UHGV virus genome: UHGV-0076293 | From: a virus | Reading direction: 5' to 3' (one strand) | Length of the DNA stretch: 64,000 nucleotides | Part shown: positions 1 to 64,000 of the stretch, piece by piece | Layout of the letters: each line of letters opens with the position of its first letter | How positions within the stretch are numbered: the first letter of the stretch is position 1 | Notes under the pieces: generated by a model | What the model was told of the DNA's origin: nothing | What the model saw: only the letters and a program-made list of their open reading frames with translations | The model's database searches: none | Program-made: the position numbers and the translations under genes

Positions 1-2
1 CG

Positions 3-98
3 GCAGCGGCTGCGCCTACCAATAGCTTCGGTTCTTTCGGCAGCTTTGGTGCTCCTGACAATATTTCCACCACAGGCGGTGTATTCGGCGCTTTCGGC
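3..98 (+). CDS. 3' end of a gene running in from upstream (partial); C-terminus is Phe-Gly rich (...NSFGSFGSFGAPDNISTTGGVFGAFGE)
   Basis: Frame-3 open from window start to TAA at 96-98; composition matches FG-rich tail of the next gene. Confidence 0.4.
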
Positions 99-123
99 GA
101 GTAAAAATATCAAGGATTAATAA

Positions 124-1503
124 ATGAAAATTATTGAATTCTATAAATCGTTTCTTAAATCACAAGGATTCGATTTCGAGAACGATTTGCTTACCCGTGA
201 TGACGGTGAGCCAGCAGAATTTACCTACAACAAAGTGAAGCGCCGCCTGGCGCTTCCAACGTCAGCAATGATTAAGAAAGGAATGGAAGATGACGACGGA
301 CGTGAATGTCAGGCATTCCATCCTCTCTGTGAATCTGTGCTGGCCGGTGAATCGGGCACTATCCGTTTCTTGAAGAAATCCATCAATGCGAATTTGTTCA
401 TTCGTTCCTTTGCGTTGATTGATGCTATTCTGGAAACGGCTGCCAGTGGTAAAGCAATTCGTTCTGCGGCGTACAAGAAGTTCTTAACGGAACAGATTTG
501 TGAAGGGATGAAAGATCCGACGTTTGACGATCGTTTGGTAAAATCCTGGGAAGCAGTTAAACAATACGTTTATGGCTTATTGGAGCGCGATAAAAAGCAC
601 AAAGTTACCCAGCTCTTTATTGCATCTGATTTAGTTATCGACGGTGTGAAGTTTAACCGTGTGGCTAATTATCGCCATATGTTCGAAGAAGAATCCTTAG
701 ACGGTACAGCAATGTACTTCTCGGTGAAGCTTCAACGTAAACAGGATAAGGTGATTATTCATCGCCTGCTGACCACTGTGTTCGGTTGGTATCCAAGTGT
801 CACCGGTTCTAATGATTCCCGTCCGTACTTCGGGTCGTTAGCACGCGGTTGGGCACAGTACGTGGTAAACTACAATAACGTAGTGAAAGGGCTACGTGAC
901 CACACACCACTGCGTCCGTTGGACGATGAATGGATTTCACAGCTGGACAACATGGAGATTTACGATAATGTCATCCAGACCTTACCGTATAACACCGGTC
1001 CACGTTCAGACAATCCTGAGCGTGATACCAGTGCCCGTGAGTTCAGAATTGACAGATCGTCGGCAACGGAACAGATCCCGACGAAGAAGGCGTCTGATGC
1101 GGATAAGCCGAACCTGGACGATCCGGTAGAGTTCTTCCGTGCGCGTAAGCAACGGATGGCTCCAACGAACAGCTTCGGTAATCTTTCTCCAGCAATGCAG
1201 CGTTTTGTGGAAGAACACAACACAACTAACCTGGCTGGTACAGGAATGGTAGGACGGATTTCTGTAGTAGATGCTTTCGGTGGCGAGCGTAAGAACAGCG
1301 GTTTTGGTGACGTAGGTGGATTCGGACAACCGAACTCGCTGTCGAATACGTTTGGTGGTGGGCACTCTTTTGGCGGGGGTTCATCATTCGGAGGCAGTTC
1401 TTTCGGCAGCCAGCCTCAGTTTGGTTCACCTAGCGGATTTGGTAGTAGTACAAGCAACCCATTTGCCAGTGCTTCTACGAGTCCGTTTAAGAGCTCGTAC
1501 TAA
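124..1503 (+). CDS. hypothetical protein with ~70-aa Gly/Ser/Phe-rich (FG/FGG repeat) low-complexity C-terminal tail
   Basis: 459-aa ORF, ATG start; tail GFGDVGGFGQPNSLSNTFGGGHSFGGGSSFGGSSFGSQPQFGSPSGFGSS; intrinsic terminator directly downstream. Confidence 0.6.
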   Translation: MKIIEFYKSFLKSQGFDFENDLLTRDDGEPAEFTYNKVKRRLALPTSAMIKKGMEDDDGRECQAFHPLCESVLAGESGTIRFLKKSINANLFIRSFALIDAILETAASGKAIRSAAYKKFLTEQICEGMKDPTFDDRLVKSWEAVKQYVYGLLERDKKHKVTQLFIASDLVIDGVKFNRVANYRHMFEEESLDGTAMYFSVKLQRKQDKVIIHRLLTTVFGWYPSVTGSNDSRPYFGSLARGWAQYVVNYNNVVKGLRDHTPLRPLDDEWISQLDNMEIYDNVIQTLPYNTGPRSDNPERDTSAREFRIDRSSATEQIPTKKASDADKPNLDDPVEFFRARKQRMAPTNSFGNLSPAMQRFVEEHNTTNLAGTGMVGRISVVDAFGGERKNSGFGDVGGFGQPNSLSNTFGGGHSFGGGSSFGGSSFGSQPQFGSPSGFGSSTSNPFASASTSPFKSSY

Positions 1504-1513
1504 GGTAGTAAAA

Positions 1514-1541
1514 AGAAGGGACAGTGTCCCTTCTTTTTTTA
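1514..1541 (+). terminator. intrinsic terminator (agaaggga-cagtg-tcccttct + T7)
   Basis: 8-bp GC-containing stem, 5-nt loop, T-run; immediately after stop of 124-1503. Confidence 0.6.
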
Positions 1542-1862
1542 ATCGTCTACGATGGTGCTAAGAATACTGGCGACGACCCCGGCATCTGGAACTATCAGCT
1601 CTGTAATCTCAGGGGTGAAGTTCATAGGGTCTTCCAAGTTATTGAGTAGCATCATTGGGTAGATGATGTTTTCGGCATAACCTTTCAGTTTGCAATAAGC
1701 GTAGAAATTGTGAATCTCAGGATAACTGAATCGTGGGTCTACAGTTTCTACTTTAGTTTGTGGGTGTTTACGCAGAAAATCTGTGTAATCGTGCAGCACT
1801 TTCCAGGTGCTGGTATAGGGCGCAGGTATGATTTCTTTTAGGGTAATAAAATCTTCAAGCAT
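1539..1862 (-). CDS. hypothetical small protein (107 aa), convergent with upstream gene
   Basis: ORF with AGGAA RBS-like sequence 7 nt upstream of ATG on minus strand. Confidence 0.45.
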   Translation of the reverse strand: MLEDFITLKEIIPAPYTSTWKVLHDYTDFLRKHPQTKVETVDPRFSYPEIHNFYAYCKLKGYAENIIYPMMLLNNLEDPMNFTPEITELIVPDAGVVASILSTIVDD

Positions 1863-1883
1863 AGTTGTTCCTAAATTAAGTGA

Positions 1884-1896
1884 GATAGATATTATC
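1884..1896 (+). promoter_or_regulatory. AT-rich promoter-like element GATAGATATTATC (copy 1), ~30 nt upstream of RNAP beta-like gene
   Basis: Identical 13-mer recurs at 43886-43898, also ~35 nt upstream of a strong RBS/ATG. Confidence 0.3.
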
Positions 1897-1925
1897 CTAC
1901 CGAATCAACCTAAAGGAGCATTAAA

Positions 1926-4166
1926 ATGAAAACGCCAGTTGAGCTATTGAGCAGCGTCGCTGACCGTGAAGTCAATATCGCACAGGTATCAGGTGCAAGG
2001 GCATCGATGGTAGGTAACCATATGAAGTCCTCGGTCCCGATTGACCATCCTGAGCCGTCACCTCACTTTACGGGCGCAGATACCAATTACCACGATTTTC
2101 TGTTTAACGATATTGTGGAAGACAGTGGGAGCATCTGTCATTACACAACTAAGGAAGGTAGACAACGTCGCGCAACGTTTACCCGTTATGGTCGTCGTGG
2201 GGATTCCCGTGCGCTGGAACACGCGATATTCTTCCGTCGTGCAGAATGCCGTATCCCAGGCAAAACAATGATAGACGTCATCGAGATTAACTTTTATACT
2301 AATCACGATAACGTGTTCTCTTCCGAGAAATGGGAATCACCAAAACTGCGCAGTTTGTTACGTGGTGAAACCGACCAGTTAGAAAAGGATGAAATCCTGA
2401 CGACGATGCCGTGCATGGTGGATGGTGAATTCGCAGACAGTGTGGTGCTGCCGACAGTTACCATCTCACACCCAGACATTATCGAGGATTCCTACACGAT
2501 TTCCGAAGAAGCGGCACAGAAGCTTCACGGGTATGGGTTGAAGGTTATCGAGAAAACGTTGCGTGAAGACGAATTCTTACTGGATACCTACGGTTATAAC
2601 GATCCCGAGGGAAATCGTGTACCGCGCTATTTTCCAGACGTGGGTGAAGCAATTCGTGACGACGGCTTAGTTATTGCTTCTCGTCGTTTCGATGACCTGT
2701 ACGCAGCGATTGATGCAACCTTAGGAGAAACCCAACACGTTTCTCCGTTCTTCGATAACTGTGATTACGTGGATGCCGATCCGATACACTATAAAGCACG
2801 TTTGGAAAACAACCACGAACTGATGGAGCGCAGCGGAACACGCATTGTTGATATTCAGGTTTGGCGTGATGAAACGTCATGCGGTAATGGAACGAATAAC
2901 ATTAACTGTACTGAAGAGAACAAACGTGAGCTTGACAAATACGCATTGGCGTTAAAGGACTACTACAATGCGATTGTTCGCTTCTATTTCTCCGTGTCGA
3001 GAGATAAAAACGTTATCTGGTCTCCCAAAGCGTGTGTGTTGCTGGAGAAAGCTTTTGCATCCGAAACGTACGAAGTCTACGCAGAGTTTCGTGAAGAAAT
3101 TCGCGGGGTGATTGAAGACGCAATTCGTCGCGGCGAATACGGTAAAGAGAACGTAAGTCAACAGATTATCTCCAAATTGACTTCACCTGTTCAGCGTGGA
3201 TTAAGCGATCCCATCAATACGTACACAATTCGTATCGCGGTACGTTATCCGATCCCGGTGACGGTGTCTTCTAAGATTACCGACCGTTCGGGTACGAAAG
3301 GGATTGTGGGTCGTGTACTGCCAGTTGAACAGATGCCAATTAACGAGTTCGGCGAACGTGTTCACGTACTACGTTCAATGAACGCCGTAATTCGTCGTTC
3401 TACCTACGCCGCACTGTTCCACATGTATTGGTCAGCAGCATCCGAACAGCTGAAGATGCGTCTTAAACCGATGCTGGATGAAGGACGTATTGGTGAGTGT
3501 TGGGAAATCCTGATGGACTACCTTTCACGCTATAATCCAGAATGGGCGAACACGTTACAGGCTACGCATCCTACGGAGGATTTGCAGCGAGAACTCTTTA
3601 AAGAGATTTACGATTTCACCATCCGCATTTACCTACCTCACGAACTTGATGACACTCCGGTGGAAATCAGTGAACGTTTAGGTGAGTTTAAACCCCGTAA
3701 GTCGAAACTGCTTATTACCAATTACGATGGTAAACAGGAATGGACAAAAGACGAGTTTTACGTGGGTGGTGTAGAAACATTACGGCTTGATAAAACGGGA
3801 CGTGAATTCTCAAGTATTTCGTCGATGTACCTGAACTACCTGGGCACGATCGATGCGTCTAACCAAGGACGTGGTTCGTATCCGGTAAACTATAAAACGC
3901 TAAAATGGGCTGGTCCTTCGGAAGAACGACTATTAGCGGGTTATGGTCCAGGTAACTACGAAGAGGTTCACGATAGGGCAAATAACCCTGCTGTGCATCG
4001 AGAGATTTTAGTAGGGCTGTACCGATCTCAAACTCCTTCCAATCCGGGCGTACTGGTAGACCGGAATAAACTCCCATTAGGAGATTCGCAGATTGACAGA
4101 ATGATGAAAAACATTCACAGCTGTGAAGGGTTTGAATTGGTGAAAATGAAAAGGGGCGAAGAATAA
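1926..4166 (+). CDS. rpoB: multisubunit RNA polymerase beta-subunit-like protein (C-terminal catalytic module)
   Basis: SGTKGIVGRVLPVEQMPINEFGERVHVL..RSMN aligns with bacterial beta [50 protein letters not shown]; 746 aa. Confidence 0.7.
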   Translation: MKTPVELLSSVADREVNIAQVSGARASMVGNHMKSSVPIDHPEPSPHFTGADTNYHDFLFNDIVEDSGSICHYTTKEGRQRRATFTRYGRRGDSRALEHAIFFRRAECRIPGKTMIDVIEINFYTNHDNVFSSEKWESPKLRSLLRGETDQLEKDEILTTMPCMVDGEFADSVVLPTVTISHPDIIEDSYTISEEAAQKLHGYGLKVIEKTLREDEFLLDTYGYNDPEGNRVPRYFPDVGEAIRDDGLVIASRRFDDLYAAIDATLGETQHVSPFFDNCDYVDADPIHYKARLENNHELMERSGTRIVDIQVWRDETSCGNGTNNINCTEENKRELDKYALALKDYYNAIVRFYFSVSRDKNVIWSPKACVLLEKAFASETYEVYAEFREEIRGVIEDAIRRGEYGKENVSQQIISKLTSPVQRGLSDPINTYTIRIAVRYPIPVTVSSKITDRSGTKGIVGRVLPVEQMPINEFGERVHVLRSMNAVIRRSTYAALFHMYWSAASEQLKMRLKPMLDEGRIGECWEILMDYLSRYNPEWANTLQATHPTEDLQRELFKEIYDFTIRIYLPHELDDTPVEISERLGEFKPRKSKLLITNYDGKQEWTKDEFYVGGVETLRLDKTGREFSSISSMYLNYLGTIDASNQGRGSYPVNYKTLKWAGPSEERLLAGYGPGNYEEVHDRANNPAVHREILVGLYRSQTPSNPGVLVDRNKLPLGDSQIDRMMKNIHSCEGFELVKMKRGEE

Positions 4167-6265
4167 TGAAGGCGACTCCGGTTCACGTAAGAGACTTGTG
4201 CAAGTTGAATTCGGATCAGGTGTGGCTACTTCGGGGCGTTTACGACGTGTCCTTCGACGATGGGGTCACGTTGAGAATGTCTGGTCGACACATTAAGTTG
4301 AGCTGGCCGTATTGGGGATTAACCCAGTTTTATCCCCAAGTGCCAATCTCGTCGAACATGGCGTATAAGCATGGCGACACGGCAACTGACGATGCGCATC
4401 TGCGCTTTATGTCGTTGGCAGCTGTAGCAGCACGTAAGGCCGGAGTGGATCTGGCCGATACCCGTTACCTGTTATCACAACACGTTTATGCGAATGCGTT
4501 TAACCTGACGGTGAAAAACCTGTTGTCGTATTGTGTTACCATTGACTACGATACGATGATGGAGATTTATCAGCATGAAAACTTCAAGCTGATTATCGAA
4601 TGGTCTAAACTCTATCCGACGGGTTACGATGAGGAGGGTAACGATAAGGTAGAAGAAGCCTATCAACTCATTGAGAAAATCTTTAAAGATCCGAGACTCT
4701 CAAACAACCCAGTCGTCATGTCTGTGTTAGACCGCACACTGAAAATGGATCAGATTCTCCAGGCTTACATTCGTGGTAAGACTTCAGAGATTGACTCCCG
4801 TGTGTACTCTAACCAGGTATGGGAAGGTTTCTTCACTGGCTTGCATTCTGTTATCAGTCGACTGAAAGAAGCAGGTGCGACATCGCGTTCTCACCTGTAT
4901 AACACCGACAAGATTGCAGACGCAGAGTACGCATCGCGTAAGTTGCAGTTAGCGGCTAACGTGCTGATGTTCTTCGATTACGAAGACTGTGGTACACATC
5001 ACGTACACAGACACACCTTTACGAATTCGCCGTTGGAAGAAGCGAAATTCAAAGCGATGAAAGGAATGCGTTATCGCTTCGAAGGTACTGGTGGTCCGTG
5101 GTTACGATTCGAAGATGGTGAGTTTGAGAAAGTCTTGAACAAACCTATCGAGTTCCGTACCGCGATGTGTTGCAAAGGAATGTCACGACAGACTATCTGT
5201 GCAACGTGTATGGGTGACTTGATTTATAACCTGTCGCCTGGCACGTCACCGGGTCACCTTGCGTCAACCGCAATCTCGGAAAAGGGTACTCAAGGTATTC
5301 TGTCGACGAAACACCTTGACTTCCTGCGTTATCTGCTGAACTTGGTCTTGTCGCCAAGAATGCGTGATTATCTCACGGAGTATAAGCACAACTCCGTTAA
5401 AGGGATTAGTTTACTGGAGAAGCCGCAATACGGTACCTGGGATGAATACCAACTGGTAATTTCGGATGAAGTGTATTCAGAGATTAGCCAGATTGCGTAT
5501 CATGAAGACCTGGACGATATTGATGAAACGGCACTCCCGGAAATTAATGACCTTACGTTTGTTCGTTTAGATGCAGAAGGGAATATACTGGCAGAAGATC
5601 CGATTGACGTTCGAATGGGCGTGTGCGGTAACTTCTCTAAGTCGTTCCTTCGCTTCTTCTTGAAGAATCGTGATAAGCTCGTATTCCCCAGCAAGAAAAC
5701 GGTGCGTGTTCCGCTAAAAGGATGGAAACCGTCCTGGCCGATCCTAATTTATACGAATCGGTCTGAATCTATGGCGGAGTTTGTAGCAGGGTTAGAATTG
5801 ATTTTACGTTCGGTAGCATCGGACAAGTCAGATAACTTCGAACAGTTCTCGGACGAGTCAATGCGTTTGAGCAAGAAGAGTGGTAAGGTTAAACCGATTA
5901 CCCTCGTTCAGATGCGTGGTGCCACGGAAAAACAATGTACTCATGCGTTGTTCTACGTGTTCAAATATATCCAACGTAAGCTCAAAGGGATTCCGATGAC
6001 GCACATCGCGATTATGTTGGCAATCTCTCGTGTTGAGTCACCTACTAACCCATTCCCGGCAGTAGGGTTTGACAGTGAGGATGCCGATGCCGCAGAAGGA
6101 AAACGCTTCGAAGATCACAATACACTGATTGCGATGCGTTCTGCAATCCCGATGTTGTTGTTTGAGGGACAACAGAAGAACTTGGACAACGTACGTTTCT
6201 ATACGTCACGTAAACGTCCTGCTTCGTTGTACGACAATTCTGTCGCAGCAACGATTATTGAGTAA
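4166..6265 (+). CDS. rpoC: multisubunit RNA polymerase beta-prime-like protein (C-terminal module with Zn site and trigger-loop-like motif)
   Basis: CCKGMSRQTICATC (Cx6CxxC) followed ~25 aa later by AISEKGTQGILSTKH, resembling beta-prime C888/C895/C898 and GEPGTQLTMRTFH; ATG overlaps upstream stop (ATGA). Confidence 0.6.
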   Translation: MKATPVHVRDLCKLNSDQVWLLRGVYDVSFDDGVTLRMSGRHIKLSWPYWGLTQFYPQVPISSNMAYKHGDTATDDAHLRFMSLAAVAARKAGVDLADTRYLLSQHVYANAFNLTVKNLLSYCVTIDYDTMMEIYQHENFKLIIEWSKLYPTGYDEEGNDKVEEAYQLIEKIFKDPRLSNNPVVMSVLDRTLKMDQILQAYIRGKTSEIDSRVYSNQVWEGFFTGLHSVISRLKEAGATSRSHLYNTDKIADAEYASRKLQLAANVLMFFDYEDCGTHHVHRHTFTNSPLEEAKFKAMKGMRYRFEGTGGPWLRFEDGEFEKVLNKPIEFRTAMCCKGMSRQTICATCMGDLIYNLSPGTSPGHLASTAISEKGTQGILSTKHLDFLRYLLNLVLSPRMRDYLTEYKHNSVKGISLLEKPQYGTWDEYQLVISDEVYSEISQIAYHEDLDDIDETALPEINDLTFVRLDAEGNILAEDPIDVRMGVCGNFSKSFLRFFLKNRDKLVFPSKKTVRVPLKGWKPSWPILIYTNRSESMAEFVAGLELILRSVASDKSDNFEQFSDESMRLSKKSGKVKPITLVQMRGATEKQCTHALFYVFKYIQRKLKGIPMTHIAIMLAISRVESPTNPFPAVGFDSEDADAAEGKRFEDHNTLIAMRSAIPMLLFEGQQKNLDNVRFYTSRKRPASLYDNSVAATIIE

Positions 6266-6267
6266 AC

Positions 6268-6295
6268 GAGAGGGGCCTGCGCCCCTCTTTTTTTG
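6268..6295 (+). terminator. intrinsic terminator (aggggc-ctgc-gcccct + T8)
   Basis: GC stem-loop + T-run right after stop of 4166-6265. Confidence 0.65.
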
Positions 6296-6307
6296 TAAGA
6301 GGGGAGC

Positions 6308-8017
6308 ATGTACGAATTCCACATGACCTTTACCAGCATGGGGGTGAGGGTTGAAGTCCCGTGCCGACAGATAGAGTCGGCGATACTTAAGTGGGCAGAA
6401 GAACATATGCACGCTCCTAAGATGGGCAAGCAATACGGTCGTATATTCACTGAACGTGGCGATCCGTATTACGCGCATATACCTTCTCTCCGCTCGTTTA
6501 TCTTCCACAGGAACTTTTCTGAGCGTTTACGCATTATTATTAATCGTACGGCCACCGAATTTGGCATTGAGTATAAGCTTTACGAGCATTACTTAACGCA
6601 GGGAACACCTTATCGGTGTAAGTTTGAAAACTACGGCTTTAAGATGGTGGAGGACGATGAGAATTCACGTTTCTTTTACCAGAATGCTGTGGTTGAAACG
6701 GCTTGCGAACCAAATCGTTTTCAAACCATCTTTGAAATTGGTACAGGGATGGGTAAGTCGAAAACGAACATGAAAGTAATGGTACGTAAGGGTGTCAGGA
6801 CGCTACTGATTCACCGTCCGACGTACATCTCAAAATGGTTGTTTGATTTAACTGAAGACCCAACGGGTTTACGTGAGTCGAAAGATGATGTTTTGGTTAT
6901 CCAAGGCGTTCAGGCTATCTACGAAGCGTTAGAGATGGGGGAATCAGGCGAATTAGACAAACGTGGGATTAAGGTTATCATTATCTCGACGGTAACGTTG
7001 CAACGATTCCTTAAAGAGTACATTAACACTGCCGCAACTAACCCAGTGAACATTGATGATTTCTACAACACCTTAGGCGTTGGGTTCTTGTCAATGGATG
7101 AAGTGCATGAGCATTTTCATCTGGTGTACATGGCAGGAATAATGCTCAACCCACCACCGTCTGTTGAGATGTCTGCGACGTTACAGCCAGGTGAATCAAA
7201 AGCGTTTTTAGCCGAACGGTATCGAGAGCGTTTTCCACAAGAGTCACGTATATTCATTCCGATTATTCCTGCTGTACACGTTAAAGCGTTGTACTACAGC
7301 ATTGAGAATAAACGGTTTGCGTGGTGGGCGAATAAGATGACGCCGTATAACCACAAGCTATTCGAAGGTAAGTTAATAAGTGAGAACATGCACTTATCTT
7401 ACGCGGATATGGTGTGGGACGTCATCGAGCGAACGTATCTGGCGAGTTACCAGCCTGGTCAGAAAGTGCTGGTGTTGTTTGCAACCGTTGCGATGTGTGA
7501 GTTCTTTACAGAGTACGTGCGAGAGAAACTGGCACAGTCTGATAAGTTCCACGCGCTGATGGTTGCGAAATACAACGCGGGGGATTCGTATGACGACTTT
7601 ATTCAAGCGGATTTCTCGATTTCAACACCAGGGAAAGCAGGCACTGCGGTTGACAAACCGGGGTTGGTCCACATGTACATCACAACGCCTGTGGAAGACC
7701 AGCAGTTAAACCGTCAGATGGCCGGTCGCCCGCGTAAGATACTTCACAACGATTGGGGTGAACTCGATCCCGTTGTGTGGTTATTCCATTCACTCTCGAT
7801 AGGGAAACACTGTAATTACTTGAATGCGCGTCAAAAGTCGCTTAGTGATTCTGTGTTGTCGTTTAAGATAGCTTCTTCACCGTATGTTGTAAGGAAAACC
7901 AATGTTACTACCGCCGCAGCCGACCGAGCCAACAGCACCGTATGCCGGGCTGAACTTAGCAAGTTTTCTCGAAAAGGTTTTAAAGGCATACCCAGACGTC
8001 GAAAACGTCGTCGATAA
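6308..8017 (+). CDS. putative SF2 (DExH-type) helicase; frame ends in a polybasic tail (GIPRRRKRRR)
   Basis: Walker A-like GTGMGKSKT and DEVHEH (DExH) Walker B; 569-aa ORF; last ~116 nt overlap the next gene. Confidence 0.55.
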   Translation: MYEFHMTFTSMGVRVEVPCRQIESAILKWAEEHMHAPKMGKQYGRIFTERGDPYYAHIPSLRSFIFHRNFSERLRIIINRTATEFGIEYKLYEHYLTQGTPYRCKFENYGFKMVEDDENSRFFYQNAVVETACEPNRFQTIFEIGTGMGKSKTNMKVMVRKGVRTLLIHRPTYISKWLFDLTEDPTGLRESKDDVLVIQGVQAIYEALEMGESGELDKRGIKVIIISTVTLQRFLKEYINTAATNPVNIDDFYNTLGVGFLSMDEVHEHFHLVYMAGIMLNPPPSVEMSATLQPGESKAFLAERYRERFPQESRIFIPIIPAVHVKALYYSIENKRFAWWANKMTPYNHKLFEGKLISENMHLSYADMVWDVIERTYLASYQPGQKVLVLFATVAMCEFFTEYVREKLAQSDKFHALMVAKYNAGDSYDDFIQADFSISTPGKAGTAVDKPGLVHMYITTPVEDQQLNRQMAGRPRKILHNDWGELDPVVWLFHSLSIGKHCNYLNARQKSLSDSVLSFKIASSPYVVRKTNVTTAAADRANSTVCRAELSKFSRKGFKGIPRRRKRRR

Positions 8018-8285
8018 ACTGTGTACCGATCCAACATTGTCCGTAGCGTTCCACTACTATATGGTAACGGAACACTTCGCCGGTATGCAGATTTTCCAAC
8101 GTGGTAAATGTTATTACATTACGCGTAACTCCAGTATCCGCAATACCTCGGCCTACGAGCTTTACAGCTGGGTGCTGTGGTCTGAAAACCCTGCGGGCAA
8201 TATCGATGAAAACCCGAAGGTGGCTTATCGACTATACTCTGAGAAATGGCACAGTTGGGTAGCCGTTCCTCACGATAGCAATTAA
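7902..8285 (+). CDS. hypothetical protein (127 aa)
   Basis: ATG with AAGGAAAA RBS; followed by terminator. Confidence 0.45.
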   Translation: MLLPPQPTEPTAPYAGLNLASFLEKVLKAYPDVENVVDKLCTDPTLSVAFHYYMVTEHFAGMQIFQRGKCYYITRNSSIRNTSAYELYSWVLWSENPAGNIDENPKVAYRLYSEKWHSWVAVPHDSN

Positions 8286-8297
8286 AAAGTACAGAAC

Positions 8298-8332
8298 GGG
8301 TGTATATTGTGTACACCCTTTCTTTTTTTGTT
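8298..8332 (+). terminator. intrinsic terminator (gggtgta-loop-tacaccc + T-run)
   Basis: Hairpin + tttctttttttgtt. Confidence 0.6.
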
Positions 8333-8346
8333 AAAGGAATATTAAA

Positions 8347-8919
8347 ATGTCTCGTCGTAAGAAGAAACCCGCTTATAACCCACGTACTCTGGCGAAAAAA
8401 GAACTTCGCGAAAGCGTGAAATCAGTGTATAAACTACTGGTTATCTTTGAAGAACAGATGAAGATTCTGGCGGAGCGTATCGACAAAGAACGTGAAGTCT
8501 TGGAAGCTCTGGAGGAGCCAGAATACAAAGCCTTTGCTATTAAAGCGTTGGACGAAGCCAAAGCTGCGTTCGTTGGTCTGATGGCAGAAGGTAAAGAAAA
8601 ACTGGGTGCAAAACTTATTGAGATCGATAAGGTTGCGACCAATGCAAAAACCATGCTGGAAAACAACAGCTGGGCGTCTGTGAAAGACGAGTTTAGCGTG
8701 GAAAGCATGAACGTGACCACGTTAGAGACCGAAGCTGTGTGGCTGGGCAAAGATATCCAGGGCGCTGCCATTGAAATCCTGTCGCTGTATAACGGCCGAG
8801 CTGATTTTGTAAAACGCGCTATGCACCAGGGCCACACCTTTGCAGAAGCCTACGAACTGCTTCAACAAGCTGAAGCCGCAGTAAAACAACCCGACACTGA
8901 AGTCGTTACCGAGGTATAA
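8347..8919 (+). CDS. hypothetical, probably abundant small protein with polybasic N-terminus (MSRRKKKP...)
   Basis: 190-aa ORF, RBS AAAGGAA; codon choice appears strongly host-optimised by eye (ctg, cgt, gaa, aaa). Confidence 0.55.
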   Translation: MSRRKKKPAYNPRTLAKKELRESVKSVYKLLVIFEEQMKILAERIDKEREVLEALEEPEYKAFAIKALDEAKAAFVGLMAEGKEKLGAKLIEIDKVATNAKTMLENNSWASVKDEFSVESMNVTTLETEAVWLGKDIQGAAIEILSLYNGRADFVKRAMHQGHTFAEAYELLQQAEAAVKQPDTEVVTEV

Positions 8920-8921
8920 AG

Positions 8922-10880
8922 ATGTCTGATTCATTAGACCAACGTCCTGGCAATGGACGCCGTCGTCTACAGACGGAACCTGTACAGGTTCACATCCCTG
9001 AGCTCGACTACAGCACTATGTCAGCGGACGATGGGATTATGGCCATTAAACGTGCCAACCCACAACTGTCCTTTGCAGAAGCTGAAGAAGCGTACAAAGG
9101 ACTGAACGTGGTGAAAGAAGAACCTATTCTTCAACCGCCTACGTTCGAAGAAGAACCCCTTCCTGAATTTCTACAGACCGAACTGACAGGACAACCTGTC
9201 ATTGCTGAAGTTGTAGAGCGTAAAGAAGTGGTCGTTGAAGAACGTAAACCGGAACCTGTCCTGGTAGCGGAAAAAACGCGGGAAGAATATGTTCCACCGG
9301 CTCCTGAACCTCAGGCACCTGCGGCGGATCACGAACCAGAAGCGACGCCCGTAGTAAAAGAGAAAGCTTCTACCGAACGTATCAACTTTGGCGATCAACC
9401 TGTTCATGAAGAGTTCTCGGAATTGGAAGAGGATTCAGAAGCCAGTGTAATGGCAAGCTTCGGCACGCTTATCGGTCTTTGCCAGGACCCGAACCTCGTC
9501 GGAAATGATTTGAAGAAGTTCTTCTCAAGTATTCCGAAAAGCAAAGACGGGCGCATGTTGTTCAAGTCCGAAGAACAGCGCGATTTGTACGAACGTCTGT
9601 ATCGTGCCCTGAACATGTCCCCACCTCGTTTACAGAATAACCTGCAAGCGTTTGATGTGGCCCTGTCACGTGATGACACAGCTTGGGAGCAGCGAGTACA
9701 GTTGCCGGGGATGAATAAACCGGTAGGTCTGATCAGTACCCGTCTCAACCAGCAGACAGGTGCAATTGCAGCCCTGCGTCGTCGTCGTAAATCTGGTATT
9801 CCTAACTGGGTATGGTTACCTGCCACGGGTATCTTCGTCGGCTTCCGTGCACCGTTGGAGCGCGAGATTTGTGACTTCGATATTGAATTGGCGTTAGAAA
9901 CCGCGAAGATTGGGATGCAGACTTATGGTCTGATGCTCTCCGCATCTTCTGGTGTTTACTTAAGCCACATGATCGAATTCGCTTTACGGTTTGTTACCGA
10001 TTGCAGCTTAGACTGCGAAGGTAACGACATGAAGACCGTACTGATGGATACCATCGATATTGCTGACTACTGGTTACTGTTAATCGGCGTTATGCAAGCG
10101 AAGTTCCCAGGTGGTTTACCGTGGACGCTGATTTGTGGCCACGAAGGTTGCGGTCATCAGGAAGACGTTCGTCTGAACCTGGCACGCTGTATCCGTATGG
10201 GGACTTCTCTGTATACGGACATTCAGCGTAATCTGTGGGCACTTCAACGCGGTAAAGACGACGCGACGATCACCCGTGCTGACCAGCGTAAGTTCGTTGA
10301 AGAACACATTAAAGACCCATCAGCGATTTTCGAACAAGACGGTATTATCGTTAAGTTTGGTCGTTCTACCCTGGGTAAATTCTTCGACAACACCGAACGT
10401 TGGATTGAAGAAACTAACGCTGCCACGACCTCTGCGTTGGCAGAGAAGGGCACAGAACGTGAGCGTGAAGACCACTTACGCTTAACCGCTGAAGCTCGTC
10501 GTCTAACCCGTTACGCGCACATGGTTGAATCTATCACCGTTATGGAAGAAATCTACGACGGTGAAGAATCCCACGAAGAACCTATCGTAGAGAAAGATTA
10601 CGATAAGATCGTCCAGATGCTGGAAGAACTGTCGTCCGATCGTAAATACGTGGCTAACTTCGAAGGCGCTATTGCGACGTACAACGACCGTAGCCGTCTG
10701 GCGGTGTTCGGGTATATGGGTCAACGTTGCCCAGCGTGTGGTAAAGCCGATGAAGGCGAGAAAGAAGGCGTGTATCGTGGTATCGTAACGATTTCCCCGG
10801 ACCGCGTTTTTTTCGAGCTATCTCGAGTGGTGTTCGAGATTCAGCGGTTTATGAGGGATCAATTCGGCGTTACTGGCTAG
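8922..10880 (+). CDS. hypothetical protein (652 aa) with Pro/Glu-rich low-complexity N-terminal region
   Basis: Long ORF, GAGG RBS, 3-nt spacing from upstream gene. Confidence 0.55.
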   Translation: MSDSLDQRPGNGRRRLQTEPVQVHIPELDYSTMSADDGIMAIKRANPQLSFAEAEEAYKGLNVVKEEPILQPPTFEEEPLPEFLQTELTGQPVIAEVVERKEVVVEERKPEPVLVAEKTREEYVPPAPEPQAPAADHEPEATPVVKEKASTERINFGDQPVHEEFSELEEDSEASVMASFGTLIGLCQDPNLVGNDLKKFFSSIPKSKDGRMLFKSEEQRDLYERLYRALNMSPPRLQNNLQAFDVALSRDDTAWEQRVQLPGMNKPVGLISTRLNQQTGAIAALRRRRKSGIPNWVWLPATGIFVGFRAPLEREICDFDIELALETAKIGMQTYGLMLSASSGVYLSHMIEFALRFVTDCSLDCEGNDMKTVLMDTIDIADYWLLLIGVMQAKFPGGLPWTLICGHEGCGHQEDVRLNLARCIRMGTSLYTDIQRNLWALQRGKDDATITRADQRKFVEEHIKDPSAIFEQDGIIVKFGRSTLGKFFDNTERWIEETNAATTSALAEKGTEREREDHLRLTAEARRLTRYAHMVESITVMEEIYDGEESHEEPIVEKDYDKIVQMLEELSSDRKYVANFEGAIATYNDRSRLAVFGYMGQRCPACGKADEGEKEGVYRGIVTISPDRVFFELSRVVFEIQRFMRDQFGVTG

Positions 10881-10993
10881 ACCCGAGAGAGATTCCTTCA
10901 GACCACGTCATTAACACGCTTAAGTTAGACACCACCTCTTTATTCAAGCAACGCAGCACCCGCCCTATCACTTATCAAGAAGCGCATGACGAA

Positions 10994-11302
10994 TTGTTAG
11001 GTGCTTACGATTTGTCGATAGGGCTGGACACCGGTTCAAAGCACGTCGGCTTGTCAGATTTCGAAAACCCGGAATACGGGAGCTTACACGAAATCTGGAT
11101 GGAAGTTTATTTGCGTGAGCAGATAAATGAACATTATCGACTCTCATTTGACGAGTGGCTTAATCGTCCTCGTTGGGAGATTATGATGATGTTACGTGTG
11201 CTTAATCGCCGTAAAGCGTCGATTAAGAAAATCATGAGTGATGTTGCTGGCAGTGACCCAGAACTGCAAAATCTTGAGAAAGAGCTTAAGTTGAAAGGTT
11301 GA
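10994..11302 (+). CDS. hypothetical small protein; start uncertain (TTG at 10994 or internal ATG ~11098)
   Basis: ORF followed by strong terminator; no convincing RBS. Confidence 0.3.
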   Translation: MLGAYDLSIGLDTGSKHVGLSDFENPEYGSLHEIWMEVYLREQINEHYRLSFDEWLNRPRWEIMMMLRVLNRRKASIKKIMSDVAGSDPELQNLEKELKLKG

Positions 11303-11307
11303 ATTTA

Positions 11308-11350
11308 AGGGAGTCTATTAAGACTCCCTTAGCTTTTTCTTTTTTTTTTT
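11308..11350 (+). terminator. intrinsic terminator (aagggagtc-tatta-gactccctt + long T-run)
   Basis: 9-bp stem + ~18 T-rich nt. Confidence 0.65.
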
Positions 11351-11384
11351 GCTTTGGTATGAACCCCTTGTATTGGAAAAGGCT

Positions 11385-12236
11385 ATGATTGACATTTATA
11401 CAGATTACGCCGCCGTTCTTACCGTCAATCGTTCGGAGGAACGTGCTGCACCGTTTCTGGATTTAGTCACGCTTTGCATGGACTACGGATACGACGTTGC
11501 GTTAAGTGATGTATACTGGCAACCGTCTTCTGACCCGGCAGACGAAACGGTTCGATTAGAAGGCATTATCGTTAAGTGTGCGGTAGCGTTAGGTAACCGT
11601 CTAGGGATAGCGTTAAATCCCCAGGAAGTTTACCATAAACCCAAAGAAACCGTACGTATTCTGGACGGTATTACTTCCAAGTTTGAAGAGTTTGAAGACA
11701 CCGATACGCTTTATGGTATTGTGATGTCGGGCGAGACGCCGGAATACATTCTGGAAAGTATCTGTCGTTACGTTTACGGTGATGACAATATTCATTTCGA
11801 AGATTTGGTTGTTCGGGTGTCTCCTCGTGTAATGACAGTGATGAGGAACTACCTGTCTTCTGTGACCGTAGACGAACAATTAGCGGCAGGTAACGACAGA
11901 CGTTTGTCACGTATCGCTGATTACCTTCGTTTATATCCTCAAAACCCATCAGCGTTCGTATTCCTTAACTTACCAGACCTGCCTGATTTGACCGTGGTTC
12001 AGCAGTCGCTGGTCTTCGATGTTGAAGACTACACGGAAGCCGAGCTGTTGGAAATGTATGCAGTGGGCTTATCGATTATCGATAACGAGGATTACGAAGA
12101 TGCGTATAGTGCGTTATCAGAGAACTTGGAGAAGCTCAACAACGAAGGGTTAAAACCTATTCCTATCTTGCAACCTGCTCTGGAAAGCTTGAAGGAGATT
12201 TATAAGGTAGCGGAGGAAGATAATGACGAGATTTGA
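11385..12236 (+). CDS. hypothetical protein
   Basis: ORF; first ATG at 11385 (ORF track begins at TTG 11349); acidic C-terminus. Confidence 0.45.
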   Translation: MIDIYTDYAAVLTVNRSEERAAPFLDLVTLCMDYGYDVALSDVYWQPSSDPADETVRLEGIIVKCAVALGNRLGIALNPQEVYHKPKETVRILDGITSKFEEFEDTDTLYGIVMSGETPEYILESICRYVYGDDNIHFEDLVVRVSPRVMTVMRNYLSSVTVDEQLAAGNDRRLSRIADYLRLYPQNPSAFVFLNLPDLPDLTVVQQSLVFDVEDYTEAELLEMYAVGLSIIDNEDYEDAYSALSENLEKLNNEGLKPIPILQPALESLKEIYKVAEEDNDEI

Positions 12237-13524
12237 GTTTCTGGTGGCGGCTTGTAAAGCTGAAGCCTGGCGTCGTTTAGTGTGGCGTATTGCAATATTC
12301 AACATGTCAGTGTTCCCGTCGAAACGTGAAGAACCTGAAGCGTTCGATATTACGTATATTGACGGAATGCCGCACTATTACGCGGTAGAAGATGGGAAAG
12401 GTGATTGGCAGCCCATTACTGATGGCGTGAAAGACCAAGAACTGTTTATTCCCGAAGAACAGTTCGAATTGAAAGTCGATGACTACCCAGGATTAGAAGG
12501 GCCGATTCCTACCACTGTGGGACGTTATATCTTTAACTGGATTGTTATCTGGTATGCGTTTGGTACTCGCTTACCGTATATGGGCGTTTCACAAAACCCA
12601 TTAGAGTATCGTAAAGAGATGCACCGTCGTTGTTTGGATCACGAGACCGATGAACCTGAGAACGAAGGTGCTATTCGTCCGAGCATGATAGAACGCTTTG
12701 TAAGCGGCTTACACGAACTTGCACCGTTAACCGCTGGTATTGCACCAACAGGTACACTTAGAAGCCTTACGGTGCATCCTGATGCGTATAAAATACGTGA
12801 TGCGTTGCTGTTAAAGCATAAGGACGAGTTAGACGACCCAGCAGTGATTGTTAAGATAGAAAAAGCACTGGACGAACTGGATAAACAGTGGTTGTCAGGT
12901 GACCAATCTATCGAGTTCTATAACTCGCCGAAATCACGAATGCGTCGACGTAAGTTGATGTTGATGTACGGGATTGAATCATCTTTCCAGGAAGGGGGTA
13001 ACTATACGTTAATTCCTAACGCACTGGTGGAAGTTGATAAGGCGGGAATGGATAATCTGGTCGCGAAGTTTAACTCTATTCGTGAAGGCTCGTTCTCGCG
13101 TGGTGCAGAAACCGCGAAAGGTGGGGAACAGGTACGTATCATCCAGATGATTTTCCAGAACCACCGAATCGTTGCAGGTGACTGTGGGACGAAACTCACG
13201 CACCCTGTGGTTATCACAAAAGACAACGTAAAACGTTACGTTGGGATGAACGCGATGGTTAATGGGAAGTTAACCTCCCTGACGGAAGAGTTTCTGAATA
13301 GTCAGCTAGGGAAAGTTGTGCGCCTACGCCGACCCATCTTATGTCAATACGGCCACATCGACTGCTGTACTGCGTGCTCCTCCGAAGCGAAAGGTGAAGA
13401 ACCTCGCGCTATCGCGGCGGATATTTCGTCAGCGTTCTCTAACGTTATGTCCGTGGCAATGGCCGCAATGCACGGTAAAGAAACCGTCGTTCAAGAATAC
13501 GATCCGTTGATCCATATCACCTAA
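12223..13524 (+). CDS. hypothetical protein (433 aa)
   Basis: ORF overlapping upstream gene end by 14 nt (translational coupling). Confidence 0.5.
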   Translation: MTRFEFLVAACKAEAWRRLVWRIAIFNMSVFPSKREEPEAFDITYIDGMPHYYAVEDGKGDWQPITDGVKDQELFIPEEQFELKVDDYPGLEGPIPTTVGRYIFNWIVIWYAFGTRLPYMGVSQNPLEYRKEMHRRCLDHETDEPENEGAIRPSMIERFVSGLHELAPLTAGIAPTGTLRSLTVHPDAYKIRDALLLKHKDELDDPAVIVKIEKALDELDKQWLSGDQSIEFYNSPKSRMRRRKLMLMYGIESSFQEGGNYTLIPNALVEVDKAGMDNLVAKFNSIREGSFSRGAETAKGGEQVRIIQMIFQNHRIVAGDCGTKLTHPVVITKDNVKRYVGMNAMVNGKLTSLTEEFLNSQLGKVVRLRRPILCQYGHIDCCTACSSEAKGEEPRAIAADISSAFSNVMSVAMAAMHGKETVVQEYDPLIHIT

Positions 13525-13536
13525 GGATTATTAGTA

Positions 13537-14046
13537 ATGGCAACCAAAGACATTTCTACCCAAGATGCTCGCCCTGCTGCTGTTAAGCGCTCCGCAGAAG
13601 CGGCAGTAACTTATAGCCAAGATGACTCTTATCAGGTAAACCTTATTGCTGCACAGTTAGACGAAGCAGGGAATACCATCGGTACCAACAAACCGAAAAA
13701 CACGCCGGAAGCAGACGACGCTTTCCGTAAACTGCATCAGTCTTTCCGTAGCCTGTTTGAACTGCGTGGTCAGGCGTTTATCGACGCTTTTAACGTTTTC
13801 GTTGCTGCTGCGATTAAACACAAGCGTAGCATCTTCTATTACCCGAATGTGAACTACCACCTGGATTGGTTCCACGATTCTGCTGAACGTGAAACTTACG
13901 TGGTGTTTATCAACATGCTGGTACGTTTTGCTAACTCTCAAGATAAAGCAAACTTCGCACAGCGTGACAACGTTAACCGTCTGCTGCAACGCGTAGCTGA
14001 CCCAGAGCTGCAACAGCTGCTGGCATACTGCTTCAACGCGGCTTAA
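13537..14046 (+). CDS. hypothetical, probably abundant protein (169 aa)
   Basis: ATG with AAGGA RBS; codon usage appears host-optimised by eye; followed by conserved terminator element. Confidence 0.55.
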   Translation: MATKDISTQDARPAAVKRSAEAAVTYSQDDSYQVNLIAAQLDEAGNTIGTNKPKNTPEADDAFRKLHQSFRSLFELRGQAFIDAFNVFVAAAIKHKRSIFYYPNVNYHLDWFHDSAERETYVVFINMLVRFANSQDKANFAQRDNVNRLLQRVADPELQQLLAYCFNAA

Positions 14047-14049
14047 TAA

Positions 14050-14098
14050 GCTTTACCCTACTCCTCTCGGGAGTAGGGTAGCTTTTATTTTTTCTTAG
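14050..14098 (+). repeat. conserved ~45-nt terminator element, copy 1 (ccctactcc-tctcg-ggagtaggg-tagcttttattttttcttag)
   Basis: Near-identical copy at 19417-19465, differing only in loop bases; both between convergent genes. Confidence 0.7.
14056..14094 (+). terminator. intrinsic terminator within repeat copy 1
   Basis: 9-bp stem, 5-nt loop, T-rich tract. Confidence 0.65.
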
Positions 14099-15876
14099 TG
14101 AGTGGTTTTGATGTATTCAAACGGATCGGTAACGGCTTCTCCCTGACGACGTAAGAATGCTTCTAACACAACGTTCTTATCTGGCAGTAAGAAGAAGTCC
14201 GTTGCGATTTCCATTGCATTAACACGCCCTGCGGTAAGGTTAATCCCTACACGACGTCGTACTTCTTCAGGAACACCATGAATGCTCAGCAACTCGATTA
14301 ACGTTGTTTCACGAGACTGGTTCATCATGTTCGTTGCAGAAGGATACGCCTGGGTTAAGTCCGCATCTGCGGTTTGCCCACGGAATGCAGTGTAGAAATC
14401 ATCAAACTCTTTAATGATTCCTCGCAGACCGTTTTCCGCGTTCATACACGCAGTTAACGTAACAATCCAACCGTCCGTACCGATAACTTCTTCATCGAAA
14501 TCATTACGCATTGCACTGCCTACACAACCGATAACCAACCCTTGTTCATAAAGGTAATAGGTGTAAGCAATACAAATACGTTTTGGTAACGAAGGGAAGA
14601 TATCGTACATCGAATAACCCGCCAGTACGGAAATTGCCGAAGACAAGTCGTTCGTTTTTTTATCCAACAACACAATCATCAGGTTATCGAAGATGTTATA
14701 AACGCAGTATTCGAGCGGGAACTCTTTCTGTGCTTTTAAGTGCCATTCCAGTTTCTCCTCGTAAGGCAGTTCTGGCAAGTCTAACTTGTTTAAGCCCAGT
14801 TCAGTTTCCAGAATAGCGTTAAGTTTGTAAGAAGGACGTTGGCCTTCGTGAACACGCAGTGAACGAAACAGACACATTGCATCCACACAGTAGAACGATG
14901 CGGTACAATAAAGTACGTGCCACTGTTGTGAAGGTGCTTTGGTCAGTGATTTCGATTCCGTTTTCTTCGATGCTTCGTCTTTCTTGAAGTAAACACGACG
15001 GTATTGCTTCGGTACATCAGGATGACAAAAGACGTCTTCCGGTGGAATCCCTGCGGCTTCTAGCGCTTCTAACATACGTGAAATATCGAACTCGTGGTTC
15101 CATGCAACTAATAAGTCAGGTAGCCGAGGGTGAATCTCTTCAAACATGCGTTGAATACAGCAGCCAGAGTTTAAGCATTCGTAAACGAAGATTTTATATC
15201 CGGCAATAACGTCTTTGATTTCAGTATTAGGATTACCTTCTTTGTCTTTGCCACGAAAAGCAATTTTAGAAAGTAACTCCTTCGCACGTTTAATTAGTCG
15301 CGCTTCGAAGTTCTCACGACCACAACGCGTAACGTAGTCTTTCGTTGCGAAGAAATGAATTTCGTCATCCAAAACAAAACTCATAATCCAAGGGTCTCGA
15401 GATTTGTCTTCTTCTCGAGTTTCCACGTCGTATACACAAATACGGTTAGGTGAAACAGCGTTAGGCCATTTCTTTACATACCTTTCTTTAATCCAGCTGG
15501 TGATAGGTAAGTCAGCCCAGTAAACGTACGGAGAGGTACAGACTTGACGTAATGAACGTTTTTTGTCAGGAAATCTTGCCCCTAGACCCATTTGAATGGT
15601 TTGTGACATCATCACATCCGTGGTCATGTATTCCTGACACTTACTGCGTTCTTCGTATTCTTTCTTTTCTTGATGGTTACGGTGTTGTGGTAAAGTAATG
15701 TAGATAGGCCGTTTCAGATTTTCACGCATGACGATACGCGGGATGAATCTGCCATCTTTAGTATGGACGACCTCCTTTATGAGCACGAAGTCGTTTTCTT
15801 TCTGCTGATCGGTTGCGTACGAAACAAATTTGCACTCTTTGGCAATAACGTCTTCCGGTGCGTAATAGTTATTCAT
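14095..15876 (-). CDS. DnaQ-like 3'-5' exonuclease-domain protein, possibly the exonuclease part of a split family-B DNA polymerase
   Basis: Exo I-like VYDVETRE (DxE), Exo II-like AWNHEFDISRML, Exo III-like YCVYNIFD; start ambiguous (ATG at 15876 or 15975, TTG at 15990; the latter two overlap the divergent gene). Confidence 0.5.
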   Translation of the reverse strand: MNNYYAPEDVIAKECKFVSYATDQQKENDFVLIKEVVHTKDGRFIPRIVMRENLKRPIYITLPQHRNHQEKKEYEERSKCQEYMTTDVMMSQTIQMGLGARFPDKKRSLRQVCTSPYVYWADLPITSWIKERYVKKWPNAVSPNRICVYDVETREEDKSRDPWIMSFVLDDEIHFFATKDYVTRCGRENFEARLIKRAKELLSKIAFRGKDKEGNPNTEIKDVIAGYKIFVYECLNSGCCIQRMFEEIHPRLPDLLVAWNHEFDISRMLEALEAAGIPPEDVFCHPDVPKQYRRVYFKKDEASKKTESKSLTKAPSQQWHVLYCTASFYCVDAMCLFRSLRVHEGQRPSYKLNAILETELGLNKLDLPELPYEEKLEWHLKAQKEFPLEYCVYNIFDNLMIVLLDKKTNDLSSAISVLAGYSMYDIFPSLPKRICIAYTYYLYEQGLVIGCVGSAMRNDFDEEVIGTDGWIVTLTACMNAENGLRGIIKEFDDFYTAFRGQTADADLTQAYPSATNMMNQSRETTLIELLSIHGVPEEVRRRVGINLTAGRVNAMEIATDFFLLPDKNVVLEAFLRRQGEAVTDPFEYIKTTH

Positions 15877-15947
15877 GTTTTCACTCTCAAATCTAGCGGC
15901 TGCTATACTGATTTGTGGGTAATGTAATTTCTCAAAAGGAATCACAA

Positions 15948-17282
15948 ATGGGATATTGGCAAAATCACATTGCATCAGTTGCGGATGCAAAGGTTGTAGC
16001 CGCAGAATCGATTAAATTCCAAGATAAAAAGAAACTCGCAGAACTGGCAGACATTATTGCTAAATTTCGTGCAGCCGGAGACTTTAGTCCGGCCGGTTAC
16101 GAGAGTTCTGGTGTTTCTGATTGGGTATTTAAAACCAACGGTATTAGCATTAACTTTAAGAACGGTAGCGAACTCGGATTATTCGACGTTGCCTTCGCGG
16201 GTGTAGAACCGCCTAAACTGGACGCGAATAGTCCGGTAATTGCGTCAATGGCGCGTGCACTGTACGCAGGTAATAAAGACCTGGACATGTACAGTAAGTT
16301 TATTAAAGAAAACGAACTGAACAGCAGCATTGACGATTCCAGTGCGAAAATCAGCGGTGACTTGAGCAAAGTCAGTTCTCCGCTTTACCTGACTCCGGTG
16401 CTGTTGGGGAAACTGGAGCTCACCGATTTGGAGGTTGCTTCGGTAATCCTTCATGAAGTCGGTCACATTTATTATTACTTCCGTACGCTGATGCGTACCG
16501 TGGTAACGGATTTACTGGCAGACGCTGCGGCTAACCGAATCATGGAAAGCGAAGACCCAGCTGTTCGTTTACGTGTGGTTAAAGACGTTGAACGAATGCT
16601 GAACACGAAAGTGAATCAGCCAGAGACCATCTGCACTGAGTACAAGAAAGAAAACGTCTACATGCACCTGGTAACAGATTTGCTGTTAGACCGTCCGTTC
16701 ATTAGCGGTAGTCAAGGCTTTGCAAACCGTACCTGGGAACGTGCTGCTGACGACTTCGCTGCCCGCTTTGGTGCTGCCCCGTACTTAGCTTCTGCACTGT
16801 ACAAAATGGAAACCAGCCCGTTCTATCTACTGCGTAACTCGTCGTATATGAACATGGGTGTCCATTTGACGATTGAGTTGTTCCGTGTGACTGCGCTGAT
16901 TGCCCAAGCTGCCATTCCGATTCTTCCGGTTATCTCTGTTACGTTTGGGATGATTCTGAACGACCCAGATAACACCATCTACGATCCGCCGCAGGAACGT
17001 TTTGAAGCGATGCGCCGTACGCTGGTAGAAGAACTGAATACCATCAAAGACAAAAACACGAAAGCGGCTAACGAGCAACGTAAACGTATTCTGGATGGTA
17101 TCGCGGTAATTGATCGAATTCTACTCACGGTTAAAGACAAAGATAACCTGTATCAGTTTATCTGGAAGACGCTGACACCGAAAGGGCGTCGTGACCGTGC
17201 TGCGGTGGATTATCAGCGCGCTATCGGGAAGTATATGTCGAATGACCTCCGTATCGCATCTGCCATGTTTAACGTCGATTAA
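15948..17282 (+). CDS. putative zinc metallopeptidase (HExxH)
   Basis: VILHEVGHIYYYF zincin-like motif; ATG with AAGGAA RBS. Confidence 0.45.
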   Translation: MGYWQNHIASVADAKVVAAESIKFQDKKKLAELADIIAKFRAAGDFSPAGYESSGVSDWVFKTNGISINFKNGSELGLFDVAFAGVEPPKLDANSPVIASMARALYAGNKDLDMYSKFIKENELNSSIDDSSAKISGDLSKVSSPLYLTPVLLGKLELTDLEVASVILHEVGHIYYYFRTLMRTVVTDLLADAAANRIMESEDPAVRLRVVKDVERMLNTKVNQPETICTEYKKENVYMHLVTDLLLDRPFISGSQGFANRTWERAADDFAARFGAAPYLASALYKMETSPFYLLRNSSYMNMGVHLTIELFRVTALIAQAAIPILPVISVTFGMILNDPDNTIYDPPQERFEAMRRTLVEELNTIKDKNTKAANEQRKRILDGIAVIDRILLTVKDKDNLYQFIWKTLTPKGRRDRAAVDYQRAIGKYMSNDLRIASAMFNVD

Positions 17283-17296
17283 GTAAAGGTAAAACC

Positions 17297-17740
17297 ATGA
17301 CGCATAAAGTTTCTCTGAATTCGTTAGTTCTTGATTTTAAACGCGCTAACGAAGGTAAAGGTGTCCAGGCGCAGCGTGCCCTGACTGGCCTGGTTGCATT
17401 CTCGCTGGCGTATAATGCCGATATGCCAGACAACGGACCGTATGGTTCTAACGAAGTTTCACAAATCAAACTTCGTCCACTGATGAAAAACGTGGTATCC
17501 GACGTTAACGAACTTTACTGCGTTGACTTAGGCACTGTCGAAGACCTGACCGTTGCGTTGTTCTGTAATCGTTACGACAGCGCCTGGGGTGGACGTCGTG
17601 CAATTGAAAACTTCTCCGTACGTGAGATTTTCAACCAAGCCTTAGGTGATGATGTTTGGAACACTATCAACTTGTGGCTGGAACGTTTTGTCGACGCAGT
17701 GAAATTCTACATGGATGAAACGCGAGGCAAATTATCATGA
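17297..17740 (+). CDS. hypothetical protein (147 aa)
   Basis: ORF with AAAGG RBS. Confidence 0.45.
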   Translation: MTHKVSLNSLVLDFKRANEGKGVQAQRALTGLVAFSLAYNADMPDNGPYGSNEVSQIKLRPLMKNVVSDVNELYCVDLGTVEDLTVALFCNRYDSAWGGRRAIENFSVREIFNQALGDDVWNTINLWLERFVDAVKFYMDETRGKLS

Positions 17741-19410
17741 GTATGGAAATGACAGCAAACATTGCACAACCGCAATGGAAACTCGACGAACTTCCAACTA
17801 TTATCGAACAGCGAATGGAAGAACGTATCGATTCTGTCAGCCAGCTCAACCTCTACATGCAGCGTAACGAAGCCGATTTGATTTACGGTTCACGTATTAT
17901 CGCGCAGATTGAAGCGATTCTTCGTGAAGTTCGTAAAGCGGGTCTAAACCGCGACGTTGCCGTAGCGACGGAATCTTTGCGTCCGGGCACTATCCCGAAA
18001 GCGGTGCAGAGCATCCTGACGTCGAACTACAGCCGTACTCATCAGAAAGAAACCGTCATCGCGCTAGAGTCTTACGCGAACTTCGGTAAGATCAGTCTTA
18101 TCGTGATGGTAATGATGGGGATTATGAAAATCCTGAACTGGATTATCAGTAACGCTGTACCGTTTGCAGGGGCTGCTGACGTAGATGGGGACGAGTATCG
18201 TGACAAACTCTTAGAGAAGATCGATGCGGTTCCTTTCATTGAACGTCTGAAAATCACCGCGCTGAAAGAAGCGTATATGGACGCGTCGAAGGGACTGAAA
18301 GACGGTGAACTGAATAACCTGGAATTGGCTATTCTGATGGCCGATGAAGTCCTGACGAACATGAACGCAGAAGACCTGTTGAATAAGCTTAGCGCAGCTC
18401 TGGGACGTTCTCCGTTCGTAGGGATGTTTAAAGACTACACGAAACGTCGTCAGAATGAACAGCAGGTTATCCACGATATCCTCGATACGTTGCTGCGTAC
18501 TAATATCGGTTGTGCGGTATTCAGTCAGCAGGTTTGTGACGAAGTGTACAAAGCTTTACCGGCGGACGTTCGTAAAGCAGGTATCAACATTCCTAACGAA
18601 GCGTTCTACCGCCAGATGGGAAGAAACCTGGAGAGCTTCTCCGCAGGGTTAAAACGTTTAGATCAGTCGTTAAAAGACCTCAAGTCGTATTACTTCTCGG
18701 GTGACCGCACGCTGGGTACGGATCAAGAAAACCGCATTAGTGCAACGGGGATCGTTCAAGCACTGGCGTTGCTTAACGGCGAAATTGAAATAGCGTTAAC
18801 CGATTTTGCATCGTGTCGTGGTGCACCGCTACCAACGATAATGGTGAAATCCGATCGTGACTTAATCGGTTATTCGTCTCGAGAGTTCGGTAATGGATTC
18901 ATCATCGCTTCTGCAGGGGTTAACTCGTATTTCGGTTCTGCGGCTAACATGGAAATTATGCGCCAGGAACTGAGCTTTACCAGCGGTGATTCTCGTGAAT
19001 TGTTAGCGTGTCTGATTACGTTAGCTCGCAGCGGGATTACTAAAGGGCCAGCCGATACGTCTATTGACCGCTTCAAAGTGGTGGAGAAACAGATCGAGAA
19101 AGTGGTTAGCCAGTTGAAAGACATGTCACGCCAATCTCGTTCTGGTATGAACAGCAAAGCTTGGCAGATGATGGAACAAGCGTTCCGTGACGAAGCACAA
19201 CGTTCAGATCTGTACGAATTGGGCTTTGGTCGTGAATTGACGACGATGACCGTGATGGACCCAGATCGAAACGTGTGGGATTCTGTTGCGTTTACGACGG
19301 AACTGATTAAGTCCTGGACAACTGCCGCCGGTGCTCTGGCGACGATTCTGAAACGGGCTAAGAACAACCCGCTGGTAAAAGGTGGGAAGTTTAATAAACT
19401 CGTCGATTAA
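17737..19410 (+). CDS. hypothetical protein (557 aa)
   Basis: ORF; start overlaps upstream stop. Confidence 0.5.
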   Translation: MSMEMTANIAQPQWKLDELPTIIEQRMEERIDSVSQLNLYMQRNEADLIYGSRIIAQIEAILREVRKAGLNRDVAVATESLRPGTIPKAVQSILTSNYSRTHQKETVIALESYANFGKISLIVMVMMGIMKILNWIISNAVPFAGAADVDGDEYRDKLLEKIDAVPFIERLKITALKEAYMDASKGLKDGELNNLELAILMADEVLTNMNAEDLLNKLSAALGRSPFVGMFKDYTKRRQNEQQVIHDILDTLLRTNIGCAVFSQQVCDEVYKALPADVRKAGINIPNEAFYRQMGRNLESFSAGLKRLDQSLKDLKSYYFSGDRTLGTDQENRISATGIVQALALLNGEIEIALTDFASCRGAPLPTIMVKSDRDLIGYSSREFGNGFIIASAGVNSYFGSAANMEIMRQELSFTSGDSRELLACLITLARSGITKGPADTSIDRFKVVEKQIEKVVSQLKDMSRQSRSGMNSKAWQMMEQAFRDEAQRSDLYELGFGRELTTMTVMDPDRNVWDSVAFTTELIKSWTTAAGALATILKRAKNNPLVKGGKFNKLVD

Positions 19411-19416
19411 AAAAAG

Positions 19417-19465
19417 AAGTACCCTACTCCTTATCGGGAGTAGGGTAGCTTTTATTTTTTCTTAG
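19417..19465 (+). repeat. conserved ~45-nt terminator element, copy 2
   Basis: ccctactcc-ttatcg-ggagtaggg-tagcttttattttttcttag; stop codon of the convergent minus gene lies inside the repeat, as in copy 1. Confidence 0.7.
19422..19461 (+). terminator. intrinsic terminator within repeat copy 2
   Basis: Hairpin + T-tract. Confidence 0.65.
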
Positions 19466-22416
19466 TCTGCGCTGGTATCGTGACGGTTGTAAGCGATAAC
19501 AATATCGTCTTTCAGACCGATGTCACCACTGGCTTCAATATCCAGTTTCTTACCAATCGTTGCACGTGCAGCTTCGGATACTACAGTAAACAGACGCATG
19601 TCTTTGTCTGGCCCCATCGCATCCAACTCAACGCCGATAATCGACGTGTCAAGCGTTTCGCTGAGCTTATTACCAATCTCTGTTGCCGAGATAGTAAGAT
19701 GTGAACCCAAGTAGTCGTTGATAACTTGAGACGTTTTCTTACGAATCTGCGTTAACAGATCGCTGTTGCTACGGTTAGCCGCAGTCAGGTAATAACGAAC
19801 GGTAAACTGGTTTTCAGCCGGTATCGGCGTAACCACCCCGTCTTCGGTACGTGCATCGATATAACCCATCGTGGTGATAGGAACGAAATACCCTTCCGTA
19901 CGTTCTAACAACATCGGTTTTAACGTCGGTAGAACCACGGTCACGTAGTTAACGATATTCTCAATAACTGCGTTCAGATAGGATTTCGCAGACGCTGTGG
20001 TAGCGAATTTATAACGTGCGTCGAAGACCGCCATTTCACTACGGAACTTAATAGAACGAGATTTCGCAATCTTAGGATTACCGTACTCGTCTTTTACTAA
20101 GTCCCCTTCGTGGTGTAGGATAATCTGCTGGCCGGTTTCGTCAAGCTTAGGATCGCCTTTACGGTGTTCGTAAGTGATTTGTAGCGGTGGTGTACGGCCT
20201 GCGTCGTACGTGTAAACCGGAACCCCATTCTCATCACGTTTCACCACGTCAATTTCCCACGTCGCTAACACGTCTTTGTCGTAATACTCGTAGTTGATGC
20301 TGTCAGTAACAGCACGAGCTTTACGCCAATAGTACGTCATTGCTTTACCCAGTTCGATTTTGAATATCTCGTGAGTAATACCGATAGCGTCACGAGAAGG
20401 CGGTGTGATTAACGCATCCATCTCTACACGTTCGTAGTTCCCAGGGTAATAACCTGTACAACCGTAGAACAGGTTAAAATCTGTCAGCAGTGCGACAGGG
20501 GTTTCCGTTGGGTTACTTCCGTTAATACGGGTGTTGGTCAGTACCAGTTCGTCGTTACGGTCAACGTCCAGGTTAGTTTCCAGCAAGAACTCCCAAACAC
20601 GTTCGCTACCCTGCTTACCGACTAACGTACCGTTAATGTACGCCAAGGTGTTATCGGAATTACGAGGACGGAAAGACAGCTGTGCAAAGACTTGGTCATC
20701 AGCCAGTGCCTGGTAAGGTGCTTCTGACTTCGTAACCGTACGCAGCACATAACCCGCTTCCGTTTTCTCGATAGTGTAGTCAGCAGTAACGACGCTGAGC
20801 TCCGTCGAGACGTTGGTCGCAATAAAGCGTTTAGAGTTTAATACCGGTTTATCCAACTGGTAAATACGTACGTCAATCGCTTTGTTGTTAATGTCAACAA
20901 CGTAATGGAACGGTGTAAACAAATAACGGTTAGTGTTTGCTGCGTTAATCAGGTCTTCCTTACGCATGGTCTTCGCTAACACCGTCATTTCGGCATCTAC
21001 AGTTAGACTGGTATCCGTAAAGCGATAGAGTGTGTCAGGAAGAATGGTCAGGCGATTACCGTTGACTTTCACTGTCGGGAGATTAACCAGCTCGTTCCAG
21101 GAGAAATAGAACGGGGCAGTAATCGTCCCTATCGGTGAACTGACGTTAGCAATCGTCGATTCCAACATCGGTGCTGTCATGAAGTACGTACGACTGGTCA
21201 CGTAGTCGTTAGGTTTAGACAACGTGAGACCGTAATCAGAAACCGTAGCCTCAAGCTGCTTTTCTGTCACGGGCAGTTTACGTGCGCCCACGGCGTTGTT
21301 AACAACGCGAGTACGTAAATCACTGAACGAAAGCTGACTACGGCCACCCGATAGCATCTTCCCAGCTTTTGCTGCAAGCTGTTTAATAGAGAACGCTTTA
21401 ATCGGGTTGATATAGTTCGCGTCGTACTCTTCGTTTAAATCGCGTAGGCTGAAACTATACTCGTCGGACGGATACGCAGAGATGTCCAGCTCCAACGGCC
21501 CTAAGGTCGTATAGACGTCCATCCTGATAGTCCCACTGACGAGATTCTTCGCCATGTAAATAGACGGAATCGTACAACGGATATTGCCGTTACCCACCTG
21601 AATCAATGCCGTTGGTGTGTTCGGGTCGTAAACATCGCGACTGTGAGTGTGTTGAATCTCTACCCACTTGTTGCTGCCCGTTGCCTTCATCCAAACACGA
21701 ACATAGAAGAACTTGTTAGTGTAACTACGCGTCATGACAAACGTGTTGCTACCTTCGACGGTGTTACTTTCTTCTTTTACCGCATACTGCATCACTGGAA
21801 TATGGATAGCCAGCAGCTGTGAAGATGTTGTGTTAGCGGACGTTAGTTCCCATTCCAGTGCGTTCGTGGAAACTGGTGAAATCGGTGATTGTGTTTCAGT
21901 AATCCACAGTACCTGGAAAGCCGGGTTCTCGTTCGTTCCGTACGGGAGTACACGGATTTCAATCGGGTACTGGATAGCAAACGTGTAACCAGAAACCGTA
22001 AAGACCGTGTCACGTGGGATAACGACTTTACGAACCCCCGCGATTTGCAACGGATACGCTTTCGAGATTAAGCTGTCAACGTCAATTAACAGTAACAGTT
22101 CTGTAGTAGCAGGCTGCGCAAAGACGTCAACGTAATCCACGTCTGACATGTGTCGGAACAGGTCATCGTAAGTCTGTGCCATTGACGGGAACGTTTTAGG
22201 AATAGATTCCTGGAGTCCCATCAATGTAGCGTGCCCCATCATTGTTCCCATTTCTGCCAAATAAACGACAGGGTCGGTAGGGTCACGGAGATAAATCTGG
22301 CCATCGGCATCTTCAACATCTTGAAGCTGGTTTAGCAGCATTGTCTGCATCGCCGCAGGGTTGTGTGCGAACAGCAGAAGTTTCTTTGCCAAAGTATCGT
22401 AAGTTGTTGAACTCAT
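19462..22416 (-). CDS. large hypothetical protein (984 aa), likely virion/structural
   Basis: Long ORF; coupled to upstream minus gene (ATGA overlap). Confidence 0.55.
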   Translation of the reverse strand: MSSTTYDTLAKKLLLFAHNPAAMQTMLLNQLQDVEDADGQIYLRDPTDPVVYLAEMGTMMGHATLMGLQESIPKTFPSMAQTYDDLFRHMSDVDYVDVFAQPATTELLLLIDVDSLISKAYPLQIAGVRKVVIPRDTVFTVSGYTFAIQYPIEIRVLPYGTNENPAFQVLWITETQSPISPVSTNALEWELTSANTTSSQLLAIHIPVMQYAVKEESNTVEGSNTFVMTRSYTNKFFYVRVWMKATGSNKWVEIQHTHSRDVYDPNTPTALIQVGNGNIRCTIPSIYMAKNLVSGTIRMDVYTTLGPLELDISAYPSDEYSFSLRDLNEEYDANYINPIKAFSIKQLAAKAGKMLSGGRSQLSFSDLRTRVVNNAVGARKLPVTEKQLEATVSDYGLTLSKPNDYVTSRTYFMTAPMLESTIANVSSPIGTITAPFYFSWNELVNLPTVKVNGNRLTILPDTLYRFTDTSLTVDAEMTVLAKTMRKEDLINAANTNRYLFTPFHYVVDINNKAIDVRIYQLDKPVLNSKRFIATNVSTELSVVTADYTIEKTEAGYVLRTVTKSEAPYQALADDQVFAQLSFRPRNSDNTLAYINGTLVGKQGSERVWEFLLETNLDVDRNDELVLTNTRINGSNPTETPVALLTDFNLFYGCTGYYPGNYERVEMDALITPPSRDAIGITHEIFKIELGKAMTYYWRKARAVTDSINYEYYDKDVLATWEIDVVKRDENGVPVYTYDAGRTPPLQITYEHRKGDPKLDETGQQIILHHEGDLVKDEYGNPKIAKSRSIKFRSEMAVFDARYKFATTASAKSYLNAVIENIVNYVTVVLPTLKPMLLERTEGYFVPITTMGYIDARTEDGVVTPIPAENQFTVRYYLTAANRSNSDLLTQIRKKTSQVINDYLGSHLTISATEIGNKLSETLDTSIIGVELDAMGPDKDMRLFTVVSEAARATIGKKLDIEASGDIGLKDDIVIAYNRHDTSAD

Positions 22417-23720
22417 CAGTTAGTACCTGCCTCTGTAACAAGACCATTGACACTGTCAAGTAATCCTGCTTTCTTGAGAATATATTGATAGTCTGCTTGG
22501 TAGACATACCAGGTAAGCTTGCGCCGTACGGAATCGATATGTGGATAACCGTAATAGTTAAATAAAGGCAATAACTGTGGCGCGATAGGAACAAGTTGGC
22601 TGCTGGCCATCGGGATAAAATTCCCTGAAGCGACTGAGCCGGGTTGCGGGAGCATATCAGGGTTAAACATCCCAACAGTTTTATTGAACATCTCCATGTA
22701 AAGCGGATCGTTAAACCGTGCCCCGATTGCTTGCCAGTTGATGTTAATCGTCACGTCGTCGTTTAACTGCGGTTTTGAGTTATCGACGTTCGCCATTTGA
22801 CCCGCGTTATCGTTCATCGGCCAGGCTACACAAATTGTCCAGAAACGGGTAATGTTCCCTAACGCATCGTAGCGTAGACCGTAGATACGTGACTGGTAAT
22901 CAATGCGTCGTTGGATGGAGTTGCGCATCTTCGGACGGAACTTACCCATCTTAACACCCGCCATATACTCCAACCACACGCCCATCATTCTCATTAATGG
23001 GTCACCGTAGGGGTTGTTTAGGGACATTGACACAGAGAACGCGTTGTTGATTTCGTGCGTAGAATCAACCATACCCCATTGTTCACGCATCAGCCCTTCG
23101 CTGGCCATCCAGTTATCGACGGACTGATCGGGTGTTCCGCTTAAACTGATCAGCTGTGTACTGAGTATTGGTATGAACGCTTGTAGATTATCGAATCTTA
23201 CCTGCGGCATAAACGGAGTACCTAAGCGGTTTCTCCGTATCCCCGTTTTGCTCTCAACAGGAGAGTCCGAAAACCCTAGTTCGAAATCAGGGTCGAGAGC
23301 AGCAAGTATCGAATAATCTAAAGAGTCCTTCGGCTGCAATGCCATGTTTGACATTTTACGCGACTTGGCAATGTTGTCGTAGCACAGGTTGAAATCGGGC
23401 CGGGTAATAAATGTTAGACCACCGTATTCTCGGTTGATTGGCGTGGGGTTAGACGCCATCATATGGTTGAACCCCATGTAGGGGTTGGTCAAACGCTGCG
23501 CAGCAAGACCCAAACCTACAGTAAGGCGGATACGATCGTTCCATGCCGTAAGTTCGGTGTTTGCATCGTAAGGTGTTGCCGGATTGTTGTTGCTGAGTCG
23601 GTTATTAAAATACCCGGCAACAGAAGGCACCGCATCTGCGTTATTCGGATTGTGGAGAGAATCGTCGTAATCAGTATTCGGGTCATACCCCGGATCGTTC
23701 TTATCTGTCTCGTCACTCAT
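22416..23720 (-). CDS. hypothetical protein (434 aa), Asn/Pro-rich N-terminus
   Basis: ORF co-oriented and overlapping with 19462-22416. Confidence 0.5.
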   Translation of the reverse strand: MSDETDKNDPGYDPNTDYDDSLHNPNNADAVPSVAGYFNNRLSNNNPATPYDANTELTAWNDRIRLTVGLGLAAQRLTNPYMGFNHMMASNPTPINREYGGLTFITRPDFNLCYDNIAKSRKMSNMALQPKDSLDYSILAALDPDFELGFSDSPVESKTGIRRNRLGTPFMPQVRFDNLQAFIPILSTQLISLSGTPDQSVDNWMASEGLMREQWGMVDSTHEINNAFSVSMSLNNPYGDPLMRMMGVWLEYMAGVKMGKFRPKMRNSIQRRIDYQSRIYGLRYDALGNITRFWTICVAWPMNDNAGQMANVDNSKPQLNDDVTININWQAIGARFNDPLYMEMFNKTVGMFNPDMLPQPGSVASGNFIPMASSQLVPIAPQLLPLFNYYGYPHIDSVRRKLTWYVYQADYQYILKKAGLLDSVNGLVTEAGTN

Positions 23721-23746
23721 CTTTAACTCCGGAGTTCATTAGGAAA

Positions 23747-24853
23747 ATGTTAGAAAAAACGTTTGAGACAAGCGTTGTCTCTTTCCTCTCCAGACTTCCC
23801 ATGCTGTTTCGTTCGCGTGCGGAGTCGACGGAGGAATTTAACTCCGTGCTCTATAACGAGCACATTACCTTAGTCGAACAAAGCCTGCTGGGTTTAGATT
23901 ACCTTCCGGGAATTCTGGAGAAAATCCAAGTTTTGCTGGCAGGAAACCAACTTACCGCAATCTCCCTGTTAACGGGTGTGCCTGACGTTGATATTATCGG
24001 TACGCTGGATCAAGTAAGTACCCGTCGTAGCGCACTCGATAACGCAGTGCGTAGCGGCTCACGCTTAGCAGCACTGGCAGTCGGCGAATCTTCCCGCCTA
24101 GGATTACCATCATACGATAAAATCGGCATTGCTGTGGGCGAATCCACCCGCCGTGTCGCACAGGAATCCAAAGGTTCCGTTACTGGTGGTAAAGCAGACC
24201 CGATTAAACAACTGTTCGATCAGGAAGGACTGTCTAACGGGAAAATGTTCTCTGTAACGTTTGAACGTGACGGTAATAAAGTCGAACTTCCAATGCGTTT
24301 ACGTTTGGACGTTAAGTCTCTTCCGACCGACCAGATTGAAACACTGATTGCATTCAGCGACCAGACGAAAACGTTCTGGGAACGTTGGCTACGTGCGCGT
24401 GTAGGTGCACTGAGCTATGTTAAAGACATTGCGTTCTGTAACGACCTGGTAGAAGAATACCGTAAGAACCGTTATCGCGATAAGTCAGGTTACTATCGTA
24501 AGATGATGGAGAAGAAAAACGGCAACTGGCTGTCTGGCTTGCTGACGCTGGCACCGTCTATTAATAACGCTTCTTCTGTTATGGTGGTTTCTCAAGACAC
24601 TATCGACGGCCTGACTGCCCAGCTAGGCGGTGAGTTTGACGATTTCAATATTCGTCAGCGTGTCTTTAAAGACACCTTAACCGTCTATTACGTGGTAGTG
24701 GACACTGCGTGGAACCGCGTTACTATTTATACTCGTGGTCAGAACGGTTCTCAGGAACTTGATAAATCCGATTTCAGCAAAGCGAAGTCCGGTAGCGCCG
24801 ATGTGAACAAAATCATTGAAGCGTATCGCTCTGGCGCACAGCCAGTTCTTTAA
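23747..24853 (+). CDS. hypothetical protein (368 aa)
   Basis: ORF, AGGAAAA RBS; divergent from 23720 with only 26 nt between start codons. Confidence 0.5.
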   Translation: MLEKTFETSVVSFLSRLPMLFRSRAESTEEFNSVLYNEHITLVEQSLLGLDYLPGILEKIQVLLAGNQLTAISLLTGVPDVDIIGTLDQVSTRRSALDNAVRSGSRLAALAVGESSRLGLPSYDKIGIAVGESTRRVAQESKGSVTGGKADPIKQLFDQEGLSNGKMFSVTFERDGNKVELPMRLRLDVKSLPTDQIETLIAFSDQTKTFWERWLRARVGALSYVKDIAFCNDLVEEYRKNRYRDKSGYYRKMMEKKNGNWLSGLLTLAPSINNASSVMVVSQDTIDGLTAQLGGEFDDFNIRQRVFKDTLTVYYVVVDTAWNRVTIYTRGQNGSQELDKSDFSKAKSGSADVNKIIEAYRSGAQPVL

Positions 24854-24863
24854 GGGGTAAGGC

Positions 24864-25799
24864 ATGGCATTCCCGAATATGCTCGCTATGTTGTTGCCGA
24901 GCTTTGAAGCAACAAACTTGAAAAATCAGCTTTCGTCCAACTGTGATGCAATTGGCGAACAACTTTTACCACGTTTCCAGTCTTTACAAGAACTGGTAGC
25001 GTCGAAAGAAGGCAAACCGTTTAAATCGAAAACGGTACAAGAAATATCCGATGAAGTGGTTAACTACCTGCGGACTTCCGGTCTGGAAGCCAAAGGTCTC
25101 CGCAATCCATCGATGTTAGAGTACATCGTTTCCTCGATGGAAAACGTGTTGCAGTTGCGTTCTTTCTTAGACCAATGTATTGCGCGTGACATTGGTAAAT
25201 CGTTAGTCACGTCTTCAATGACGTTTAATAAATTAACGGTGCTCAGACTGCTTGACCTGATTGATTTCTTCACAGGTTACAGCGCTACGTTACTTAACTA
25301 CGTTACCGCAGAAGAGATTGCCGCTGTCGAAGGCTCGAATATTGAAGTGAAGGGCATCGGTCCGAATGACCTTCAATACCTCAATACTCGTTCGGTCTCT
25401 TACTGCATCGCCATCCGTGTTTTGGCAACGCCGGTAAATAAACTGAAAGCGGATTATGCCGAAATCCCAGAAGCGATTTTCAATGACGAAACTTACGGTG
25501 AGTTGGTTCAGCAGTTCGGTTCGGGCTCGACTGACCCGCTGGGAATGAGCAGTGTACCGTTCCCAATCTCACTGGTACTTCGCGTTCGTTTGAATATTGC
25601 TGAAAGGCAGATGGATAAATACGACGAGTGCGTAGAAGCAGCGAAAGCTGCGGAGTTGCGTATCCTGCTTTACAAAAAGCAATTAGCGGAAGGTAAGGGA
25701 GATGCGCACATCGAAAAACTCATCGAGCTAAGTGAAAAGCATCTGTTGGAACTCAAGCATAAGCGTGAGCGTCTTGAGAAGAAATACGGTTTAGTGTAA
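24864..25799 (+). CDS. hypothetical protein (311 aa)
   Basis: ORF with AAGGGG RBS. Confidence 0.5.
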   Translation: MAFPNMLAMLLPSFEATNLKNQLSSNCDAIGEQLLPRFQSLQELVASKEGKPFKSKTVQEISDEVVNYLRTSGLEAKGLRNPSMLEYIVSSMENVLQLRSFLDQCIARDIGKSLVTSSMTFNKLTVLRLLDLIDFFTGYSATLLNYVTAEEIAAVEGSNIEVKGIGPNDLQYLNTRSVSYCIAIRVLATPVNKLKADYAEIPEAIFNDETYGELVQQFGSGSTDPLGMSSVPFPISLVLRVRLNIAERQMDKYDECVEAAKAAELRILLYKKQLAEGKGDAHIEKLIELSEKHLLELKHKRERLEKKYGLV

Positions 25800-25816
25800 A
25801 CCGTTAGGAGAGCCTC

Positions 25817-26377
25817 ATGTTTGAGCACGATAGTCCCGATTTTAATGTGGCCGTAGAGCGCATTAAAACCTATATGTCGATTTTATCAAAAAACCCAATC
25901 GACACACACGATGACGAGCTTATTCACAAAACGCTGGAAGCGTGTGCGGTTGTATTACCGTACTTTCGTCTGTTAGCTGCTGACTCTGTGCAGCAGGTAT
26001 TATATGACGAATATCCGCAGGTCGGATTTACCTTTAATACGTTTTATAACGAAAGCGTAGCCTTCCTGCTTGATGGTAAACGACGCACCGTGACGTTAGG
26101 ACAGTGGTCCGTATTGCTGTCGTCGTACATGAATGATGTTCGCAATACGAAGAACGTTGAACAGACGGGCTCATTGGGTGCACGTCTTCTTGCTGCTGCG
26201 TTTGGTCGCCGGGGTACTGTACGTAATATGGGTTCCGCTCACCAGTCTGTTGAGTGTAGCAAACGTCTTTTATCTTATGCAGACCATGAACTGCTGGCAC
26301 GCTGGATGACACGCCCGAACGGGTTGTCCGACATGATCTCGTCGTTAGCAGTGTTTTTGAAAATCGCACGTCCCTAA
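25817..26377 (+). CDS. hypothetical protein (186 aa)
   Basis: ORF with AGGAGAG RBS. Confidence 0.5.
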   Translation: MFEHDSPDFNVAVERIKTYMSILSKNPIDTHDDELIHKTLEACAVVLPYFRLLAADSVQQVLYDEYPQVGFTFNTFYNESVAFLLDGKRRTVTLGQWSVLLSSYMNDVRNTKNVEQTGSLGARLLAAAFGRRGTVRNMGSAHQSVECSKRLLSYADHELLARWMTRPNGLSDMISSLAVFLKIARP

Positions 26378-26381
26378 GGGG

Positions 26382-26420
26382 GCCCCTCATTCTAGGGGCG
26401 TGTAATTGGGTTATATAACC
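26382..26420 (+). promoter_or_regulatory. GC stem-loop without U-tract (gcccct-cattct-aggggc) followed by 12-bp perfect palindrome GGTTATATAACC, upstream of abundant paralog 1
   Basis: Inverted repeats read directly; ~17 nt before ATG 26437. Confidence 0.3.
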
Positions 26421-26436
26421 AAAGGAAATAAACGAA

Positions 26437-27708
26437 ATGGCAAATTTCGCAAAAACTCGCGCCGCTCGTGAATCGATGGAAGCGGCCGATGAAGTAATCG
26501 ACGGTATCAGCAACGTTGAACCGGCAGAAGAGAACCTGGACGTCCAGCTTGCAGACGTAGCCTCTATCGACGGTCAGCTCGAACAGCTGGAAACCGACGG
26601 TGAAACCCTGGCTGCCGATACCGAGCGTACTGAAGACGCTATCGAGCAGGCGGAAGAAGCCGTTGCTAACGGTGAAGAAATGCCGGAAGAAGCGGTTGCC
26701 CTGCACGAAGTGGCACAGGAATCCATCGCACGTCGTTGGAACCTGGAACGTACCAAACTGGCTCGTGAATCCTATCGCCGTGGCCGTGGCATGACTGCTG
26801 CTGCGCAGGAAGGCTGGAAAGAAACCCTGAAAGGTCTTTACGAGCGTTTCATTCAGTTCTGTAAAGAAGTAATTGCGAAAATCAAAGACCTGAAGCTGAA
26901 ATATTTCAACGTCGGTAAGACCGCACAGAAACGTGCGAAGAAATATCAGGAAATGATCCGCAAGCTGGGCAAACAAGATAAAGACAACATTTCTGGCGGC
27001 TTTATCACCAAATTGTCCATCGAAGGTAAATTCGATGCTGCTGGCTCTATTGCCATCGCTAAAGAAGTGACCGCAGGTAAAGCGAAAGGTGCTATCAGTG
27101 CACTGGAAAAACAAGCTGGTGAAGCTGTGACTGCTGTTACCAAAGGTGACGATGACGCATTCAAAGCGATGCGTGGCGATCAGCCGGTTGAACTGTTTGG
27201 TAAAGCAGCGTCTAAACTGCATTCTCTGCCGAACTTTGAAAACGGCGACGCGTCTAAACTGCTGGCACTGCCGGGCAACGCTTACGTTCAGGCTGGTACT
27301 AAAGAACTGGCTGGCGGCCACAAGTTCACCGCAATTGCATTCATGAGCACCGGTGACGCTTCTGACGATAAAGAAGTGGCTACTCCGTCTGTTTCAGAAA
27401 TGGCTGGCGCGGCATCTGCTCTGGAAGCGATCGGTAAAGGCTTCGAAGCCGTACTGAAAGATTTCCGTGCTTACGATTCTGAAATCGTGAAACTGCAACA
27501 GGCTGCTGAAAAAGCGTCCAACGCGCTGAACAACGAAAAAGACGAAAGTAAGTGGGAAGGACTGCGTAATGCACGTCAGGCCGCTGATCAGTCTGTGAAG
27601 AACTACCAGACCCTGAACCGTGCCGTTAGCTACGTAGCTAACACCGTTATTAGCGGTCTGAACGGTTACCTGGGTGCTGGTATCGGCGCGTACAAAAAGT
27701 CTAAATAA
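26437..27708 (+). CDS. abundant hypothetical protein, paralog 1 (acidic N-terminal region; possibly a processed virion/inner-body-type protein)
   Basis: 423 aa; first 47 nt identical to paralog 2; C-terminus GLNGYLGAGIGAYKKSK; codon usage appears host-optimised by eye. Confidence 0.6.
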   Translation: MANFAKTRAARESMEAADEVIDGISNVEPAEENLDVQLADVASIDGQLEQLETDGETLAADTERTEDAIEQAEEAVANGEEMPEEAVALHEVAQESIARRWNLERTKLARESYRRGRGMTAAAQEGWKETLKGLYERFIQFCKEVIAKIKDLKLKYFNVGKTAQKRAKKYQEMIRKLGKQDKDNISGGFITKLSIEGKFDAAGSIAIAKEVTAGKAKGAISALEKQAGEAVTAVTKGDDDAFKAMRGDQPVELFGKAASKLHSLPNFENGDASKLLALPGNAYVQAGTKELAGGHKFTAIAFMSTGDASDDKEVATPSVSEMAGAASALEAIGKGFEAVLKDFRAYDSEIVKLQQAAEKASNALNNEKDESKWEGLRNARQAADQSVKNYQTLNRAVSYVANTVISGLNGYLGAGIGAYKKSK

Positions 27709-27746
27709 TTAGACTTACGCTCGTACAGTTCTTGAAATAAATCAAT

Positions 27747-27768
27747 AGGGGAACACGTCGTTCCCCTT
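27747..27768 (+). promoter_or_regulatory. GC stem-loop without U-tract (aggggaac-acgtc-gttcccct) upstream of paralog 2
   Basis: Hairpin read directly; analogous position to stem-loop before paralog 1. Confidence 0.3.
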
Positions 27769-27784
27769 AGAGGAAAAGCTTAAA

Positions 27785-29047
27785 ATGGCAAATTTCGCAA
27801 AAACTCGCGCCGCTCGTGAATCGATGGAAGCTACTGCTACTGTAGTTCCAGACGGCATCGAACTGCCAGCAGAATCTGTTGAAGGTACTCTGGCCGATAT
27901 CGAACATGATACCAAACCGATCGAAGCCCTGGACGCTGACGCTGAACTGCTGGCCGAAGACGGTGACGAAACTGATGCTCAACTGGATGTCCTGGATGAA
28001 GCTCAGGCCGCTGCTGACGGTGAAGGTGCAGGTGAAGACGGCGAAGACCCGATGGATGCCGAAGAAGATATGCCGGACGACGCAGCGACTGCGCTGGACG
28101 TTGCTCAGGAATCTATCCGTTCTCGTTGGAACTTCGAACACCGTTCTTCCGTTGCACACGAATCCTACGGTTCTCGTAACCGTCGCCAGGTTGCTCGTGA
28201 ATCCCTGTGGGAAGACATTAAAGCATTCCTGAAACGTATCTGGGAATGGCTGAAAGAACAAGGCCGTAAGATCAAAGATCGTTGGCTGAAATTCTCCAAC
28301 CAGGGTAAATCCATTCAGGCTCGTTCTAAGAAATACGACGAAGCTATTCGTAAACTGGGCAAACAGAAGAAAGATGAAATCTCTGGTGGCTTCATCAAGT
28401 CTCTGTCTGTCGACGGTAAATTCGTTGGTGACGATCTGCCGCGCCTGAAGAATATCCTGAACCACGTCTCCACCTACTACAGTGGTAACGTTCAGAGCTT
28501 CCTGAACAACGGTACGGATATGGTTGGTAACGTCGTTAAAGGCGATGGCGCTAAAGTTGAGAAACTGAAAGCAGATTTCGCTGCTCTGGCCAAAGAAGAC
28601 GTTAGCAAGTTCAAACTTGGTAACATGGCACTGAAGATGGAATACGACGAAGAAGGCGGATTTAGCTCCAGCTATGTGGAAGCTGAAAACCGTGCTGAAA
28701 CCAACGTGAAAACTCCGTCTGTTAGCGATCTGGCTAAGACCAATGCCTTCTTCAACGAAGTGGGTAAACAGATCGAGAAGAACGTTCTGGAATATCGTAA
28801 GACTGAACAGGCTCGCGAGAAATTCAGCCAGCAGATTGAGAAGCTGCTGAAAGAAATCGACAGCGTGAAGATCGACGAAAAACCGGAACTGACCGAATCT
28901 GTACGTACCGCACGTCGTTACATCAACAGCATTAACCAGGCAGTGTCTCTGGGCGAGAAAGTTATTTCCTCTACTCAGAAACATCTGGCTGGCGGTCTGA
29001 ACGGCTATATCTCCGCAGGTATCGCTGCTTACGAAAAATCTAAATAA
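27785..29047 (+). CDS. abundant hypothetical protein, paralog 2
   Basis: 420 aa; N-terminus MANFAKTRAARESMEA and C-terminus GLNGYISAGIAAYEKSK shared with paralog 1. Confidence 0.6.
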   Translation: MANFAKTRAARESMEATATVVPDGIELPAESVEGTLADIEHDTKPIEALDADAELLAEDGDETDAQLDVLDEAQAAADGEGAGEDGEDPMDAEEDMPDDAATALDVAQESIRSRWNFEHRSSVAHESYGSRNRRQVARESLWEDIKAFLKRIWEWLKEQGRKIKDRWLKFSNQGKSIQARSKKYDEAIRKLGKQKKDEISGGFIKSLSVDGKFVGDDLPRLKNILNHVSTYYSGNVQSFLNNGTDMVGNVVKGDGAKVEKLKADFAALAKEDVSKFKLGNMALKMEYDEEGGFSSSYVEAENRAETNVKTPSVSDLAKTNAFFNEVGKQIEKNVLEYRKTEQAREKFSQQIEKLLKEIDSVKIDEKPELTESVRTARRYINSINQAVSLGEKVISSTQKHLAGGLNGYISAGIAAYEKSK

Positions 29048-29065
29048 TCTCTGATTGTTTAGTAA

Positions 29066-29112
29066 GAGAACCACCCTGTAATGGGGTGGTTCTCCCTTTT
29101 CTTTTTTTTTTC
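29066..29112 (+). terminator. strong intrinsic terminator (gagaaccaccc-loop-gggtggttctc + T-run)
   Basis: 11-bp stem + >12 T. Confidence 0.75.
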
Positions 29113-29125
29113 GATTAAAAATAAA

Positions 29126-29166
29126 CTCAGATATATATTACCTTAGTGAGATTACGCTGTAATCTT
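29126..29166 (+). promoter_or_regulatory. conserved promoter-like element TCAGATATATATTACCTTAGTGAG (copy 1) followed by inverted repeat GATTAC-gctg-GTAATC
   Basis: Near-identical element at 37380-37404; contains TATATTAC; ~50 nt upstream of ATG 29202. Confidence 0.45.
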
Positions 29167-29201
29167 TTAACGACCTGTTTATTACGTTTAGGAGAATTAT
29201 C

Positions 29202-29843
29202 ATGACACGTTACAATTTAGCTGACTTCTGCGATTGTGCCTTTTCTGTTGAAGGTGACAAACTTGTAATGGCTGCGCCAAACGCAAGAGTCTTATCGTTG
29301 TATCAAGCCGAAGTTATTGCAATTTCGATTTGGTTAGCAAGGGCTATAGACGGCGGCTGTAAGGACCTTGATAAAGAAGTGTTGAAAGTCGGTCGTCGTG
29401 AATTTGTGTATAAAGCAGAAATCCAGAACCGTTTACCACAGACCTTTTTAAGCAGCTTGCTTAAAGATGTCAACACCCCAGTTGTCAGCCGAACATTTGA
29501 CGGGGTGAAATATTACTCTTTTGAAGATTCGCACGTTGCTATCTGTGAAGGCGAGAATAAGTTTTTTACGACCGTTATCTACTTTCGTATTGTTGAACCT
29601 ACGAAAGAAGAACTGGTTTGCAACACTGCGAACGATGTGGCCGGGATGCGTATGGACGATATCACCGGTTCACTATCTGGATTAAATGACATACCGCGTA
29701 TTGTGGAGCGAGTCTTGGAAGGAGACGATTACTTTAAGCTGCTTCCGCTGGTAGCAAGCGAAGAAACAGAACAGGAAAGCGCTTTCATTCAGGTTAACCT
29801 TACCGCTGCGCAGGCGGTAGATCGTTTCTTCGAAGCTTTATAA
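29202..29843 (+). CDS. hypothetical protein (213 aa)
   Basis: ORF with TAGGAGAA RBS. Confidence 0.55.
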   Translation: MTRYNLADFCDCAFSVEGDKLVMAAPNARVLSLYQAEVIAISIWLARAIDGGCKDLDKEVLKVGRREFVYKAEIQNRLPQTFLSSLLKDVNTPVVSRTFDGVKYYSFEDSHVAICEGENKFFTTVIYFRIVEPTKEELVCNTANDVAGMRMDDITGSLSGLNDIPRIVERVLEGDDYFKLLPLVASEETEQESAFIQVNLTAAQAVDRFFEAL

Positions 29844-29847
29844 TCAG

Positions 29848-29877
29848 AAAGCCCTCTACGGAGGGCTTTATTTTTTC
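29848..29877 (+). terminator. intrinsic terminator (aaagccctc-tacg-gagggcttt + T-run)
   Basis: Hairpin + T6. Confidence 0.65.
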
Positions 29878-29895
29878 GACCTTTAGGAGATAGAA

Positions 29896-30447
29896 ATGAA
29901 CAAATTTAATATCTTAGACGCTAAAGTCGTATCCGAGTCTTCTATTCAGCAAGAAATCTTTCGTGTTCAGTTCGGTGAGAAAGTTCTGAATATTCCGCGC
30001 CCAGTTATGATTGGCTTAGCGATATTCGTTAACAACAGCCATTGCAATGGTTCGGCGTTGTCAGTTCTTGAGTACGGTGGCTACCAGTTCTATATTCCAG
30101 AGCATCTCGAGTATAACCGTTTTATTGAACTTAAACCGTTCTATAAATTCATGCTTGATGCAGGGTATTCGATTCTAACCAAAACGTATATTCGTGACTA
30201 CTCGAAGTTAGAATCTTTCTATCGTGCCCGTGGTCTTCGTGTCCCGCAACCGTTTGACGGATACCAGACCCGCGTTGTGTTAACTGCGCCGTTAACGAAA
30301 GAACTGGCTTCCTATAAACTGGATATCGAGCAGAAACTACTGCGTGACGACTTACTGAAAATCTATAACCAGTTGTCCGTGGTACCTTCTTCAACTGTCT
30401 CGAACATTGAACCAGAGTACGGAATAAGACAATACAAGGAAGGTTAA
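29896..30447 (+). CDS. hypothetical protein (183 aa)
   Basis: ORF with TAGGAGA RBS. Confidence 0.5.
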   Translation: MNKFNILDAKVVSESSIQQEIFRVQFGEKVLNIPRPVMIGLAIFVNNSHCNGSALSVLEYGGYQFYIPEHLEYNRFIELKPFYKFMLDAGYSILTKTYIRDYSKLESFYRARGLRVPQPFDGYQTRVVLTAPLTKELASYKLDIEQKLLRDDLLKIYNQLSVVPSSTVSNIEPEYGIRQYKEG

Positions 30448-30448
30448 G

Positions 30449-30754
30449 ATGAAACCGAGAGCCGACCGAGTAGACGTAATACATTTTGAAGAGTGTGAAA
30501 CCGAGTATCAGGTTAAACGCACTGATTTACGTTTAGTTATTCCTAAGCTAAACGAACCTGAGTGGAACGGCGAGCTGATGGTACCGCTTGCCGAACCAAT
30601 TAAAACGGGGACAGGCGAGATTAATTATCTCCATTTAGAAGCCGCCGGACGCAAAGTAACCGTTTGGCATCTTGCTGACGGTTACAAAACCAGTCAGCTT
30701 ACACGTAAAGCATTTATTCGGAAATTAAGAAAGTCGATGGGAGTTGTGAAATGA
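30449..30754 (+). CDS. hypothetical protein (101 aa)
   Basis: ORF tightly packed between neighbours. Confidence 0.45.
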   Translation: MKPRADRVDVIHFEECETEYQVKRTDLRLVIPKLNEPEWNGELMVPLAEPIKTGTGEINYLHLEAAGRKVTVWHLADGYKTSQLTRKAFIRKLRKSMGVVK

Positions 30755-31287
30755 CAGTTACTGTATCTTTGATTGCAGCAGCGGGACTTAATAATGAAAT
30801 AGGGAAAGACAATAAACTCCCTTGGCATATTCCCGATGACTTGAAGAACTTCAAAGCACTTACGTCAGGTAAGGTTATCGTGATGGGACGTAAGACGTGG
30901 GAGTCGTTGGGATATAAACCCTTACCGAACCGTCACCATGTTATCTTAACACGAAAACAAGGCGGTGTTCCTGACATCGACGGTGTGTTGAACCTTAAAG
31001 GTGGCATGGGGTCGGTTATCGAGTTTCTCAAGAAAGAAGTCGTGGAGAAAGATTACCCGAAAGAAATCTTTATTATTGGCGGCGCAGAGATTTACCACCA
31101 AGCGATGCCTTATGCAGATAAGATTTACTTGTCTCGTGTTGAGGTTAAGGTAGAGGGCGCGGATGCGTTCTTCCCTGAAATCGATCGCGATGTCTTCAGA
31201 CTGAATTACAACCTGACACACTATTCGAAACCAGAAAGTGGTATTCCGCGTTGGCATTATCAGATTTGGAAAAGAGATGGGCGCTGA
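30751..31287 (+). CDS. folA: dihydrofolate reductase
   Basis: VSLIAAAGLNNEIGKDNKLPWHIPDDLKNFKALTSGKVIVMGRKTWESLG and IIGGAEIY match DHFR signature regions; 178 aa. Confidence 0.85.
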   Translation: MTVTVSLIAAAGLNNEIGKDNKLPWHIPDDLKNFKALTSGKVIVMGRKTWESLGYKPLPNRHHVILTRKQGGVPDIDGVLNLKGGMGSVIEFLKKEVVEKDYPKEIFIIGGAEIYHQAMPYADKIYLSRVEVKVEGADAFFPEIDRDVFRLNYNLTHYSKPESGIPRWHYQIWKRDGR

Positions 31288-31573
31288 GTTTGTAACCTTA
31301 GAAAAACTCTTTTTAGGCAGCGTCGCTAAAGGGAAGATAGCCCGTTTCACCTGGAACCGTACTCCCGTAAAATACGCGTTTCTACGTCGTTTACACTACG
31401 AGAAAAGCATCAAGCTGGTCTTGGTCGTGTTGTTCGAAAACAAACGCGGATTGTTGATTAATAATCGTCGTTTTGCGGCGGAGATCTGGGCGACCACATC
31501 TGGCGGCGAGGAAGCATCTGTTGGCTTTGCTAACGATGAGGTTATCTTTGAGGGTATACCTTATCTGTTATAG
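31275..31573 (+). CDS. hypothetical small protein
   Basis: ORF overlapping DHFR 3' end; ATG at 31275 (track begins 31238); terminator downstream. Confidence 0.35.
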
Positions 31574-31586
31574 CACAGATAAACAT

Positions 31587-31621
31587 AAAAGGGGACTTCG
31601 GTTCCCTTTTATTTTTTTTTC
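31587..31621 (+). terminator. intrinsic terminator (aaaagggga-cttcgg-ttccctttt + T-run)
   Basis: Imperfect hairpin + T9. Confidence 0.55.
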
Positions 31622-31662
31622 ATTTCGCGCCTGTGATATGACTATAACGAAGGAACAAGCCA

Positions 31663-33171
31663 ATGCAACAGTATTTTGAAATTCCGTCGTTAGACGCGAC
31701 CATTCGCAAACCGATAATCGATGGCGTTATACAACGTGTACTTAATGAATCAGGTATTGATAAAGCAGCGGTTGTTTTCCTTGATGAATTCAATAGCGCA
31801 CATCAACCCGATTCCACGTTAGGCGACGGTACAGAAGTTGAGTACAGCTCGCCTGAAAAGGTGTATGTTGAAGTAGAAGAAGAACGTGATGAGTGGGCCA
31901 GAATCAATCGTCAGGTTGGTCAGCAAGCCGAACCGTACTTCTTTGAAAACTCCGTCGATCAGGTACGCGCCTGGCCCGTTAGAACGATGTATAACGTAAC
32001 GGTGACGTTACGACGTACCAGTGCTTCTCGCGATGAGTTATTGCGCTGGACAAACCGTTTAGACTCGTTAGTGGACATGGGTCGGTATTCGACAATGACC
32101 GAGTCAGAAGCGTTTTATTATATTCCGAAACCGGCACTGAAGTTGCTGAATGCCTGTTATGTCGCCGCAGGGACTCGTGTACCGACGTTTGATGATTTTA
32201 AAGCCTATCTCAAAGCGTACTTTACACCCGACGTGTTTCGCGCTGCTAACGTTGCCGGTGGACAGGAATCTATTGCGGTTCGCTATGCACCTACTCGCTT
32301 AGAGACTGTATACGACGTTCAGACACCTGCCTGGGATAAAGACGAGAACCACTGGGAAGCTACATTCGTCGTGCGTTTCTCTTATCAACGTCCTGAAGAG
32401 ATTGTGGTTTCGTATCCGTATATCATCAACCAGACACCGCTTCCTGATGAATATTGGCCAGAGATAGATCCACCGTGGGTGTCTAACGAAGAACTGGTGT
32501 ATCGTCATCCGCAACAAAAGAATCTCGATTCAACGTGGTGGATTAACGAAACCCGTCAGTATATTCGTTTACCGTATCTACTGTCACCGACAGAACAGTT
32601 CCACCGTACACATTCCCCGTTAAAAGATAAACTCTTACACGTTTTCGGAACAGACGTTGTATTTGATGAAGACAATATGAGCTCACCGAAAGTGTTATCT
32701 GTGGAGGATTTACCGTACGAGTGGAATCCAGATTTGTTGCCGTATATCGAACACTGTCGTGCAATAGACCCTACCGGACAGACAGGTGTCTTCCGTGTGG
32801 AGCTGTTCGAAGAAGGACAAATCATCGAACCGCGTTTCTATCATTGGGAAGACAATACCTTCTTTTTGAAAGGACGTGATTTAAAAGTTAACAAGAGTTA
32901 CTACCTAACCGAATCGGTGATGTTCGACTGGCGAGGGATGAACCTGTGGCCACTCCAGCTCTATCCTAAAGCTGCGAAAGTGTTGATAGAATGGTTATTT
33001 CCGAAATGGGATGTACCGGACTGGTGGTGGGATAAACCCGTATTACCGCCTAGTGTTGTCGACGACATTAATAAACTGATTCCTAACGTAGAAGCCCGCG
33101 TCTTGCTGACGGTGCTGAACTCGACTGTGATTACCATGCGAGGGACAGAGAATGCTCAAAGCGAAGCGTGA
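31663..33171 (+). CDS. hypothetical protein (502 aa)
   Basis: ORF with AAGGAA RBS. Confidence 0.55.
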   Translation: MQQYFEIPSLDATIRKPIIDGVIQRVLNESGIDKAAVVFLDEFNSAHQPDSTLGDGTEVEYSSPEKVYVEVEEERDEWARINRQVGQQAEPYFFENSVDQVRAWPVRTMYNVTVTLRRTSASRDELLRWTNRLDSLVDMGRYSTMTESEAFYYIPKPALKLLNACYVAAGTRVPTFDDFKAYLKAYFTPDVFRAANVAGGQESIAVRYAPTRLETVYDVQTPAWDKDENHWEATFVVRFSYQRPEEIVVSYPYIINQTPLPDEYWPEIDPPWVSNEELVYRHPQQKNLDSTWWINETRQYIRLPYLLSPTEQFHRTHSPLKDKLLHVFGTDVVFDEDNMSSPKVLSVEDLPYEWNPDLLPYIEHCRAIDPTGQTGVFRVELFEEGQIIEPRFYHWEDNTFFLKGRDLKVNKSYYLTESVMFDWRGMNLWPLQLYPKAAKVLIEWLFPKWDVPDWWWDKPVLPPSVVDDINKLIPNVEARVLLTVLNSTVITMRGTENAQSEA

Positions 33172-34522
33172 TAAGCCGTCAACATTTGAACCCGTAGACC
33201 GGCCTATCCCCGAATTAAATAAACCACAGGACGGTGTAAAAGAAACCACCAATATCGTTACGCAACCCACACGTACAACTGTTACTGATTTAGACCGTAT
33301 TCCAAAGCAATACCTAATGAAGTATCTGGAAGGGTCAGCGTGGACGGTGGACTTCTTTAACTTCCTGAAAGGAAGAAACGACGCCAAGAAGTTTTTCGAT
33401 TCGAAAGTGCTTACACCTGACCAACAGGTGGAGAAAATCATCGGGTTGGAGCTGCGTGTAACGACACCGCTCGACCGTAGCCAAGACACCACGAACAAAA
33501 CGTTCAGCATGTCAGGCGCTGCAACAATTGCAAACTCGATTATCCCTAACGAGGGTTGCTTTTTCATCGCCCCTATCGGTGACGGTCGTTTCGCGTTGTT
33601 TAACGTTACCAACGTTGTGCGTATGTCGAATAACAAAGTCGCGACGTACAACATTGAATACACGTTACTTTTCGAAGTTGACCCAGAAACCGCAGAAACG
33701 ATTCGTCGTTGTACCGTACGTGAATACTACTACGTTGCAGAGCGTGCCTGGACAGGTGGTGATACACTTCTCACACCGAAAGAGTACCGTGCGTTCCTGG
33801 AAGTCGTTGACGCGATTGAAGACATTGAACAGACGTATGTAAAACGTTTCTACGACGGTGAAACGGCCACGTTGTTGTTCCCACACGATCGTCACAGCGA
33901 CGGTTTGCGTAGCCGTGCTTACTACGACGTGTTCTTAGCGCTGTTTGTGCGCGCGGTGGGGTTACGTACCGTAGGTAAGGATATTCAGATTTATCCGCAC
34001 CCACCGATGAACGTGGAAGACATTGAAACGGTGTGGACAGCGCTGCTGCAACAGTCGCCAACGTTCTTAGCAGATTACAAACGTGACAGCACGGTGTGGC
34101 AAACGAAAACTTTCCGTACGATGCAACATCGTAACTCGGTAACGTGGTCGTTGATCTCTGATACCCGGTTCTTTACGGAAGAGTTAAAGCCAGGTTACGG
34201 GATGGCGCAACGTTTCCCCGGTCAGTGGCCAGAATGGAAACCGTTTGAGCCGGTTGAAGTTGAAAACTATCGTGGGAACGAAGGGGAGTCTATTCCGGCC
34301 TTCCTACCGCTGTCCTTTAAACCGTATTTGCTGAGCGAGACGTTCTACGACGGTTCTTACAGTTCGTTGTTGGAATACGGCTTGTACTTGTACCTGCATA
34401 AACGTTCGCTACCGTCGGTAATTGCGTTAAAACTGTTTGAGGAAGTTTATAAGCTCCCGAAAGACGCACAGTTCTATTACATTCCGATGGTGTATCTGCT
34501 TTTAAGATATTCGAGGGATTAA
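33152..34522 (+). CDS. hypothetical protein (456 aa)
   Basis: ORF overlapping upstream gene end. Confidence 0.5.
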   Translation: MLKAKRDKPSTFEPVDRPIPELNKPQDGVKETTNIVTQPTRTTVTDLDRIPKQYLMKYLEGSAWTVDFFNFLKGRNDAKKFFDSKVLTPDQQVEKIIGLELRVTTPLDRSQDTTNKTFSMSGAATIANSIIPNEGCFFIAPIGDGRFALFNVTNVVRMSNNKVATYNIEYTLLFEVDPETAETIRRCTVREYYYVAERAWTGGDTLLTPKEYRAFLEVVDAIEDIEQTYVKRFYDGETATLLFPHDRHSDGLRSRAYYDVFLALFVRAVGLRTVGKDIQIYPHPPMNVEDIETVWTALLQQSPTFLADYKRDSTVWQTKTFRTMQHRNSVTWSLISDTRFFTEELKPGYGMAQRFPGQWPEWKPFEPVEVENYRGNEGESIPAFLPLSFKPYLLSETFYDGSYSSLLEYGLYLYLHKRSLPSVIALKLFEEVYKLPKDAQFYYIPMVYLLLRYSRD

Positions 34523-34523
34523 T

Positions 34524-35063
34524 GTGTCAGTGAAACGTAGTGCAGCATTTATGCTGTTCCATAAGTGGGTAGCATGGCGGGTTCCTGAATGGACAACCAT
34601 CACCCAGTATATGTCGCAAGAACACGGATTGTTCTTGCCGGATGACGAAAAGAAAGCACGAGCGATTTTGTTGAATAAGAAAACGGTCTATATGCGGCCA
34701 TTTGAAGTGGCGGTGTATGCAGAGACCGGTGCTGCGTTAGATGTTCACGATCCGAATGACGGTATTATCGTTTACGGATATATCATGGAACACCTAGCAG
34801 ATTGGTTACATTACATGCAAGAGCCTCATCTGACGACGCGTAAAGTGCCGATAGAAGGACTCCGTCAGTTCAACGCCTTAGCATGTAAACTCTTTCCCGT
34901 TGCTAACCGATACGGTTATTTTAAGAAACCGGAAGTGACGATGGCGACGTCGGTACAAGCGTTATTTGGAGAGGTGCGTTTAGAAACGCAGCAACACCGT
35001 TTTAACGATACGATAATGCGACGTATAGAAGCGATTTATCGTAAAAGGGGAGGTATACTGTAA
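34524..35063 (+). CDS. hypothetical protein (179 aa), GTG start
   Basis: GAGGGA RBS 5 nt upstream of GTG. Confidence 0.45.
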   Translation: MSVKRSAAFMLFHKWVAWRVPEWTTITQYMSQEHGLFLPDDEKKARAILLNKKTVYMRPFEVAVYAETGAALDVHDPNDGIIVYGYIMEHLADWLHYMQEPHLTTRKVPIEGLRQFNALACKLFPVANRYGYFKKPEVTMATSVQALFGEVRLETQQHRFNDTIMRRIEAIYRKRGGIL

Positions 35064-36382
35064 TGTCGTTTGGTCGGTTACAGAACATAGCAAACGTGCA
35101 CATTGCACAAGCGGCGGGATTACCGGCCATCGAATACGTACCTATCATTACGGTACGTGGCACAGTTATCAGCGTATTTAAAACGTTGTCGATAATCCAT
35201 GCCAGTAACTTCGCACAGGACTTAACGACTATCACCCATCTTACCGTGATGATACCGTTAAGCCAACAGCGTGTGTTAACGTCTTCCGCAGACGGGGATT
35301 TGTCCGTGAAAATTCTAATGCGGACAATGAACAAGAAAACCGTTGCGAAACTCGACTATCGGGGTATCGTCGTGAACAACCACGATCCCGATATGGAATC
35401 GCCCACGATGTTCTTAGGTGAGTCTGACCAGAAAGCGTTAGCGGTCGTCACCCTGGAGTTGATGGACGAGTCGATGTGGTTCTTACGTTGCCGTCAAGTC
35501 GGTGGGATTTATCACGAGACAGATGGTCTTAGTGTTGTTCGTGCACTGCTGGCAGATACGTTACCTACTGGTGATGCGCCAGAAGGCCAGTTGGTGGGTG
35601 TGGAGTACGAGGAAGAGGAGCAACAGCCCTATCGGGATATTTTGATTCCTGACTCGGAAAGTTTCCTGTCCGTGTTCGATTACCTTCAGAATCGTTACGG
35701 GGTTTATAGTCAAGGTCTGGGGGTGTTCCTCTACAAACACCGTTGGTATATTTTCCAACCTTGGGATTCTAAGAAGTTTTCATCAGCGAAGAATAAGCTG
35801 GTGATTATAAACCTGCCGAAAGAGAAAGCAGCGTATCTGAATAAGACCTGCCACATTGACGGTGACGTGATTTACCTGATATGTGGTGGCGATGTCCACA
35901 CCTTCGAAGATAAAGACTCCTTAGCACTAAACCAAGGTACCGGTTATCGTGTGGGGTCTATCCGTGCGTTGGATGGCCGTGCGTCTTCTTTCTCGTCAGG
36001 CGATGTTTCTGCTACAACGTCAGATTCGTTCGTGTCAGCGGCTGATCCGACGCAATATCCAGGTGGGGTGGTTAACGCACCAATAGACCCGAACCAACAC
36101 TTCTCGGACACAGATAAACCGCAACGGTCTAAGTTGGCGGCGGCGAAAGGGACGCTAACAGCAACAACCTGGAACGCATCAACGTACGGCTTACTCCGTC
36201 CGGGGATGGCAGTAAAATATATTTATGCGAATAACTATGGTGTATACACGCGTTACGGAACATTAGTTGCAGAAGTTTTCCAAGGTGCAATTGATGGTGG
36301 TTCAGCGGCTTCACCACGGTTTAATACCATTAGCCAGTTGACGTTGTGGCTGACTAATGAAAATTTTACATCCACAACGTAA
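35063..36382 (+). CDS. hypothetical protein (439 aa)
   Basis: ORF with GGGGAGG RBS; start overlaps upstream stop. Confidence 0.5.
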   Translation: MSFGRLQNIANVHIAQAAGLPAIEYVPIITVRGTVISVFKTLSIIHASNFAQDLTTITHLTVMIPLSQQRVLTSSADGDLSVKILMRTMNKKTVAKLDYRGIVVNNHDPDMESPTMFLGESDQKALAVVTLELMDESMWFLRCRQVGGIYHETDGLSVVRALLADTLPTGDAPEGQLVGVEYEEEEQQPYRDILIPDSESFLSVFDYLQNRYGVYSQGLGVFLYKHRWYIFQPWDSKKFSSAKNKLVIINLPKEKAAYLNKTCHIDGDVIYLICGGDVHTFEDKDSLALNQGTGYRVGSIRALDGRASSFSSGDVSATTSDSFVSAADPTQYPGGVVNAPIDPNQHFSDTDKPQRSKLAAAKGTLTATTWNASTYGLLRPGMAVKYIYANNYGVYTRYGTLVAEVFQGAIDGGSAASPRFNTISQLTLWLTNENFTSTT

Positions 36383-36414
36383 GTTATGTCGACAGCAACC
36401 TAAAGGATTTGTTA

Positions 36415-37215
36415 ATGAGCAATTTACTTACTTTCCGCATGTCTGGTCAAACGTTAATGCAGATTGACGAGTACGAAAAAGAACATTTCGCTAAACCGTC
36501 TAAACTGTTAGAACGTTGCTTAAAGGTTATTCCAGGCGGCGAGCATTGTCAGCTAGATTTCGTCATGGCGTCTTCTGCTGACAAAACGGTCTCTGTTATC
36601 TACACGGTTGACGGAGTACAGGGCCATCGCTTATTACCGATTGAAGAAAAAGGTTCTTTGGGTAATTTGTTGTTCTTGCACGCAATCACGACTGCGGTAG
36701 TGACGGGAGCACTGGAAGCGCAGTACGGTTTCGCGTATTGTTATTTCTACGCACAGAAGTTGGCGAATGCGGTAGTTCCAGGAGAACCAGAAACGTATCC
36801 GAAGTATATCGAACGTTTGCTTCCGACGCATTTTGCTGAGTCTGACGACTATGAGTTCAATGCTTTCCGTTTCACGATGGTTGGCGAAGCACGCGATCCT
36901 GAAAACACCATTGCGTTACGTGCTGTTGTTCGTTACGCAGTAATTTCGTCTGACAGCGGAATGGCAAGCAACTTCAACGAAGTGTTCCCGGTTATGCAAC
37001 TAGGTCCGTATATCACGTTTAATGCGTACGTACCGTTTACTTGTCAGTTAATCGGCCCGCAGGATAACGATTCTATCCTCCCGATTACTGAAGAGAAAGG
37101 TCTGCATATTCGTGACGCTGTAGAAGTCATCAATGATAAACGTTTTACGATCTCATCAAAAAGCGGTATTGCTGATGAAGAACTTGCGGTCGTGAACAAA
37201 ATGCAAGTGATGTAA
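36415..37215 (+). CDS. hypothetical protein
   Basis: ATG at 36415 with AAAGGA RBS (track begins at TTG 36409). Confidence 0.5.
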   Translation: MSNLLTFRMSGQTLMQIDEYEKEHFAKPSKLLERCLKVIPGGEHCQLDFVMASSADKTVSVIYTVDGVQGHRLLPIEEKGSLGNLLFLHAITTAVVTGALEAQYGFAYCYFYAQKLANAVVPGEPETYPKYIERLLPTHFAESDDYEFNAFRFTMVGEARDPENTIALRAVVRYAVISSDSGMASNFNEVFPVMQLGPYITFNAYVPFTCQLIGPQDNDSILPITEEKGLHIRDAVEVINDKRFTISSKSGIADEELAVVNKMQVM

Positions 37216-37220
37216 AATTA

Positions 37221-37258
37221 TCCCGTTACCTTTGTGGGTAACGGGATGTCCTTTTATT
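37221..37258 (+). terminator. intrinsic terminator (tcccgttacc-loop-ggtaacggga + T-rich)
   Basis: 10-bp stem + ttttattt. Confidence 0.65.
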
Positions 37259-37379
37259 TACTCGTAAATGCGTCTTAGACGCTGTTTTACACCTTAAGAC
37301 GATTAATGGTGTTTAAAAAATAAAAGGTCGTCAGAATGCGATACAGCGCGTTTTAGAGGGTGTTTTAATTAAAAATATT

Positions 37380-37415
37380 TTCAGATATATATTACTTAGG
37401 TGAGAGAATTACGTA
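37380..37415 (+). promoter_or_regulatory. conserved promoter-like element TCAGATATATATTACTTAGGTGAG (copy 2) followed by palindrome ATTACGTAAT
   Basis: Matches 29126-29150 at 23/24 positions; sits in the longest intergenic gap (37216-37452), ~50 nt before ATG 37453. Confidence 0.45.
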
Positions 37416-37452
37416 ATACTCATTTATCGAATACCTAATTAGGAGCTATATC

Positions 37453-37596
37453 ATGATTTCTGTAAAACACAAAAAAGCTATCTTCGCTGTTGTTATCGCT
37501 GTTGTTCTGGGTTGCCTGTACCTGGATATCGATAAAGGCTACGACACTTGCATCGACAACGGTAATTCCGTTGCGCAGTGCACTGGTCGTGGTTAA
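37453..37596 (+). CDS. small hydrophobic protein (47 aa), possible lipoprotein/membrane peptide
   Basis: Not in ORF track (<60 aa); AGGAG RBS; sequence MISVKHKKAIFAVVIAVVLGCLYLD... with lipobox-like VLGC; own terminator. Confidence 0.45.
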   Translation: MISVKHKKAIFAVVIAVVLGCLYLDIDKGYDTCIDNGNSVAQCTGRG

Positions 37597-37603
37597 TGTA
37601 TAA

Positions 37604-37632
37604 GGCACCTTCGGGTGCCCTTAATTTTTTTA
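37604..37632 (+). terminator. intrinsic terminator (ggcacc-ttcg-ggtgcc + T-run)
   Basis: Tetraloop hairpin + ttaattttttta. Confidence 0.6.
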
Positions 37633-37650
37633 TTAATTGGAGCATAAACG

Positions 37651-38466
37651 ATGATTACTATTAAAGATTATTTTCCGCGTGGGTTGAGCAATGAAAACTT
37701 CGTTCCAACTGAAGACATTGCCATCGTTGCAGAGTCCAGCGATAAGTCTTTTAAACTCTACTTGAGTACGGCAGCAGGAAAATCCACTCTTATCCTTCGT
37801 GAACCTGAAGTGATAAGCATCTGCTCGTTTGGGGGTGGTGTAGAAGGAACGATTAACTGGTTGAAATCCAGAATGCATCGTTTGCTTATCGTGAATACCG
37901 ATCCTGTGATTCGTTTACAGCAATTGAAATCGTTGAATGAAATTATCGTCGGATTATTGGAACATGAAACGTTTGGTAATGCTGAGATTGCGGAAGCGAT
38001 TAAATCTGTAGAACTAATCGAGTGGAGCGATATCGAATACGAACGTGCTGGGTTATTCGCAATGTACGGTGATGATAATCCCGTTGCGTTTGCACAAACG
38101 TTGGATAATGTTACCGTAACAGCGCGCGTATTGTTTGGTTTACAACGTGTTGAGTTTGAACTGAAACACGTCTACGTGAGCAATAAACCGGAGATGGTGG
38201 AGACATTGATTCGTGCTTTCGCATACCCGTTAGACGGTGAATGGGAACAGCAGATTAATGAAGCGTTAGAAGCCATGCATTTCCTGGCTGAAACGTTAAG
38301 GAAGGATGAGAAATTGAAAGGTCGTGTTTATCCAGAACACGATTTTGTTTGTGAAGAATGTGGAGCACAGTATCAAATCCGTGTTCCTTTAACCGGCCTA
38401 ACATTCCCGCAAGCCAACGTGCAATGTAAGGAATGTGGTCATGTTCAATACGTAGCGATTAAATAA
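37651..38466 (+). CDS. hypothetical protein with C-terminal zinc-ribbon (CEECG...CKECG)
   Basis: 271-aa ORF, GGAG RBS; two CxxC pairs 24 aa apart near C-terminus. Confidence 0.5.
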   Translation: MITIKDYFPRGLSNENFVPTEDIAIVAESSDKSFKLYLSTAAGKSTLILREPEVISICSFGGGVEGTINWLKSRMHRLLIVNTDPVIRLQQLKSLNEIIVGLLEHETFGNAEIAEAIKSVELIEWSDIEYERAGLFAMYGDDNPVAFAQTLDNVTVTARVLFGLQRVEFELKHVYVSNKPEMVETLIRAFAYPLDGEWEQQINEALEAMHFLAETLRKDEKLKGRVYPEHDFVCEECGAQYQIRVPLTGLTFPQANVQCKECGHVQYVAIK

Positions 38467-38472
38467 AAGCAA

Positions 38473-38516
38473 CCCCTAATCCCGAAAAGGATTAGGGGTA
38501 CACTTTATTTATTTTC
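38473..38516 (+). terminator. intrinsic terminator (cccctaatcc-cgaaaa-ggattagggg + T-rich)
   Basis: 10-bp stem + tttatttatttt. Confidence 0.65.
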
Positions 38517-38538
38517 GCTCTTAAAAGGAAATTGTGTC

Positions 38539-38694
38539 ATGAGAAATGTTAATGCAATGCTTAACCAGGCATTTGTTAACCAACAGCGTTTTCAGGAACG
38601 CTTAGCACAACTTAAAACACAACACAGACCACCACAACAAAGAGTGGTTAAGAGCAAGTTCGGCGAAATGGTTTTCGAAAGAAAATCTTTCTAA
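38539..38694 (+). CDS. small basic protein, member A of a 3-gene paralog array (51 aa)
   Basis: Not in ORF track; AAAAGGAA RBS; C-terminal half RVVKSKFGEMVFERKSF resembles the two downstream small ORFs. Confidence 0.45.
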   Translation: MRNVNAMLNQAFVNQQRFQERLAQLKTQHRPPQQRVVKSKFGEMVFERKSF

Positions 38695-38702
38695 TAACCG
38701 TT

Positions 38703-38727
38703 AGGGGTGTGACAGCACCCCTTTTTA
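38703..38727 (+). terminator. intrinsic terminator (aggggtg-tgacag-cacccct + T5)
   Basis: Hairpin + T-run. Confidence 0.55.
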
Positions 38728-38844
38728 CGCTTTAACTTTTCCAAAGAGAAGTTAAAGCAGTAAGGACTGTTGGCGCAGTCCTTACTTGTCATCGCTATTA
38801 CAGAAACGTGATAGCACAATTCTAATTTTTAGAGGCGATCAGAA

Positions 38845-39012
38845 ATGTTCGACAGTATTACACAAATTTTTAACACTACCGTAAACAATCACGCTCAGCA
38901 AGCGAAGTTTAATGAACGATTAAGGGAAGTTCAACAATTAGGATTAAATAAAAGATTAAAATCTTCCAATAATCCTCGAGTACAGATCTTCACCGAAAGG
39001 AGAAGTAACTGA
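38845..39012 (+). CDS. small basic protein, member B of paralog array (55 aa)
   Basis: Not in ORF track; ...QQLGLNKRLKSSNNPRVQIFTERRSN closely parallels member C. Confidence 0.45.
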   Translation: MFDSITQIFNTTVNNHAQQAKFNERLREVQQLGLNKRLKSSNNPRVQIFTERRSN

Positions 39013-39020
39013 TAAAAACA

Positions 39021-39050
39021 AGGTGAGCTGTTGGAGCAGCTCACCTTTTA
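39021..39050 (+). terminator. intrinsic terminator (aggtgagctg-ttggag-cagctcacct + tttt)
   Basis: 10-bp stem. Confidence 0.55.
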
Positions 39051-39108
39051 CAACGCCATTACGTTTCCGTAATGGATTTCTTTAATCACCCTACAAAGAG
39101 GGCTTACC

Positions 39109-39282
39109 ATGAACAATGGTTACTACTTTACTGACAAAATGCTTGCAGAACAATATGCAGCAAAAACCAATTTACAGCAACGTATCTACGAGTATAGTCA
39201 ACTCGGTGCGAATAAACGATTAAAACCATCAACCAACCGTTTCACACAGATAATCACTGAAAAAAGGAGTGAACGCTACTAA
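39109..39282 (+). CDS. small basic protein, member C of paralog array (57 aa)
   Basis: Not in ORF track; AAGAGGG RBS; ...SQLGANKRLKPSTNRFTQIITEKRSERY. Confidence 0.45.
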   Translation: MNNGYYFTDKMLAEQYAAKTNLQQRIYEYSQLGANKRLKPSTNRFTQIITEKRSERY

Positions 39283-39417
39283 CTAATAAAAGGGGGTGTG
39301 CTACCACCCCCTACTTAGTTCAGCAGTTGTCTTTCGTTCATAAATATTAGATGTCTTGTTTTTTTTTGCTTTTCGGGACGCATAAGGGGTCGTAGGGGGA
39401 GCCGAAGCTCCCCAGAC

Positions 39418-40980
39418 TCAAAAGAGTTCGTCACCCATACCGCCTGTAAAGACGTTAATCGACGATGCAGTCACTGTTTCTTCTTTATCGCAATCCCAAG
39501 GCAGAATGCCAACTTCACGGAAAGGTATTACTGTATAATGGTAAGCTTCTTTAGTATCGATAATTGTACGGTGTTTACCACGTTGTACTTCTAAGTAACT
39601 ATGCCCATTGACAACACGTTTGTTAAAATACATCTCACCGTCAGCTTCGTTATCCAAGCTGGAGCAGTTATCGTAAAGACCGCGACCTGGTAAGTTCTTA
39701 CAGAAACTTGCTGGGTCTAACGCTTTTAATTTTTTGCCTTCCGGTGAGATTTGGTGTGGCGCTAACAAGAAACCACGGTTACGTACTACCTGGATGTTTC
39801 GAGCGATACGATAAATTTCTTTAATGTCGCTACCGGCAATCCCGTTACCGTGACCTGCTTTACTGATAGTCCCGAAATAGTCTCCGCGAATCCCAGCTAC
39901 ATGATAACCTCGACGCTTTAAGTCCAGTATTAAGTCGTTTAAGTAATGTATTTTAAAATCTGAGTTTGTGTGTTTCTGAAAGATGTACTCCCAACCGTTA
40001 GCCCGCATTTTACTACAGAGGTAGTCCGACATTTTTGTGTTGTGTAAAGCTTTCTCTTCGTCGGTAGCGTTTTCAGAAGCAACCATAACCGGTGCTTCAC
40101 CTTCAAAATGACCGTAGAGCGCTTGGTACGCATACGCCAAGTTAACGTCCAGTTCGTTCTCTAAACTTAAATCGAGAATAACCGGCTGCAAATCACCTTT
40201 AACGTTTTCCATTACTTTTTCAGGCGTATTGAATACCGGAATACTGATAGACAACAACAGACTAAAAAGCGATTTACAGTTAAAGGGCAATGCAGGCATT
40301 AGCCAAAGTTCTTCGGTAATCCCTTTGTTACAACCCAGCATCTGGTTAATGGCTTTCCATCCGGTACGTAAACCATTACCCGCTGCTTTCTTACTGATTG
40401 AGTCGAACACATGTACGAACGGTGCACGGTTATCCGTAATAAGCTCACCAACTAGTGAGGGAATCTTATTATGAGAGCGTTCACTGAACGTAGAGAGACT
40501 ATCTCTGAGGTCGTTGAGCGCCGTTTGTAAATCAACGCGCGTTTCGGTTCCGTTCAGTGCGCCTAACGTACGACCTAATTTTTGTTTCAGTTGTACGCCT
40601 TGAATAGCTTGACGTAATTGGAAGTAGTATTGTGCTACTTGACGGTTAAGATGCTCGATGCGTGCTTCTGGTTCTTCTGGAATATCATCTTCCAGGAATT
40701 TGGTAATCGTATCGTATAGAGGACGTATTTGCGTAGTGGCCAGTTTCAAACGTTTCATGACGTTTGTGTGGTCGTAAGGCATACCGCCGTCTATGATGGA
40801 TGTGATGATATCCTTGATTTCGACGAGGGCGGCACGTTCGTCACCTTCCTCTACGTAATCAGGAAGCTTAGCCTCTAACAGCACTTTTCTTATGACCTCG
40901 TGATCCTTCTCAGGGTCGGTCAGCAGACTTTCAGTGTATAGTGTGGCTAATGCGGTTATCAACATCATTTTGTTATTCAT
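39418..40980 (-). CDS. hypothetical protein (520 aa)
   Basis: Long minus-strand ORF; start codon only 13 nt from divergent + gene. Confidence 0.5.
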   Translation of the reverse strand: MNNKMMLITALATLYTESLLTDPEKDHEVIRKVLLEAKLPDYVEEGDERAALVEIKDIITSIIDGGMPYDHTNVMKRLKLATTQIRPLYDTITKFLEDDIPEEPEARIEHLNRQVAQYYFQLRQAIQGVQLKQKLGRTLGALNGTETRVDLQTALNDLRDSLSTFSERSHNKIPSLVGELITDNRAPFVHVFDSISKKAAGNGLRTGWKAINQMLGCNKGITEELWLMPALPFNCKSLFSLLLSISIPVFNTPEKVMENVKGDLQPVILDLSLENELDVNLAYAYQALYGHFEGEAPVMVASENATDEEKALHNTKMSDYLCSKMRANGWEYIFQKHTNSDFKIHYLNDLILDLKRRGYHVAGIRGDYFGTISKAGHGNGIAGSDIKEIYRIARNIQVVRNRGFLLAPHQISPEGKKLKALDPASFCKNLPGRGLYDNCSSLDNEADGEMYFNKRVVNGHSYLEVQRGKHRTIIDTKEAYHYTVIPFREVGILPWDCDKEETVTASSINVFTGGMGDELF

Positions 40981-40993
40981 GGAGCATCCTTAA

Positions 40994-41518
40994 ATGCAAA
41001 TTCGTTTTAGTCCACCGTGGGAAGTTCAGCCTAACATAGATAAAGGCGCTGCCGTTAAAAGTGTAGAATTGCTCCAGGCAGGGTTCTTTAACTGGTTATA
41101 TGACTGTCCGAATGGTTTCAGTTCTATCATCTTACCTGAAGTAAGTCGTTCTGCTATTTATAAAGCGTTAATGGCTCCGCCTGTACTTCCAGGTAAATAT
41201 TATGATCAGGTGTTACGTCTGGTCGAATCAGGCGAAAAGGTTTCCCTTGACGATTTATATGGGGAAACAATTCCTTGTCGCTTACGCTGGGTCTTTACCC
41301 AACGTGGTGATACGATTGTGGCGTCATTTGCAGAAGCGAAGTCCGGTTCGGGTTTTTCTTCGGGTGAAGACCACGCTGCGAAAAAGATGTTCTGCGCAGA
41401 ACTTTTTAAATATATGCGTACCAAGACTCGCGTCGTGGATGACTGCTTCAGTACCTCAACGCAGTTTGCCGCTAACGAAGTGCTGACGCAATTATACGCA
41501 TGTCATTTATCTCATTAA
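40994..41518 (+). CDS. hypothetical protein (174 aa)
   Basis: ORF immediately upstream of putative capsid gene. Confidence 0.45.
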   Translation: MQIRFSPPWEVQPNIDKGAAVKSVELLQAGFFNWLYDCPNGFSSIILPEVSRSAIYKALMAPPVLPGKYYDQVLRLVESGEKVSLDDLYGETIPCRLRWVFTQRGDTIVASFAEAKSGSGFSSGEDHAAKKMFCAELFKYMRTKTRVVDDCFSTSTQFAANEVLTQLYACHLSH

Positions 41519-41530
41519 GGTATTAAACAA

Positions 41531-43816
41531 ATGAAAGATACCCGAATCTCTAATTTAGAGAAACTCGTAGAAGCCGGTACTAGTCTGGCCCAAAACGTCA
41601 TCGGCAACAACACCGCCAGCGAAATGTGGAAGACGATTGTTGCAGGCGAGTCCGTACGTAGCAACGCAAAAGTATTTGGCGCTCTGCGTGACGAAGCATC
41701 ACAGCACTATGCCAACGCTTTTGGCGGCAAGAAAATGTCTCATGCTGCGACCGTCGCTTCCGCAATGATTCTGGGCGTAGCTAACCACGGTAAAGACCTG
41801 CAAGAACGTGTTGCCCAGGAATACGCTAAGCCGGAATTCCACACCAAGTATAACCTGGATATTGGTATCCCTGGTGCGCAAGGTGGTGATTGGGGTCGTG
41901 AGCGTATGGTTGTTGCTCAGGAATACTACAGCAACAAAGACTACGACAAAAACCTGGGCCTGACCTGGACCCTGAACGTACGTGCTCTGGAAACTCAGTC
42001 CAAGTTTGCTGAAACACTGTTCCCGACCATTACCGTTGACACCAACGATGTTGGTATTACCGTACGTACTAAAGTGACTACCGTTTCTCGCGGTATCATG
42101 AACGCGCTGCTGAGCAAAGACGTCGTTGAAGATCATCGTCGTCCGCTGCACAACGCTCTGACTGACCACACCGTTCTCCAGGACGAAGCGATCAACATCG
42201 TTCCTTACGTAATGGAAACCGGTGAAAACCAGGAATACTTCGTAAGCGAAGATCTGGTTCCGAACGAAACCGTTCGCCTGGGCCGTGTACCTCCGTATCC
42301 GACTAACTACCTGAGCTTTGCAAACGACACACTGAACCTGTTCCAGCTGTCTGCGCATCCGGGTATTGTTCAGGAAGGTTACGATGAAACTGATGAAATC
42401 GCACCGGGTTGTGCTCTGGGCAGCCTGCTGATTTCTGTACGTAAACCGGCCGAAGAAGCGAAAGCGGGTAAATTCATCAAACTGCACGTTCGTGACATGC
42501 AGTTCGCAACCTTCCAGCGTCCTGCTGAAGGTGACGGCCGTGAACTGGTTCTGCAATTCCGTCGTACCGCGTTCTCTCTGAATGCGAAAACCACTGACTG
42601 GAAAGGCGACGCTATTCCGGCACTGCAAGCACTGGGCCAGAACTCCTACACCCTGCGCTACGTTATCACCATCACCATGTCCCTGTTCACCAGCGGCCAG
42701 TTCGGTGGTAAAGTAGACATTTCCGGCCACAAACTGGAAATCGAAGGTCTGTACGATGCAACTGGTAACAAAGTTGATACCAAGTCTGGTACCGGTAAAG
42801 TTATCCTGGACGGCCTGAAACTCGAGCTGATGGGCTGGCGCTTCGATGGTACTCGTACCAACGAAAACCGTCGTACCCAGGGTCTGCTGCTTGACCCAAT
42901 TTGGGAACAGGAAAACTACAAACTGCAATACGGTTCTCCGATTCTGACCAAGTCTCCGGTTGGTGTTGAATACGACGACACTGAACGTCTGGATGACCTG
43001 ATCTCTGCGGTGAACATCCGTAACGAACAGCTGGCTATTACTCAGACGCTGTCTTACACTGAAGCAGTACGTAACGCAGCCGCTGCGATGATCACTCCGT
43101 GGGACAAACCGGCTATCCGTGGTCTGGGCCGTCACTGGGTTGCTCCGTGGTTCAAAGAGTCTGACTACAAAGTCGATGAAGTTGTTCAGTCTCTGGATAC
43201 CAAAGAAGCGCTGATCAACGCTCGTCAGGGTCTGTTGCAGCGTATCGGTAGCCAGGTAACTCAGGCTATCCAGGATTCTCGTTTCATTCCTGCACTGCGC
43301 CTGCTGACTGCTGATCCGGACATTCTGCCGAAAGTTATCATCGCAACTGACGAACCGACTGCATCCATGCTGCTGCTGGTTCAGGGCGACCAACGTCTGC
43401 TGGGCGACCGTTATGAATACGAAGTCGTTACCACCAACGATGACCGCTGGCGTATCTACAACGCAGCTGACGATTCCTGGACTCGTCGTCTGCAATGGTT
43501 CCTGAAAGTTCCGACTGCGGACGATGGTTCCTACTGCGTACTGAACTGGGGTAACCACTTCTGGTCTCCGATCATGGTTACCAACATCAACATCCAGCGT
43601 AACGGTTCTACTTCTAAAGAACTGGCTGTACAGCCGCGTAACGCGCATATCTGCCACTGCCCGATCACTGGTCTGATTTGGGTTAAAGGCATCACCAAAC
43701 TGGTTGAAGAAAAACTGGCTTACAACGTTTCTGTAGAACAGAACGGCCAGAAACAAACCGAAGGTGGTGTAGCAGGTAATGTTGCTGGCGACGGTAAAGA
43801 CAAAGCTGGTAAATAA
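41531..43816 (+). CDS. abundant structural protein, putative jumbo-phage major capsid protein (761 aa; tail sheath not excluded)
   Basis: Size matches the ~750-aa capsid proteins of phiKZ-like phages; codon usage appears strongly optimised by eye; own strong terminator; no homology search possible. Confidence 0.45.
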   Translation: MKDTRISNLEKLVEAGTSLAQNVIGNNTASEMWKTIVAGESVRSNAKVFGALRDEASQHYANAFGGKKMSHAATVASAMILGVANHGKDLQERVAQEYAKPEFHTKYNLDIGIPGAQGGDWGRERMVVAQEYYSNKDYDKNLGLTWTLNVRALETQSKFAETLFPTITVDTNDVGITVRTKVTTVSRGIMNALLSKDVVEDHRRPLHNALTDHTVLQDEAINIVPYVMETGENQEYFVSEDLVPNETVRLGRVPPYPTNYLSFANDTLNLFQLSAHPGIVQEGYDETDEIAPGCALGSLLISVRKPAEEAKAGKFIKLHVRDMQFATFQRPAEGDGRELVLQFRRTAFSLNAKTTDWKGDAIPALQALGQNSYTLRYVITITMSLFTSGQFGGKVDISGHKLEIEGLYDATGNKVDTKSGTGKVILDGLKLELMGWRFDGTRTNENRRTQGLLLDPIWEQENYKLQYGSPILTKSPVGVEYDDTERLDDLISAVNIRNEQLAITQTLSYTEAVRNAAAAMITPWDKPAIRGLGRHWVAPWFKESDYKVDEVVQSLDTKEALINARQGLLQRIGSQVTQAIQDSRFIPALRLLTADPDILPKVIIATDEPTASMLLLVQGDQRLLGDRYEYEVVTTNDDRWRIYNAADDSWTRRLQWFLKVPTADDGSYCVLNWGNHFWSPIMVTNINIQRNGSTSKELAVQPRNAHICHCPITGLIWVKGITKLVEEKLAYNVSVEQNGQKQTEGGVAGNVAGDGKDKAGK

Positions 43817-43831
43817 TAACGAATAAAAAGT

Positions 43832-43870
43832 GTCTAAGCCCTTCGGGGCTTAGACCTTTTATTTTTTTCT
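43832..43870 (+). terminator. strong intrinsic terminator (gtctaagccc-ttcg-gggcttagac + long T-run)
   Basis: 10-bp stem, tetraloop, ~14 T-rich nt. Confidence 0.75.
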
Positions 43871-43885
43871 TTCTATTATTTTTTG

Positions 43886-43898
43886 GATAGATATTATC
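43886..43898 (+). promoter_or_regulatory. AT-rich promoter-like element GATAGATATTATC (copy 2)
   Basis: Identical to 1884-1896; ~35 nt upstream of strong RBS (AAAGGAGA) and ATG 43934. Confidence 0.3.
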
Positions 43899-43996
43899 AA
43901 AGGGAGACTGTCAGTTGGTTTAAAGGAGACTTTATGGAAAAAATACAGTTAAGACTAAAGATATGTACCATTATTAAAACTTAATCTGGCCCTTAC

Positions 43997-45007
43997 ATGA
44001 ACCGTCTTGATATTGATGTGGTACCCAGTATTACTGACCGCTCGTTGTATCAAAAGTCAGGACTACAAAAACTCATCACTTTTGAGAATAATACTGGTGT
44101 GCCAATTTACGTCACTGAAACCAGTGGCGGTAGCTTTATTTTAACTCCGTCCAAAAGCCCGGCTGATGAGCATGGGGTTGTTGTTTATGTAACGTATCAA
44201 TCATTCGGAAATCTGGCTAACCTGAACGGGTTTGCAGAAGTCTTACCAGAAAAACAATTCACTAAATTTTGTGCAGATTTAAAGGAGAAAGGAGAGGTCA
44301 CACTCCGATACGTGGTTGACGATATCGGTGCTTTATTACGTGGGGACTTGGTTGTATTGAAGCAGCTAGGATTCGCATTTTCAATTACACCAGTTCGATT
44401 AGAAAGTACGCCACCGAGCGTAAGACCAGGAGGTGAGAGAACTGAATTTACATTAGGTGTTATTGTTGTGCAGCGTTACGACGATCCCGAACTATATCGT
44501 TGGATTAGATTCTACGGAACGCGCATGGAAGTACAACCGGTACTATCACGGTATTACGAACCGGGTGTGTACATGGTAATAGGAGGAGGAGACAAAGTAG
44601 AAGGGAGCAGGATGATTCACTTTGAGTTCGATGACTTATTGTCACCGTTCCGTGTTTTTAAAGATAAAGAAACAGCCACTGCGTTTCGATGGCAAGAAAC
44701 GTTACCGGATATTCACGAGATAAAGGAAAAGCTGGAAAGTCAATACAGAGAAAAATTAGAAAGTTTGGATTCGGCAAAAGACAAACTGGAATTAGAACAC
44801 AAAAAACAACTACAGAATTTGGCTTTAGAAAAGGAGCGTTTGACTCTAGCGTATAAACAACAAGAACTAGAAGCAAAGTCTCGGGCAGAGGCACGAAAAG
44901 AATTCTACGAGACTCGTTCTTACATTCGTAAAGATGGGTCAGACCTATTTAAATCAGTCCCTGCGTATCTGGCGGCGGGTGTCGCATTTATAGGGATGCT
45001 AAAGTAA
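43997..45007 (+). CDS. hypothetical protein with C-terminal coiled-coil and terminal hydrophobic segment (336 aa)
   Basis: ORF; no RBS at its ATG; in frame with a 16-codon ORF (43934-43984) that has a strong RBS. Confidence 0.45.
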   Translation: MNRLDIDVVPSITDRSLYQKSGLQKLITFENNTGVPIYVTETSGGSFILTPSKSPADEHGVVVYVTYQSFGNLANLNGFAEVLPEKQFTKFCADLKEKGEVTLRYVVDDIGALLRGDLVVLKQLGFAFSITPVRLESTPPSVRPGGERTEFTLGVIVVQRYDDPELYRWIRFYGTRMEVQPVLSRYYEPGVYMVIGGGDKVEGSRMIHFEFDDLLSPFRVFKDKETATAFRWQETLPDIHEIKEKLESQYREKLESLDSAKDKLELEHKKQLQNLALEKERLTLAYKQQELEAKSRAEARKEFYETRSYIRKDGSDLFKSVPAYLAAGVAFIGMLK

Positions 45008-45017
45008 GGAGCGTGGC

Positions 45018-46793
45018 GTGTTTAAAGATGCAATCAGAAAGCTTAAAGAGGATGGCAAAATAGTACCCTTTAACCGAGCGATTGCGGAAGGTGTCGGTTA
45101 TACCCAGGCCAAAGATGGTATACACGAACGTGTTCAGATTATCTTGAAACGTGAGCTGGATTATCATCCTGTTGATAATCCGCGTGTTCCTGAAGGGCTG
45201 GCTGTATTAGGTGTACGGTTAATGTCGCCGTTTGAAACGTTCATCTATAAGCTGTCTCGTTCTGAGAGCAGCAGAATGGATAGACGCCGTGGTGTGATGT
45301 CCATTGCGAACACCGATGCGTATATGGTCATGTCAACATTCCGTATTCCAGGAGATTCTCGACCGATCTCAAGACCGATTAACTTACCCTTTATCCGTCG
45401 TGGTGGTTTAATGAACTATTACGGTACGACGTATCACGTTGCGCCGGTTATTCACCAGCCAGGTATCTGTCGCGAACACGGTGGGGTATTTGTTAACTTT
45501 GACTTTAAACGTAAAGCCTCGTTGAAATTCTGTAAGCAACCTGTCCGTGTGTTAGTCAACGGTAAAAAAGAGGAGCTATTCTTACCAGGAACCAAAAACC
45601 TGTTCAAAGCGAAGAACGCAACACATCCCGATACTGACGAGAAACCGTTAATGTATTGGTTGTTCGGACGTTACGGATTTAAAGAAGCGATTAAACGCTA
45701 TACTGGTGTTGACGTAGAAATTTATCCATCGTTTAAGATCCCAGAACTCGATCTCAACGAGAAAGTTGTAATCAGTTCCGGTGAATCGAAATATAACCGT
45801 TCGATAATGTACGCGGTTGTCGTACCCGCAGAAGCATTGCCGAACGTGGATAAAGTCGGTTGGGATCAAAACGAGCATTTATTGCTGGCTGCAATTGCTG
45901 CGTTCTTCAAAGCTGCTCACTACTATTGCAGTAAACAATCTATTAAGAACGGTAACGTCACACCGCTGCCGCCGCTGTTTACCGCAATTAACGAGTTAGC
46001 GATGGAAGACGATATTGCTAATCTGAACTCTGCTCCGATTTGGCGTGAGATTCTGGGAAGAAGTATCGTAGGACTGAAACCTTCCGATATTGAGTTAGCG
46101 CACAGTATGGCGAAACACTATACTGAATGTGATCGCTATGTTAACTCAACGTTCCGTGCAGAACTGAAGATGACCGATCCCGACATTCCAGACGATATGG
46201 ATATGTTTGATTTCTTCTGGTATGCAACGAAACTGATGGTACGTACCCGTTTGACCAAACAGGGCGACATTCCGTCGATGTACGGAAAACGTTTAACCGT
46301 AACTGACTACTTACTGTTAGGTGACCGTGGGTTTACACCAACGGTAGCGGCTATTCGTTTCCAGCTGGGACAAACGGAGAACCGTTCGCCGGAATCCTGC
46401 GCGAATATGATTCGTAGCGCACTCAATAAAGAAATTGTCACGAGTCTGGTACTGCGTAATATCACCGGTAATGGCGGTGTAAGTTATTTTAACGCATCAA
46501 CAGAATCCATGGTGTTAGGAGTATCCACACACGCGATCAGTCAAACTGAAACGGAATCTAAACGCAACAGCAAGGGCGGTAAAACGGTTAACCTTAACGA
46601 CCGTACGAAACACGCTTCTGCATCGCATCTGGAGTGCGGTAACGTTTATTATATTCCGAAATCGTCCCCGTTCAAATGGGGTGTCCTTAACCCGTATATG
46701 AAAACTAACCGTCAGTTAGTGATGGTTCGTAATCCAAAACTTGACGAGTTAATCCAAGCAACTGAAGAAGACATTGCGAAGATTGGCCGTTAA
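45018..46793 (+). CDS. hypothetical protein (591 aa), GTG start
   Basis: TAAGGAG RBS 7 nt upstream of GTG. Confidence 0.5.
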   Translation: MFKDAIRKLKEDGKIVPFNRAIAEGVGYTQAKDGIHERVQIILKRELDYHPVDNPRVPEGLAVLGVRLMSPFETFIYKLSRSESSRMDRRRGVMSIANTDAYMVMSTFRIPGDSRPISRPINLPFIRRGGLMNYYGTTYHVAPVIHQPGICREHGGVFVNFDFKRKASLKFCKQPVRVLVNGKKEELFLPGTKNLFKAKNATHPDTDEKPLMYWLFGRYGFKEAIKRYTGVDVEIYPSFKIPELDLNEKVVISSGESKYNRSIMYAVVVPAEALPNVDKVGWDQNEHLLLAAIAAFFKAAHYYCSKQSIKNGNVTPLPPLFTAINELAMEDDIANLNSAPIWREILGRSIVGLKPSDIELAHSMAKHYTECDRYVNSTFRAELKMTDPDIPDDMDMFDFFWYATKLMVRTRLTKQGDIPSMYGKRLTVTDYLLLGDRGFTPTVAAIRFQLGQTENRSPESCANMIRSALNKEIVTSLVLRNITGNGGVSYFNASTESMVLGVSTHAISQTETESKRNSKGGKTVNLNDRTKHASASHLECGNVYYIPKSSPFKWGVLNPYMKTNRQLVMVRNPKLDELIQATEEDIAKIGR

Positions 46794-46832
46794 CCACGAA
46801 AGACGTATTAAGACCTATTAGGAGAATTAAGA

Positions 46833-48443
46833 ATGGCAAGCTACAGCGAAACTCGTGAATTTATCTTGAAAGTTGTAATGGCTAAACAGGATCAGCTGTT
46901 GAACTATCTCGTCGATGCGATGAATGCGAAAGGGATAAAAGAAGATCCGTTTGTTAATGCAGCGTGCATTGTAGGTAACTGGTATCTGCAAAACCGTCGT
47001 CCTAACGACCAGACTAACGTTGCGGTTATCGAAACCTTTAAGGCAACGCTGTATAGCCGTCTGTTAGGTTTAGGCCTGACGCCGTTGCAGCCGGACATTC
47101 ATAGCGCGTTAGAGAAAGCGTTTGTGCTGGCGAATCAACTTGCAGAAGAAGCTCGTCGTGCCGGGCAGGGTGGATTCGGTGTACGTACTGAACCAGTTAA
47201 CTTCGGTATTCAGAATTCACAGAATGCGCAACCAACCGCACCGATTCAGGGTTCTTCTGTACCAATGGCCAGCTATACTCCGGCAGGTGTAACAGTGCAA
47301 CCTGTACAACCCGCTCCGGTATTCGGCGGTACTCCGCAACCTCAACCTCAGCCGCAATCGCAGCCTGCTATTATTCAGCCGGCTGTTCCGCAGGAAGTGA
47401 TGAACAAAAGCAAGCCTGTGGATATGAATAAGGAAACGATGGATGATATCATTCAACGTGCTAACCGTCCTCACCATGACATTTTGCGGGTAGAAATTGT
47501 GGAAGACTATTTAGATCACGAGCTGAAAGAAAAGATTCAGCAAAACGTTGTTTCGCCGAAAGAAGCTAACACACGCGTCAAGAATTCTGTGTATGCAGAA
47601 CATCGTGACTGGGGTGATAAGGTTAGTGAACTGGTTGAAGATAACGACAAACAATATTGCTCGTATGACGATGCGGGTATCATGGTGAAAGTCGAAAGCG
47701 AATATCGTCTGTATCCGATGGCACAGACTGAAACTTCTGCGGTGTATCTCCAGGAGTTTTATAGTTCGGTTCGCCAGATTATCGACGATCTCGATACCGT
47801 ACGTGATATTGACGATATTGAAAAGCTGATGGAGCGTGTTTCTAATGACGTCTTCAGACTGCGTGACCTTGCACAACGTTTGTTAATGTACTTCCTCACC
47901 AAATCTGATGAGAATGAAACGTATCGTAGCGAATGTTCAATGTTTACTCGTCGTTTCATTGCAACATTAACTGTGCTGGTTCACAACGCCATCTCCGTGG
48001 CATCTGCTTACGGTAAAGACGTTCCGGGTACGAAATTCGTACAGTTGGAATGCTGCCTGGATGACATGACCTACTTTAAAGAGACAGTGTATGGTCGTAC
48101 CATCGGTGAAAATGGTGTGAGCAAGTCTGCGGATTATTTCCGTGAAATGTTCCTGCTGATCGCGCGTTCTCTGCGTAAGCTGCACATTCGTCTGACCTGC
48201 GATAATAAAGCCATTGAACTGTCTCAGGTAACGTACACGATTTCTCTGCAAGCAGATTATCAATCCGCTAACGATCGACATATCGTGGAAATCTCTTCGT
48301 TCGGTAACAGCTTCGAACCGATTGTTTCAATCTACGAAGTCATTAACCAGAAAGCACCAGAAGCGTTCATTAAACTTAAGACTCCGTCTCATGTTTACTC
48401 GCTGCTGAGCACAGGTGACGTTACTGCACCAGTTCGTTATTAA
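46833..48443 (+). CDS. hypothetical protein (536 aa) with Pro/Gln-rich linker (PQPQPQPQSQP)
   Basis: ORF with TAGGAGAA RBS. Confidence 0.5.
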   Translation: MASYSETREFILKVVMAKQDQLLNYLVDAMNAKGIKEDPFVNAACIVGNWYLQNRRPNDQTNVAVIETFKATLYSRLLGLGLTPLQPDIHSALEKAFVLANQLAEEARRAGQGGFGVRTEPVNFGIQNSQNAQPTAPIQGSSVPMASYTPAGVTVQPVQPAPVFGGTPQPQPQPQSQPAIIQPAVPQEVMNKSKPVDMNKETMDDIIQRANRPHHDILRVEIVEDYLDHELKEKIQQNVVSPKEANTRVKNSVYAEHRDWGDKVSELVEDNDKQYCSYDDAGIMVKVESEYRLYPMAQTETSAVYLQEFYSSVRQIIDDLDTVRDIDDIEKLMERVSNDVFRLRDLAQRLLMYFLTKSDENETYRSECSMFTRRFIATLTVLVHNAISVASAYGKDVPGTKFVQLECCLDDMTYFKETVYGRTIGENGVSKSADYFREMFLLIARSLRKLHIRLTCDNKAIELSQVTYTISLQADYQSANDRHIVEISSFGNSFEPIVSIYEVINQKAPEAFIKLKTPSHVYSLLSTGDVTAPVRY

Positions 48444-48486
48444 GTTTGGATTGGGGGTGGAAACATCCCCATTTTAAGGAGTGCGT

Positions 48487-48735
48487 ATGGCCGCTTATGT
48501 TGATTACAGTAAAGCCAAGATAGAGCTAAACGTAATTGATACCGTAGAGCGTTTAAAGCAACAACTTTCTTTGGAGTTATATCAACTTCGCGTCCGTATT
48601 CACGAGCGTGAACAACTTATTGAGAAACATCCATTATTTATCGACGAGAAGCAGGTAAAACTTATCACTGCGGAGTTAGAAGTTATGGCCGCAGAGAAAC
48701 TGTTACTCGAAGAACGTATCGCTGCTATTGGTTAA
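48487..48735 (+). CDS. small coiled-coil protein (83 aa)
   Basis: ATG with TAAGGAG RBS (track begins at GTG 48481); terminator downstream. Confidence 0.45.
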   Translation: MAAYVDYSKAKIELNVIDTVERLKQQLSLELYQLRVRIHEREQLIEKHPLFIDEKQVKLITAELEVMAAEKLLLEERIAAIG

Positions 48736-48744
48736 TCACCACGC

Positions 48745-48778
48745 AAGGAGAGCTTCGGCTCTCCTCCTTTATTTTTAT
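48745..48778 (+). terminator. intrinsic terminator (ggagagc-ttcg-gctctcc + T-rich)
   Basis: Tetraloop hairpin + tttatttttatt. Confidence 0.6.
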
Positions 48779-48823
48779 TCCCCAATTTATTATAGCTGCC
48801 CACTATAGTGAGGGAATGAGGAA

Positions 48824-49129
48824 ATGATTAAATATGTTGTTATTAATGTAAACTACGAACGTAGTCCACGTTTTCGCTTCGAATTACCTGAAACCGAAGC
48901 AACCATGGAGTTTAATCGCTACTTTTTACAGCATTCAAACACCAAAGTCAATCGCGGTAGATACTGGCTTATCTACTATAATGCACGTAATGAGTTATTG
49001 GAAGCCGTTAAGAAATCAGGTCAGTCAGAACTGTTAGCGAAACTGATGGCGTTTGATAACGATCCTTTAGCGATAGGAATTATGTTAGACCTTGTTATTA
49101 ATAAAGACCATATAGCATGGTCCGATTAA
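48824..49129 (+). CDS. hypothetical protein (101 aa)
   Basis: ORF with GAGGAA RBS. Confidence 0.45.
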   Translation: MIKYVVINVNYERSPRFRFELPETEATMEFNRYFLQHSNTKVNRGRYWLIYYNARNELLEAVKKSGQSELLAKLMAFDNDPLAIGIMLDLVINKDHIAWSD

Positions 49130-49139
49130 AGAAAAGCTA

Positions 49140-49186
49140 CTCCGACCCCAGAAGGGTCGGAGTAAGCTCGAATTAATTTTTTTTTT
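49140..49186. terminator. possibly bidirectional terminator between convergent genes (ctccgaccc-cagaa-gggtcggag, T-run on + side)
   Basis: 9-bp stem; T10 13 nt downstream on +; T-rich on the minus side as well. Confidence 0.45.
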
Positions 49187-49191
49187 GCTAT

Positions 49192-51909
49192 TTAGAGAGT
49201 TTCATCGGTGTTGTCATCTGCACCGGTATCCGTCTCGTCTGTGCCTTCAGTTGAAACGTCTTCTTCCGTTGTCGTATCGGTTTCCGTCGTTTCGTCATCA
49301 GTCATGTCCAAGTCTTCATCACCGCCCAGATCGTCACCACCTAAGTCCTCATCGCCTCCTAAGCCGCCGTCGTCTTCAGAGCCGCCACCGAAGTCGCTAC
49401 CCCCGCCGAAGTTATTGGCGTCCTCAGGATTCAGATCAGCTGCTTTTGCCAATGTTTCGACTTTCCCTGTTACACGTTTTGCTAACTGAATCAATGTCTT
49501 AGACGCAGAAGCAATTTCGTCAGAGATCATCTTCACATTTTCACCGCGTTTCTCTTCATCGTAAATCAGGTCGAACATATCGTTCTCAATGCCCTGATTA
49601 CGTAGCCAGTGGCGCGCGTAGAAGGTCTTAACCATCGTCTTGAGGTCATCAGGCGACATTTCAATACCTTCGTTCTGAAGCATATTAGCAATGTCATCCG
49701 TGACCACCAGATCTGCAAGTTTCTCGATAAATTCATAGCGTTTATCGAAGAGATCAGCTTGAGATGCTGTTGCAGAAGTATCAGGCGGTGGCAAGGTGAC
49801 CTTCATACCGTTGATAAACTTCGCCATATACTCTGACGTTTGTTTTGTCATCTCTTCGCTAGATACATTCGGATTCTGCTCACGGATATACTCAACGATA
49901 ATACGGATGAGTTCTGCTTGCAGTTTCGGTGAAGCTTGCAGACTGTTTGTAACGTAGCGCGTAAGCGGGGTTGAGAGGATTTCCTGTTTCTTCACAATCT
50001 GTTGAGTAACCAACAGCGATTTAGAATAAATCTGAGAAGCAAACTCCAGGTTCTCCGGGGTAAGTACAAGGTCAGGATCAACACACGCGATGTGACACGT
50101 ACGGCGTAACAGGTTCTCGTCAATTTGTTGATCAGGAACTTTATACTCCGGCGTGGTATCAGACACAGACACTTTGTGGCTGGCGTAGTAATCGTTACCC
50201 GTTACGTTAAAGGCAATCCCCGCGTTAGCTCCCATTGCCCAAGCATCGTTAATATCCCCCCACATCGGTAAACGACGGTTGTAGGAGTTAAGGATATCCG
50301 ATTTGGTTTGGTCGACAGTTTTTTGACCGTTTGCATCATCTGGTGATAGCTCAATGTCGTACTGCATGTGACGTGCCGAGTTCAGTACAGATGAGTTCAT
50401 TGTCGCAAACAACAGCGCCATCCTGACGGTGGAGATGATAAAGGAGCGTTCAGTGATAGAAACCCCGATACCGTCTTCGTTAAAATCCGTTGCAAAATAG
50501 CATAGGTTATTAACCGGAATGTAAACCACCTGAGTATGACGTTTTGCGAGATGACGCGCTAACAGAATACGACCGAATGTTTCGGTAATATTCATGCTGA
50601 TTTCTGCGCCACCTAGTGCCTGACTTAATGCGCGGGCAAATTCGTTTTCAGCGATTTCACCGCAACGTGTACTTAAACGGTTGGCGATTTCCGGGGTAAT
50701 GCGAGAAGTGTTCCCTAGGCCCAGATTAGAACGGTTAATGATGCTGTCCGTCATCCCGTCGTTATTCAGGTAGTTCATAAAGTTCGCATCGCCGTACAGC
50801 GAGGAGCGAGCATTGATGAAGTTACCCATGTCATCTACGATGGTCAGATAACCGATAGGGTTACGAACGTCATCGCCAATTACCAGTGGCAGCGTTGACT
50901 CTGCGGGCAGTAAACGTTCGATGTATTCGATTTTGTTATTCTCATCCATTGAGATAATAGGAATATCACCGTACGTTTGTGTTTTCGGTGTTGACTTATA
51001 CGCCTCGTTTAAATCACCCAAGTTAATGAACCCTTTTTCAGCGGCGTCACGCTGACGGTCATCGAAAGATTGGTTAGGGTCGAACGGACTGCCACCGTTT
51101 GGTGTAGACGGCTTTTCATATGCGGCTTGCTCTAATTGCCCGTACAATCCCGTACGTGCGTTCTCATGCGCAATACGACGATACAAATCTGGCAGCATGG
51201 TAATGCGCGGGTTATCGGTAATCGTGATTTCCATCTGGAATTTATCCGAGAACATCGAATCGTGCTTACCGAAATCGATTTTCAACGTCTGAGGACCAGT
51301 AACGGCTCCGTGTAAACGGTTGAGAATTGATTCCACACCAACTCGCTGCCCTTCTTTCGGCGCATTAATAGGCCCGAGAATACCAAGCTGTTGTTCGAAG
51401 AACGCCGTTTGGGAACGACGAACAGATTCAGTAGCGACCTTTGTATTCAGACCGAATAATTGGTCGAAGCCGGTATCCGAGATTATCATCACTGGACTTG
51501 CGCCTTTGGTTTTTAACGCATCGTAAATCCACTGATATAATTTCTTAGGTAGCTGACGAATGTTATCGTGATAATCACGGGTCGGTGTCAGTAGTGCGTT
51601 ACGCAGATCGATGGGGATGTCCGCGATGTTGTCGTAAATCAACGTCGTGTTGATTAAGTCTTTTGTTGATAGCAGGCTCGAAGTTGCAATAGTAACGATT
51701 GTTTCGAGTTCAGGTAACGCATCAAAGATACGTTCCGCATTTTTGATAGTACGAATACGTGAACTCGCAATTGCCGTGAGTTCTTGACGTGTTGGCGTAG
51801 AACCACCCTCGCTACGCGTACCGCGTTGTTGCTGAGGTGCTGGGCCCGTAGTTTTACGAAGAATTGCAGCTACGGCGGGGTCGCCCGTTAATTTACTAAT
51901 ATCGTCCAT
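49192..51909 (-). CDS. large hypothetical protein (905 aa) with Asp/Glu/Gly-rich repetitive C-terminal tail; possibly portal or other virion protein
   Basis: Long ORF, GGAGA RBS; C-terminus GGGSEDDGGLGGDEDLGGDDLGGDEDL...TDETDTGADDNTDETL. Confidence 0.5.
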   Translation of the reverse strand: MDDISKLTGDPAVAAILRKTTGPAPQQQRGTRSEGGSTPTRQELTAIASSRIRTIKNAERIFDALPELETIVTIATSSLLSTKDLINTTLIYDNIADIPIDLRNALLTPTRDYHDNIRQLPKKLYQWIYDALKTKGASPVMIISDTGFDQLFGLNTKVATESVRRSQTAFFEQQLGILGPINAPKEGQRVGVESILNRLHGAVTGPQTLKIDFGKHDSMFSDKFQMEITITDNPRITMLPDLYRRIAHENARTGLYGQLEQAAYEKPSTPNGGSPFDPNQSFDDRQRDAAEKGFINLGDLNEAYKSTPKTQTYGDIPIISMDENNKIEYIERLLPAESTLPLVIGDDVRNPIGYLTIVDDMGNFINARSSLYGDANFMNYLNNDGMTDSIINRSNLGLGNTSRITPEIANRLSTRCGEIAENEFARALSQALGGAEISMNITETFGRILLARHLAKRHTQVVYIPVNNLCYFATDFNEDGIGVSITERSFIISTVRMALLFATMNSSVLNSARHMQYDIELSPDDANGQKTVDQTKSDILNSYNRRLPMWGDINDAWAMGANAGIAFNVTGNDYYASHKVSVSDTTPEYKVPDQQIDENLLRRTCHIACVDPDLVLTPENLEFASQIYSKSLLVTQQIVKKQEILSTPLTRYVTNSLQASPKLQAELIRIIVEYIREQNPNVSSEEMTKQTSEYMAKFINGMKVTLPPPDTSATASQADLFDKRYEFIEKLADLVVTDDIANMLQNEGIEMSPDDLKTMVKTFYARHWLRNQGIENDMFDLIYDEEKRGENVKMISDEIASASKTLIQLAKRVTGKVETLAKAADLNPEDANNFGGGSDFGGGSEDDGGLGGDEDLGGDDLGGDEDLDMTDDETTETDTTTEEDVSTEGTDETDTGADDNTDETL

Positions 51910-51920
51910 TGGGGTCTCCG

Positions 51921-54104
51921 ATGCAGAGATTTAACATATTTCGTGAACAGAACATCGCGTTGGCGAAATCACTGATTATTAAATCAGAATCAATCGCACA
52001 ACAGATGAATCTGGCAATAACCGAGAACGGCGGTTTCGTTTCCGATAACCGAAGTACGTGGCGATACTACCTGCATTTAGCAGGACAACGTCACGAATGG
52101 GATAAGCCCATTTACATAACGTCGCTCGACACGCAAGAGCAGATAGAATTAACGACAGCCAACCTGTCCCGTCATAAAAAGACCTCAAACGTATTTCGTT
52201 CGAACGGCGAGTACATTGAGGAGCTGATCAGAACGTATCCTGACTACGCGATTTATATCCGAGGTGTGTTTAATCCGGTGGATATAAACTACGCCATCCG
52301 TGTGGCTGATTGTTCTATTCTCTATTACGACAGTTCATTAGTGGAGTCGCAAGAGACGTCACTGATGTCGAGATTGGAAGACAGAATAAGGGCAGCTCAC
52401 GTTCGCTATATGTCAGAAGGGTGGAAAGTTCACAACGATGCGTTCGTGTTAGCATTCTACTGTATTCTGTATCCGCAGCTACCCGGCATTATCGGCTATA
52501 TCCGTTCTTCTTTACAGCATACCACGGAAACACACTCGTTTTACGTGACAGAGTTCTTAGCATCGCACCAAGAACTTCACGAGTTTATGCCGTATCTGAC
52601 CCAGAAACAGAAATTCATTCTTTATCGGAACATTCGTTACTGGGAACGTAACTCAGGGAAAGAGGAGATTTTCGACTGGCAGATTGATGCTTTGCTGACA
52701 GGTTGGGGGATGCCTGCGGTTGGGTATAATGTTGCACAACAGATACACGAACCGAAGGATGATGACGACTCCACGTTAACACCGTTACCGATTGGTTATC
52801 AGCAATCGCTTAACTATACGGAAAAGGATTCTGGTCGAGACCTTGACATTGTAACGACGACGGACATTATCCAGAAGGAAGTCGCGTTAGCGTACAATAA
52901 CCCGGCGTACGAACCGGAGTATCAGGAAGACTTAGATACCCGTTTAAGTTTAACGCAATACCCTAACCTGAAAACCAAACTCATTGAAGTTACAGCAGTC
53001 GACCCAGAAGCGATTGAGCGCTTCGAGTATCTGCATAACCTCTTTAACGAATGGGTACATCTCGTCGCGAAAGGGAAATACAACATTTACCACGAGATTC
53101 TTAACCCAACAAACGGGGATACCCTAAAGCTTAGCTCAAAAGAGTTACTGGCGCTGTTCTTGTACGCGGCGTATAAAGGGTATTCTGACGTTGCGTTAGA
53201 AGAGATTCCTGTGTTCAACGTGTTCGGGGTGTTAATCAAACGCTGGGTTTCGTTCGATGAAATGGAACAACATTTAATTCCGAGTTGGGAAAACCGTTTC
53301 GATGCGTTGATTAACTATTATACCGATACACACACAGAAGTCGTCGGAACGATTCTTAGTGCTGATGAACTTTACGACACGGTTAATGAAATCATTACCC
53401 AGAAACGTCGTCGTTGGCGTTATAGTCAAAACCGACGTAAGATTCCTGACCGTGCAGCGGGCTTGATGCTGTTTAACTACCATTACCGTGATTATCGTTG
53501 CGATTTAAAACTGAACTATCGTAATTACGATGAGTTCTTTAAAACGTTTGGGTTAGATTATACGTTGGTTTCGGCGGAGACGTGGCAAGATATTGCTATT
53601 GACGCATTTAACACCGCAACTAACCTGGAAACCCGCGCAACGATTTCACAGTCTGAGATTCAGCGTGCGATGGTACGTCTGATGACGAAGTTGTCATCCT
53701 ACACCGTACATTTTGCTGCACGAATGGGGTCAGATTCTTACGACGTTATGGACCCGCTCTGTCCTATCTTAGGGGATATCCCTATGAGTGGGGAGGGGTC
53801 GGTTACCATTATTGAACCCCTCTTAGGCGTACAGCAAGTTACGCGTCACCAGTATATATCCACCGACACTGTGTTACCGGCAGCGCCTGTTATTAAAGAA
53901 CTGTCGATGCCGCAGCACATCAAACTCAGGATGAACATTTACATGGGCATCCGAGTGAAAGTAACACAGCAGGTTGTGGTGGATATTAACGAGCCGACTA
54001 CCGGGGTTGTTAAAGTGAAATCTTCGCTTGACGATTGGACGTTAAACGAACAGGTGAAAATTAACGATCTTGACGGCTTCACGCTTGACCAGCTACCTAA
54101 GTGA
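51921..54104 (+). CDS. hypothetical protein (~727 aa)
   Basis: ATG at 51921 (track begins at TTG 51909); divergent from 49192-51909 with ~11 nt between start codons. Confidence 0.5.
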   Translation: MQRFNIFREQNIALAKSLIIKSESIAQQMNLAITENGGFVSDNRSTWRYYLHLAGQRHEWDKPIYITSLDTQEQIELTTANLSRHKKTSNVFRSNGEYIEELIRTYPDYAIYIRGVFNPVDINYAIRVADCSILYYDSSLVESQETSLMSRLEDRIRAAHVRYMSEGWKVHNDAFVLAFYCILYPQLPGIIGYIRSSLQHTTETHSFYVTEFLASHQELHEFMPYLTQKQKFILYRNIRYWERNSGKEEIFDWQIDALLTGWGMPAVGYNVAQQIHEPKDDDDSTLTPLPIGYQQSLNYTEKDSGRDLDIVTTTDIIQKEVALAYNNPAYEPEYQEDLDTRLSLTQYPNLKTKLIEVTAVDPEAIERFEYLHNLFNEWVHLVAKGKYNIYHEILNPTNGDTLKLSSKELLALFLYAAYKGYSDVALEEIPVFNVFGVLIKRWVSFDEMEQHLIPSWENRFDALINYYTDTHTEVVGTILSADELYDTVNEIITQKRRRWRYSQNRRKIPDRAAGLMLFNYHYRDYRCDLKLNYRNYDEFFKTFGLDYTLVSAETWQDIAIDAFNTATNLETRATISQSEIQRAMVRLMTKLSSYTVHFAARMGSDSYDVMDPLCPILGDIPMSGEGSVTIIEPLLGVQQVTRHQYISTDTVLPAAPVIKELSMPQHIKLRMNIYMGIRVKVTQQVVVDINEPTTGVVKVKSSLDDWTLNEQVKINDLDGFTLDQLPK

Positions 54105-54111
54105 GAAAACC

Positions 54112-54639
54112 ATGGCATATCGCGTCGACTTAACGAAAACTCCGAAACAAATTCTGGTAGATCGTATTAACTACGTTTTCGGGGTATCCTATACCACTGA
54201 CAACATCGATTTTAACGATAAAGGTGTGCAACCACTGACAAAAGATGAAGCCCGTCGTTACGGACTGGAATCGAAAGTGGCTGCTGACTTTAAAAACGGT
54301 GTTGCAGGGAACCAGGAATTTATCTTAACCCGTGTTGACCTGGCAACGTTCTTAGCTGACGAACCGGTTACGGTACCGAAAGGCGAAGTAACCAGCAGCC
54401 AAGAACTGGCAGACTATATCGTTGCTCAGACCGGTATTGATTTGACTGAAGACGACATTATGATCGAGCCTATCAGTGAGGAACTCGATTCTTATGATGT
54501 TCGCTTAGTCCCGAATCACTTATCTTTTAAAGGAACGATTCCGGTCGTATTTACTGACCCCACACCACGTACGTTGGCGTCTCTCGTGACGAAACTTGCG
54601 CTGGACGGGTTCCGCCCTGGAGAATTAATCAATGTCTAA
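54112..54639 (+). CDS. hypothetical protein
   Basis: ATG at 54112 (track begins at TTG 54070). Confidence 0.45.
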   Translation: MAYRVDLTKTPKQILVDRINYVFGVSYTTDNIDFNDKGVQPLTKDEARRYGLESKVAADFKNGVAGNQEFILTRVDLATFLADEPVTVPKGEVTSSQELADYIVAQTGIDLTEDDIMIEPISEELDSYDVRLVPNHLSFKGTIPVVFTDPTPRTLASLVTKLALDGFRPGELINV

Positions 54640-55519
54640 TGTCAAAGTTTACGACGGTAAACTCTCGACGGTAACACTTAATGCGATGCGTCTGGCTACC
54701 GCATTAATTACCGGTGCCGATGTGCAATACCCACAGAAGTCCACACTGAATGAGTTTTATAAGCTCATGCAAACTCCAGTGCCGGACGGTAAAGCACGTC
54801 CCCATTTGCAGTACATGGCGATTGGTAACCGTGGCCACATGGTCGACACATCAGATGTTGTTGCTGATGTTGTTCCTGTAGCTAAAGAACCTATCGCGTC
54901 CGGGATGTTTTCACGCGTTCCGTTTGTCCTGCGTACTAAAGACAACGATTTGTCTGATGAACAGCGTAAGAACTACGCTTTCCGTACTCTGGAAACCATC
55001 AACAAACGTGAGTATTGGGCGTACTATTTAAAACGCATTGACATGCGTGCAGTAAAAACTACCGACTACGACATTAAGCGTGAGAACGGTGTTGAAACTG
55101 TAGAAGACTTTGTTTATACGGATACTGAACTGAACCCGGTACCGAAAGTGTTGCCGGACTACGATTACGACGATGACGGTACCGTTGCAATTCCTGATGG
55201 CCGTTATGTGGAATCAGGCGCAGACCTGGTTATTCCGTGGACGGACTTTGACGTTCAGGAGTACATGAACGTGACCAGCATTATGCGCGGTAGCCCTCGT
55301 AGTTCGATTATCTCTGAACTGGCACTGTGCTCTGGTTTAGACCAGGTAACGTCCGGTGACTCTGCCACAGGTTCGAAGTTCAGCTACACTGAAGCTATCG
55401 GTGTACAAGCCCTGTATTACATTTCGATGTTTACTAACCTGGCGCAGACGAACGATAAGCTGTCACTGACAATCCGTATCGGTCAACCTGCACCGTTCTT
55501 CTTAGGGACAGCGAATTAA
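54632..55519 (+). CDS. hypothetical protein (295 aa)
   Basis: ORF overlapping upstream stop. Confidence 0.5.
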   Translation: MSNVKVYDGKLSTVTLNAMRLATALITGADVQYPQKSTLNEFYKLMQTPVPDGKARPHLQYMAIGNRGHMVDTSDVVADVVPVAKEPIASGMFSRVPFVLRTKDNDLSDEQRKNYAFRTLETINKREYWAYYLKRIDMRAVKTTDYDIKRENGVETVEDFVYTDTELNPVPKVLPDYDYDDDGTVAIPDGRYVESGADLVIPWTDFDVQEYMNVTSIMRGSPRSSIISELALCSGLDQVTSGDSATGSKFSYTEAIGVQALYYISMFTNLAQTNDKLSLTIRIGQPAPFFLGTAN

Positions 55520-56163
55520 TGTTGATTCCTGAGCCGAGACTTCCCGATAAGATGGTCAGGATCGCGGCGATAGACCCCGGTACGAGCCATCTCGGGATGG
55601 CGGTGCTGGATTGGGAATATGGCAGCGACCAAGCCGAAGTGGTGTGGGCTGATACCATGCACGTATTAGACCCAACACATCCAAGTGCGTTTGCAGAGTG
55701 TGTCGGTAAACGCGACGATCGCTTAGTAAAACTCGAAGCGTGCTACCGTGAGTTTCTTCGGATTGCGCGTCCGACGTTTGTTGCAACAGAAACGCCGTTT
55801 ATGCGGCGGGCAAAACTCTCCGCGTACGAATCTGGCGTAGAGTTACAGCTGATGTTAAGACGAGCGTTATGGGACGTGTTTCCAGAGAAGGTGCTACACG
55901 GGTTCAATCCGATTATTGTAAAATCATTCGTTGGTGTGGAAGCGAAAGGAACGGACAAAACAGATATGTTTCGTGCCGTAACGAAGTTGTATCGCGACCA
56001 CGCGTTGTTTGACATTACAACGTTGGATGAGCACAGTATCGATGCCGTGGCGGTGGGGAATATCTTTGTCAGGGTAAACCTGTTAAACTTGAATAGTCTC
56101 CTACCGCCAAAACAAAAGTCTGCTAAGACAGCAAAACGGCGGAGAAGACGTCGGAGGAAATAG
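55519..56163 (+). CDS. ruvC: RuvC-like Holliday junction resolvase with poly-Arg C-terminal tail (KTAKRRRRRRRK)
   Basis: IAAIDPGTSHLGMAV vs RuvC ILGIDPGSRVTGYGV; ETPFM vs EQVFM; DEHSIDAVAVG vs ADAADALAIA. Confidence 0.6.
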   Translation: MLIPEPRLPDKMVRIAAIDPGTSHLGMAVLDWEYGSDQAEVVWADTMHVLDPTHPSAFAECVGKRDDRLVKLEACYREFLRIARPTFVATETPFMRRAKLSAYESGVELQLMLRRALWDVFPEKVLHGFNPIIVKSFVGVEAKGTDKTDMFRAVTKLYRDHALFDITTLDEHSIDAVAVGNIFVRVNLLNLNSLLPPKQKSAKTAKRRRRRRRK

Positions 56164-56165
56164 CG

Positions 56166-56744
56166 ATGTCGCAACCAACACAAGACGTGTCAGCAGCAAT
56201 TCTTGACATTCTTATCCAAGCAGGGAACAGAAAGTTAAGTAAAGAGCAGTCCGAAGAACTGTCTAAGATTCTCAAAGACAACTTCGGTGACGAAGTCTCT
56301 GTAGACGTAACACGGTCGGGTACAAAGATTCTGTCGGAGTTACGTCCAACGCTTCTTGAGAACCTTGGAAAGATGGCGGAAAACTTTCAGCAGCAAGCCA
56401 CAAATGCTGTAGAGAGTTTAGGTGACGAAGTAAGCAAAGAAACGATGTTGACACTGTGGCCGAAACTTGCTGGCGCACAGAAGTTCATTATTGTTCTGCT
56501 TGCATTCGCCACTGTTGTCGTGACAGGCTTCTTAGCGTACGACACTCATCAGAACTTTCCAAAAGACAGCATGGAAGTGTTGTTTGTATCCTTACTTCCG
56601 CTGTTCGGATTGGTAGTGTTCGCAACGTGGCCAATTAAAACATTGGCTTACAAGTCGTTGGAGATTGCTACCAAAGTTGTCGAGAAGAAACTTGAGAAAT
56701 CAGGTCAGGTCATCGCGAAGACAGAAACAAAGACAACGAAATAA
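56166..56744 (+). CDS. membrane protein with two predicted TM helices (192 aa)
   Basis: Hydrophobic stretches FIIVLLAFATVVVTGFLAY and VLFVSLLPLFGLVVFATWPI; followed by terminator. Confidence 0.5.
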   Translation: MSQPTQDVSAAILDILIQAGNRKLSKEQSEELSKILKDNFGDEVSVDVTRSGTKILSELRPTLLENLGKMAENFQQQATNAVESLGDEVSKETMLTLWPKLAGAQKFIIVLLAFATVVVTGFLAYDTHQNFPKDSMEVLFVSLLPLFGLVVFATWPIKTLAYKSLEIATKVVEKKLEKSGQVIAKTETKTTK

Positions 56745-56748
56745 AACC

Positions 56749-56786
56749 AACCTCTACCTTCGGGTAGAGGTTTTCTTCTTTTTATT
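56749..56786 (+). terminator. intrinsic terminator (cctctacc-ttcg-ggtagagg + T-run)
   Basis: Tetraloop hairpin + ttttcttctttttatttt. Confidence 0.7.
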
Positions 56787-56832
56787 TTACAATTTTTGAT
56801 CATACTGTGAGACTTCTAGCGAGGAGATTTAG

Positions 56833-57519
56833 ATGAAGGAATTGCAATTAAGAAAGCGTACTACTCTTATCCCCCTTAAGGAACTAAAACAGTGTCCCGT
56901 TTTCTACTCACCGAAAGATCACCTAGATTTATCTAAAGAGAAAAAGATTATTATTTCTGCCTTCCGAGAAGTAATCAATCTTCGTTATTTCGCGGCACCA
57001 ATGGATTGTGCTATCGAACATGCTATGTTGGATGGAAGAACGTCGCTTACAGTTTACGATTTGTTAGAAGAAAAGAATATCGGTATTGAAACTGGTATAC
57101 TGAGAGTAAACAAAAATGAGTTATTAGAAAGTCAAAAACAACTAATGACAGGTGTTCAATTACTCTTAGAGCAATATGGCTTCTATTCGGAAAAACCAAC
57201 TTCTGCGGTATCTACGCAACCCATCATCTGTGACCATGGGTTTGAGGTAGAATGGAAAACAATTCGAGGGCAAGATTTTATTTTAATACATTGGTTCGTT
57301 CCCTATCTTTGGAAAGAGCGTACCACAGTTTATGCTTTACTTGAATTCGCTGTCTACTGGAGCATTTATAAAAAAGAACGTGCTACTGCAATGAAAACGG
57401 TAATGACCACGCCGTTAAATCAACTTTTTACCTCTGGGTTAGAAACAGATTTTAACGAACTATGTACAACTATTTTCAAGATGGAGTATGGCTATGCACC
57501 AGTTGGATATAACCGCTGA
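56833..57519 (+). CDS. hypothetical protein (228 aa)
   Basis: ORF with GAGGAG RBS. Confidence 0.5.
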   Translation: MKELQLRKRTTLIPLKELKQCPVFYSPKDHLDLSKEKKIIISAFREVINLRYFAAPMDCAIEHAMLDGRTSLTVYDLLEEKNIGIETGILRVNKNELLESQKQLMTGVQLLLEQYGFYSEKPTSAVSTQPIICDHGFEVEWKTIRGQDFILIHWFVPYLWKERTTVYALLEFAVYWSIYKKERATAMKTVMTTPLNQLFTSGLETDFNELCTTIFKMEYGYAPVGYNR

Positions 57520-57970
57520 TAAAATCTCCGCTAAATTTCCACAATTACGTGAATACATCAACGACTTAAATTCAATTCGGGAAACACCGGTTAGAATTAC
57601 GTTAGCAGTTGAAGATGATATTACTCACGGTATTGCGATCTGGGAGCCGGGTAATCTTATTTATCTGGTGGTGGCGGAAGGTTCTCGACGTTTCGGTGTT
57701 GGTTCGTTTTTATTGCAATACGTTCAATTGAATTCCGATCGTCAAATGGTGACGTGCCGTGTCCACCCTTCGAACATTGACGGCCTGTGTTTCTTTTCGA
57801 AAAAGGGCTACCAGATTGACCGTTGGTATATCGCCAGCGACTCTCGTCGGTATTTTCGTATGACGAACGGTAACGTTGTTTCGTCATACGCCCCGCCGGA
57901 AGAAGGATATTTGGTGGATTTTATCGAAAACACGCCCATCTTTCTCTCTGTTGCGGATAAAATTTATTAA
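57488..57970 (+). CDS. GNAT-family N-acetyltransferase (putative)
   Basis: LVVAEGSRRFGVGSFLLQYV fits the GNAT acetyl-CoA binding motif A (R-x-x-G-x-G/A); 160 aa. Confidence 0.45.
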   Translation: MAMHQLDITADKISAKFPQLREYINDLNSIRETPVRITLAVEDDITHGIAIWEPGNLIYLVVAEGSRRFGVGSFLLQYVQLNSDRQMVTCRVHPSNIDGLCFFSKKGYQIDRWYIASDSRRYFRMTNGNVVSSYAPPEEGYLVDFIENTPIFLSVADKIY

Positions 57971-57986
57971 CCGTTGAGAGTCTAAA

Positions 57987-58463
57987 ATGATACGTGTCGA
58001 ATATGAGACGCGGTGCTTAGAAGACAATCGAGCAAAAGCATTACGTTGTGTTGAAATCGTCCCCGCACACGAACTGGATATTCAAGCTGGTAAGGTTCGG
58101 GGCGTTCCGGTTAAGATCGTACAACACAGCCATTGTTCGCAATATAAAGAGAAAGCTGTCCCAGTAGTACGTTCCAGTAAACGAGAAGACTTTTCAGAAC
58201 TCCGTAAGTGTTTTCAACGACACTACCGCCGGAGTAAATGGAAGGTGTTGGTATTAATGTTAGTCGACGATTTCATTAAAGACCTGGTTTGGGAAGAAGT
58301 GCTTAAAGAGCGTGGTTTTCAACCCAAACCGTTCTCGTATCACTGGGAACGTTTCAAAAAGAAATACCACGAGTCATTGCGTTGGTCTCCGAACACACGG
58401 AATATGATGCCACGTTTGGAATCAATGCCTTGGCTTCGTGTTTATCTCGATGAGGTAAACTGA
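57987..58463 (+). CDS. hypothetical protein (158 aa)
   Basis: ORF. Confidence 0.45.
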   Translation: MIRVEYETRCLEDNRAKALRCVEIVPAHELDIQAGKVRGVPVKIVQHSHCSQYKEKAVPVVRSSKREDFSELRKCFQRHYRRSKWKVLVLMLVDDFIKDLVWEEVLKERGFQPKPFSYHWERFKKKYHESLRWSPNTRNMMPRLESMPWLRVYLDEVN

Positions 58464-58852
58464 TGAAACGTTTTATTACTCCCTTTCTAATGTTACTTTC
58501 GTTTTCCGTATTAGCGGATTTTAAACCTTACGATATCAGTCGTTACGAACCCGCTGTTCCTGGCGATAAACCGGTTGTGTTTAAAGCAGGTGACCAACCC
58601 GTCACTGTGGTTCAAAACGATGAGTTTGCAGTGGTGAACTACGGCAAAACGGAGTTATGCCCTGCGGGTGGATTTTATCTGGTGAACATCAAACGTCGGA
58701 CTTACCAGTTTGTTGATCCGGGTAGCTGCTCTGCAACGGTTAAGGTAACGTTAGAAACCGTACCTTACACGAATAAAAACATTAATATACAACGTTTAAC
58801 CTTTTATGCGGGTGATGAAATCACAGCACGTTATCCGTTATACGGGTATTAG
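58463..58852 (+). CDS. secreted/periplasmic small protein (N-terminal signal peptide)
   Basis: MKRFITPFLMLLSFSVLADF: basic n-region, hydrophobic core, cleavage-like LA-D; GAGG RBS. Confidence 0.5.
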   Translation: MKRFITPFLMLLSFSVLADFKPYDISRYEPAVPGDKPVVFKAGDQPVTVVQNDEFAVVNYGKTELCPAGGFYLVNIKRRTYQFVDPGSCSATVKVTLETVPYTNKNINIQRLTFYAGDEITARYPLYGY

Positions 58853-58875
58853 TGATTAGCCCCCACGGAGTTCGT

Positions 58876-59514
58876 ATGTCTTTTGTAATTGATTTCGACG
58901 TTGGCCACAGACAGAACTTACTTAATCTCGTTAGTTATTGTAACAGCGACAGTGTACGGAAAAAGCTTTCGGCTGAAAAGGTAGACGTTACGCTCGTCGG
59001 TGCCCCAACACCTGAAGGGCGCTATAAGGTAAAGTTAACGAACCGTAACGACATAAACGATGCGGTACTGATTACCTACACAAAGCTTCAACTGAACGAC
59101 TTCCTTGAGATTCCCGCCAAGTATCTGGATTGGTTTGATTTCGAAAACGGTCAACCTAAGAACTACGATACGTGGGCAGCTTCCGCTAAAGTCGCTGTAG
59201 AGAAAATGTGCCAAGACCGAGGTATGGTGTTATCGCGCGCTTGGGACACCGGTTCACAGTGTCATGTTGAGTTTGACGAGTCTATCGAACGGTATGTGGT
59301 TGTTTACGAGTGCGACTCTTTTATTTATAGTGCGAGAAACCGATTCATCTTACCTCTACACTTAGGGCAGGTGATTAACGACACGACATTAGACGGTCTT
59401 AATTACAATAACGAACTGAACAAGAAACCATTGGCGGATTTGGACGGTGAGTTAGAAGTGTGGATGGGTCAGGCGTTGGCTGAGACAGTAGTCTTAAGCG
59501 GCCTGGAAGTGTAA
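58876..59514 (+). CDS. hypothetical protein
   Basis: ATG at 58876 with ACGGAG RBS (track begins 58852). Confidence 0.45.
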   Translation: MSFVIDFDVGHRQNLLNLVSYCNSDSVRKKLSAEKVDVTLVGAPTPEGRYKVKLTNRNDINDAVLITYTKLQLNDFLEIPAKYLDWFDFENGQPKNYDTWAASAKVAVEKMCQDRGMVLSRAWDTGSQCHVEFDESIERYVVVYECDSFIYSARNRFILPLHLGQVINDTTLDGLNYNNELNKKPLADLDGELEVWMGQALAETVVLSGLEV

Positions 59515-59526
59515 TAGTAACGGTGT

Positions 59527-59569
59527 GTAGAGAGAGCTTTCGGGCTCTCTCTACTTTTCTTTTTTTTTT
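59527..59569 (+). terminator. strong intrinsic terminator (gtagagagagc-tttcg-ggctctctctac + T-run)
   Basis: 11-bp stem + T13. Confidence 0.75.
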
Positions 59570-59598
59570 CATTATCGACGGTCTTTATGGAGGTGACT

Positions 59599-60153
59599 AT
59601 GAAAGAATATAGAATTGCGATCATCGGGTCTCGAGAAACACCGGAAGACGTTATGCAGGAAATGTTAGAAACGTTACGGGAAGGGTTTCGAATCTTACGA
59701 AAGAAAGGCTACACGATTACCACCCGTTCTGGAGGGTGTTATAAAGGCCCAGACCAACTTCAGTTTATGATAGCACGTACCGAGGACGTTAAGAGCGTTT
59801 GTTATCTGCCGGATGAAAAGAAAATGTGGTTAGGGAAAATACACCCTAAGGTAGAGTTTCGTTATATCCCACAAGACGTTCAGTATCGTGCAGTTGTTGC
59901 TTCACTCCACCCAAACCCAGATAAGCTCTCACCGATTGCCTGGGCGTTACACGGTCGTAATCTGAACATCATCGCAGGTGACCGCTTAGACGAACCGGTA
60001 GACGCAGTATATTACTTTAGCGACCACGACAAACACGGAAACGCAAAGGGTGGTACTGCGATGGGTGTAAAATACGCGAAGTCAATCGACGTTCCTTGTT
60101 ACTATCATACCGCCGATCGAGATAAGTGGTTGGAAAGTCTTCGTTTATTATGA
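59599..60153 (+). CDS. DprA/Smf-like (SLOG-type Rossmann) protein, putative
   Basis: IAIIGSRETP...TRSGGCYKGPD...GGT resembles DprA/SLOG GSR, SGxAxGxD and GGT motifs; ATG 59599 with GGAGGTGA RBS (track begins 59587). Confidence 0.35.
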   Translation: MKEYRIAIIGSRETPEDVMQEMLETLREGFRILRKKGYTITTRSGGCYKGPDQLQFMIARTEDVKSVCYLPDEKKMWLGKIHPKVEFRYIPQDVQYRAVVASLHPNPDKLSPIAWALHGRNLNIIAGDRLDEPVDAVYYFSDHDKHGNAKGGTAMGVKYAKSIDVPCYYHTADRDKWLESLRLL

Positions 60154-60276
60154 ACTTGACTTTAACCGCGTAGTTGAGTTCAGCGATTCACCGTGTGATG
60201 GGAACAGAAGTTACTGCGTATCCGTTAGCAGGGTGAACTGGGTAAAAGTAAGATCAAAGCAAACGAGTAAATTATC

Positions 60277-61410
60277 ATGTCAACGTTAGATAGCGACTTA
60301 GAAGTGCTTTGTGACGATTACGACCGACTCGTAGCGTTAGAATCCATTGGAGTAAAAGACAATTATCCGGCTATCGTTGCTATCCGTAAACGTTGGCTTT
60401 TGGATGATGTGGTTGTTGCGTCAGAGTCTGCGGCCATGATGCATCGTGCGCAGTTTTTGTCAGACACGGAACCTGATAAAGGGATTGGCAAAGCGGCGGC
60501 GCGACTCACCGGTCGTGCGGTTCGTGGCGTAAGTCGGGTAGCAGGACGTGCTGCCAGTGCAGGTGCAAAAGCATCAGCGAACTTTGCAGGTAAACATTCC
60601 AAACAACTTGCTTTACGTTTTGTGGATTTTGCTGAGGCTGCCGGTAAAGAAGTCATTAAGGAATTAAAAGAAGCGACGTCTAAAACGACGACCTTAGAAC
60701 GCAAACTGCAAAAGTTAACCGCACGTCTAAGTTTAATCGGTGACAAAGACACTTTAAAACCGGTTGACTGCGACACGGGAAGTTGGACGACCAAAGTCTG
60801 TTTAGAAGACAAACCTAACGTAAAAGCATGTATTGAGTTCAGTAAGAACCTGAACGCAATGGATGCGATGGTCAACGAGTATACCGTTAAAACACGCACC
60901 ATTATCGGTAAGAGCAAGAAAGTTACCGAGAGTGGTTTGGAGAAAGTAGGCCGGTCAACGAACTGGGCGATTAAACGTAGCGCAGGATTGTTCGGTATTA
61001 TTGATCCGTTTAAAACGGTGAAAGCATATCCGTGGCCAGGTAACGTGGTGGTCGTTGAACACGACAGCGGTAAGATTGAGTGGGCGATTGCCCGTGATGG
61101 TGATTTTGGCCACACAATCAAATCGCTGAACTTACACGAAATCGGTTCAGCACTCGATGCCGTTAGAAACATTATCCGTGCTTTACGTCAGCGTGGTACG
61201 AAACGACGTAGCGTTGGTTATACCGGTATTTACGATGAAATTCAGCGAATGAAAAAAGAACTGAAATCGTTAGACGGTCGTGAGTTACGTGACGCTACCG
61301 TTCGGTATAAGAACGCACTGCGTTTAGAAGATGCGTTTACTACCTCGTTAGTGCGTGTTGCGGAAGGCTTACTGGAATGGTGCAGGTTGTCGCTGATTGA
61401 GGTTAAATAA
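60277..61410 (+). CDS. hypothetical protein (377 aa)
   Basis: ORF; Ala/Arg-rich region ARLTGRAVRGVSRVAGRAASAGAKASA. Confidence 0.5.
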   Translation: MSTLDSDLEVLCDDYDRLVALESIGVKDNYPAIVAIRKRWLLDDVVVASESAAMMHRAQFLSDTEPDKGIGKAAARLTGRAVRGVSRVAGRAASAGAKASANFAGKHSKQLALRFVDFAEAAGKEVIKELKEATSKTTTLERKLQKLTARLSLIGDKDTLKPVDCDTGSWTTKVCLEDKPNVKACIEFSKNLNAMDAMVNEYTVKTRTIIGKSKKVTESGLEKVGRSTNWAIKRSAGLFGIIDPFKTVKAYPWPGNVVVVEHDSGKIEWAIARDGDFGHTIKSLNLHEIGSALDAVRNIIRALRQRGTKRRSVGYTGIYDEIQRMKKELKSLDGRELRDATVRYKNALRLEDAFTTSLVRVAEGLLEWCRLSLIEVK

Positions 61411-61877
61411 TGCGTATCACTATTATTCTCAAACCCGACAGTAAATACGGAAAGTTATACGGCGACCAGGTACTCAAACTGCACAACATGCTGTTCGCAG
61501 AAGAGAAAGTGCGTATTAGTCAGTTAACCGGCCGTGACACGTTCAACCCCATCGAACGTTTAGAAGAGATTTGGCCTCAAGATTATCTCTGTGCGTGTGC
61601 GGTAGGTGACAACGAACAGCTTCTGGGATTTATGACGTTCTCATTGGGTTCTTGCTCAAAAGACACGTTTGTTTACATCGGGAATTACTATGTGATTCCT
61701 GAAGCACGTTCTCAAGGGGTAGGGCGTGCGCTTATGGACAAAGTCCGTGAATACGGAAAGTCCAAAGGTTGTGGTTGGATGAGTCTGGATGTGTTAGACA
61801 ACAACGTTAAAGCTATCTCCTTGTATGAGAAAATGGGATTCCGTACCGAATGCAGGGAAATGATAAAGGAAATCTAA
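61410..61877 (+). CDS. GNAT-family N-acetyltransferase
   Basis: YVIPEARSQGVGRALMDKVREYGKSKGCGWMSLDVLDNNVKAISLYEKMGF: canonical GNAT motif A/B; 155 aa. Confidence 0.65.
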   Translation: MRITIILKPDSKYGKLYGDQVLKLHNMLFAEEKVRISQLTGRDTFNPIERLEEIWPQDYLCACAVGDNEQLLGFMTFSLGSCSKDTFVYIGNYYVIPEARSQGVGRALMDKVREYGKSKGCGWMSLDVLDNNVKAISLYEKMGFRTECREMIKEI

Positions 61878-61878
61878 A

Positions 61879-62511
61879 ATGGCTGCAAGATTCGTACCGT
61901 TTCACGACGGGTCTAGATATACTTTTGGTGTAGAGCGTTACGCTGTGGGTTTTCGTCCTGGTTGGAGAGTGGTACGAATCGATAAAACGTGTTGGTGTTT
62001 ACCGACCAGCATTTTTGATTACTTTACACCTGAAGCTTTAACGCGGTTTGTTTCTCTGGGTTCACCCACGCAACGTGCTGCGTGGGAAAAGAATATTCGT
62101 TGCCGTTATTTGGGTAAAACACGAAACGCGACGGTACGTGGTGTTTATCATGTAGGGAGTCGTTGGTTACACGTTGAGCCAACACATCCCCGTTGTGCCG
62201 TCACGCCCTTTAACGGTGAATATCATGGTCAGGTGTATACGGGGTTACATTTTGCGTTCCCGGATAACCCTGACCTTAATTATTTTCTGGCTACCCCGAA
62301 AGACGTTACATTAGCCACGTTCTATAAATACCTTTTGTTCTATCCTGCCTACGTCGTTGCAGAATACGAACACAAAGCATTTCCTCTGCCTTACGGTAGA
62401 GACAGGAGATTAGCAGGATGTTCTATCGAGAACTTCAGCAATACACCGACGCTCTCCGAAAAGCGACCATTGATGCTCACAACAACCTCAGAGATGTCGT
62501 TAGCGTTATAG
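61879..62511 (+). CDS. hypothetical protein; 3' end overlaps the next gene by ~94 nt
   Basis: ORF; low-complexity C-terminal extension in the overlap. Confidence 0.45.
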   Translation: MAARFVPFHDGSRYTFGVERYAVGFRPGWRVVRIDKTCWCLPTSIFDYFTPEALTRFVSLGSPTQRAAWEKNIRCRYLGKTRNATVRGVYHVGSRWLHVEPTHPRCAVTPFNGEYHGQVYTGLHFAFPDNPDLNYFLATPKDVTLATFYKYLLFYPAYVVAEYEHKAFPLPYGRDRRLAGCSIENFSNTPTLSEKRPLMLTTTSEMSLAL

Positions 62512-62789
62512 AACAGTGTTCGGATGTATTGTATGCGGAAACGATTGAAACGCCAACCCACGACGGTGTGAAATCGCTCCAGCTACACGTTTGTAGTAAA
62601 CACGGCAGTCTGTCGTTAAACTTCCGTGTAGGTTTAGATTATTACATGGTTCGTAAGAGCTATTTAAGTTGTGACGGTGACCTCTATCCGGTTGTCTGGA
62701 ACAACGATTATTCTAAGTTTGTTTATCCACTTGAAGAACACCGACGCACGGTTTATGAATTTGTGAAAGCTGTTCTCGAGGGGTTCTAA
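62418..62789 (+). CDS. hypothetical protein (123 aa)
   Basis: ATG with GGAGA RBS. Confidence 0.45.
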   Translation: MFYRELQQYTDALRKATIDAHNNLRDVVSVIEQCSDVLYAETIETPTHDGVKSLQLHVCSKHGSLSLNFRVGLDYYMVRKSYLSCDGDLYPVVWNNDYSKFVYPLEEHRRTVYEFVKAVLEGF

Positions 62790-62802
62790 AGAGGGTATTG
62801 TG

Positions 62803-63408
62803 ATGTCAGAGATGATTCTCGACTCATTACTGCTGATTACGGTGGCGTATATCAACAAAACCGGTAAGCTACCAAAGCGTGGGGTGACGATTGAACGGGA
62901 GGGGTTTAAGCACCGCTACCCGTTAACGAAAGTTCTCGATTTGGCAGCGCGGTTAGCGAAGATGCGTAGACCGACGTCAGACGCAGCACCGAAGTACGTA
63001 TTAGTGGTACTTCAACGTGCGATTTCTGAAGTTCGTCGTGCGCGTCGTCGTGCCTCGTTTCGCTTTTATCCAAACTCTACGCAACAGGTTGTGGGGGTCT
63101 ATAACGAAATGGTTGTTGATTTACGTACCGAACACTGTAACGTTACGGGACTTGCGTATAACCGCCTCAAACGCATTCTGGACAACTCAGACGCGTTTAC
63201 CACACCGCAAGAAGGCCAAGCGGCTTTAGCGCTTCTACGTGGCGCTGAGCTCGTTATTGTGGACACCGCAGTACAGGCCGCAAGAATGCAGCACTATCTT
63301 GCTAAGCAAGGGTTAGTTATACTGTGTGTACCGTCTGCACAGGCTGCTAATCTTACCGCACCGGAAACGTCAGAAGTGTGGAGTGGTCCGATTGTTGACC
63401 ATCAATAA
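62803..63408 (+). CDS. hypothetical protein
   Basis: ATG at 62803 with AGAGGG RBS (track begins at GTG 62800). Confidence 0.5.
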   Translation: MSEMILDSLLLITVAYINKTGKLPKRGVTIEREGFKHRYPLTKVLDLAARLAKMRRPTSDAAPKYVLVVLQRAISEVRRARRRASFRFYPNSTQQVVGVYNEMVVDLRTEHCNVTGLAYNRLKRILDNSDAFTTPQEGQAALALLRGAELVIVDTAVQAARMQHYLAKQGLVILCVPSAQAANLTAPETSEVWSGPIVDHQ

Positions 63409-63415
63409 AACCTTA

Positions 63416-63449
63416 CCCCTACCGTTAGGTAGGGGCGGGTTTCTTTTTT
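63416..63449 (+). terminator. intrinsic terminator (cccctacc-gtta-ggtagggg + T-run)
   Basis: 8-bp stem + tttcttttttat. Confidence 0.65.
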
Positions 63450-63546
63450 ATCCTAAAATTTATTACAACCAATAGCTATTATGTGAACGCCGGTATGGAA
63501 TAAAGAAGTATCGGTTTAAATTTTTGTGCGTAAAGGTAAAACAATA

Positions 63547-64000
63547 ATGCTTAAGACAGTGTCTATTGATGGCCCTGACTTTTCTGGGAAATCGACGTTG
63601 TGCAAAATAGTAAAAGGTATGCTGGAATCTGCGGGGTTAAAGGTCTGCATCCGTAATCACCCTACGACGGAGACCGAAGCGGGTATCCGCGCACGCAGTT
63701 TAGTCGTTCAGTCCGCAGCAAAAGCAAAAATTGCTGAAGCGATGTGCGACGATTTCCTCCACACGCTAGACCATGTTGTTGACGATTACGATGTTGTTAT
63801 TTTCGACAGGTTCTGTCCCTCTACAATCGTTTACCAGGGCGTCGACGGTAAAGACGAAGTTTTCCGACGCAAGCTAACGCGTCATTTCCACGCGCCAGAT
63901 TTATACGTTTGGACAGATGTGGATTACGACGGCGCAGTAGCACGCTTTAAGAAACGAGTAGAAGAACAAGGTAAGAATTGGGACGATGAAGTTCTTACCG
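63547..64000 (+). CDS. tmk: thymidylate (dTMP) kinase, 3' end beyond window
   Basis: P-loop GPDFSGKST and VIFDRFCPSTIVYQG matching Tmk P-loop and DR(Y/F)..S..AYQG region; ORF runs to window end. Confidence 0.7.
   Translation, partial: MLKTVSIDGPDFSGKSTLCKIVKGMLESAGLKVCIRNHPTTETEAGIRARSLVVQSAAKAKIAEAMCDDFLHTLDHVVDDYDVVIFDRFCPSTIVYQGVDGKDEVFRRKLTRHFHAPDLYVWTDVDYDGAVARFKKRVEEQGKNWDDEVLT

What the first reader, a model, noticed from the sequence alone, without database searches (positions are those of the whole stretch)
14050..19465. Near-identical 45-nt terminator cassette duplicated at two convergent-gene junctions
ccctactcc-(tctcg/ttatcg)-ggagtaggg-tagcttttattttttcttag occurs at 14050-14098 and 19417-19465, differing only in loop bases. 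In both copies the stop codon of the convergent minus-strand gene (TAA, read from ...cTTAg) lies inside the repeat. Exact conservation of stem and flanks suggests a sequence-specific function beyond generic termination, or recent duplication.
Basis: seen in the sequence. Interest (0 to 1): 0.4.

Follow-up and report, generated by a model that had tools for sequence, protein, structure and literature searches.

The report
Repeated terminator hairpin of a jumbo phage
The two near-identical 46-nt cassettes are ordinary hairpin transcription terminators between convergent genes of a giant E. coli phage, and they belong to a small multi-copy family of look-alike terminators that this group of phages keeps uniform by copying between sites.

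Summary
TACCCTACTCC-loop-GGAGTAGGGTAGCTTTTATTTTTTCTTAGT lies at 14054-14099 and 19420-19466. All 41 non-loop bases are identical, only the loops differ, and the TAA of each convergent minus-strand gene lies inside the repeat.

The window is an SPN3US/phiKZ-related jumbo phage, 97% identical to a 221,873-bp E. coli "plasmid", NZ_CP173450.1.

Both cassettes are intrinsic terminators:
- An 11-bp stem is followed by a U-tract.
- Fourteen related phages have a perfect hairpin at both orthologous junctions. Eight of 11 pairs show compensatory changes, and none of the inner nine pairs is broken.

They are not a private duplication:
- The same stem occurs 5 times in that relative's complete genome.
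- It occurs 87 times in IMG/VR, with 50 copies in 25 contigs of at least 200 kb. A permuted control stem had none in such contigs.

These phages draw terminator stems from a narrow vocabulary: a G-free 5' arm, then TTTAT. This resembles the conserved terminator motif mapped in phiKZ and 201phi2-1.

The shared 3' flank is best explained by short-tract gene conversion from junction 2 to junction 1 (inferred). Loops flip orientation between 97%-identical genomes, as template switching would produce.

Verdict: an ordinary function and a new member of a known kind. A sequence-specific role is neither shown nor excluded.

The parts
14054..14080 (.). Junction 1 hairpin: arms 14054-14064 (TACCCTACTCC) and 14070-14080 (GGAGTAGGGTA), loop 14065-14069 (TCTCG)
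   Evidence: The 66-nt stretch 14040-14105 that holds the hairpin folds at -24.3 (+ strand RNA) and -22.7 kcal/mol (- strand RNA); z = -3.5 and -5.6.
14081..14099 (+). Shared 3' flank GCTTTTATTTTTTCTTAGT. It is the U-tract for + strand transcripts and contains the TAA (14095-14097) of the minus-strand DNA polymerase gene.
19420..19447 (.). Junction 2 hairpin: arms 19420-19430 and 19437-19447, loop 19431-19436 (TTATCG)
   Evidence: The 68-nt stretch 19405-19472 that holds the hairpin folds at -27.1 (+ strand RNA) and -23.1 kcal/mol (- strand RNA).
19448..19466 (+). Shared 3' flank GCTTTTATTTTTTCTTAGT. It is the U-tract for + strand transcripts and contains the TAA (19462-19464) of the minus-strand virion-protein gene.
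19408..19419 (-). A-rich tract TAAAAAAAGAAG. Read on the minus strand (CUUCUUUUUUUA) it is the U-tract that makes junction 2 bidirectional.
   Evidence: the scan lists the site on both strands.
14040..14053 (-). Left flank of junction 1, GGCTTAATAAGCTT. On the minus strand it gives only a weak U-tract (AAGCUUAUUAAGCC).
   Evidence: listed on the + strand only. Relatives outside the clade have CTTTTATTT here.
13537..14046 (+). Upstream + gene of junction 1 (169 aa, phrog_7825, SPN3US gp43 homologue), last gene of a run that includes an RNA polymerase beta-subunit gene (12223-13524)
14095..15990 (-). Convergent gene of junction 1: DNA polymerase (phrog_3011, E = 1e-251)
17737..19410 (+). Upstream + gene of junction 2 (557 aa, phrog_8131, SPN3US gp47 homologue)
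19462..22416 (-). Convergent gene of junction 2 (984 aa, phrog_3248; SPN3US gp48, annotated as a virion structural protein)

Best explanation
Both cassettes are factor-independent (intrinsic) transcription terminators placed between convergent genes of a phiKZ/SPN3US-type jumbo phage.

How they work (inferred from anatomy and from mapped terminators in related phages):
- Transcripts coming from the + strand genes fold an 11-bp perfectly paired hairpin, followed at once by GCUUUUAUUUUUUC. That releases the polymerase.
- The stem is a perfect palindrome, so minus-strand transcripts make the same hairpin.
- At junction 2 the minus-strand hairpin is followed by CUUCUUUUUUUA, so this terminator is truly bidirectional.
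- At junction 1 the minus-strand tail is weak. There the hairpin probably terminates poorly in that direction, or only protects the 3' end.

Why they are identical:
- They are two of about five members of a paralogous terminator family with the stem CCCTACTCC/GGAGTAGGG.
- The family sits inside a genome-wide set of roughly 45-50 terminators. These are built from a narrow vocabulary: a G-free 5' arm made of CCC/TAC/CTC blocks, a purine 3' arm, and a TTTAT tail.
- The family is kept uniform by short-tract gene conversion. The 3' flank of junction 2, including the stop codon, was probably copied onto junction 1 in the ancestor of the window's clade.
- Stems stay perfect, and loops flip, through template switching within the palindrome.

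Shown here: the structure, the conservation, the copy numbers and the pattern of differences. Inferred: termination itself, the direction of conversion and the template-switch mechanism.
For: Structure and position:
- The 66-68-nt stretches that hold the hairpins fold at -23 to -27 kcal/mol on either strand, with no shuffle folding as well.
- They are the two best terminator-like sites in 20 kb.
- They lie 8-10 nt after the + gene stop codons, and their tails overlap the minus-gene stop codons.

Conservation:
- Fourteen SPN3US-like phages have a perfect 8-13-bp hairpin at both orthologous junctions, with at least 8 different stem sequences (one junction-2 hairpin each was not found in phiEaH2 and L128).
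- In the alignment of 23 of these hairpins, 8 of 11 pairs have changes on both sides. The inner nine pairs show no broken pair and no G-U intermediate.

Family:
- The 97%-identical complete genome NZ_CP173450.1 has 5 copies of the stem among 48 terminator-like hairpins.
- Other multi-copy stems there are TACCTACCTCC x4 and three stems with 2 copies each.
- Twenty stem pairs share an 8-mer, against 1.8 expected. SPN3US has 10 such pairs against 1.6 expected.

Distribution:
- IMG/VR holds 87 copies in 58 contigs, and 50 of them are in 25 contigs of at least 200 kb.
- A same-composition control stem gives 30 loci, none in a contig of at least 200 kb.
- GenBank phage hits to the cassette are all jumbo phages.

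Vocabulary:
- The 5' arm is G-free in 22 of 48 and 27 of 43 phage terminators, against 1 of 9 in 200 kb of E. coli K-12.
- TTTAT occurs in 37 of 65 tails, against 17.1 +/- 3.4 expected.

Precedent:
- phiKZ has 61 mapped intrinsic terminators sharing CCYCCCC-loop-GGGRRGG followed by TTAT. It also has bidirectional terminators between convergent genes (PMC10914365).
- 201phi2-1 has the same kind of motif in 59 terminators, and eight terminators were validated in vivo (PMC11512511).

Conversion:
- Junctions 1 and 2 share lineage-specific flanks: TA..TAGC in the window's clade and TTA..TAAC in the roughly 80%-identical clade.
- The tail TTTTTTCTTAR and the C-terminus ..HDT(T/S)AD* are shared by junction 2 of both clades.
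- Junction 1 has that tail only in the window's clade. There the polymerase ends ..IKTTH*, against ..IKAAK*/R* in the other clade and ..GF* elsewhere.

Loop flips:
- Junction 1 reads TCTCG or CGAGA, and junction 2 reads TTTTCG or CGAAAA, among genomes 96-98% identical. All four combinations are present.
- Template switching is known to produce loop inversions and one-step compensatory changes (PMC8794818).
Against: - No transcript 3' ends are available for this phage or for any SPN3US-like phage, so termination is inferred.
- Junction 1 lacks a good U-tract on the minus strand.
- The published phiKZ consensus does not match anywhere in the window, even with 3 mismatches. The resemblance is in architecture, not in sequence.
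- The direction of conversion rests on two clades plus outgroups. Ancestral identity with later divergence of junction 1 in the other clade is not excluded.
- Part of the recurrence of 9-mers is expected from the extreme base composition of the arms: the null gives about 1.6-1.8 shared pairs.
Confidence: 0.8

Rival explanations
1. The stem sequence itself is read by a phage factor. Candidates are the phage's own multisubunit RNA polymerases, a termination or antitermination protein, a 3'-end-binding or processing protein, or an mRNA-handling step of the phage nucleus. On this reading the vocabulary is kept by selection on sequence rather than by copying. This could hold in addition to the terminator role.
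For: - G-free 5' arms occur in 46-63% of phage terminators, against 1 of 9 in the E. coli sample.
- TTTAT is enriched in the tails.
- The exact 9-bp stem recurs at non-orthologous junctions in phages only about 65-73% identical, where neutral intergenic DNA should be randomised.
- Three stem columns are invariant across 23 orthologues.
Against: - Orthologous stems differ in sequence while pairing is kept.
- In the 97% relative only 5 of 48 terminators carry this stem, and many have unrelated or purine-rich 5' arms, for example GTCTAAGCCC and TAAGGGAGTCT.
- 201phi2-1 terminators worked in uninfected host cells with host polymerase (PMC11512511).
- No candidate binding protein was identified here.
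Confidence: 0.2
2. A recent, functionally neutral duplication of a 46-nt segment in this one genome.
For: There are 41 of 41 identical non-loop bases and a 33-nt exact repeat.
Against: - Both junctions carry a hairpin in all 14 relatives examined.
- Both junctions carry the same stem in genomes about 80% identical to the window.
- The only differences fall in the loop (2 changes in 6 nt against 0 in 41). That is not what neutral decay would give.
Confidence: 0.03
3. A small mobile palindromic element (REP- or MITE-like) that inserts into intergenic DNA and only looks like a terminator.
For: It is multi-copy, palindromic and intergenic. The same stem appears at junctions where relatives have a different stem, for example window 43832 and 39291 against L001/L076 and L002/L013.
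Against: - There are only about 5 copies per 222 kb.
- No empty sites were found: every orthologous junction has some hairpin, so stems are replaced rather than inserted.
- There are no flanking target duplications, and the unit is only a stem plus a T-tract.
- The cassette matched only one E. coli record, itself a phage genome.
Confidence: 0.05
4. The palindromes act mainly at the DNA level, for example as cruciform or recombination hot spots that delimit exchangeable gene modules, like the promoter-stem-loop elements proposed for T4-type phages. Termination would be secondary.
For: - Loop flips and the absence of G-U intermediates point to DNA-level palindrome dynamics.
- Breaks in the alignment of the window to NZ_CP173450.1 lie next to hairpins: 29205-29861 is flanked by the hairpins at 29066 and 29848, and 56815 lies just after the hairpin at 56749.
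Against: - T- and A-tracts flank the stems in the way terminators require, and the TTTAT tail is strand-specific to the transcribed direction.
- The hairpins sit at gene ends rather than at module borders in general.
- The breakpoint association was not tested statistically.
Confidence: 0.05

Closest known systems
Conserved intrinsic-terminator motif of Pseudomonas jumbo phage phiKZ (BCCYCCCCHWWDGGGRRGGBYTTATKYYGT; 61 mapped terminators; PMC10914365) and motif A of phage 201phi2-1 (n = 59; PMC11512511)
   Same: - It is a jumbo phage with its own split RNA polymerases.
- Many terminators in one genome share a pyrimidine, G-free 5' arm, a purine 3' arm, a short loop and a T-run interrupted by A (TTAT) right after the stem.
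- Some are bidirectional between convergent genes.
   Different: - The stem is longer (9-11 bp) and is interrupted by TA (CCCTACTCC rather than CCYCCCC).
- The published consensus finds no match in the window with up to 3 mismatches.
- Here the terminators split into several exact-copy sub-families rather than following one consensus.
- No 3'-end mapping exists for this clade.
Bidirectional intrinsic terminators between convergent bacterial genes (own knowledge: Ju, Li and Liu 2019; conservation of overlapping terminators in Bacillus cereus, PMC5381666)
   Same: One palindromic hairpin is flanked by an A-tract and a T-tract and is shared by two convergent genes. Such sites are more conserved than unidirectional ones.
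   Different: Junction 1 has lost a good U-tract on one side. The stop codon of one gene lies inside the T-tract at all orthologous sites, 7-17 nt from the stem.
Template-switch mutations in hairpins (PMC8794818)
   Same: Stems remain perfect, there are double changes without intermediates, and loop sequences are replaced by their reverse complement.
   Different: That work concerned rRNA hairpins over long time scales. Here the flips are seen between genomes 96-98% identical, with all four combinations at two sites 5.4 kb apart.
REP/BIME extragenic palindromes of E. coli
   Same: They are repeated intergenic palindromes, often at the 3' ends of convergent genes.
   Different: REPs have hundreds of copies, imperfect stems, no U-tract and their own transposase-like mobiliser. 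This family has about 5 copies, perfect stems and a U-tract.
CUUCGG-type stable hairpins in T4 intercistronic regions (own knowledge: Tuerk et al. 1988)
   Same: TTCG and its complement CGAA are the commonest loops of the family in related genomes: 14 and 4 of 43 in SPN3US.
   Different: The two window copies have 5- and 6-nt loops (TCTCG, TTATCG), not the tetraloop.

Membership tests
Intrinsic (factor-independent) terminator | Stable G+C-containing stem-loop in the transcript | tested here: met
   The stem is 11 bp and perfect, with 6 G-C pairs. The 66-68-nt stretches that hold it fold at -23 to -27 kcal/mol, with 0 of 200 shuffles folding as well.
Intrinsic (factor-independent) terminator | U-rich tract immediately 3' of the stem | tested here: met
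   The + strand tail is GCUUUUAUUUUUUC at both copies, and the minus-strand tail at junction 2 is CUUCUUUUUUUA. The exception is the minus strand at junction 1, AAGCUUAUUAAG, which is weak and is not listed by the scan.
Intrinsic (factor-independent) terminator | Lies at the end of a transcription unit, just past a stop codon | tested here: met
   The + genes end at 14046 and 19410, 8-10 nt before the stems. The minus genes stop 15 nt from the stems.
Intrinsic (factor-independent) terminator | Pairing, rather than sequence, is conserved in orthologues | tested here: met
   In 23 orthologous hairpins, 8 of 11 pairs are compensatory and none of the inner 9 is broken.
Intrinsic (factor-independent) terminator | Transcript 3' ends map a few nt into the U-tract | not testable with these tools
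   No RNA data exist for this phage. The analogous phiKZ and 201phi2-1 sites are mapped (PMC10914365, PMC11512511).
phiKZ-type conserved terminator motif | Pyrimidine (G-free) 5' arm and purine 3' arm | tested here: met
   The arms are CCCTACTCC and GGAGTAGGG. The 5' arm is G-free in 22 of 48 and 27 of 43 terminators of related genomes, against 1 of 9 in E. coli.
phiKZ-type conserved terminator motif | TTAT element directly after the stem | tested here: met
   CTTTTAT occupies positions +2 to +8 at both copies. TTTAT occurs in 37 of 65 tails against 17.1 expected.
phiKZ-type conserved terminator motif | Match to the published consensus BCCYCCCCHWWDGGGRRGGBYTTATKYYGT | tested here: not met
   There are 0 matches in the window with up to 3 mismatches. 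The cassette is therefore an analogue in a sister clade, not a sequence member.
REP/MITE-like mobile palindrome | Presence/absence polymorphism with empty sites and target duplications; high copy number | tested here: not met
   Every orthologous junction found carries a hairpin. There are about 5 copies per genome and no flanking direct repeats.
Any curated RNA family (Rfam 15) | Match to a covariance model | tested here: not met
   The only hit is a chance-level one elsewhere, at 18556-18597 (E = 0.56).

The most novel reading that the evidence does not exclude
The narrow stem vocabulary shared from Pseudomonas phiKZ to enterobacterial SPN3US-like phages (G-free 5' arm, CTCC-loop-GGAG tops, TTTAT tail) exists because the hairpin is read sequence-specifically. 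The exact-copy sub-families would then be the visible trace of that constraint plus gene conversion.
Probability: 0.15. Interest if true: 0.55.

Novelty: new member of a known kind. Interest (0 to 1): 0.3.

Why it matters
The finding gives a defined, testable set of termination signals for SPN3US-like jumbo phages. Those phages transcribe with their own unusual polymerases, and no terminators have been mapped for them.

It shows that these signals evolve as small gene-converted families with fast loop inversion. That matters for three reasons:
- annotation, because stop codons are buried in terminator tails;
- phage engineering, because identical 46-nt repeats are recombination substrates;
- the open question of whether phiKZ-type polymerases need special terminators.

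As a biological surprise it is modest.

Tried and rejected
- Rfam scan of 13500-20000: nothing relevant.
- Pfam on the six neighbouring proteins: no hits. PHROGs gave the names used here.
- The published phiKZ consensus searched in the window: no match.
- The search for related loci with a single protein reached only close relatives. An alignment query reached 13 loci.
- The first literature search (SPN3US + terminators) returned nothing specific.
- A second family stem, CCCTCTTACC, was scanned in IMG/VR: only 5 loci, all jumbo contigs, so it is rarer than CCCTACTCC.
- No GenBank phage carries the cassette at more than 90% identity.
- Considered and rejected: a neutral recent duplication, a REP/MITE-like mobile element, and assembly artefact as the cause of loop flips. 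The arms are only 11-12 nt, too short to mislead assemblers, and the flips recur in four independent assemblies.
Full report
**Observation.** Reading the sequence shows TACCCTACTCC-TCTCG-GGAGTAGGGTA-GCTTTTATTTTTTCTTAGT at 14054-14099. It shows TACCCTACTCC-TTATCG-GGAGTAGGGTA-GCTTTTATTTTTTCTTAGT at 19420-19466. The 41 non-loop bases are identical. The stem pattern occurs exactly twice in the window and never in 100 shuffles, and the 29-nt right half behaves the same way. The repeat finder lists a 33-nt exact repeat. The minus-strand ORFs 14095..15990 and 19462..22416 end with TAA inside the repeat, and the + strand genes end at 14046 and 19410.

**What the window is.** A 7.5-kb stretch around the repeats matches SPN3US, Asesino, phiEaH2 and other 240-kb Salmonella and Erwinia jumbo phages at about 73% identity. 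Gene order is the same as in SPN3US gp41-gp50, including a split RNA polymerase beta-subunit gene.

- Junction 1 lies between a gp43-like gene and a DNA polymerase gene.
- Junction 2 lies between a gp47-like gene and the gp48 virion-protein gene.
- A 221,873-bp circular "plasmid" of E. coli strain 98232, NZ_CP173450.1, is 97% identical to 61.7 kb of the window. It gave me the complete genome of a close relative.

**Terminator anatomy.** The 66-68-nt stretches that hold the hairpins fold at -24.3 and -27.1 kcal/mol on the + strand and at -22.7 and -23.1 kcal/mol on the minus strand. No shuffle folds as well. They are the top-ranked terminator-like sites in 20 kb. Junction 2 is listed on both strands and junction 1 on the + strand only, because its left flank (AAGCUUAUUAAG when read on the minus strand) is a poor U-tract. 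Other hairpins with T-tracts in the window have the same build, typically 8-11-bp perfect stems, but different stems.

**Conservation.** I collected the orthologous region from 13 IMG/VR loci plus Asesino. Every junction found has a perfect 8-13-bp hairpin, and there are at least eight different stem sequences:

- TACCCTACTCC, TACCCACTCC, CTACCTACTCC, CTACCCTCTCC
- CCTCTCTACC, ACCTCACTACCC, CCCTACTACTC, CCCACCTCC and others

In an alignment of 23 of them, 8 of 11 pairs show changes on both sides. The inner nine pairs are never broken and never pass through G-U. In all these phages the stop codon of the minus-strand gene lies 7-17 nt from the stem, inside the T-tract. This is the behaviour of a structure under selection, on both strands.

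**Further copies.** The stem CCCTACTCC-N3-8-GGAGTAGGG occurs in 81 IMG/VR loci.

- These hold 87 copies in 58 contigs, and 50 copies lie in 25 contigs of at least 200 kb.
- The three genomes closest to the window have 5, 6 and 6 copies, nearly all with T-rich tails.
- A permuted stem of the same composition gave 30 loci, one per contig, none in a contig of at least 200 kb.
- In GenBank phages the 55-nt cassette hits only jumbo phages: SPN3US-like Salmonella, Erwinia, Escherichia and Proteus phages, and Ralstonia RSF1. None exceeds 90% identity.
- In 5,426 E. coli genomes it hits only the phage-like "plasmid", at four places.

**Genome-wide picture.** NZ_CP173450.1 has 48 terminator-like perfect hairpins.

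- Five carry CCCTACTCC: junctions 1 and 2, plus sites at 195482, 214304 and 214920. Three of the five are at convergent gene pairs.
- Four carry (T)ACCTACCTCC, and three further stems occur twice.
- Stem pairs sharing an 8-mer number 20, against 1.8 expected from composition-preserving shuffles. In SPN3US the figures are 10 against 1.6.
- The 5' arm is G-free in 22 of 48 terminators (NZ_CP173450.1) and 27 of 43 (SPN3US), and C-free in only 6 and 1. In 200 kb of E. coli K-12 only 1 of 9 comparable hairpins is G-free.
- TTTAT occurs in 37 of 65 and 25 of 51 T-rich tails, against 17.1 and 14.5 expected.

The window's pair is therefore one sub-family within a phage-specific terminator vocabulary.

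**Comparison with the literature.**
- ONT-cappable-seq of phiKZ mapped 133 termination regions. [quoted passage not shown] Six bidirectional terminators lie between convergent genes (PMC10914365).
- 201phi2-1 has a similar motif in 59 terminators, and eight terminators were validated in vivo in uninfected cells (PMC11512511).

The window's cassette has the same architecture: a G-free 5' arm, a purine 3' arm and TTAT after the stem. It does not match that consensus. I therefore file it as the counterpart in a sister clade, not as a sequence member.

**Why the two copies are identical.** The window, 078609, 095954 and NZ_CP173450.1 form a clade at 96-98% identity. Contigs 113438 and 3300029126_000001 form a second clade at about 80% identity.

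- Both junctions have the same stem in both clades, so the stem identity is old.
- The flanks co-vary by clade: TA-stem-TAGC in the first and TTA-stem-TAAC in the second.
- The tail TTTTTTCTTAR and the protein end ..HDT(T/S)AD* are shared by junction 2 of both clades.
- Junction 1 has that tail only in the window's clade. There the polymerase ends ..IKTTH*, against ..IKAAK*/R* in the other clade and ..GF* in Asesino-like phages and SPN3US.

The simplest reading is a conversion tract that starts in the already identical stem and ends two bases past the stop codon, copied from junction 2 to junction 1. This is an inference from few lineages.

Terminator stems are also replaced between lineages at other junctions. 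At window 43832 (GTCTAAGCCC) and 39291 (AGGGGGTG), relatives carry CCCTACTCC.

**Loop flips.** With identical flanks, junction 1 reads TCTCG in the window and 095954 but CGAGA in 078609 and NZ_CP173450.1. Junction 2 reads TTATCG or TTTTCG in the window and 078609 but CGAAAA in 095954 and NZ_CP173450.1. All four combinations occur among four genomes. Other orthologous pairs do the same, with TCCG against CGGA and TTTGCG against CGCAAA. Together with the absence of G-U intermediates, this fits template switching within palindromes. That mechanism is documented to give loop inversions and one-step compensatory changes (PMC8794818).

**Verdict.** The finding is real, and its function is ordinary: two intrinsic terminators, one clearly bidirectional. 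They belong to a multi-copy, gene-converted family typical of phiKZ/SPN3US-type jumbo phages. A sequence-specific reader of the stem is not needed to explain the data, but it is not excluded, given the phage-specific vocabulary. Interest is modest at 0.3, and I class the finding as a new member of a known kind.

Noticed in passing
whole window; NZ_CP173450.1 64574-127859: A 221,873-bp circular 'plasmid' (p98232-contig_4) of a urinary E. coli isolate from Egypt is 97% identical to 61.7 kb of the window. It encodes phage tail, polymerase and protease genes. It is therefore a jumbo-phage genome deposited as a plasmid (carrier state or contamination), and it points to E. coli as the host.
   Followed up: partly
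window 29109-29151 and 37363-37405: A 43-nt repeat contains CAGATATATATTAC and lies just downstream of terminator hairpins. A 39-42-nt core is about 95% identical in SPN3US and phiEaH2, although the surrounding DNA is only about 70% identical. It is probably a phage promoter. From memory, it resembles the AT-rich TATATTAC early-promoter element reported for phiKZ.
   Followed up: partly
window 14065-14069 and 19431-19436; L124/L125 4151-4155 and 9516-9521: Loop sequences are exact reverse complements between genomes 96-98% identical, and all four orientation combinations of the two junctions occur among four genomes. Palindrome loops therefore invert very fast, or the genomes recombine between the two sites.
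   Followed up: partly
window 6269-6304: Two overlapping, mutually exclusive 8-bp hairpins (AGAGGGGC/GCCCCTCT and CCCCTCTT/AAGAGGGG) lie between the genes ending at 6265 and starting at 6308. The arrangement looks like a terminator/anti-terminator pair.
   Followed up: no
window 26435-26483 and 27783-27831; also 27653-27709 and 28992-29048: A 49-nt exact repeat sits at the starts, and a 57-nt repeat of 77% identity at the ends, of two tandem paralogous genes (26437..27708 and 27785..29047). The exact 5' repeat suggests gene conversion here too.
   Followed up: no
window 29205-29861, 37677-39264 and 56815-57494: These are the stretches where the megablast alignment to the 97% relative breaks. 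The first holds a 213-aa gene where the relative has a 58-aa gene, and it is bounded by the hairpins at 29066 and 29848. Accessory-gene swaps may use terminators as borders.
   Followed up: no
L028 7311-7334 and 7927-7948 (also L020, L044): Two CCCTACTCC hairpins about 615 bp apart bracket a single 182-aa gene in three related genomes. One is a bidirectional terminator and the other lies between tandem genes just before a ribosome-binding site.
   Followed up: partly
SPN3US (JN641803.1) 137590 and 186744: Two paralogous terminators share the stem TACCCACTCCC, and their loops are reverse complements of each other (CTTAC and GTAAG). Family members can therefore be copied in either orientation.
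   Followed up: no

What the first reader, a model, noticed from the sequence alone, without database searches (positions are those of the whole stretch)
14095..15990. DnaQ-like exonuclease-domain protein without recognisable polymerase motifs, overlapping a divergent gene start
Exo I/II/III-like motifs are present, but I could not find family-B polymerase motifs (DxxSLYPS, KxxxNSxYG, YGDTDS) in the 631 aa, suggesting a stand-alone proofreading exonuclease or the exonuclease half of a split polymerase. With the ATG at 15975 or TTG at 15990 its 5' end overlaps the divergent metallopeptidase gene (ATG 15948); only the downstream ATG at 15876 avoids this.
Basis: partly seen in the sequence, partly recalled or inferred. 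Interest (0 to 1): 0.4.

Follow-up and report, generated by a model that had tools for sequence, protein, structure and literature searches.

The report
Exonuclease-bearing half of split phage polymerase
This gene encodes the proofreading half of a two-piece DNA polymerase that phiKZ-like giant phages are already known to have, but this half also seems to carry one essential piece (motif A) of the DNA-copying active site, so it is probably not just an accessory.

Summary
The ORF is real, but its start is ATG 15876 (593 aa), not TTG 15990 or ATG 15975, so it does not overlap the divergent gene (ATG 15948). The window comes from a phiKZ-like jumbo phage: a human-gut contig that is 97.9% identical to a 222-kb E. 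coli "plasmid". The protein is the SPN3US gp44 / Asesino gp61 homolog, the known exonuclease-bearing subunit of the split, divergent family-B DNA polymerase of these phages.

Pfam and NCBIfam find nothing directly. PHROG 3011 matches end to end (E = 1e-251). A profile-profile comparison with T4/RB69 gp43 gives 98.5% probability (E = 2e-15), and Foldseek puts RB69 gp43 first (E = 1e-12). All five DEDDy exonuclease residues are invariant.

Motifs B and C lie on the partner (Pfam PF20286), 26.8 kb away in the sister genome and outside this window. The partner has no invariant, correctly placed motif A aspartate, and the published candidate (EL D229) is Asn in 6 of 29 relatives. AF2 models both halves confidently except at motif A and motif C. 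The catalytic palm is therefore probably assembled from both chains. This is a new member of a known kind and of modest interest.

The parts
14095..15876 (-). CDS of the 593-aa N-terminal (exonuclease-bearing) subunit of the split phiKZ-type family-B DNA polymerase. It starts at ATG 15876 and stops with TAA at 14095-14097.
   Evidence: PHROG 3011 'DNA polymerase' matches at E = 1.1e-251 over residues 41-621 of the 631-aa ORF. The 99%-identical P0001 is 593 aa, and homologs are 580-600 aa. Gene calls on the source contig and in NZ_CP173450.1 give 593 aa. hhalign against T4-type PolB gives 98.5% probability.
15877..15990 (-). Open-frame extension upstream of the real start (TTG 15990, ATG 15975). 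It is most likely untranslated. Positions 15877-15947 are the 71-bp divergent intergenic region, and 15948-15990 lie antisense to the start of the neighbouring gene.
   Evidence: The extension is not conserved in Asesino beyond the conserved intergenic DNA. Neither alternative start has a Shine-Dalgarno sequence, whereas ATG 15876 has GAGAG 7 nt upstream. The intergenic region is 79% identical to Asesino, against 63-70% in the flanking coding ends.
14512..15876 (-). Residues 1-455: PolB N-terminal domain plus the 3'-5' exonuclease domain, which fold confidently on their own.
   Evidence: In the AF2 model, pLDDT is mostly above 90 for residues 1-455. Foldseek puts RB69 gp43 first at E = 9.7e-13 over about 470 columns.
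15418..15441 (-). Exo I motif (residues 146-153, 'ICVYDVET'). The catalytic residues are D150 and E152.
   Evidence: Both are invariant in 33 of 33 homologs. They align with RB69 D114 and E116.
15085..15099 (-). Exo II motif (N260-H-E-F-D264).
   Evidence: N260 is invariant, and D264 is D in 32 of 33 homologs and E in one. The motif aligns with RB69 'WNVESFD', ending at D222.
14686..14700 (-). Exo III motif (Y393-N-I-F-D397). This is the DEDDy type.
   Evidence: Y393 and D397 are invariant. They align with RB69 Y323 and D327.
14338..14367 (-). Polymerase motif A (D504-A-D506-L-T-Q-A-Y511-P512-S513). D506 is the predicted metal-binding Asp, and Y511 is the predicted sugar steric gate.
   Evidence: D504, D506, Y511 and P512 are invariant in 33 of 33 homologs. 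The motif aligns with RB69 'FDLTSLYPS' (D411, Y416) by HMMER and by hhalign. The slice 490-593 alone finds it at E = 7e-5. Motif A lies inside one of the model's segments with pLDDT below 50 (residues 494-531).
14098..14289 (-). C-terminal tail, residues 530-593. It is helical and has no counterpart in RB69. It is the proposed docking 'handle' for the partner subunit.
   Evidence: The hhalign block ends at target residue 529 and RB69 residue 434. The 525-593 slice aligns to nothing. The model shows helices 537-591 with pLDDT 45-78. R541, G550 and P565 are nearly invariant and N553 is invariant.
14053..14095 (+). Terminator-like hairpin (13-bp stem, 14053-14081) followed by a T-run, in the 48-bp gap between the convergent gene 13537-14046(+) and the stop codon of this gene.
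   Evidence: Found by the pattern scan and confirmed in the sequence. Such hairpins are no more frequent in this region than in shuffled sequence, so its function is inferred.
15948..17282 (+). Divergent neighbour gene (444 aa, starting at ATG 15948). It has an HEVGH motif. Relatives annotate it as a virion structural protein.
   Evidence: PHROG 2767 aligns from residue 12 of the GTG-started ORF. The gene is called at 444 aa on the source contig and in RefSeq. AAGGAA lies 7 nt upstream of the ATG. The Peptidase_M48 match is below threshold (E = 0.007).

Best explanation
The gene (14095-15876, minus strand, 593 aa) encodes the N-terminal subunit of the heterodimeric replicative family-B DNA polymerase of a phiKZ-like (chimallivirus) jumbo phage.

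Residues 1-455 form the PolB N-terminal domain and an active-looking DEDDy 3'-5' proofreading exonuclease. Residues 456-593 carry polymerase motif A (D506 as metal ligand, Y511 as sugar steric gate) and a helical tail specific to this lineage.

The second subunit is about 765 aa (Pfam PF20286). It is encoded about 27 kb away, outside the window, and supplies the fingers (motif B), motif C (SDTDS), the KxY motif and the thumb.

Inferred mechanism: the motif A strand of this protein docks next to the partner's motif C hairpin and completes the palm beta-sheet and the two-metal active site in trans. On this model neither chain can polymerise alone. This protein would then be an obligatory catalytic subunit as well as the proofreader.

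The split maps to about RB69 residues 435-437, between the motif A helix and the hairpin that precedes the fingers. About 64 extra residues on this protein and about 83 on the partner flank the junction and probably hold the two chains together.

Shown here: homology, motif content and conservation, the start codon, and the presence of the partner in the sister genome. Inferred: physical association and assembly of the palm in trans.
For: Identity. PHROG 3011 matches at E = 1e-251. The protein is 80% identical to Asesino gp61, which is annotated 'DNA polymerase', and the gene order is the same. The literature describes SPN3US gp18 + gp44 as a split-subunit polymerase (PMC5694885) and separate exonuclease and polymerase ORFs in EL and phiKZ (PMC3201878; PMC7824862).

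PolB homology. The family profile hits only PolBs in the PDB sequences (68 hits). hhalign against a T4-type profile gives 98.5% probability and E = 2e-15, aligning target 120-529 with RB69 84-434 in one block through Exo I-III and motif A. Foldseek puts RB69 gp43 first at E = 1e-12. Family member P0062 passes the PF03104 threshold.

Motif A belongs here. D504, D506, Y511 and P512 are invariant in 33 of 33 sequences that go down to 24% identity.

The partner lacks motif A.
- Its motif order is B (K157/N161/S164/G165), then C (D419/D421), then KHY497-499.
- It has no invariant acidic residue before motif B.
- The published motif A Asp (EL D229, equivalent to gp35 D226) lies after motif B and is Asn in 6 of 29 relatives.
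- The other invariant Asp, D288, sits in a helix-loop-helix modelled with pLDDT above 95.

Complementary low confidence. AF2 models this protein with pLDDT below 50 at 456-491, 494-531 and 544-552, a region that includes motif A. For the partner, pLDDT is below 50 only at 164-182 and 407-417 and in the C-terminal tail, and motif C is modelled as coil and not as a hairpin.

Conserved architecture. The exhaustive search finds 758 clusters with E below 1e-30. Nearly all of the 150 best hits listed are 550-620 aa, and none is fused to a polymerase domain.

Partner in the sister genome. In the 97.9%-identical genome the partner is RS25520, 'family B DNA polymerase', 26.8 kb away, next to the SH3 protein.

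Precedent. Natural and engineered PolB splits downstream of motif A are active, and the C-fragment of split Pfu folds only in the presence of the N-fragment (PMC3061061). T4-like phages have 502-aa N-fragments carrying both PF03104 and PF00136.
Against: - No complex model or experiment was possible, so association and the trans-assembled palm are inferred from sequence and from single-chain AF2 confidence, which is circumstantial.
- Two published analyses place a complete palm on the polymerase subunit (PMC3201878; PMC7824862).
- The partner's alignments to canonical PolB are individually weak: hhalign 27% probability, 2.6-4.5% for the sliced alignments, and HMMER E = 0.0055 against Pol zeta.
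- Partner D77 is acidic in 28 of 29 sequences and lies in a beta-hairpin turn, and D288 is invariant. Neither is strictly excluded as a substitute ligand.
- Direct Pfam and NCBIfam scans of the target are negative.
- I could not read Cornelissen et al. 2012, which may already describe where the split falls.
- The partner gene was seen in a 97.9%-identical genome, not on this contig.
Confidence: 0.75

Rival explanations
1. The protein is an accessory proofreading subunit only. On this reading the partner (PF20286) contains a complete catalytic palm, as drawn by Kazlauskas & Venclovas 2011 and Iyer et al. 2021. This protein associates with it only to supply 3'-5' exonuclease activity. Its motif A-like segment is a relic of the ancestral unsplit gene, now used only as a docking peptide.
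For: Published models state that both catalytic aspartates lie on the polymerase chain (PMC3201878). [quoted passage not shown] The partner has an invariant D288 and a nearly invariant D77. The motif A region of this protein is modelled with low confidence, which would also fit a flexible linker.
Against: - The published motif A Asp (EL D229) lies after motif B, out of the canonical order, and is Asn in 6 of 29 relatives.
- D288 lies in a confidently helical insert and not at the end of a strand.
- A relic would not keep D, D, Y and P invariant, together with T524 and E528 in the following NxSxET-like stretch, across homologs down to 24% identity.
- The partner's motif C is not modelled as a hairpin when the chain is folded alone.
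Confidence: 0.18
2. The protein is an independent exonuclease unrelated to replication fidelity. It would act alone, for example in degrading host DNA, in recombination or in primer removal, and would not bind the PF20286 polymerase.
For: The two genes are 27 kb apart and on opposite strands. No physical interaction was tested here. Pfam does not recognise the protein.
Against: - The homology to PolB is continuous from the N-terminal domain through motif A. The 140-aa C-terminal region has no role in a free exonuclease, yet it is conserved.
- Dispersal of functionally linked genes is typical of these genomes, as with SbcC/SbcD and the RNAP subunits (PMC5105663).
- The partner lacks any exonuclease domain.
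- In every related phage genome examined here, the two genes occur together: Asesino and NZ_CP173450.1. The literature reports the same for SPN3US and EL.
Confidence: 0.04
3. The long ORF is the real gene: translation starts at TTG 15990 or ATG 15975 and gives a 626-631-aa protein whose 5' end overlaps the divergent neighbour.
For: The frame is open back to 15990 in the window and in the E. coli plasmid copy.
Against: The extension is not conserved in Asesino, has no Shine-Dalgarno sequence, and is not matched by any homolog or by the PHROG profile. Gene calls on the source contig and in RefSeq both choose 593 aa.
Confidence: 0.03

Closest known systems
SPN3US gp44 / Erwinia phage Asesino gp61 / phage EL exonuclease ORF (gi 82700984): the exonuclease-bearing subunit of the phiKZ-type split PolB (PHROG 3011)
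   Same: Homologous from end to end (80% identity to Asesino gp61) and of the same length. The gene context is the same: it follows the vRNAP beta' fragment and lies divergent to a virion-protein gene. The partner is of the same PF20286 type and is encoded far away.
   Different: Nothing differs in kind. This is a new species-level member from a human-gut / E. coli-associated phage, about 74% identical at the nucleotide level to the nearest phage in the collection searched. RefSeq annotates the 97.9%-identical copy as 'hypothetical protein'.
RB69 / T4 gp43 (unsplit family-B replicative polymerase)
   Same: It has the same N-terminal domain, the same DEDDy exonuclease and the same motif A, in the same order. 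RB69 gp43 is the best structural match for both subunits.
   Different: gp43 is a single 903-aa chain. Here the chain ends about 20 residues after the motif A helix and continues with a 64-aa tail that gp43 lacks. The fingers, motif C and thumb are on a second protein, which also has an insert of about 200 aa between motifs B and C.
Naturally split gp43 (43A/43B) of T4-like phages 133, 44RR, 31, 25 and 65 and of Acinetobacter phages (Petrov et al. 2006 and 2010, as cited in PMC3061061)
   Same: The N-fragment carries the exonuclease and motif A, and the C-fragment carries motifs B and C, so the active site is made by two chains.
   Different: Those splits lie at the fingertip, at about RB69 residue 500. 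The two genes are adjacent (2 bp to 3 kb apart), and the sequences remain easily recognisable to Pfam. Here the split is about 65 residues earlier, inside the palm, the genes are 27 kb apart on opposite strands, and both halves have diverged beyond the reach of Pfam's PolB models.
Split PolB of Methanobacterium thermoautotrophicum (Kelman et al. 1999), the predicted N/palm split of phage RM378, and the engineered split Pfu (PMC3061061)
   Same: They show that PolBs tolerate being cut into two chains that reassemble into an active enzyme. In split Pfu, the C-fragment needs the N-fragment in order to fold.
   Different: [quoted passage not shown] None is cut between motif A and the hairpin that precedes the fingers.
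DnaQ / epsilon-type stand-alone proofreading exonuclease
   Same: It belongs to the DEDD exonuclease superfamily and has the same three Exo motifs.
   Different: Epsilon is a small DEDDh protein with a single domain. This protein is DEDDy, has 593 aa, includes the PolB N-terminal domain and motif A, and is collinear with a PolB.

Membership tests
Family-B DNA polymerase, N-terminal + 3'-5' exonuclease module (DEDDy) | Exo I motif DxE with both carboxylates | tested here: met
   D150 and E152 are invariant in 33 of 33 homologs and align with RB69 D114 and E116.
Family-B DNA polymerase, N-terminal + 3'-5' exonuclease module (DEDDy) | Exo II motif Nx2-3(F/Y)D | tested here: met
   N260-HEF-D264 aligns with RB69 WNVESFD (D222). 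N260 is invariant and D264 is D in 32 of 33.
Family-B DNA polymerase, N-terminal + 3'-5' exonuclease module (DEDDy) | Exo III motif YxxxD (Tyr, not His) | tested here: met
   Y393 and D397 are invariant and align with RB69 Y323 and D327.
Family-B DNA polymerase, N-terminal + 3'-5' exonuclease module (DEDDy) | Direct match to the curated profile (Pfam PF03104 DNA_pol_B_exo1) above the gathering score | tested here: not met
   There is no Pfam or NCBIfam hit for the target, even at E up to 10 for Pfam. The distant family member P0062 does pass (26.8 bits against a cutoff of 23).
Family-B DNA polymerase, N-terminal + 3'-5' exonuclease module (DEDDy) | Profile-profile and fold similarity to a solved PolB | tested here: met
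   hhalign gives 98.5% probability, E = 2e-15. HMMER with the family profile finds 68 PolB chains. Foldseek puts RB69 gp43 first at E = 1e-12.
Complete family-B DNA polymerase (single-chain catalytic subunit) | Motif A (DxxSLYPS) | tested here: met
   D506-LTQA-Y511-P512-S513 is invariant at D, Y and P and aligns with RB69 411-418.
Complete family-B DNA polymerase (single-chain catalytic subunit) | Motif B (KxxxNSxYG) in the fingers | tested here: not met
   Motif B is absent from the ORF and from all six frames of the window. It is present on the partner family as K157xxxN161xxS164G165.
Complete family-B DNA polymerase (single-chain catalytic subunit) | Motif C (DTD) and thumb | tested here: not met
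   Both are absent from the ORF and the window. Motif C is present on the partner as S418-D-T-D-S422.
phiKZ-type (chimallivirus) split PolB, exonuclease-bearing subunit (PHROG 3011; SPN3US gp44-like) | End-to-end homology to the family | tested here: met
   PHROG 3011 matches at E = 1.1e-251, covering profile positions 2-573 of 576. The exhaustive search finds 758 clusters with E below 1e-30.
phiKZ-type (chimallivirus) split PolB, exonuclease-bearing subunit (PHROG 3011; SPN3US gp44-like) | Conserved truncation: the chain ends about 90 aa after motif A and is never fused to the fingers, motif C or thumb | tested here: met
   Nearly all of the best 150 representatives are 550-620 aa with the profile matched to their C-terminus. 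The one long outlier (P0310) has only a low-complexity tail.
phiKZ-type (chimallivirus) split PolB, exonuclease-bearing subunit (PHROG 3011; SPN3US gp44-like) | A PF20286 'divergent family B DNA polymerase' partner in the same genome | tested here: met
   The partner is not in the window or on the contig, because the contig starts at window position 1. In the 97.9%-identical genome NZ_CP173450.1 the partner is RS25520, 26.8 kb away. In Asesino it is gp35, which matches PF20286 at E = 3.9e-284.
phiKZ-type (chimallivirus) split PolB, exonuclease-bearing subunit (PHROG 3011; SPN3US gp44-like) | Physical association of the two subunits, and activity that depends on both | not testable with these tools
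   The structure tool does not predict complexes. No biochemistry or structure was found in the held literature or in the PDB sequences.
Stand-alone DnaQ/epsilon-like proofreading exonuclease | Small single-domain DEDDh protein without polymerase-derived segments | tested here: not met
   The protein has 593 aa, a DEDDy Exo III motif (Tyr), the PolB N-terminal domain and motif A.

The most novel reading that the evidence does not exclude
In all phiKZ-type (chimallivirus) phages, the polymerase active site itself is built from two polypeptides whose genes lie tens of kilobases apart. The motif A aspartate and the steric-gate tyrosine sit on the 'exonuclease' subunit, and motifs B and C sit on the PF20286 subunit. 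The cut falls inside the palm, at about RB69 residues 435-437, a position not among the natural PolB splits catalogued in PMC3061061. Lineage-specific 'handles' of about 64 and about 83 residues lie on the two sides of the junction. The published assignment of both catalytic aspartates to the polymerase subunit (EL D229) would then be wrong, and the 'exonuclease' gene would be essential for DNA synthesis and not only for fidelity.
Probability: 0.65. Interest if true: 0.45.

Novelty: new member of a known kind. Interest (0 to 1): 0.33.

Why it matters
For annotation. RefSeq labels the 97.9%-identical copy of this gene 'hypothetical protein', and other phage records variously call their homologs 'DNA polymerase' or 'T4-like DNA polymerase'. 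It should be named as the N-terminal (exonuclease + motif A) subunit of the split family-B DNA polymerase, with its start at ATG 15876.

For biology. If motif A really acts in trans, the replicase of nucleus-forming jumbo phages is an obligate heterodimer. Both chains would have to be imported into the phage nucleus, either chain could be a target for inhibition or for host defence, and attempts to express the 'polymerase' subunit alone would fail. This would also correct a motif assignment made in 2011, when only three sequences were known.

None of this changes the general picture. A split, divergent PolB in these phages is already established.

Tried and rejected
1. ORF 45018-46793 (PHROG 2943, 'polymerase') as the missing polymerase half. 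Rejected: it is the phiKZ gp123-type subunit of the non-virion RNA polymerase (PDB 7OGP, E = 1e-17).

2. Six-frame regex search of the window for motifs B and C. Nothing credible was found. PHROG scans of 26 window ORFs, mostly the largest, found no second DNA-polymerase gene.

3. Direct Pfam and NCBIfam scans and a single-sequence PDB search of the target gave only noise.

4. Search for unsplit (fused) relatives, which would show the junction directly. None was found among the best 150 of 1,938 hits. The 894-aa outlier P0310 has only an acidic, low-complexity tail. All 120 partner homologs listed are also unfused.

5. Partner D288 ('FVYxGD') as motif A. Rejected: it lies after motif B, in a confidently modelled helical insert, and its only (non-significant) resemblance is to the motif C strand.

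6. EL D229, the motif A Asp of Kazlauskas & Venclovas. Rejected: it maps to gp35 D226, lies after motif B, and is Asn in 6 of 29 relatives.

7. The partner's N-terminal 'RDIDIIDAYY' as motif A. Rejected: it is not conserved (D17 in 20 of 28 and D19 in 20 of 28).

8. An apparent motif B-like 'RxxxNLTxG' in the target's tail. Rejected: hhalign E = 0.5, and my reading of the alignment shows the Asn column varies.

9. hhalign with a low mact setting gave a greedy, unreliable global alignment, which I discarded.

10. Cornelissen et al. 2012, the original description of the split polymerase, could not be retrieved.

11. The conserved core of the intergenic region as a repeated promoter motif. Rejected: it occurs only once in the window.

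Full report
**What is at the coordinates.** A 631-codon ORF runs from 14095 to 15990 on the minus strand. The window comes from a phiKZ-like (chimallivirus-type) jumbo phage. It encodes split virion and non-virion RNA-polymerase subunits, a phiKZ-type major head protein and a divergent DnaB helicase. Its nearest relatives in the phage collection are Erwinia phage Asesino and its kin and the Salmonella SPN3US-like phages, at about 74% nucleotide identity.

The exact protein is on record on a 93-kb human-gut metagenome contig (ERR526064 k127_25760), at the same coordinates as in the window, so the window is the first 64 kb of that contig. A 97.9%-identical copy lies on a 221,873-bp circular 'plasmid' of a urinary E. 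coli isolate (NZ_CP173450.1). That record is evidently the whole phage genome.

**Start codon.**
- Homologs are 580-600 aa, and the 99%-identical database protein is 593 aa.
- PHROG 3011 aligns from residue 41 of the 631-aa ORF.
- Gene calls on the source contig and in RefSeq give 593 aa for this gene and 444 aa for the neighbour.
- Upstream of ATG 15876, the in-frame translations of the window and Asesino agree only over the conserved intergenic DNA and then diverge because of an indel. TTG 15990 and ATG 15975 have no Shine-Dalgarno sequence, whereas ATG 15876 has GAGAG 7 nt upstream and the neighbour's ATG 15948 has AAGGAA.

The real arrangement is two divergent genes separated by 71 bp, against 72 bp in Asesino. 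There is no overlap.

**What the protein is.** More sensitive tests overturn it.
- PHROG 3011 ('DNA polymerase') matches end to end at E = 1e-251.
- A profile of 33 homologs hits 68 PDB sequences, all of them family-B polymerases. For RB69 gp43 there are three collinear segments.
- hhalign against a profile of 18 T4-type gp43 sequences gives 98.5% probability and E = 2e-15. It aligns target residues 120-529 with RB69 84-434 in one block.
- The AF2 model has mean pLDDT 81.5, mostly above 90 for residues 1-455. Foldseek finds RB69 gp43 first at E = 1e-12 over about 470 columns.
- A distant family member, P0062, passes Pfam's own threshold for DNA_pol_B_exo1.
- The five DEDDy residues (D150, E152, D264, Y393, D397) are invariant or nearly so and align with RB69 D114, E116, D222, Y323 and D327.

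The exonuclease looks active.

The C-terminal quarter contains 'DADLTQAYPSATNMMNQSRETT' (nt 14338-14367 for the core). It aligns with RB69 '[23 protein letters not shown]', which is motif A. Target D506 corresponds to the metal-binding D411 and Y511 to the steric-gate Y416. Residues 490-593 alone find this motif at E = 7e-5. D504, D506, Y511, P512, T524 and E528 are invariant in all 33 homologs, down to 24% identity. Motifs B and C are absent from this ORF and from the whole window.

**The other half.** The only window ORF that PHROGs labels 'polymerase' (45018-46793) is the phiKZ gp123-type RNA-polymerase subunit. By synteny with Asesino, the partner (gp35, 761 aa, Pfam PF20286 'divergent family B DNA polymerase', E = 3.9e-284) lies about 28 kb upstream of the target, which is before the start of the window and of the contig. 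In the 97.9%-identical E. coli 'plasmid' the partner is RS25520 (765 aa, 'family B DNA polymerase'). It lies 26.8 kb from the target homolog, on the opposite strand, next to a 'phage DNA polymerase-associated SH3 family protein'.

This matches the literature. SPN3US gp18 and gp44 are a split-subunit polymerase first recognised in phage OBP (PMC5694885). Kazlauskas & Venclovas 2011 found the divergent polymerase and noted the separate exonuclease ORF (PMC3201878). Iyer et al. 2021 describe the unfused exonuclease and the SH3 neighbour (PMC7824862).

**Where the split falls.** In 28-29 diverse partner sequences the invariant motifs come in this order:
- K157xxxN161xxS164G165, which is motif B. 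It aligns with the yeast Pol zeta segment ending in KLLANVTYG and with the RB69 KLLINSLYG region.
- An insert of about 200 residues.
- S418-D-T-D-S422, which is motif C.
- K497-H-Y499, which aligns with the RB69 KKRY region.

Partner residues 84-145 align, weakly but collinearly, with RB69 438-500. The target's aligned block ends at RB69 434. The cut is therefore at about RB69 residues 435-437, inside the palm, between the motif A helix and the hairpin that precedes the fingers. The target's last 64 residues and the partner's first 83 or so have no RB69 counterpart.

The partner has no invariant acidic residue ahead of motif B. The aspartate that Kazlauskas & Venclovas proposed for motif A (EL D229) maps to gp35 D226. 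It lies after motif B and is Asn in 6 of 29 sequences. The other invariant Asp, D288, sits in a helix-loop-helix modelled with pLDDT above 95.

AF2 gives a complementary picture. This protein is confident everywhere except 456-552, the region that includes motif A. The partner (mean pLDDT 82; RB69 again the best Foldseek match) is confident except at 164-182, at 407-417 and in its C-terminal tail, and its motif C is modelled as coil and not as a beta-hairpin.

I infer that the motif A strand of this protein completes the partner's palm sheet in trans. This inference is not shown. No complex could be modelled, and single-chain confidence is only circumstantial evidence.

**How general it is.** An exhaustive profile search of 1.84 billion representatives finds 1,938 hits, 758 of them with E below 1e-30. 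Nearly all of the 150 best hits listed are 550-620 aa, with the profile matched through to their C-terminus. None of the best 150 is fused to a polymerase domain. The truncation is a fixed architecture of the family and not an artefact.

**Comparison with known splits.** PMC3061061 summarises the natural splits:
- T4-like phages are cut at the fingertip, with adjacent genes. One search shows their 502-aa N-fragments, which carry both PF03104 and PF00136.
- Methanobacterium PolB is cut further on in the palm.

An engineered Pfu fingertip split is fully active, and its C-fragment folds only with the N-fragment. The present split works like these, with motif A on the N-fragment. It differs in position, in the distance between the two genes, and in the extra residues at the junction.

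**Verdict.** The gene is a new member of a known kind. The one point that goes beyond the accessible literature, and that contradicts a motif assignment from 2011, is that this subunit probably supplies part of the polymerase active site. That claim is moderately interesting and can be tested directly.

Noticed in passing
window 1-64000; NZ_CP173450.1 (L006): The window is the first 64 kb of a human-gut metagenome contig (ERR526064 k127_25760, 93 kb). A 97.9%-identical jumbo-phage genome is deposited as a circular 221,873-bp 'plasmid' (p98232-contig_4) of a urinary E. coli isolate from Egypt. Nearly all genes in the 42-kb stretch I examined are annotated 'hypothetical protein'. This suggests an E. 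coli host, and a carrier state or co-isolation.
   Followed up: partly
window 45018-46793 (+): This 591-aa ORF matches PHROG 2943, labelled only 'polymerase'. It is the phiKZ gp123-type subunit of the non-virion RNA polymerase (PDB 7OGP, E = 1e-17) and could easily be mistaken for the missing DNA-polymerase half.
   Followed up: yes
window 15948-17282 (+): The divergent neighbour has an HEVGH (HExxH) motif and a sub-threshold Peptidase_M48 match (E = 0.007, 16.6 bits against a cutoff of 20.3). Relatives annotate it as a virion structural protein. It may be a virion-associated metallopeptidase.
   Followed up: partly
window 14053-14095: A 13-bp-stem GC-rich hairpin followed by a T-run fills the 48-bp gap between the convergent gene 13537-14046(+) and the stop codon of the target. 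It looks like an intrinsic terminator for the plus-strand gene, and perhaps acts in both directions.
   Followed up: no
window 15877-15947: The 71-bp divergent intergenic region is better conserved against Asesino (79%, and 86% in its core) than the adjacent coding ends (63-70%). Its core, CCCACAAATCAGTATAGCAGCC, occurs only once in the window. It may be a divergent promoter or regulatory element.
   Followed up: partly
Asesino gp35 (L002:12216-14498) and the partner family (alignment A2): D288, in 'RAAFVYxGD-LYHLAKYN', is invariant in 29 of 29 partner sequences. It lies in the helical insert of about 200 aa between motifs B and C, and its role is unexplained. The motif A aspartate published in 2011 (EL D229) is not conserved: it is Asn in 6 of 29.
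   Followed up: partly
L006:32556-35366 (NZ_CP173450.1 140555-143365): The partner polymerase gene is immediately preceded by a gene that PGAP names 'phage DNA polymerase-associated SH3 family protein'. This conserved pairing was noted by Iyer et al. 2021, and the protein may be a third subunit.
   Followed up: no
P0302 and about 30 similar proteins: Many T4-like Acinetobacter phages encode 502-aa N-terminal fragments of gp43 that carry both PF03104 and PF00136. One is named 'split DNA polymerase' by its source. They serve as natural comparators for a split downstream of motif A.
   Followed up: no
P0310: One family member (894 aa) carries an acidic, alanine-rich, low-complexity C-terminal extension of about 330 aa with no Pfam match. 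Its significance is unknown.
   Followed up: partly

What the first reader, a model, noticed from the sequence alone, without database searches (positions are those of the whole stretch)
26382..29047. Tandem abundant paralogs with 47 identical 5' nucleotides, each preceded by a GC stem-loop
26437-27708 and 27785-29047 share an identical first 47 nt (MANFAKTRAARESMEA), diverge in an acidic region, then reconverge at the C-terminus (GLNGY.(G/S)AGI(G/A)AY(K/E)KSK). Both appear codon-optimised and each is preceded by a GC-rich hairpin lacking a U-tract (26382-26399, 27747-27768). The acidic N-terminal regions with A/S/G-x-E sites resemble propeptides cleaved by phiKZ-type prohead protease from inner-body proteins. 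Nucleotide-level identity at the 5' end implies gene conversion or selection on an RNA element.
Basis: partly seen in the sequence, partly recalled or inferred. Interest (0 to 1): 0.5.

Follow-up and report, generated by a model that had tools for sequence, protein, structure and literature searches.

The report
Jumbo-phage internal head protein paralogs
These are the two very abundant internal head ("ejection") protein genes of an SPN3US-like giant phage, already well studied in that model, and their identical first 47 bases come from a recent, tiny gene-conversion event that copied the cleavable N-terminal leader of the first gene onto the second.

Summary

- **The genes.** 26437-27708 (A) and 27785-29047 (B) are tandem PF12699 (phiKZ_IP) genes. 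They are syntenic orthologs of Salmonella phage SPN3US gp53/gp54: ejection proteins with more than 600 copies per head, made with long acidic propeptides that the gp245 prohead protease removes at A-x-E sites. All mapped SPN3US sites have counterparts here.
- **The 5' identity.** The genes share 49 identical nt (2 upstream plus 47 coding), while the rest is about 48% identical and the next longest identical run is 13 nt.
- **Its cause.** Three metagenomic relatives keep this leader on A but carry a different leader on B, with conserved flanks. An independent 97.7%-identical assembly has it on both genes. So this is a recent 41-49 nt gene conversion from A to B, not an assembly artefact.
- **Not an RNA element.** Synonymous sites in the leader vary more than elsewhere across the family.
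- **Wider pattern.** Across 15 lineages the leader evolves in concert between the paralogs.
- **Hairpins.** Both are real. The A-B hairpin covaries and abuts the Shine-Dalgarno sequence. The one before A lies in a 37-nt block with invariant arms. Their function is only inferred.

This is ordinary, known biology with a modest new evolutionary detail.

The parts
26368..26404 (+). Conserved block ACGTCCCTAAGGGGGCCCCT-loop-AGGGGCGTGTA. It spans the stop codon (26375-26377) of the upstream gp52-like gene and contains hairpin 1 (stem 26382-26387 / 26394-26399, loop 26388-26393).
   Evidence: The stem arms and flanks are essentially invariant and only the loop varies, across 16 lineages whose A proteins are 55-74% identical to the window's. 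There is no informative covariation. One outer pair changes A-U to G-C in the Wellington group. No T-run follows.
26409..26420 (+). Palindrome GGTTATATAACC between hairpin 1 and the Shine-Dalgarno sequence of A (AAGGAA, 26422-26427).
   Evidence: It is conserved as GGTTATAACC, or GGTTAACC in the CR5 group, so length changes keep the symmetry. Function unknown.
26435..26483 (+). Donor copy of the 49-nt identical segment: 2 nt upstream plus the first 47 nt of gene A, encoding MANFAKTRAARESMEA.
   Evidence: Identical in the window and L019-L021. L027 and L030 differ from it at one synonymous site.
26437..27708 (+). Gene A, ortholog of SPN3US gp53 (internal head / ejection protein, PF12699). Leader is codons 1-12 (26437-26472, ARE|S). 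Predicted propeptide is codons 1-125 (26437-26811, AQE|GWKETLK). Predicted mature protein is 26812-27705.
   Evidence: Pfam E=7e-74. 74% aa identity to Asesino gp70 and 70% to SPN3US gp53. Cleavage motifs ARE-12, AQE-95 and AQE-125 are conserved (PMC10052503). ENC 33.3.
27747..27767 (+). Hairpin 2 (AGGGGAAC-ACGTC-GTTCCCCT) in the A-B spacer. It directly abuts the conserved TAGAGGA Shine-Dalgarno sequence of B (27768-27774).
   Evidence: All 16 lineages have a perfect 7-10 bp stem ending 0-1 nt before (T/C)AGAGGA, built from at least 7 different stem sequences. 4 of 7 consensus pairs show compensatory double changes. Only 1 T in the next 10 nt.
27783..27831 (+). Recipient copy of the converted segment at the 5' end of gene B. 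The tract is at least nt 6-46 of the ORF and at most -2 to +47.
   Evidence: Relatives L019, L021 and L027 have ATGGCGAATTTCTACAAAAACAAAATTGCTCGTGAGTCTATGGAGTC (MANFYKNKIARESMES) here. That is 16 differences from the window, while -20..-1 is identical and +48..+92 has one difference.
27785..29047 (+). Gene B, ortholog of SPN3US gp54 (PF12699). Leader is codons 1-12. Predicted propeptide is codons 1-139 (27785-28201, ARE|SLWEDIK). Predicted mature protein is 28202-29044.
   Evidence: Pfam E=5e-59. Motifs ARE-12, AHE-126 and ARE-139 align with SPN3US gp54 AQE-124 and ARE-137 (PMC10052503). ENC 34.0.
29066..29113 (+). Canonical intrinsic terminator (12-13 bp GC-rich stem plus a long T-run) that ends the A-B transcription unit.
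   Evidence: Terminator scan and hairpin census. A strong hairpin followed by a T-rich stretch sits at the same place in all 16 lineages.

Best explanation
A and B are the two major internal head (ejection) protein genes of a previously unsequenced SPN3US/Asesino-like jumbo phage.

Inferred from orthology with SPN3US:
- Both are made late in very large amounts as precursors. Each starts with a 12-15 residue basic leader (MANFAKTRAARE|SME|A) followed by a long acidic propeptide.
- The precursors are built into the prohead, where they form an inner shell under the capsid.
- The prohead protease cuts after A-x-E at residue 12, at internal sites, and at residue 125 (A) or 139 (B). The propeptide fragments leave.
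- The mature proteins of about 30 kDa stay with the DNA and are ejected into the host.

Shown here:
- The 49-nt identity results from a recent, very short (41-49 nt) ectopic gene conversion. It copied the leader-coding segment of A, 1.35 kb upstream, onto B.
- This happened after the split from relatives that are about 88% identical in nucleotide sequence.
- It is the latest episode in a long history in which this leader evolves in concert in the two paralogs while the rest of the genes diverge independently.
- Selection acts on the peptide, not on the RNA.

Inferred:
- The leader acts like a T4 capsid-targeting sequence that both proteins present to the same prohead partner. That would make homogenised copies tolerated or favoured.
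- The two hairpins without U-tracts are RNA-level elements (boundary, stability or processing) inside a transcript that ends at the real terminator after B. They help the two abundant genes be expressed far above the upstream low-copy head genes.
For: Identity of the genes:
- PF12699 hits far above the gathering score.
- Conserved synteny gp50-gp51-gp52(PhiKZ_gp91-like)-A-B...DHFR with SPN3US, Asesino and 14 other lineages.
- Conserved cleavage motifs at the positions mapped by mass spectrometry (PMC10052503 Table 2).
- Strongest codon bias in the window, shared only with the 761-aa ORF of major-capsid-protein size. This matches the three most abundant SPN3US head proteins (PMC5694885).
- Uncleaved gp53/gp54 form a T=1 inner shell in SPN3US proheads (PMC7552025).

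Conversion:
- A 47-nt identical run against a next-longest run of 13; 0 of 20,000 permutations reached it.
- L019, L021 and L027 keep the same leader on A but have MANFYKNKIARESMES on B. That is 16 nucleotide differences confined to nt 6-46, with conserved flanks.
- L020 is an independent assembly, 97.7% identical, with the 47-mer on both genes.
- The window's B copy carries TCG at codon 13, like the window's own A, whereas the A genes of L027 and L030 have TCA.

Concerted evolution:
- Within-genome A-B leader differences average 2.47 of 16 residues against 5.59 between genomes (p<1e-5).
- The gene body shows 0.695 against 0.705.
- Both copies share lineage-specific states, for example loss of Ala2 in the Wellington and CR5 groups.

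Peptide rather than RNA:
- Leader codon entropy is about 1.15 bits against 0.43-0.89 elsewhere.
- Serine 13 is AGC in Machina A and TCN in the others.

Leader is cleavable: ARE-12 cleavage was detected in SPN3US gp53 (PMC10052503), and phiKZ gp93 is processed at SLE-13 (PMC5694885). phiKZ gp92-95 all have 11-13 residue leaders ending in LE|.

Hairpins: covariation in hairpin 2; conserved block around hairpin 1; real terminator after B.
Against: - No expression, virion or cleavage data exist for this phage. Everything about protein function is transferred from SPN3US orthologs that are 70% identical for A; identity for B was not measured.
- The targeting role of the leader has not been tested experimentally in any jumbo phage. 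Within this window the leader is found only on A and B, unlike the T4 CTS, which is shared by unrelated proteins.
- The direction of conversion rests on parsimony. A perfectly identical stretch of 235-297 nt between the window and L019/L021 around A's 5' end shows that inter-lineage exchange also occurs here, so the donor could formally have been gene A of a co-infecting relative.
- At synonymous sites the window leader looks more like the B leaders of Asesino and phiEaH2 than their A leaders. I regard this as noise.
- Hairpin function is inferred only from position and conservation. The arms of hairpin 1 are invariant, so its structure cannot be tested by covariation, and it could be a DNA-level site.
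Confidence: 0.85

Rival explanations
1. The nucleotide identity is maintained by selection on an RNA element in the 5' coding region, for example a translation-initiation structure or a regulator binding site shared by both mRNAs.
For: Both genes are extremely highly expressed and start with the same sequence. The region around A's 5' end is unusually conserved between the window and its 88%-identical relatives.
Against: In 10 other genomes the paralog pairs differ at 5-18 of the first 48 nt. Across 19 orthologs, conserved leader residues use more synonymous codons (about 1.15 bits) than any other part of either gene, including a TCN/AGC serine switch. Three close relatives have a quite different B leader. 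There is no Rfam hit.
Confidence: 0.03
2. The identity is an assembly artefact: a collapse or chimera between two similar gene starts.
For: The window comes from an unknown assembly, and no reads are available.
Against: The independent IMG/VR contig L020 differs from the window at 1.3-1.6% of sites in these genes and has exactly the same two copies. Both copies are in frame, each with its own distinct upstream leader and downstream sequence. A 49-nt repeat is shorter than a sequencing read.
Confidence: 0.01
3. The patch on B was acquired from gene A of a co-infecting related phage (inter-genomic ectopic recombination), not from the A copy in the same genome. Alternatively, the conversion ran from B to A.
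For: Related phages co-occur: L020, L021 and L027 come from the same metagenome. A 235-297 nt perfectly identical block shared with L019/L021 indicates recent exchange around A's 5' end. The A leader is the same in those relatives.
Against: The window's B copy matches the window's own A at every site, including TCG at codon 13 where the A genes of L027 and L030 have TCA. The donor sits 1.35 kb away in cis. A B-to-A direction would leave unexplained the 16-difference patch between orthologous B genes with conserved flanks. The AKTRA leader resembles the A leader of Asesino (AKRRI), and YKNKI resembles other leaders such as VKSKL.
Confidence: 0.08
4. The two hairpins are transcription terminators or attenuators for the phage RNA polymerase that do not need a U-tract. 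Alternatively, hairpin 1 is part of a DNA-level promoter or protein-binding site that gives A and B their own transcription start.
For: Hairpin 1 lies in a block with invariant arms, which suggests sequence-specific recognition, and a symmetric palindrome follows it. In phiKZ and 201phi2-1, many mapped transcript 3' ends are not classified as canonical intrinsic terminators (PMC11512511). A and B must be expressed far above the upstream genes.
Against: Most intergenic + strand hairpins in this window carry T-rich tails, including the one after B, so this phage does use canonical terminators. Neither spacer contains the phiKZ late start-site motif TATG (direct reading; motif from PMC12809450). 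The stem sequence of hairpin 2 is free to change as long as pairing is kept, which is typical of an RNA structure and not of a DNA binding site.
Confidence: 0.3

Closest known systems
Salmonella phage SPN3US gp53 and gp54 ('paralog family A', high-abundance ejection proteins)
   Same: Same Pfam family (PF12699), same tandem order and the same neighbouring genes. A is 70% identical to gp53 in amino acids. Both have the N-terminal leader M-A-N-F-x5-A-R-E-S-x-E, A-x-E sites at matching positions, and the same C-terminal motif. The identical 15-residue N-termini of gp53 and gp54, and their resemblance to the T4 CTS, were already noted in PMC5694885.
   Different: In SPN3US the two leaders differ at 8 of the first 48 nucleotides, while here they are identical over 47. 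The leader sequence itself differs (AKTRA against VKSKL). The host phage is a different species: the best nucleotide identity to any phage record is about 77%.
phiKZ inner-body proteins gp93, gp94, gp95 (also gp162, gp163), substrates of the gp175 prohead protease
   Same: Same Pfam family, the same tandem arrangement downstream of gp89-91 homologs, and a short N-terminal leader ending in a protease site (SLE-13 in gp93), followed by further processing (PMC5694885).
   Different: phiKZ has five or more paralogs at lower copy number. Its leaders are only loosely similar to one another and to those here, and its cleavage motif is S/A/G-x-E where SPN3US has A-x-E. SPN3US-type heads have a diffuse ejection-protein mass, not a discrete inner body (PMC5694885).
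Bacteriophage T4 internal proteins IPI, IPII, IPIII and Alt with their capsid targeting sequence (CTS)
   Same: Abundant proteins packaged inside the head with the DNA and ejected into the host. Each has a 10-20 residue N-terminal peptide that ends at a prohead-protease site (x-x-E) and is removed at maturation. The peptide is conserved between otherwise diverged proteins (PMC7411985; PMC3012670).
   Different: There is no sequence homology. Here the short leader is followed by a propeptide of more than 100 residues that is also removed. The leader is shared only by two paralogs, not by unrelated cargo proteins. A targeting function has not been shown.
Short-tract ectopic gene conversion between tandem paralogs (concerted evolution)
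   Same: A sharply bounded patch of identity in otherwise about 50%-identical paralogs. Orthologs of the recipient keep the older sequence. Both copies share lineage-specific states.
   Different: The tract is very short (41-49 nt) and is flanked by little homology. This suggests template switching or microhomology-mediated repair more than classical homologous recombination (inference).

Membership tests
PF12699 phiKZ_IP / SPN3US paralog family A (gp53/gp54 orthologs) | Match to the Pfam PF12699 profile above the gathering score over nearly its full length | tested here: met
   A: 249.9 bits, E=6.6e-74, profile positions 2-387 of 387. B: 200.9 bits, E=4.9e-59. The cutoff is 27 bits.
PF12699 phiKZ_IP / SPN3US paralog family A (gp53/gp54 orthologs) | Conserved genomic position: tandem pair downstream of the gp50-gp52 head-gene homologs and upstream of the DHFR block | tested here: met
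   The same gene order is annotated in SPN3US and Asesino through to DHFR. The upstream head genes and the tandem pair are in the same order in 14 further phages. The upstream ORF hits PF25618 PhiKZ_gp91. A DHFR-like ORF lies at 30751-31287.
PF12699 phiKZ_IP / SPN3US paralog family A (gp53/gp54 orthologs) | A-x-E prohead-protease sites at the positions where SPN3US gp53/gp54 are cleaved | tested here: met
   A has ARE-12, AQE-95 and AQE-125|GWKETLK. B has ARE-12, AHE-126 and ARE-139|SLWEDIK. SPN3US has ARE-12, AQE-95 and AQE-125 in gp53, and AQE-124 and ARE-137 in gp54 (PMC10052503 Table 2).
PF12699 phiKZ_IP / SPN3US paralog family A (gp53/gp54 orthologs) | Presence in the virion head at high copy number and actual N-terminal processing | not testable with these tools
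   Indirect support only: ENC 33.3 and 34.0, equal to the ORF of capsid-protein size.
PF12699 phiKZ_IP / SPN3US paralog family A (gp53/gp54 orthologs) | A phiKZ-type (MEROPS S80, gp245/gp175-like) prohead protease encoded in the same genome | not tested
   In SPN3US the protease gene lies far from gp53, so it is expected to fall outside this 64-kb window. I did not search for it.
T4-type capsid targeting sequence (CTS) | Short N-terminal peptide that ends at a prohead-protease cleavage site and is removed at maturation | tested here: met
   The motif MANFAKTRAARE|S is present on both proteins. Cleavage at ARE-12 was detected for the SPN3US ortholog gp53 (PMC10052503).
T4-type capsid targeting sequence (CTS) | The same peptide is shared by several otherwise unrelated packaged proteins | tested here: not met
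   Six-frame and N-terminal searches of the window find the leader motif only on A and B, which are paralogs. The rest of the genome was not available.
T4-type capsid targeting sequence (CTS) | The peptide is necessary and sufficient to direct a protein into the prohead | not testable with these tools
   This needs fusion or deletion experiments. The literature only suggests it for SPN3US (PMC5694885).
Intrinsic (factor-independent) terminator | GC-rich stem-loop immediately followed by a U-tract | tested here: not met
   Hairpin 2 has 1 T in the next 10 nt. Hairpin 1 is followed by GTGTAATTGG. The hairpin after B (29066-29094) does meet the definition.
Gene-conversion tract | A patch of identity between paralogs far longer than expected from their divergence, with orthologs of the recipient keeping a different sequence between conserved flanks | tested here: met
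   a 47-nt run against 13; 16 differences at nt 6-46 in the B genes of three relatives; flanks identical or nearly so.
Any curated RNA family (Rfam 15) | Covariance-model match at the gathering score | tested here: not met
   No matches anywhere in the window.

The most novel reading that the evidence does not exclude
The 12-15 residue leader is a genuine jumbo-phage capsid-targeting signal read by a single prohead partner, such as the core/scaffold, the protease or a gp243-like factor. On this reading, recurrent micro-conversion keeps the two most abundant cargo proteins matched to that partner as it evolves, which explains why lineage-specific leader states always appear on both paralogs. 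The leader could then be used to load foreign proteins into giant-phage heads, and the partner could be found by co-variation. A second possibility is that the conserved 37-nt block around hairpin 1, together with the symmetric palindrome, is an undescribed expression signal of SPN3US-like phages.
Probability: 0.35. Interest if true: 0.5.

Novelty: new member of a known kind. Interest (0 to 1): 0.25.

Why it matters
For genome annotation, this settles the two genes as the gp53/gp54-type major ejection proteins of a new SPN3US-like phage, with predicted maturation sites.

The modest new point is evolutionary. The cleavable leader of these proteins evolves in concert between the paralogs, while the gene bodies show almost no such effect. 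In this lineage a conversion tract of only 41-49 nt can be seen "in the act", with donor, recipient and unconverted relatives all in hand.

That pattern is indirect evidence that the leader has a sequence-specific shared function such as prohead targeting. The SPN3US literature has proposed this but has not tested it. The pattern also identifies exactly which residues to swap in an experiment.

The covarying hairpin abutting the Shine-Dalgarno sequence of B, and the invariant block before A, are candidate expression signals for the most abundant non-capsid proteins of these phages.

Tried and rejected
1. Direction of conversion. From synonymous codons in distant relatives (GAA TCG against GAG TCC) I first inferred B to A (and my note). 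I dropped this once three close relatives showed the unconverted state on B.
2. RNA-element hypothesis. Rejected on synonymous codon entropy and on the absence of any Rfam match.
3. Assembly artefact. Rejected on the independent contig L020.
4. Purifying selection on the peptide plus codon bias as the sole cause. Elsewhere 61% of identical residues share the same codon, so 13 matching codons in a row is improbable (0.61^13, about 0.002, computed from the counts). In addition, the unconverted B leader differs at 6 of 16 residues.
5. Other copies of the leader. There are none in the window, either as DNA with up to 3 mismatches or as the peptide motif in six frames.
6. Recurrence of motifs. GGGGCGTGTAAT, TAGAGGA and ATATATTAC occur at chance frequency in the window, so none is a repeated element there.
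7. phiKZ-type late promoter. The TATG start-site motif is absent from both spacers (direct reading; motif from PMC12809450). The early-promoter resemblance of the motif after the terminator could not be verified from the papers.
8. Solved structures. No PDB sequence match for protein A. I did not run structure prediction, because the question did not depend on the fold.
9. Literature. A search for prior descriptions of gene conversion in these paralogs found nothing relevant in the open-access library.
10. tRNA scan of the window: none found.


Full report
**1. What is in the sequence**

Two + strand ORFs, A (26437-27708, 423 aa) and B (27785-29047, 420 aa), lie in tandem. Their first 47 nt are identical, as are the 2 nt before the ATG. 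The 47-mer occurs exactly twice in the window and nowhere else, even with 3 mismatches allowed.

In a codon-based alignment the genes are 50.5% identical overall and 48.4% identical outside the first 48 nt. The next longest identical run is 13 nt. None of 20,000 shuffles of the codon columns gave a run of 47 or more; the maximum was 30. Where the two proteins have the same residue, the codon is the same in 13 of 14 cases in the leader and in 81 of 133 cases elsewhere.

The C-terminal similarity (GLNGY..AGI.AY.KSK) is at the protein level only.

Both hairpins exist:
- GCCCCT/AGGGGC at 26382-26399.
- AGGGGAAC/GTTCCCCT at 27747-27767.

Neither is followed by a T-run.

A and B have effective codon numbers (ENC) of 33.3 and 34.0, against a window median of 49.1. 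Only the 761-aa ORF of capsid-protein size at 41531-43816 is comparable.

**2. What the genes are**

The window belongs to an SPN3US/Asesino-like jumbo phage. No record in the phage collection is more than about 77% identical in nucleotide sequence.

Both proteins match Pfam PF12699 (phiKZ-like internal head proteins) over the whole profile, with E=7e-74 and 5e-59. The ORF just upstream matches PF25618, PhiKZ_gp91. The gene order of the upstream head genes followed by the tandem pair is the same in all 16 other phages examined, and SPN3US and Asesino also show the DHFR gene downstream. RefSeq annotates the two genes there as "internal head protein". A and B are therefore orthologs of SPN3US gp53 and gp54.

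For SPN3US the biology is published:
- gp53 and gp54 ("paralog family A") are, after the major capsid protein, the most abundant head proteins, with more than 600 copies each. They sit inside the capsid with the DNA and are regarded as ejection proteins (PMC5694885).
- In protease-deficient proheads the uncleaved proteins form a T=1 inner shell, which is remodelled after cleavage and DNA packaging (PMC7552025).
- The gp245 prohead protease cuts after A-x-E at ARE-12, AQE-95 and AQE-125 in gp53, and at AQE-124 and ARE-137 in gp54 (PMC10052503, Table 2).

Each of these sites has a counterpart in the window proteins: ARE-12, AQE-95 and AQE-125|GWKETLK in A, and ARE-12, AHE-126 and ARE-139|SLWEDIK in B.

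It is also already known biology.

**3. Why the 5' ends are identical**

In ten other genomes the two paralogs are not identical at the nucleotide level. They differ at 5-18 of the first 48 nt.

A scan of IMG/VR for the exact 47-mer found three contigs, and a protein-based scan added two more:
- L020 is a separate assembly, 97.7% identical to the window. It has the 47-mer on both genes, which excludes an assembly artefact.
- L019, L021 and L027 are about 88% identical in nucleotides. They have the leader only on gene A (in L027 with one synonymous change). Their gene B starts ATGGCGAATTTCTACAAAAACAAAATTGCTCGTGAGTCTATGGAGTC, encoding MANFYKNKIARESMES.

Between orthologous B genes, 16 differences are packed into nt 6-46. 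The 20 nt upstream are identical, and the next 45 nt contain one difference. So a patch of 41-49 nt on B was replaced by the sequence of A in the window/L020 lineage.

The window's B copy matches the window's own A at every position, including TCG at codon 13, where the A genes of L027 and L030 have TCA. My earlier guess of a B-to-A direction, based on codon choices in distant relatives, was wrong.

One caveat remains. The window and L019/L021 share a perfectly identical stretch of 235-297 nt around A's 5' end, in an 88% background. Exchange between co-circulating lineages therefore also happens here, and a donor in a co-infecting relative cannot be strictly excluded.

**4. RNA or peptide?**

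Across 19 orthologs of each gene, the conserved residues of the leader use more synonymous codons (about 1.15 bits) than any other segment of either gene (0.43-0.89 bits). Serine 13 is even encoded by AGC in Machina A and by TCN elsewhere. Rfam finds nothing in the window. There is therefore no RNA-level constraint on the leader. The constraint is on the peptide M(A)NF-x5-ARES-[IVM]-E.

**5. Concerted evolution of the leader**

In 15 lineages, the leaders of the two paralogs in the same genome differ at 2.47 of 16 positions on average. An A leader and a B leader from different genomes differ at 5.59 positions, and none of 100,000 permutations reached the observed value. For the rest of the protein the corresponding distances are 0.695 and 0.705.

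Both copies share lineage-specific states:
- VKSKL in SPN3US.
- AQRKV in Caitlin.
- Loss of Ala2 in the Wellington and CR5 groups.

Independent divergence after an old duplication cannot give this pattern. It requires repeated conversion, shared selection by a common partner, or both.

The leader motif is found on no other ORF in the window. phiKZ's tandem family members gp92-95 also start with 11-13 residue leaders ending in LE|, and gp93 is known to be cut at SLE-13 (PMC5694885). A short cleavable leader is therefore an old feature of the family.

Ali et al. (PMC5694885) already noted that SPN3US gp53 and gp54 share their first 15 residues, and compared this with the T4 capsid-targeting sequence. 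The T4 sequence is a 10-20 residue N-terminal peptide that binds the prohead core and is removed by gp21 (PMC7411985, PMC3012670). A targeting role for the leader here is an inference, not a result. On the membership test it meets "short peptide ending at a protease site". It does not meet "shared by unrelated cargo proteins", at least within this window.

**6. The hairpins and the transcription unit**

Hairpin 2 is a true structural element. All 16 lineages have a perfect 7-10 bp stem that ends 0-1 nt before a conserved (T/C)AGAGGA Shine-Dalgarno sequence. At least seven different stem sequences are used, and 4 of 7 consensus pairs show compensatory double changes.

Hairpin 1 lies in a 37-nt block, ACGTCCCTAAGGGGGCCCCT-loop-AGGGGCGTGTA. 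The block spans the stop codon of the upstream gene and has invariant arms from SPN3US to CR5. A palindrome, GGTTAT(AT)AACC, follows it, and its length changes keep the symmetry. Because the arms never vary, covariation cannot test the fold. The block could be recognised as RNA or as DNA.

A canonical terminator follows B at 29066-29094, with a T-run after it. Most other intergenic + strand hairpins in the window also carry T-rich tails, so hairpins without a U-tract are the exception here. Neither spacer contains TATG, the start-site motif of phiKZ late promoters (direct reading; motif from PMC12809450).

My best reading, at roughly 40% confidence, is that the hairpins are RNA boundary, stability or processing elements within a transcript that ends after B. 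Together with strong Shine-Dalgarno sequences and codon optimisation, they would raise A and B far above the low-copy genes upstream. The main rival, at about 30%, is that they are unconventional terminators or part of a promoter or binding site. Only transcript mapping can decide between these.

**7. Verdict**

- Observation: confirmed.
- What it is: the genes are new members of a well-characterised family. No solved structure matches by sequence.
- What is new: a 41-49 nt gene conversion from A to B caught with its unconverted relatives, the quantified concerted evolution of the cleavable leader, and the conservation patterns of the two hairpins. I found no description of these in the open-access literature.
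- Interest: low to moderate. It would rise if the leader proves to be a real capsid-targeting signal.

Noticed in passing
window 26250-26546 (vs L021) and 26312-26546 (vs L019): A stretch of 235-297 nt is perfectly identical to metagenomic relatives that are otherwise about 88% identical. It covers the end of the gp52-like gene, hairpin 1, the leader and the first 110 nt of gene A. It suggests recent mosaic exchange between co-circulating lineages; L020, L021 and L027 come from the same metagenome.
   Followed up: partly
window 29128-29175: Just after the terminator of gene B lies an AT-rich motif, CAGATATATATTACCT, followed by a small hairpin (GAGATT...AATCT). The motif is conserved, with small variations, in most SPN3US/Asesino/Machina-type relatives. 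From memory it resembles the phiKZ early (virion RNA polymerase) promoter, but I could not verify the consensus in the papers. A second exact ATATATTAC lies at 37387-37395.
   Followed up: partly
window 38472-39413: An ORF-poor stretch contains six strong GC-rich hairpins (stems of 7-12 bp); some are followed by T-rich tails on both strands. There is no tRNA and no Rfam match. It could be a cluster of bidirectional terminators or small structured RNAs.
   Followed up: no
window 41531-43816: This 761-aa ORF has the strongest codon bias in the window (ENC 33.2). Its size fits the SPN3US gp75 major capsid protein. A canonical terminator follows it at 43832-43855, and a TATATG lies about 115 nt upstream (41411-41416).
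   Followed up: no
window 48452-48471: This is the only other + strand hairpin placed directly in front of a Shine-Dalgarno sequence: TGGGGGTG-GAAA-CATCCCCA, then TTTTAAGGAG, 15 nt before the next start codon. The arrangement resembles that of hairpin 2.
   Followed up: no
window 15948-17282: This 444-aa ORF starts MGYWQNHIASVADAKVVAAE|SIKF, with an A-x-E|S motif at residue 20. SPN3US gp45 is cleaved at ASE-20 by the prohead protease (PMC10052503), so this is probably the gp45 ortholog with a conserved short propeptide.
   Followed up: no
L023 (phiKZ NC_004629 91652-97605): phiKZ gp92-gp95 all begin with 11-13 residue leaders ending in LLE|S, SLE|S, SLE|G and SLE|D. This shows that a short cleavable leader is ancestral to the PF12699 family. 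The Pfam profile itself starts only at about residue 42 and does not cover the leader.
   Followed up: partly
window 28462-28861 (gene B, mature region): The middle of gene B is much more diverged from the close relatives L019/L021 (64-78% nucleotide identity per 200 nt) than the rest of the locus (84-94%). This part of the mature protein is evolving fast or has been exchanged.
   Followed up: no
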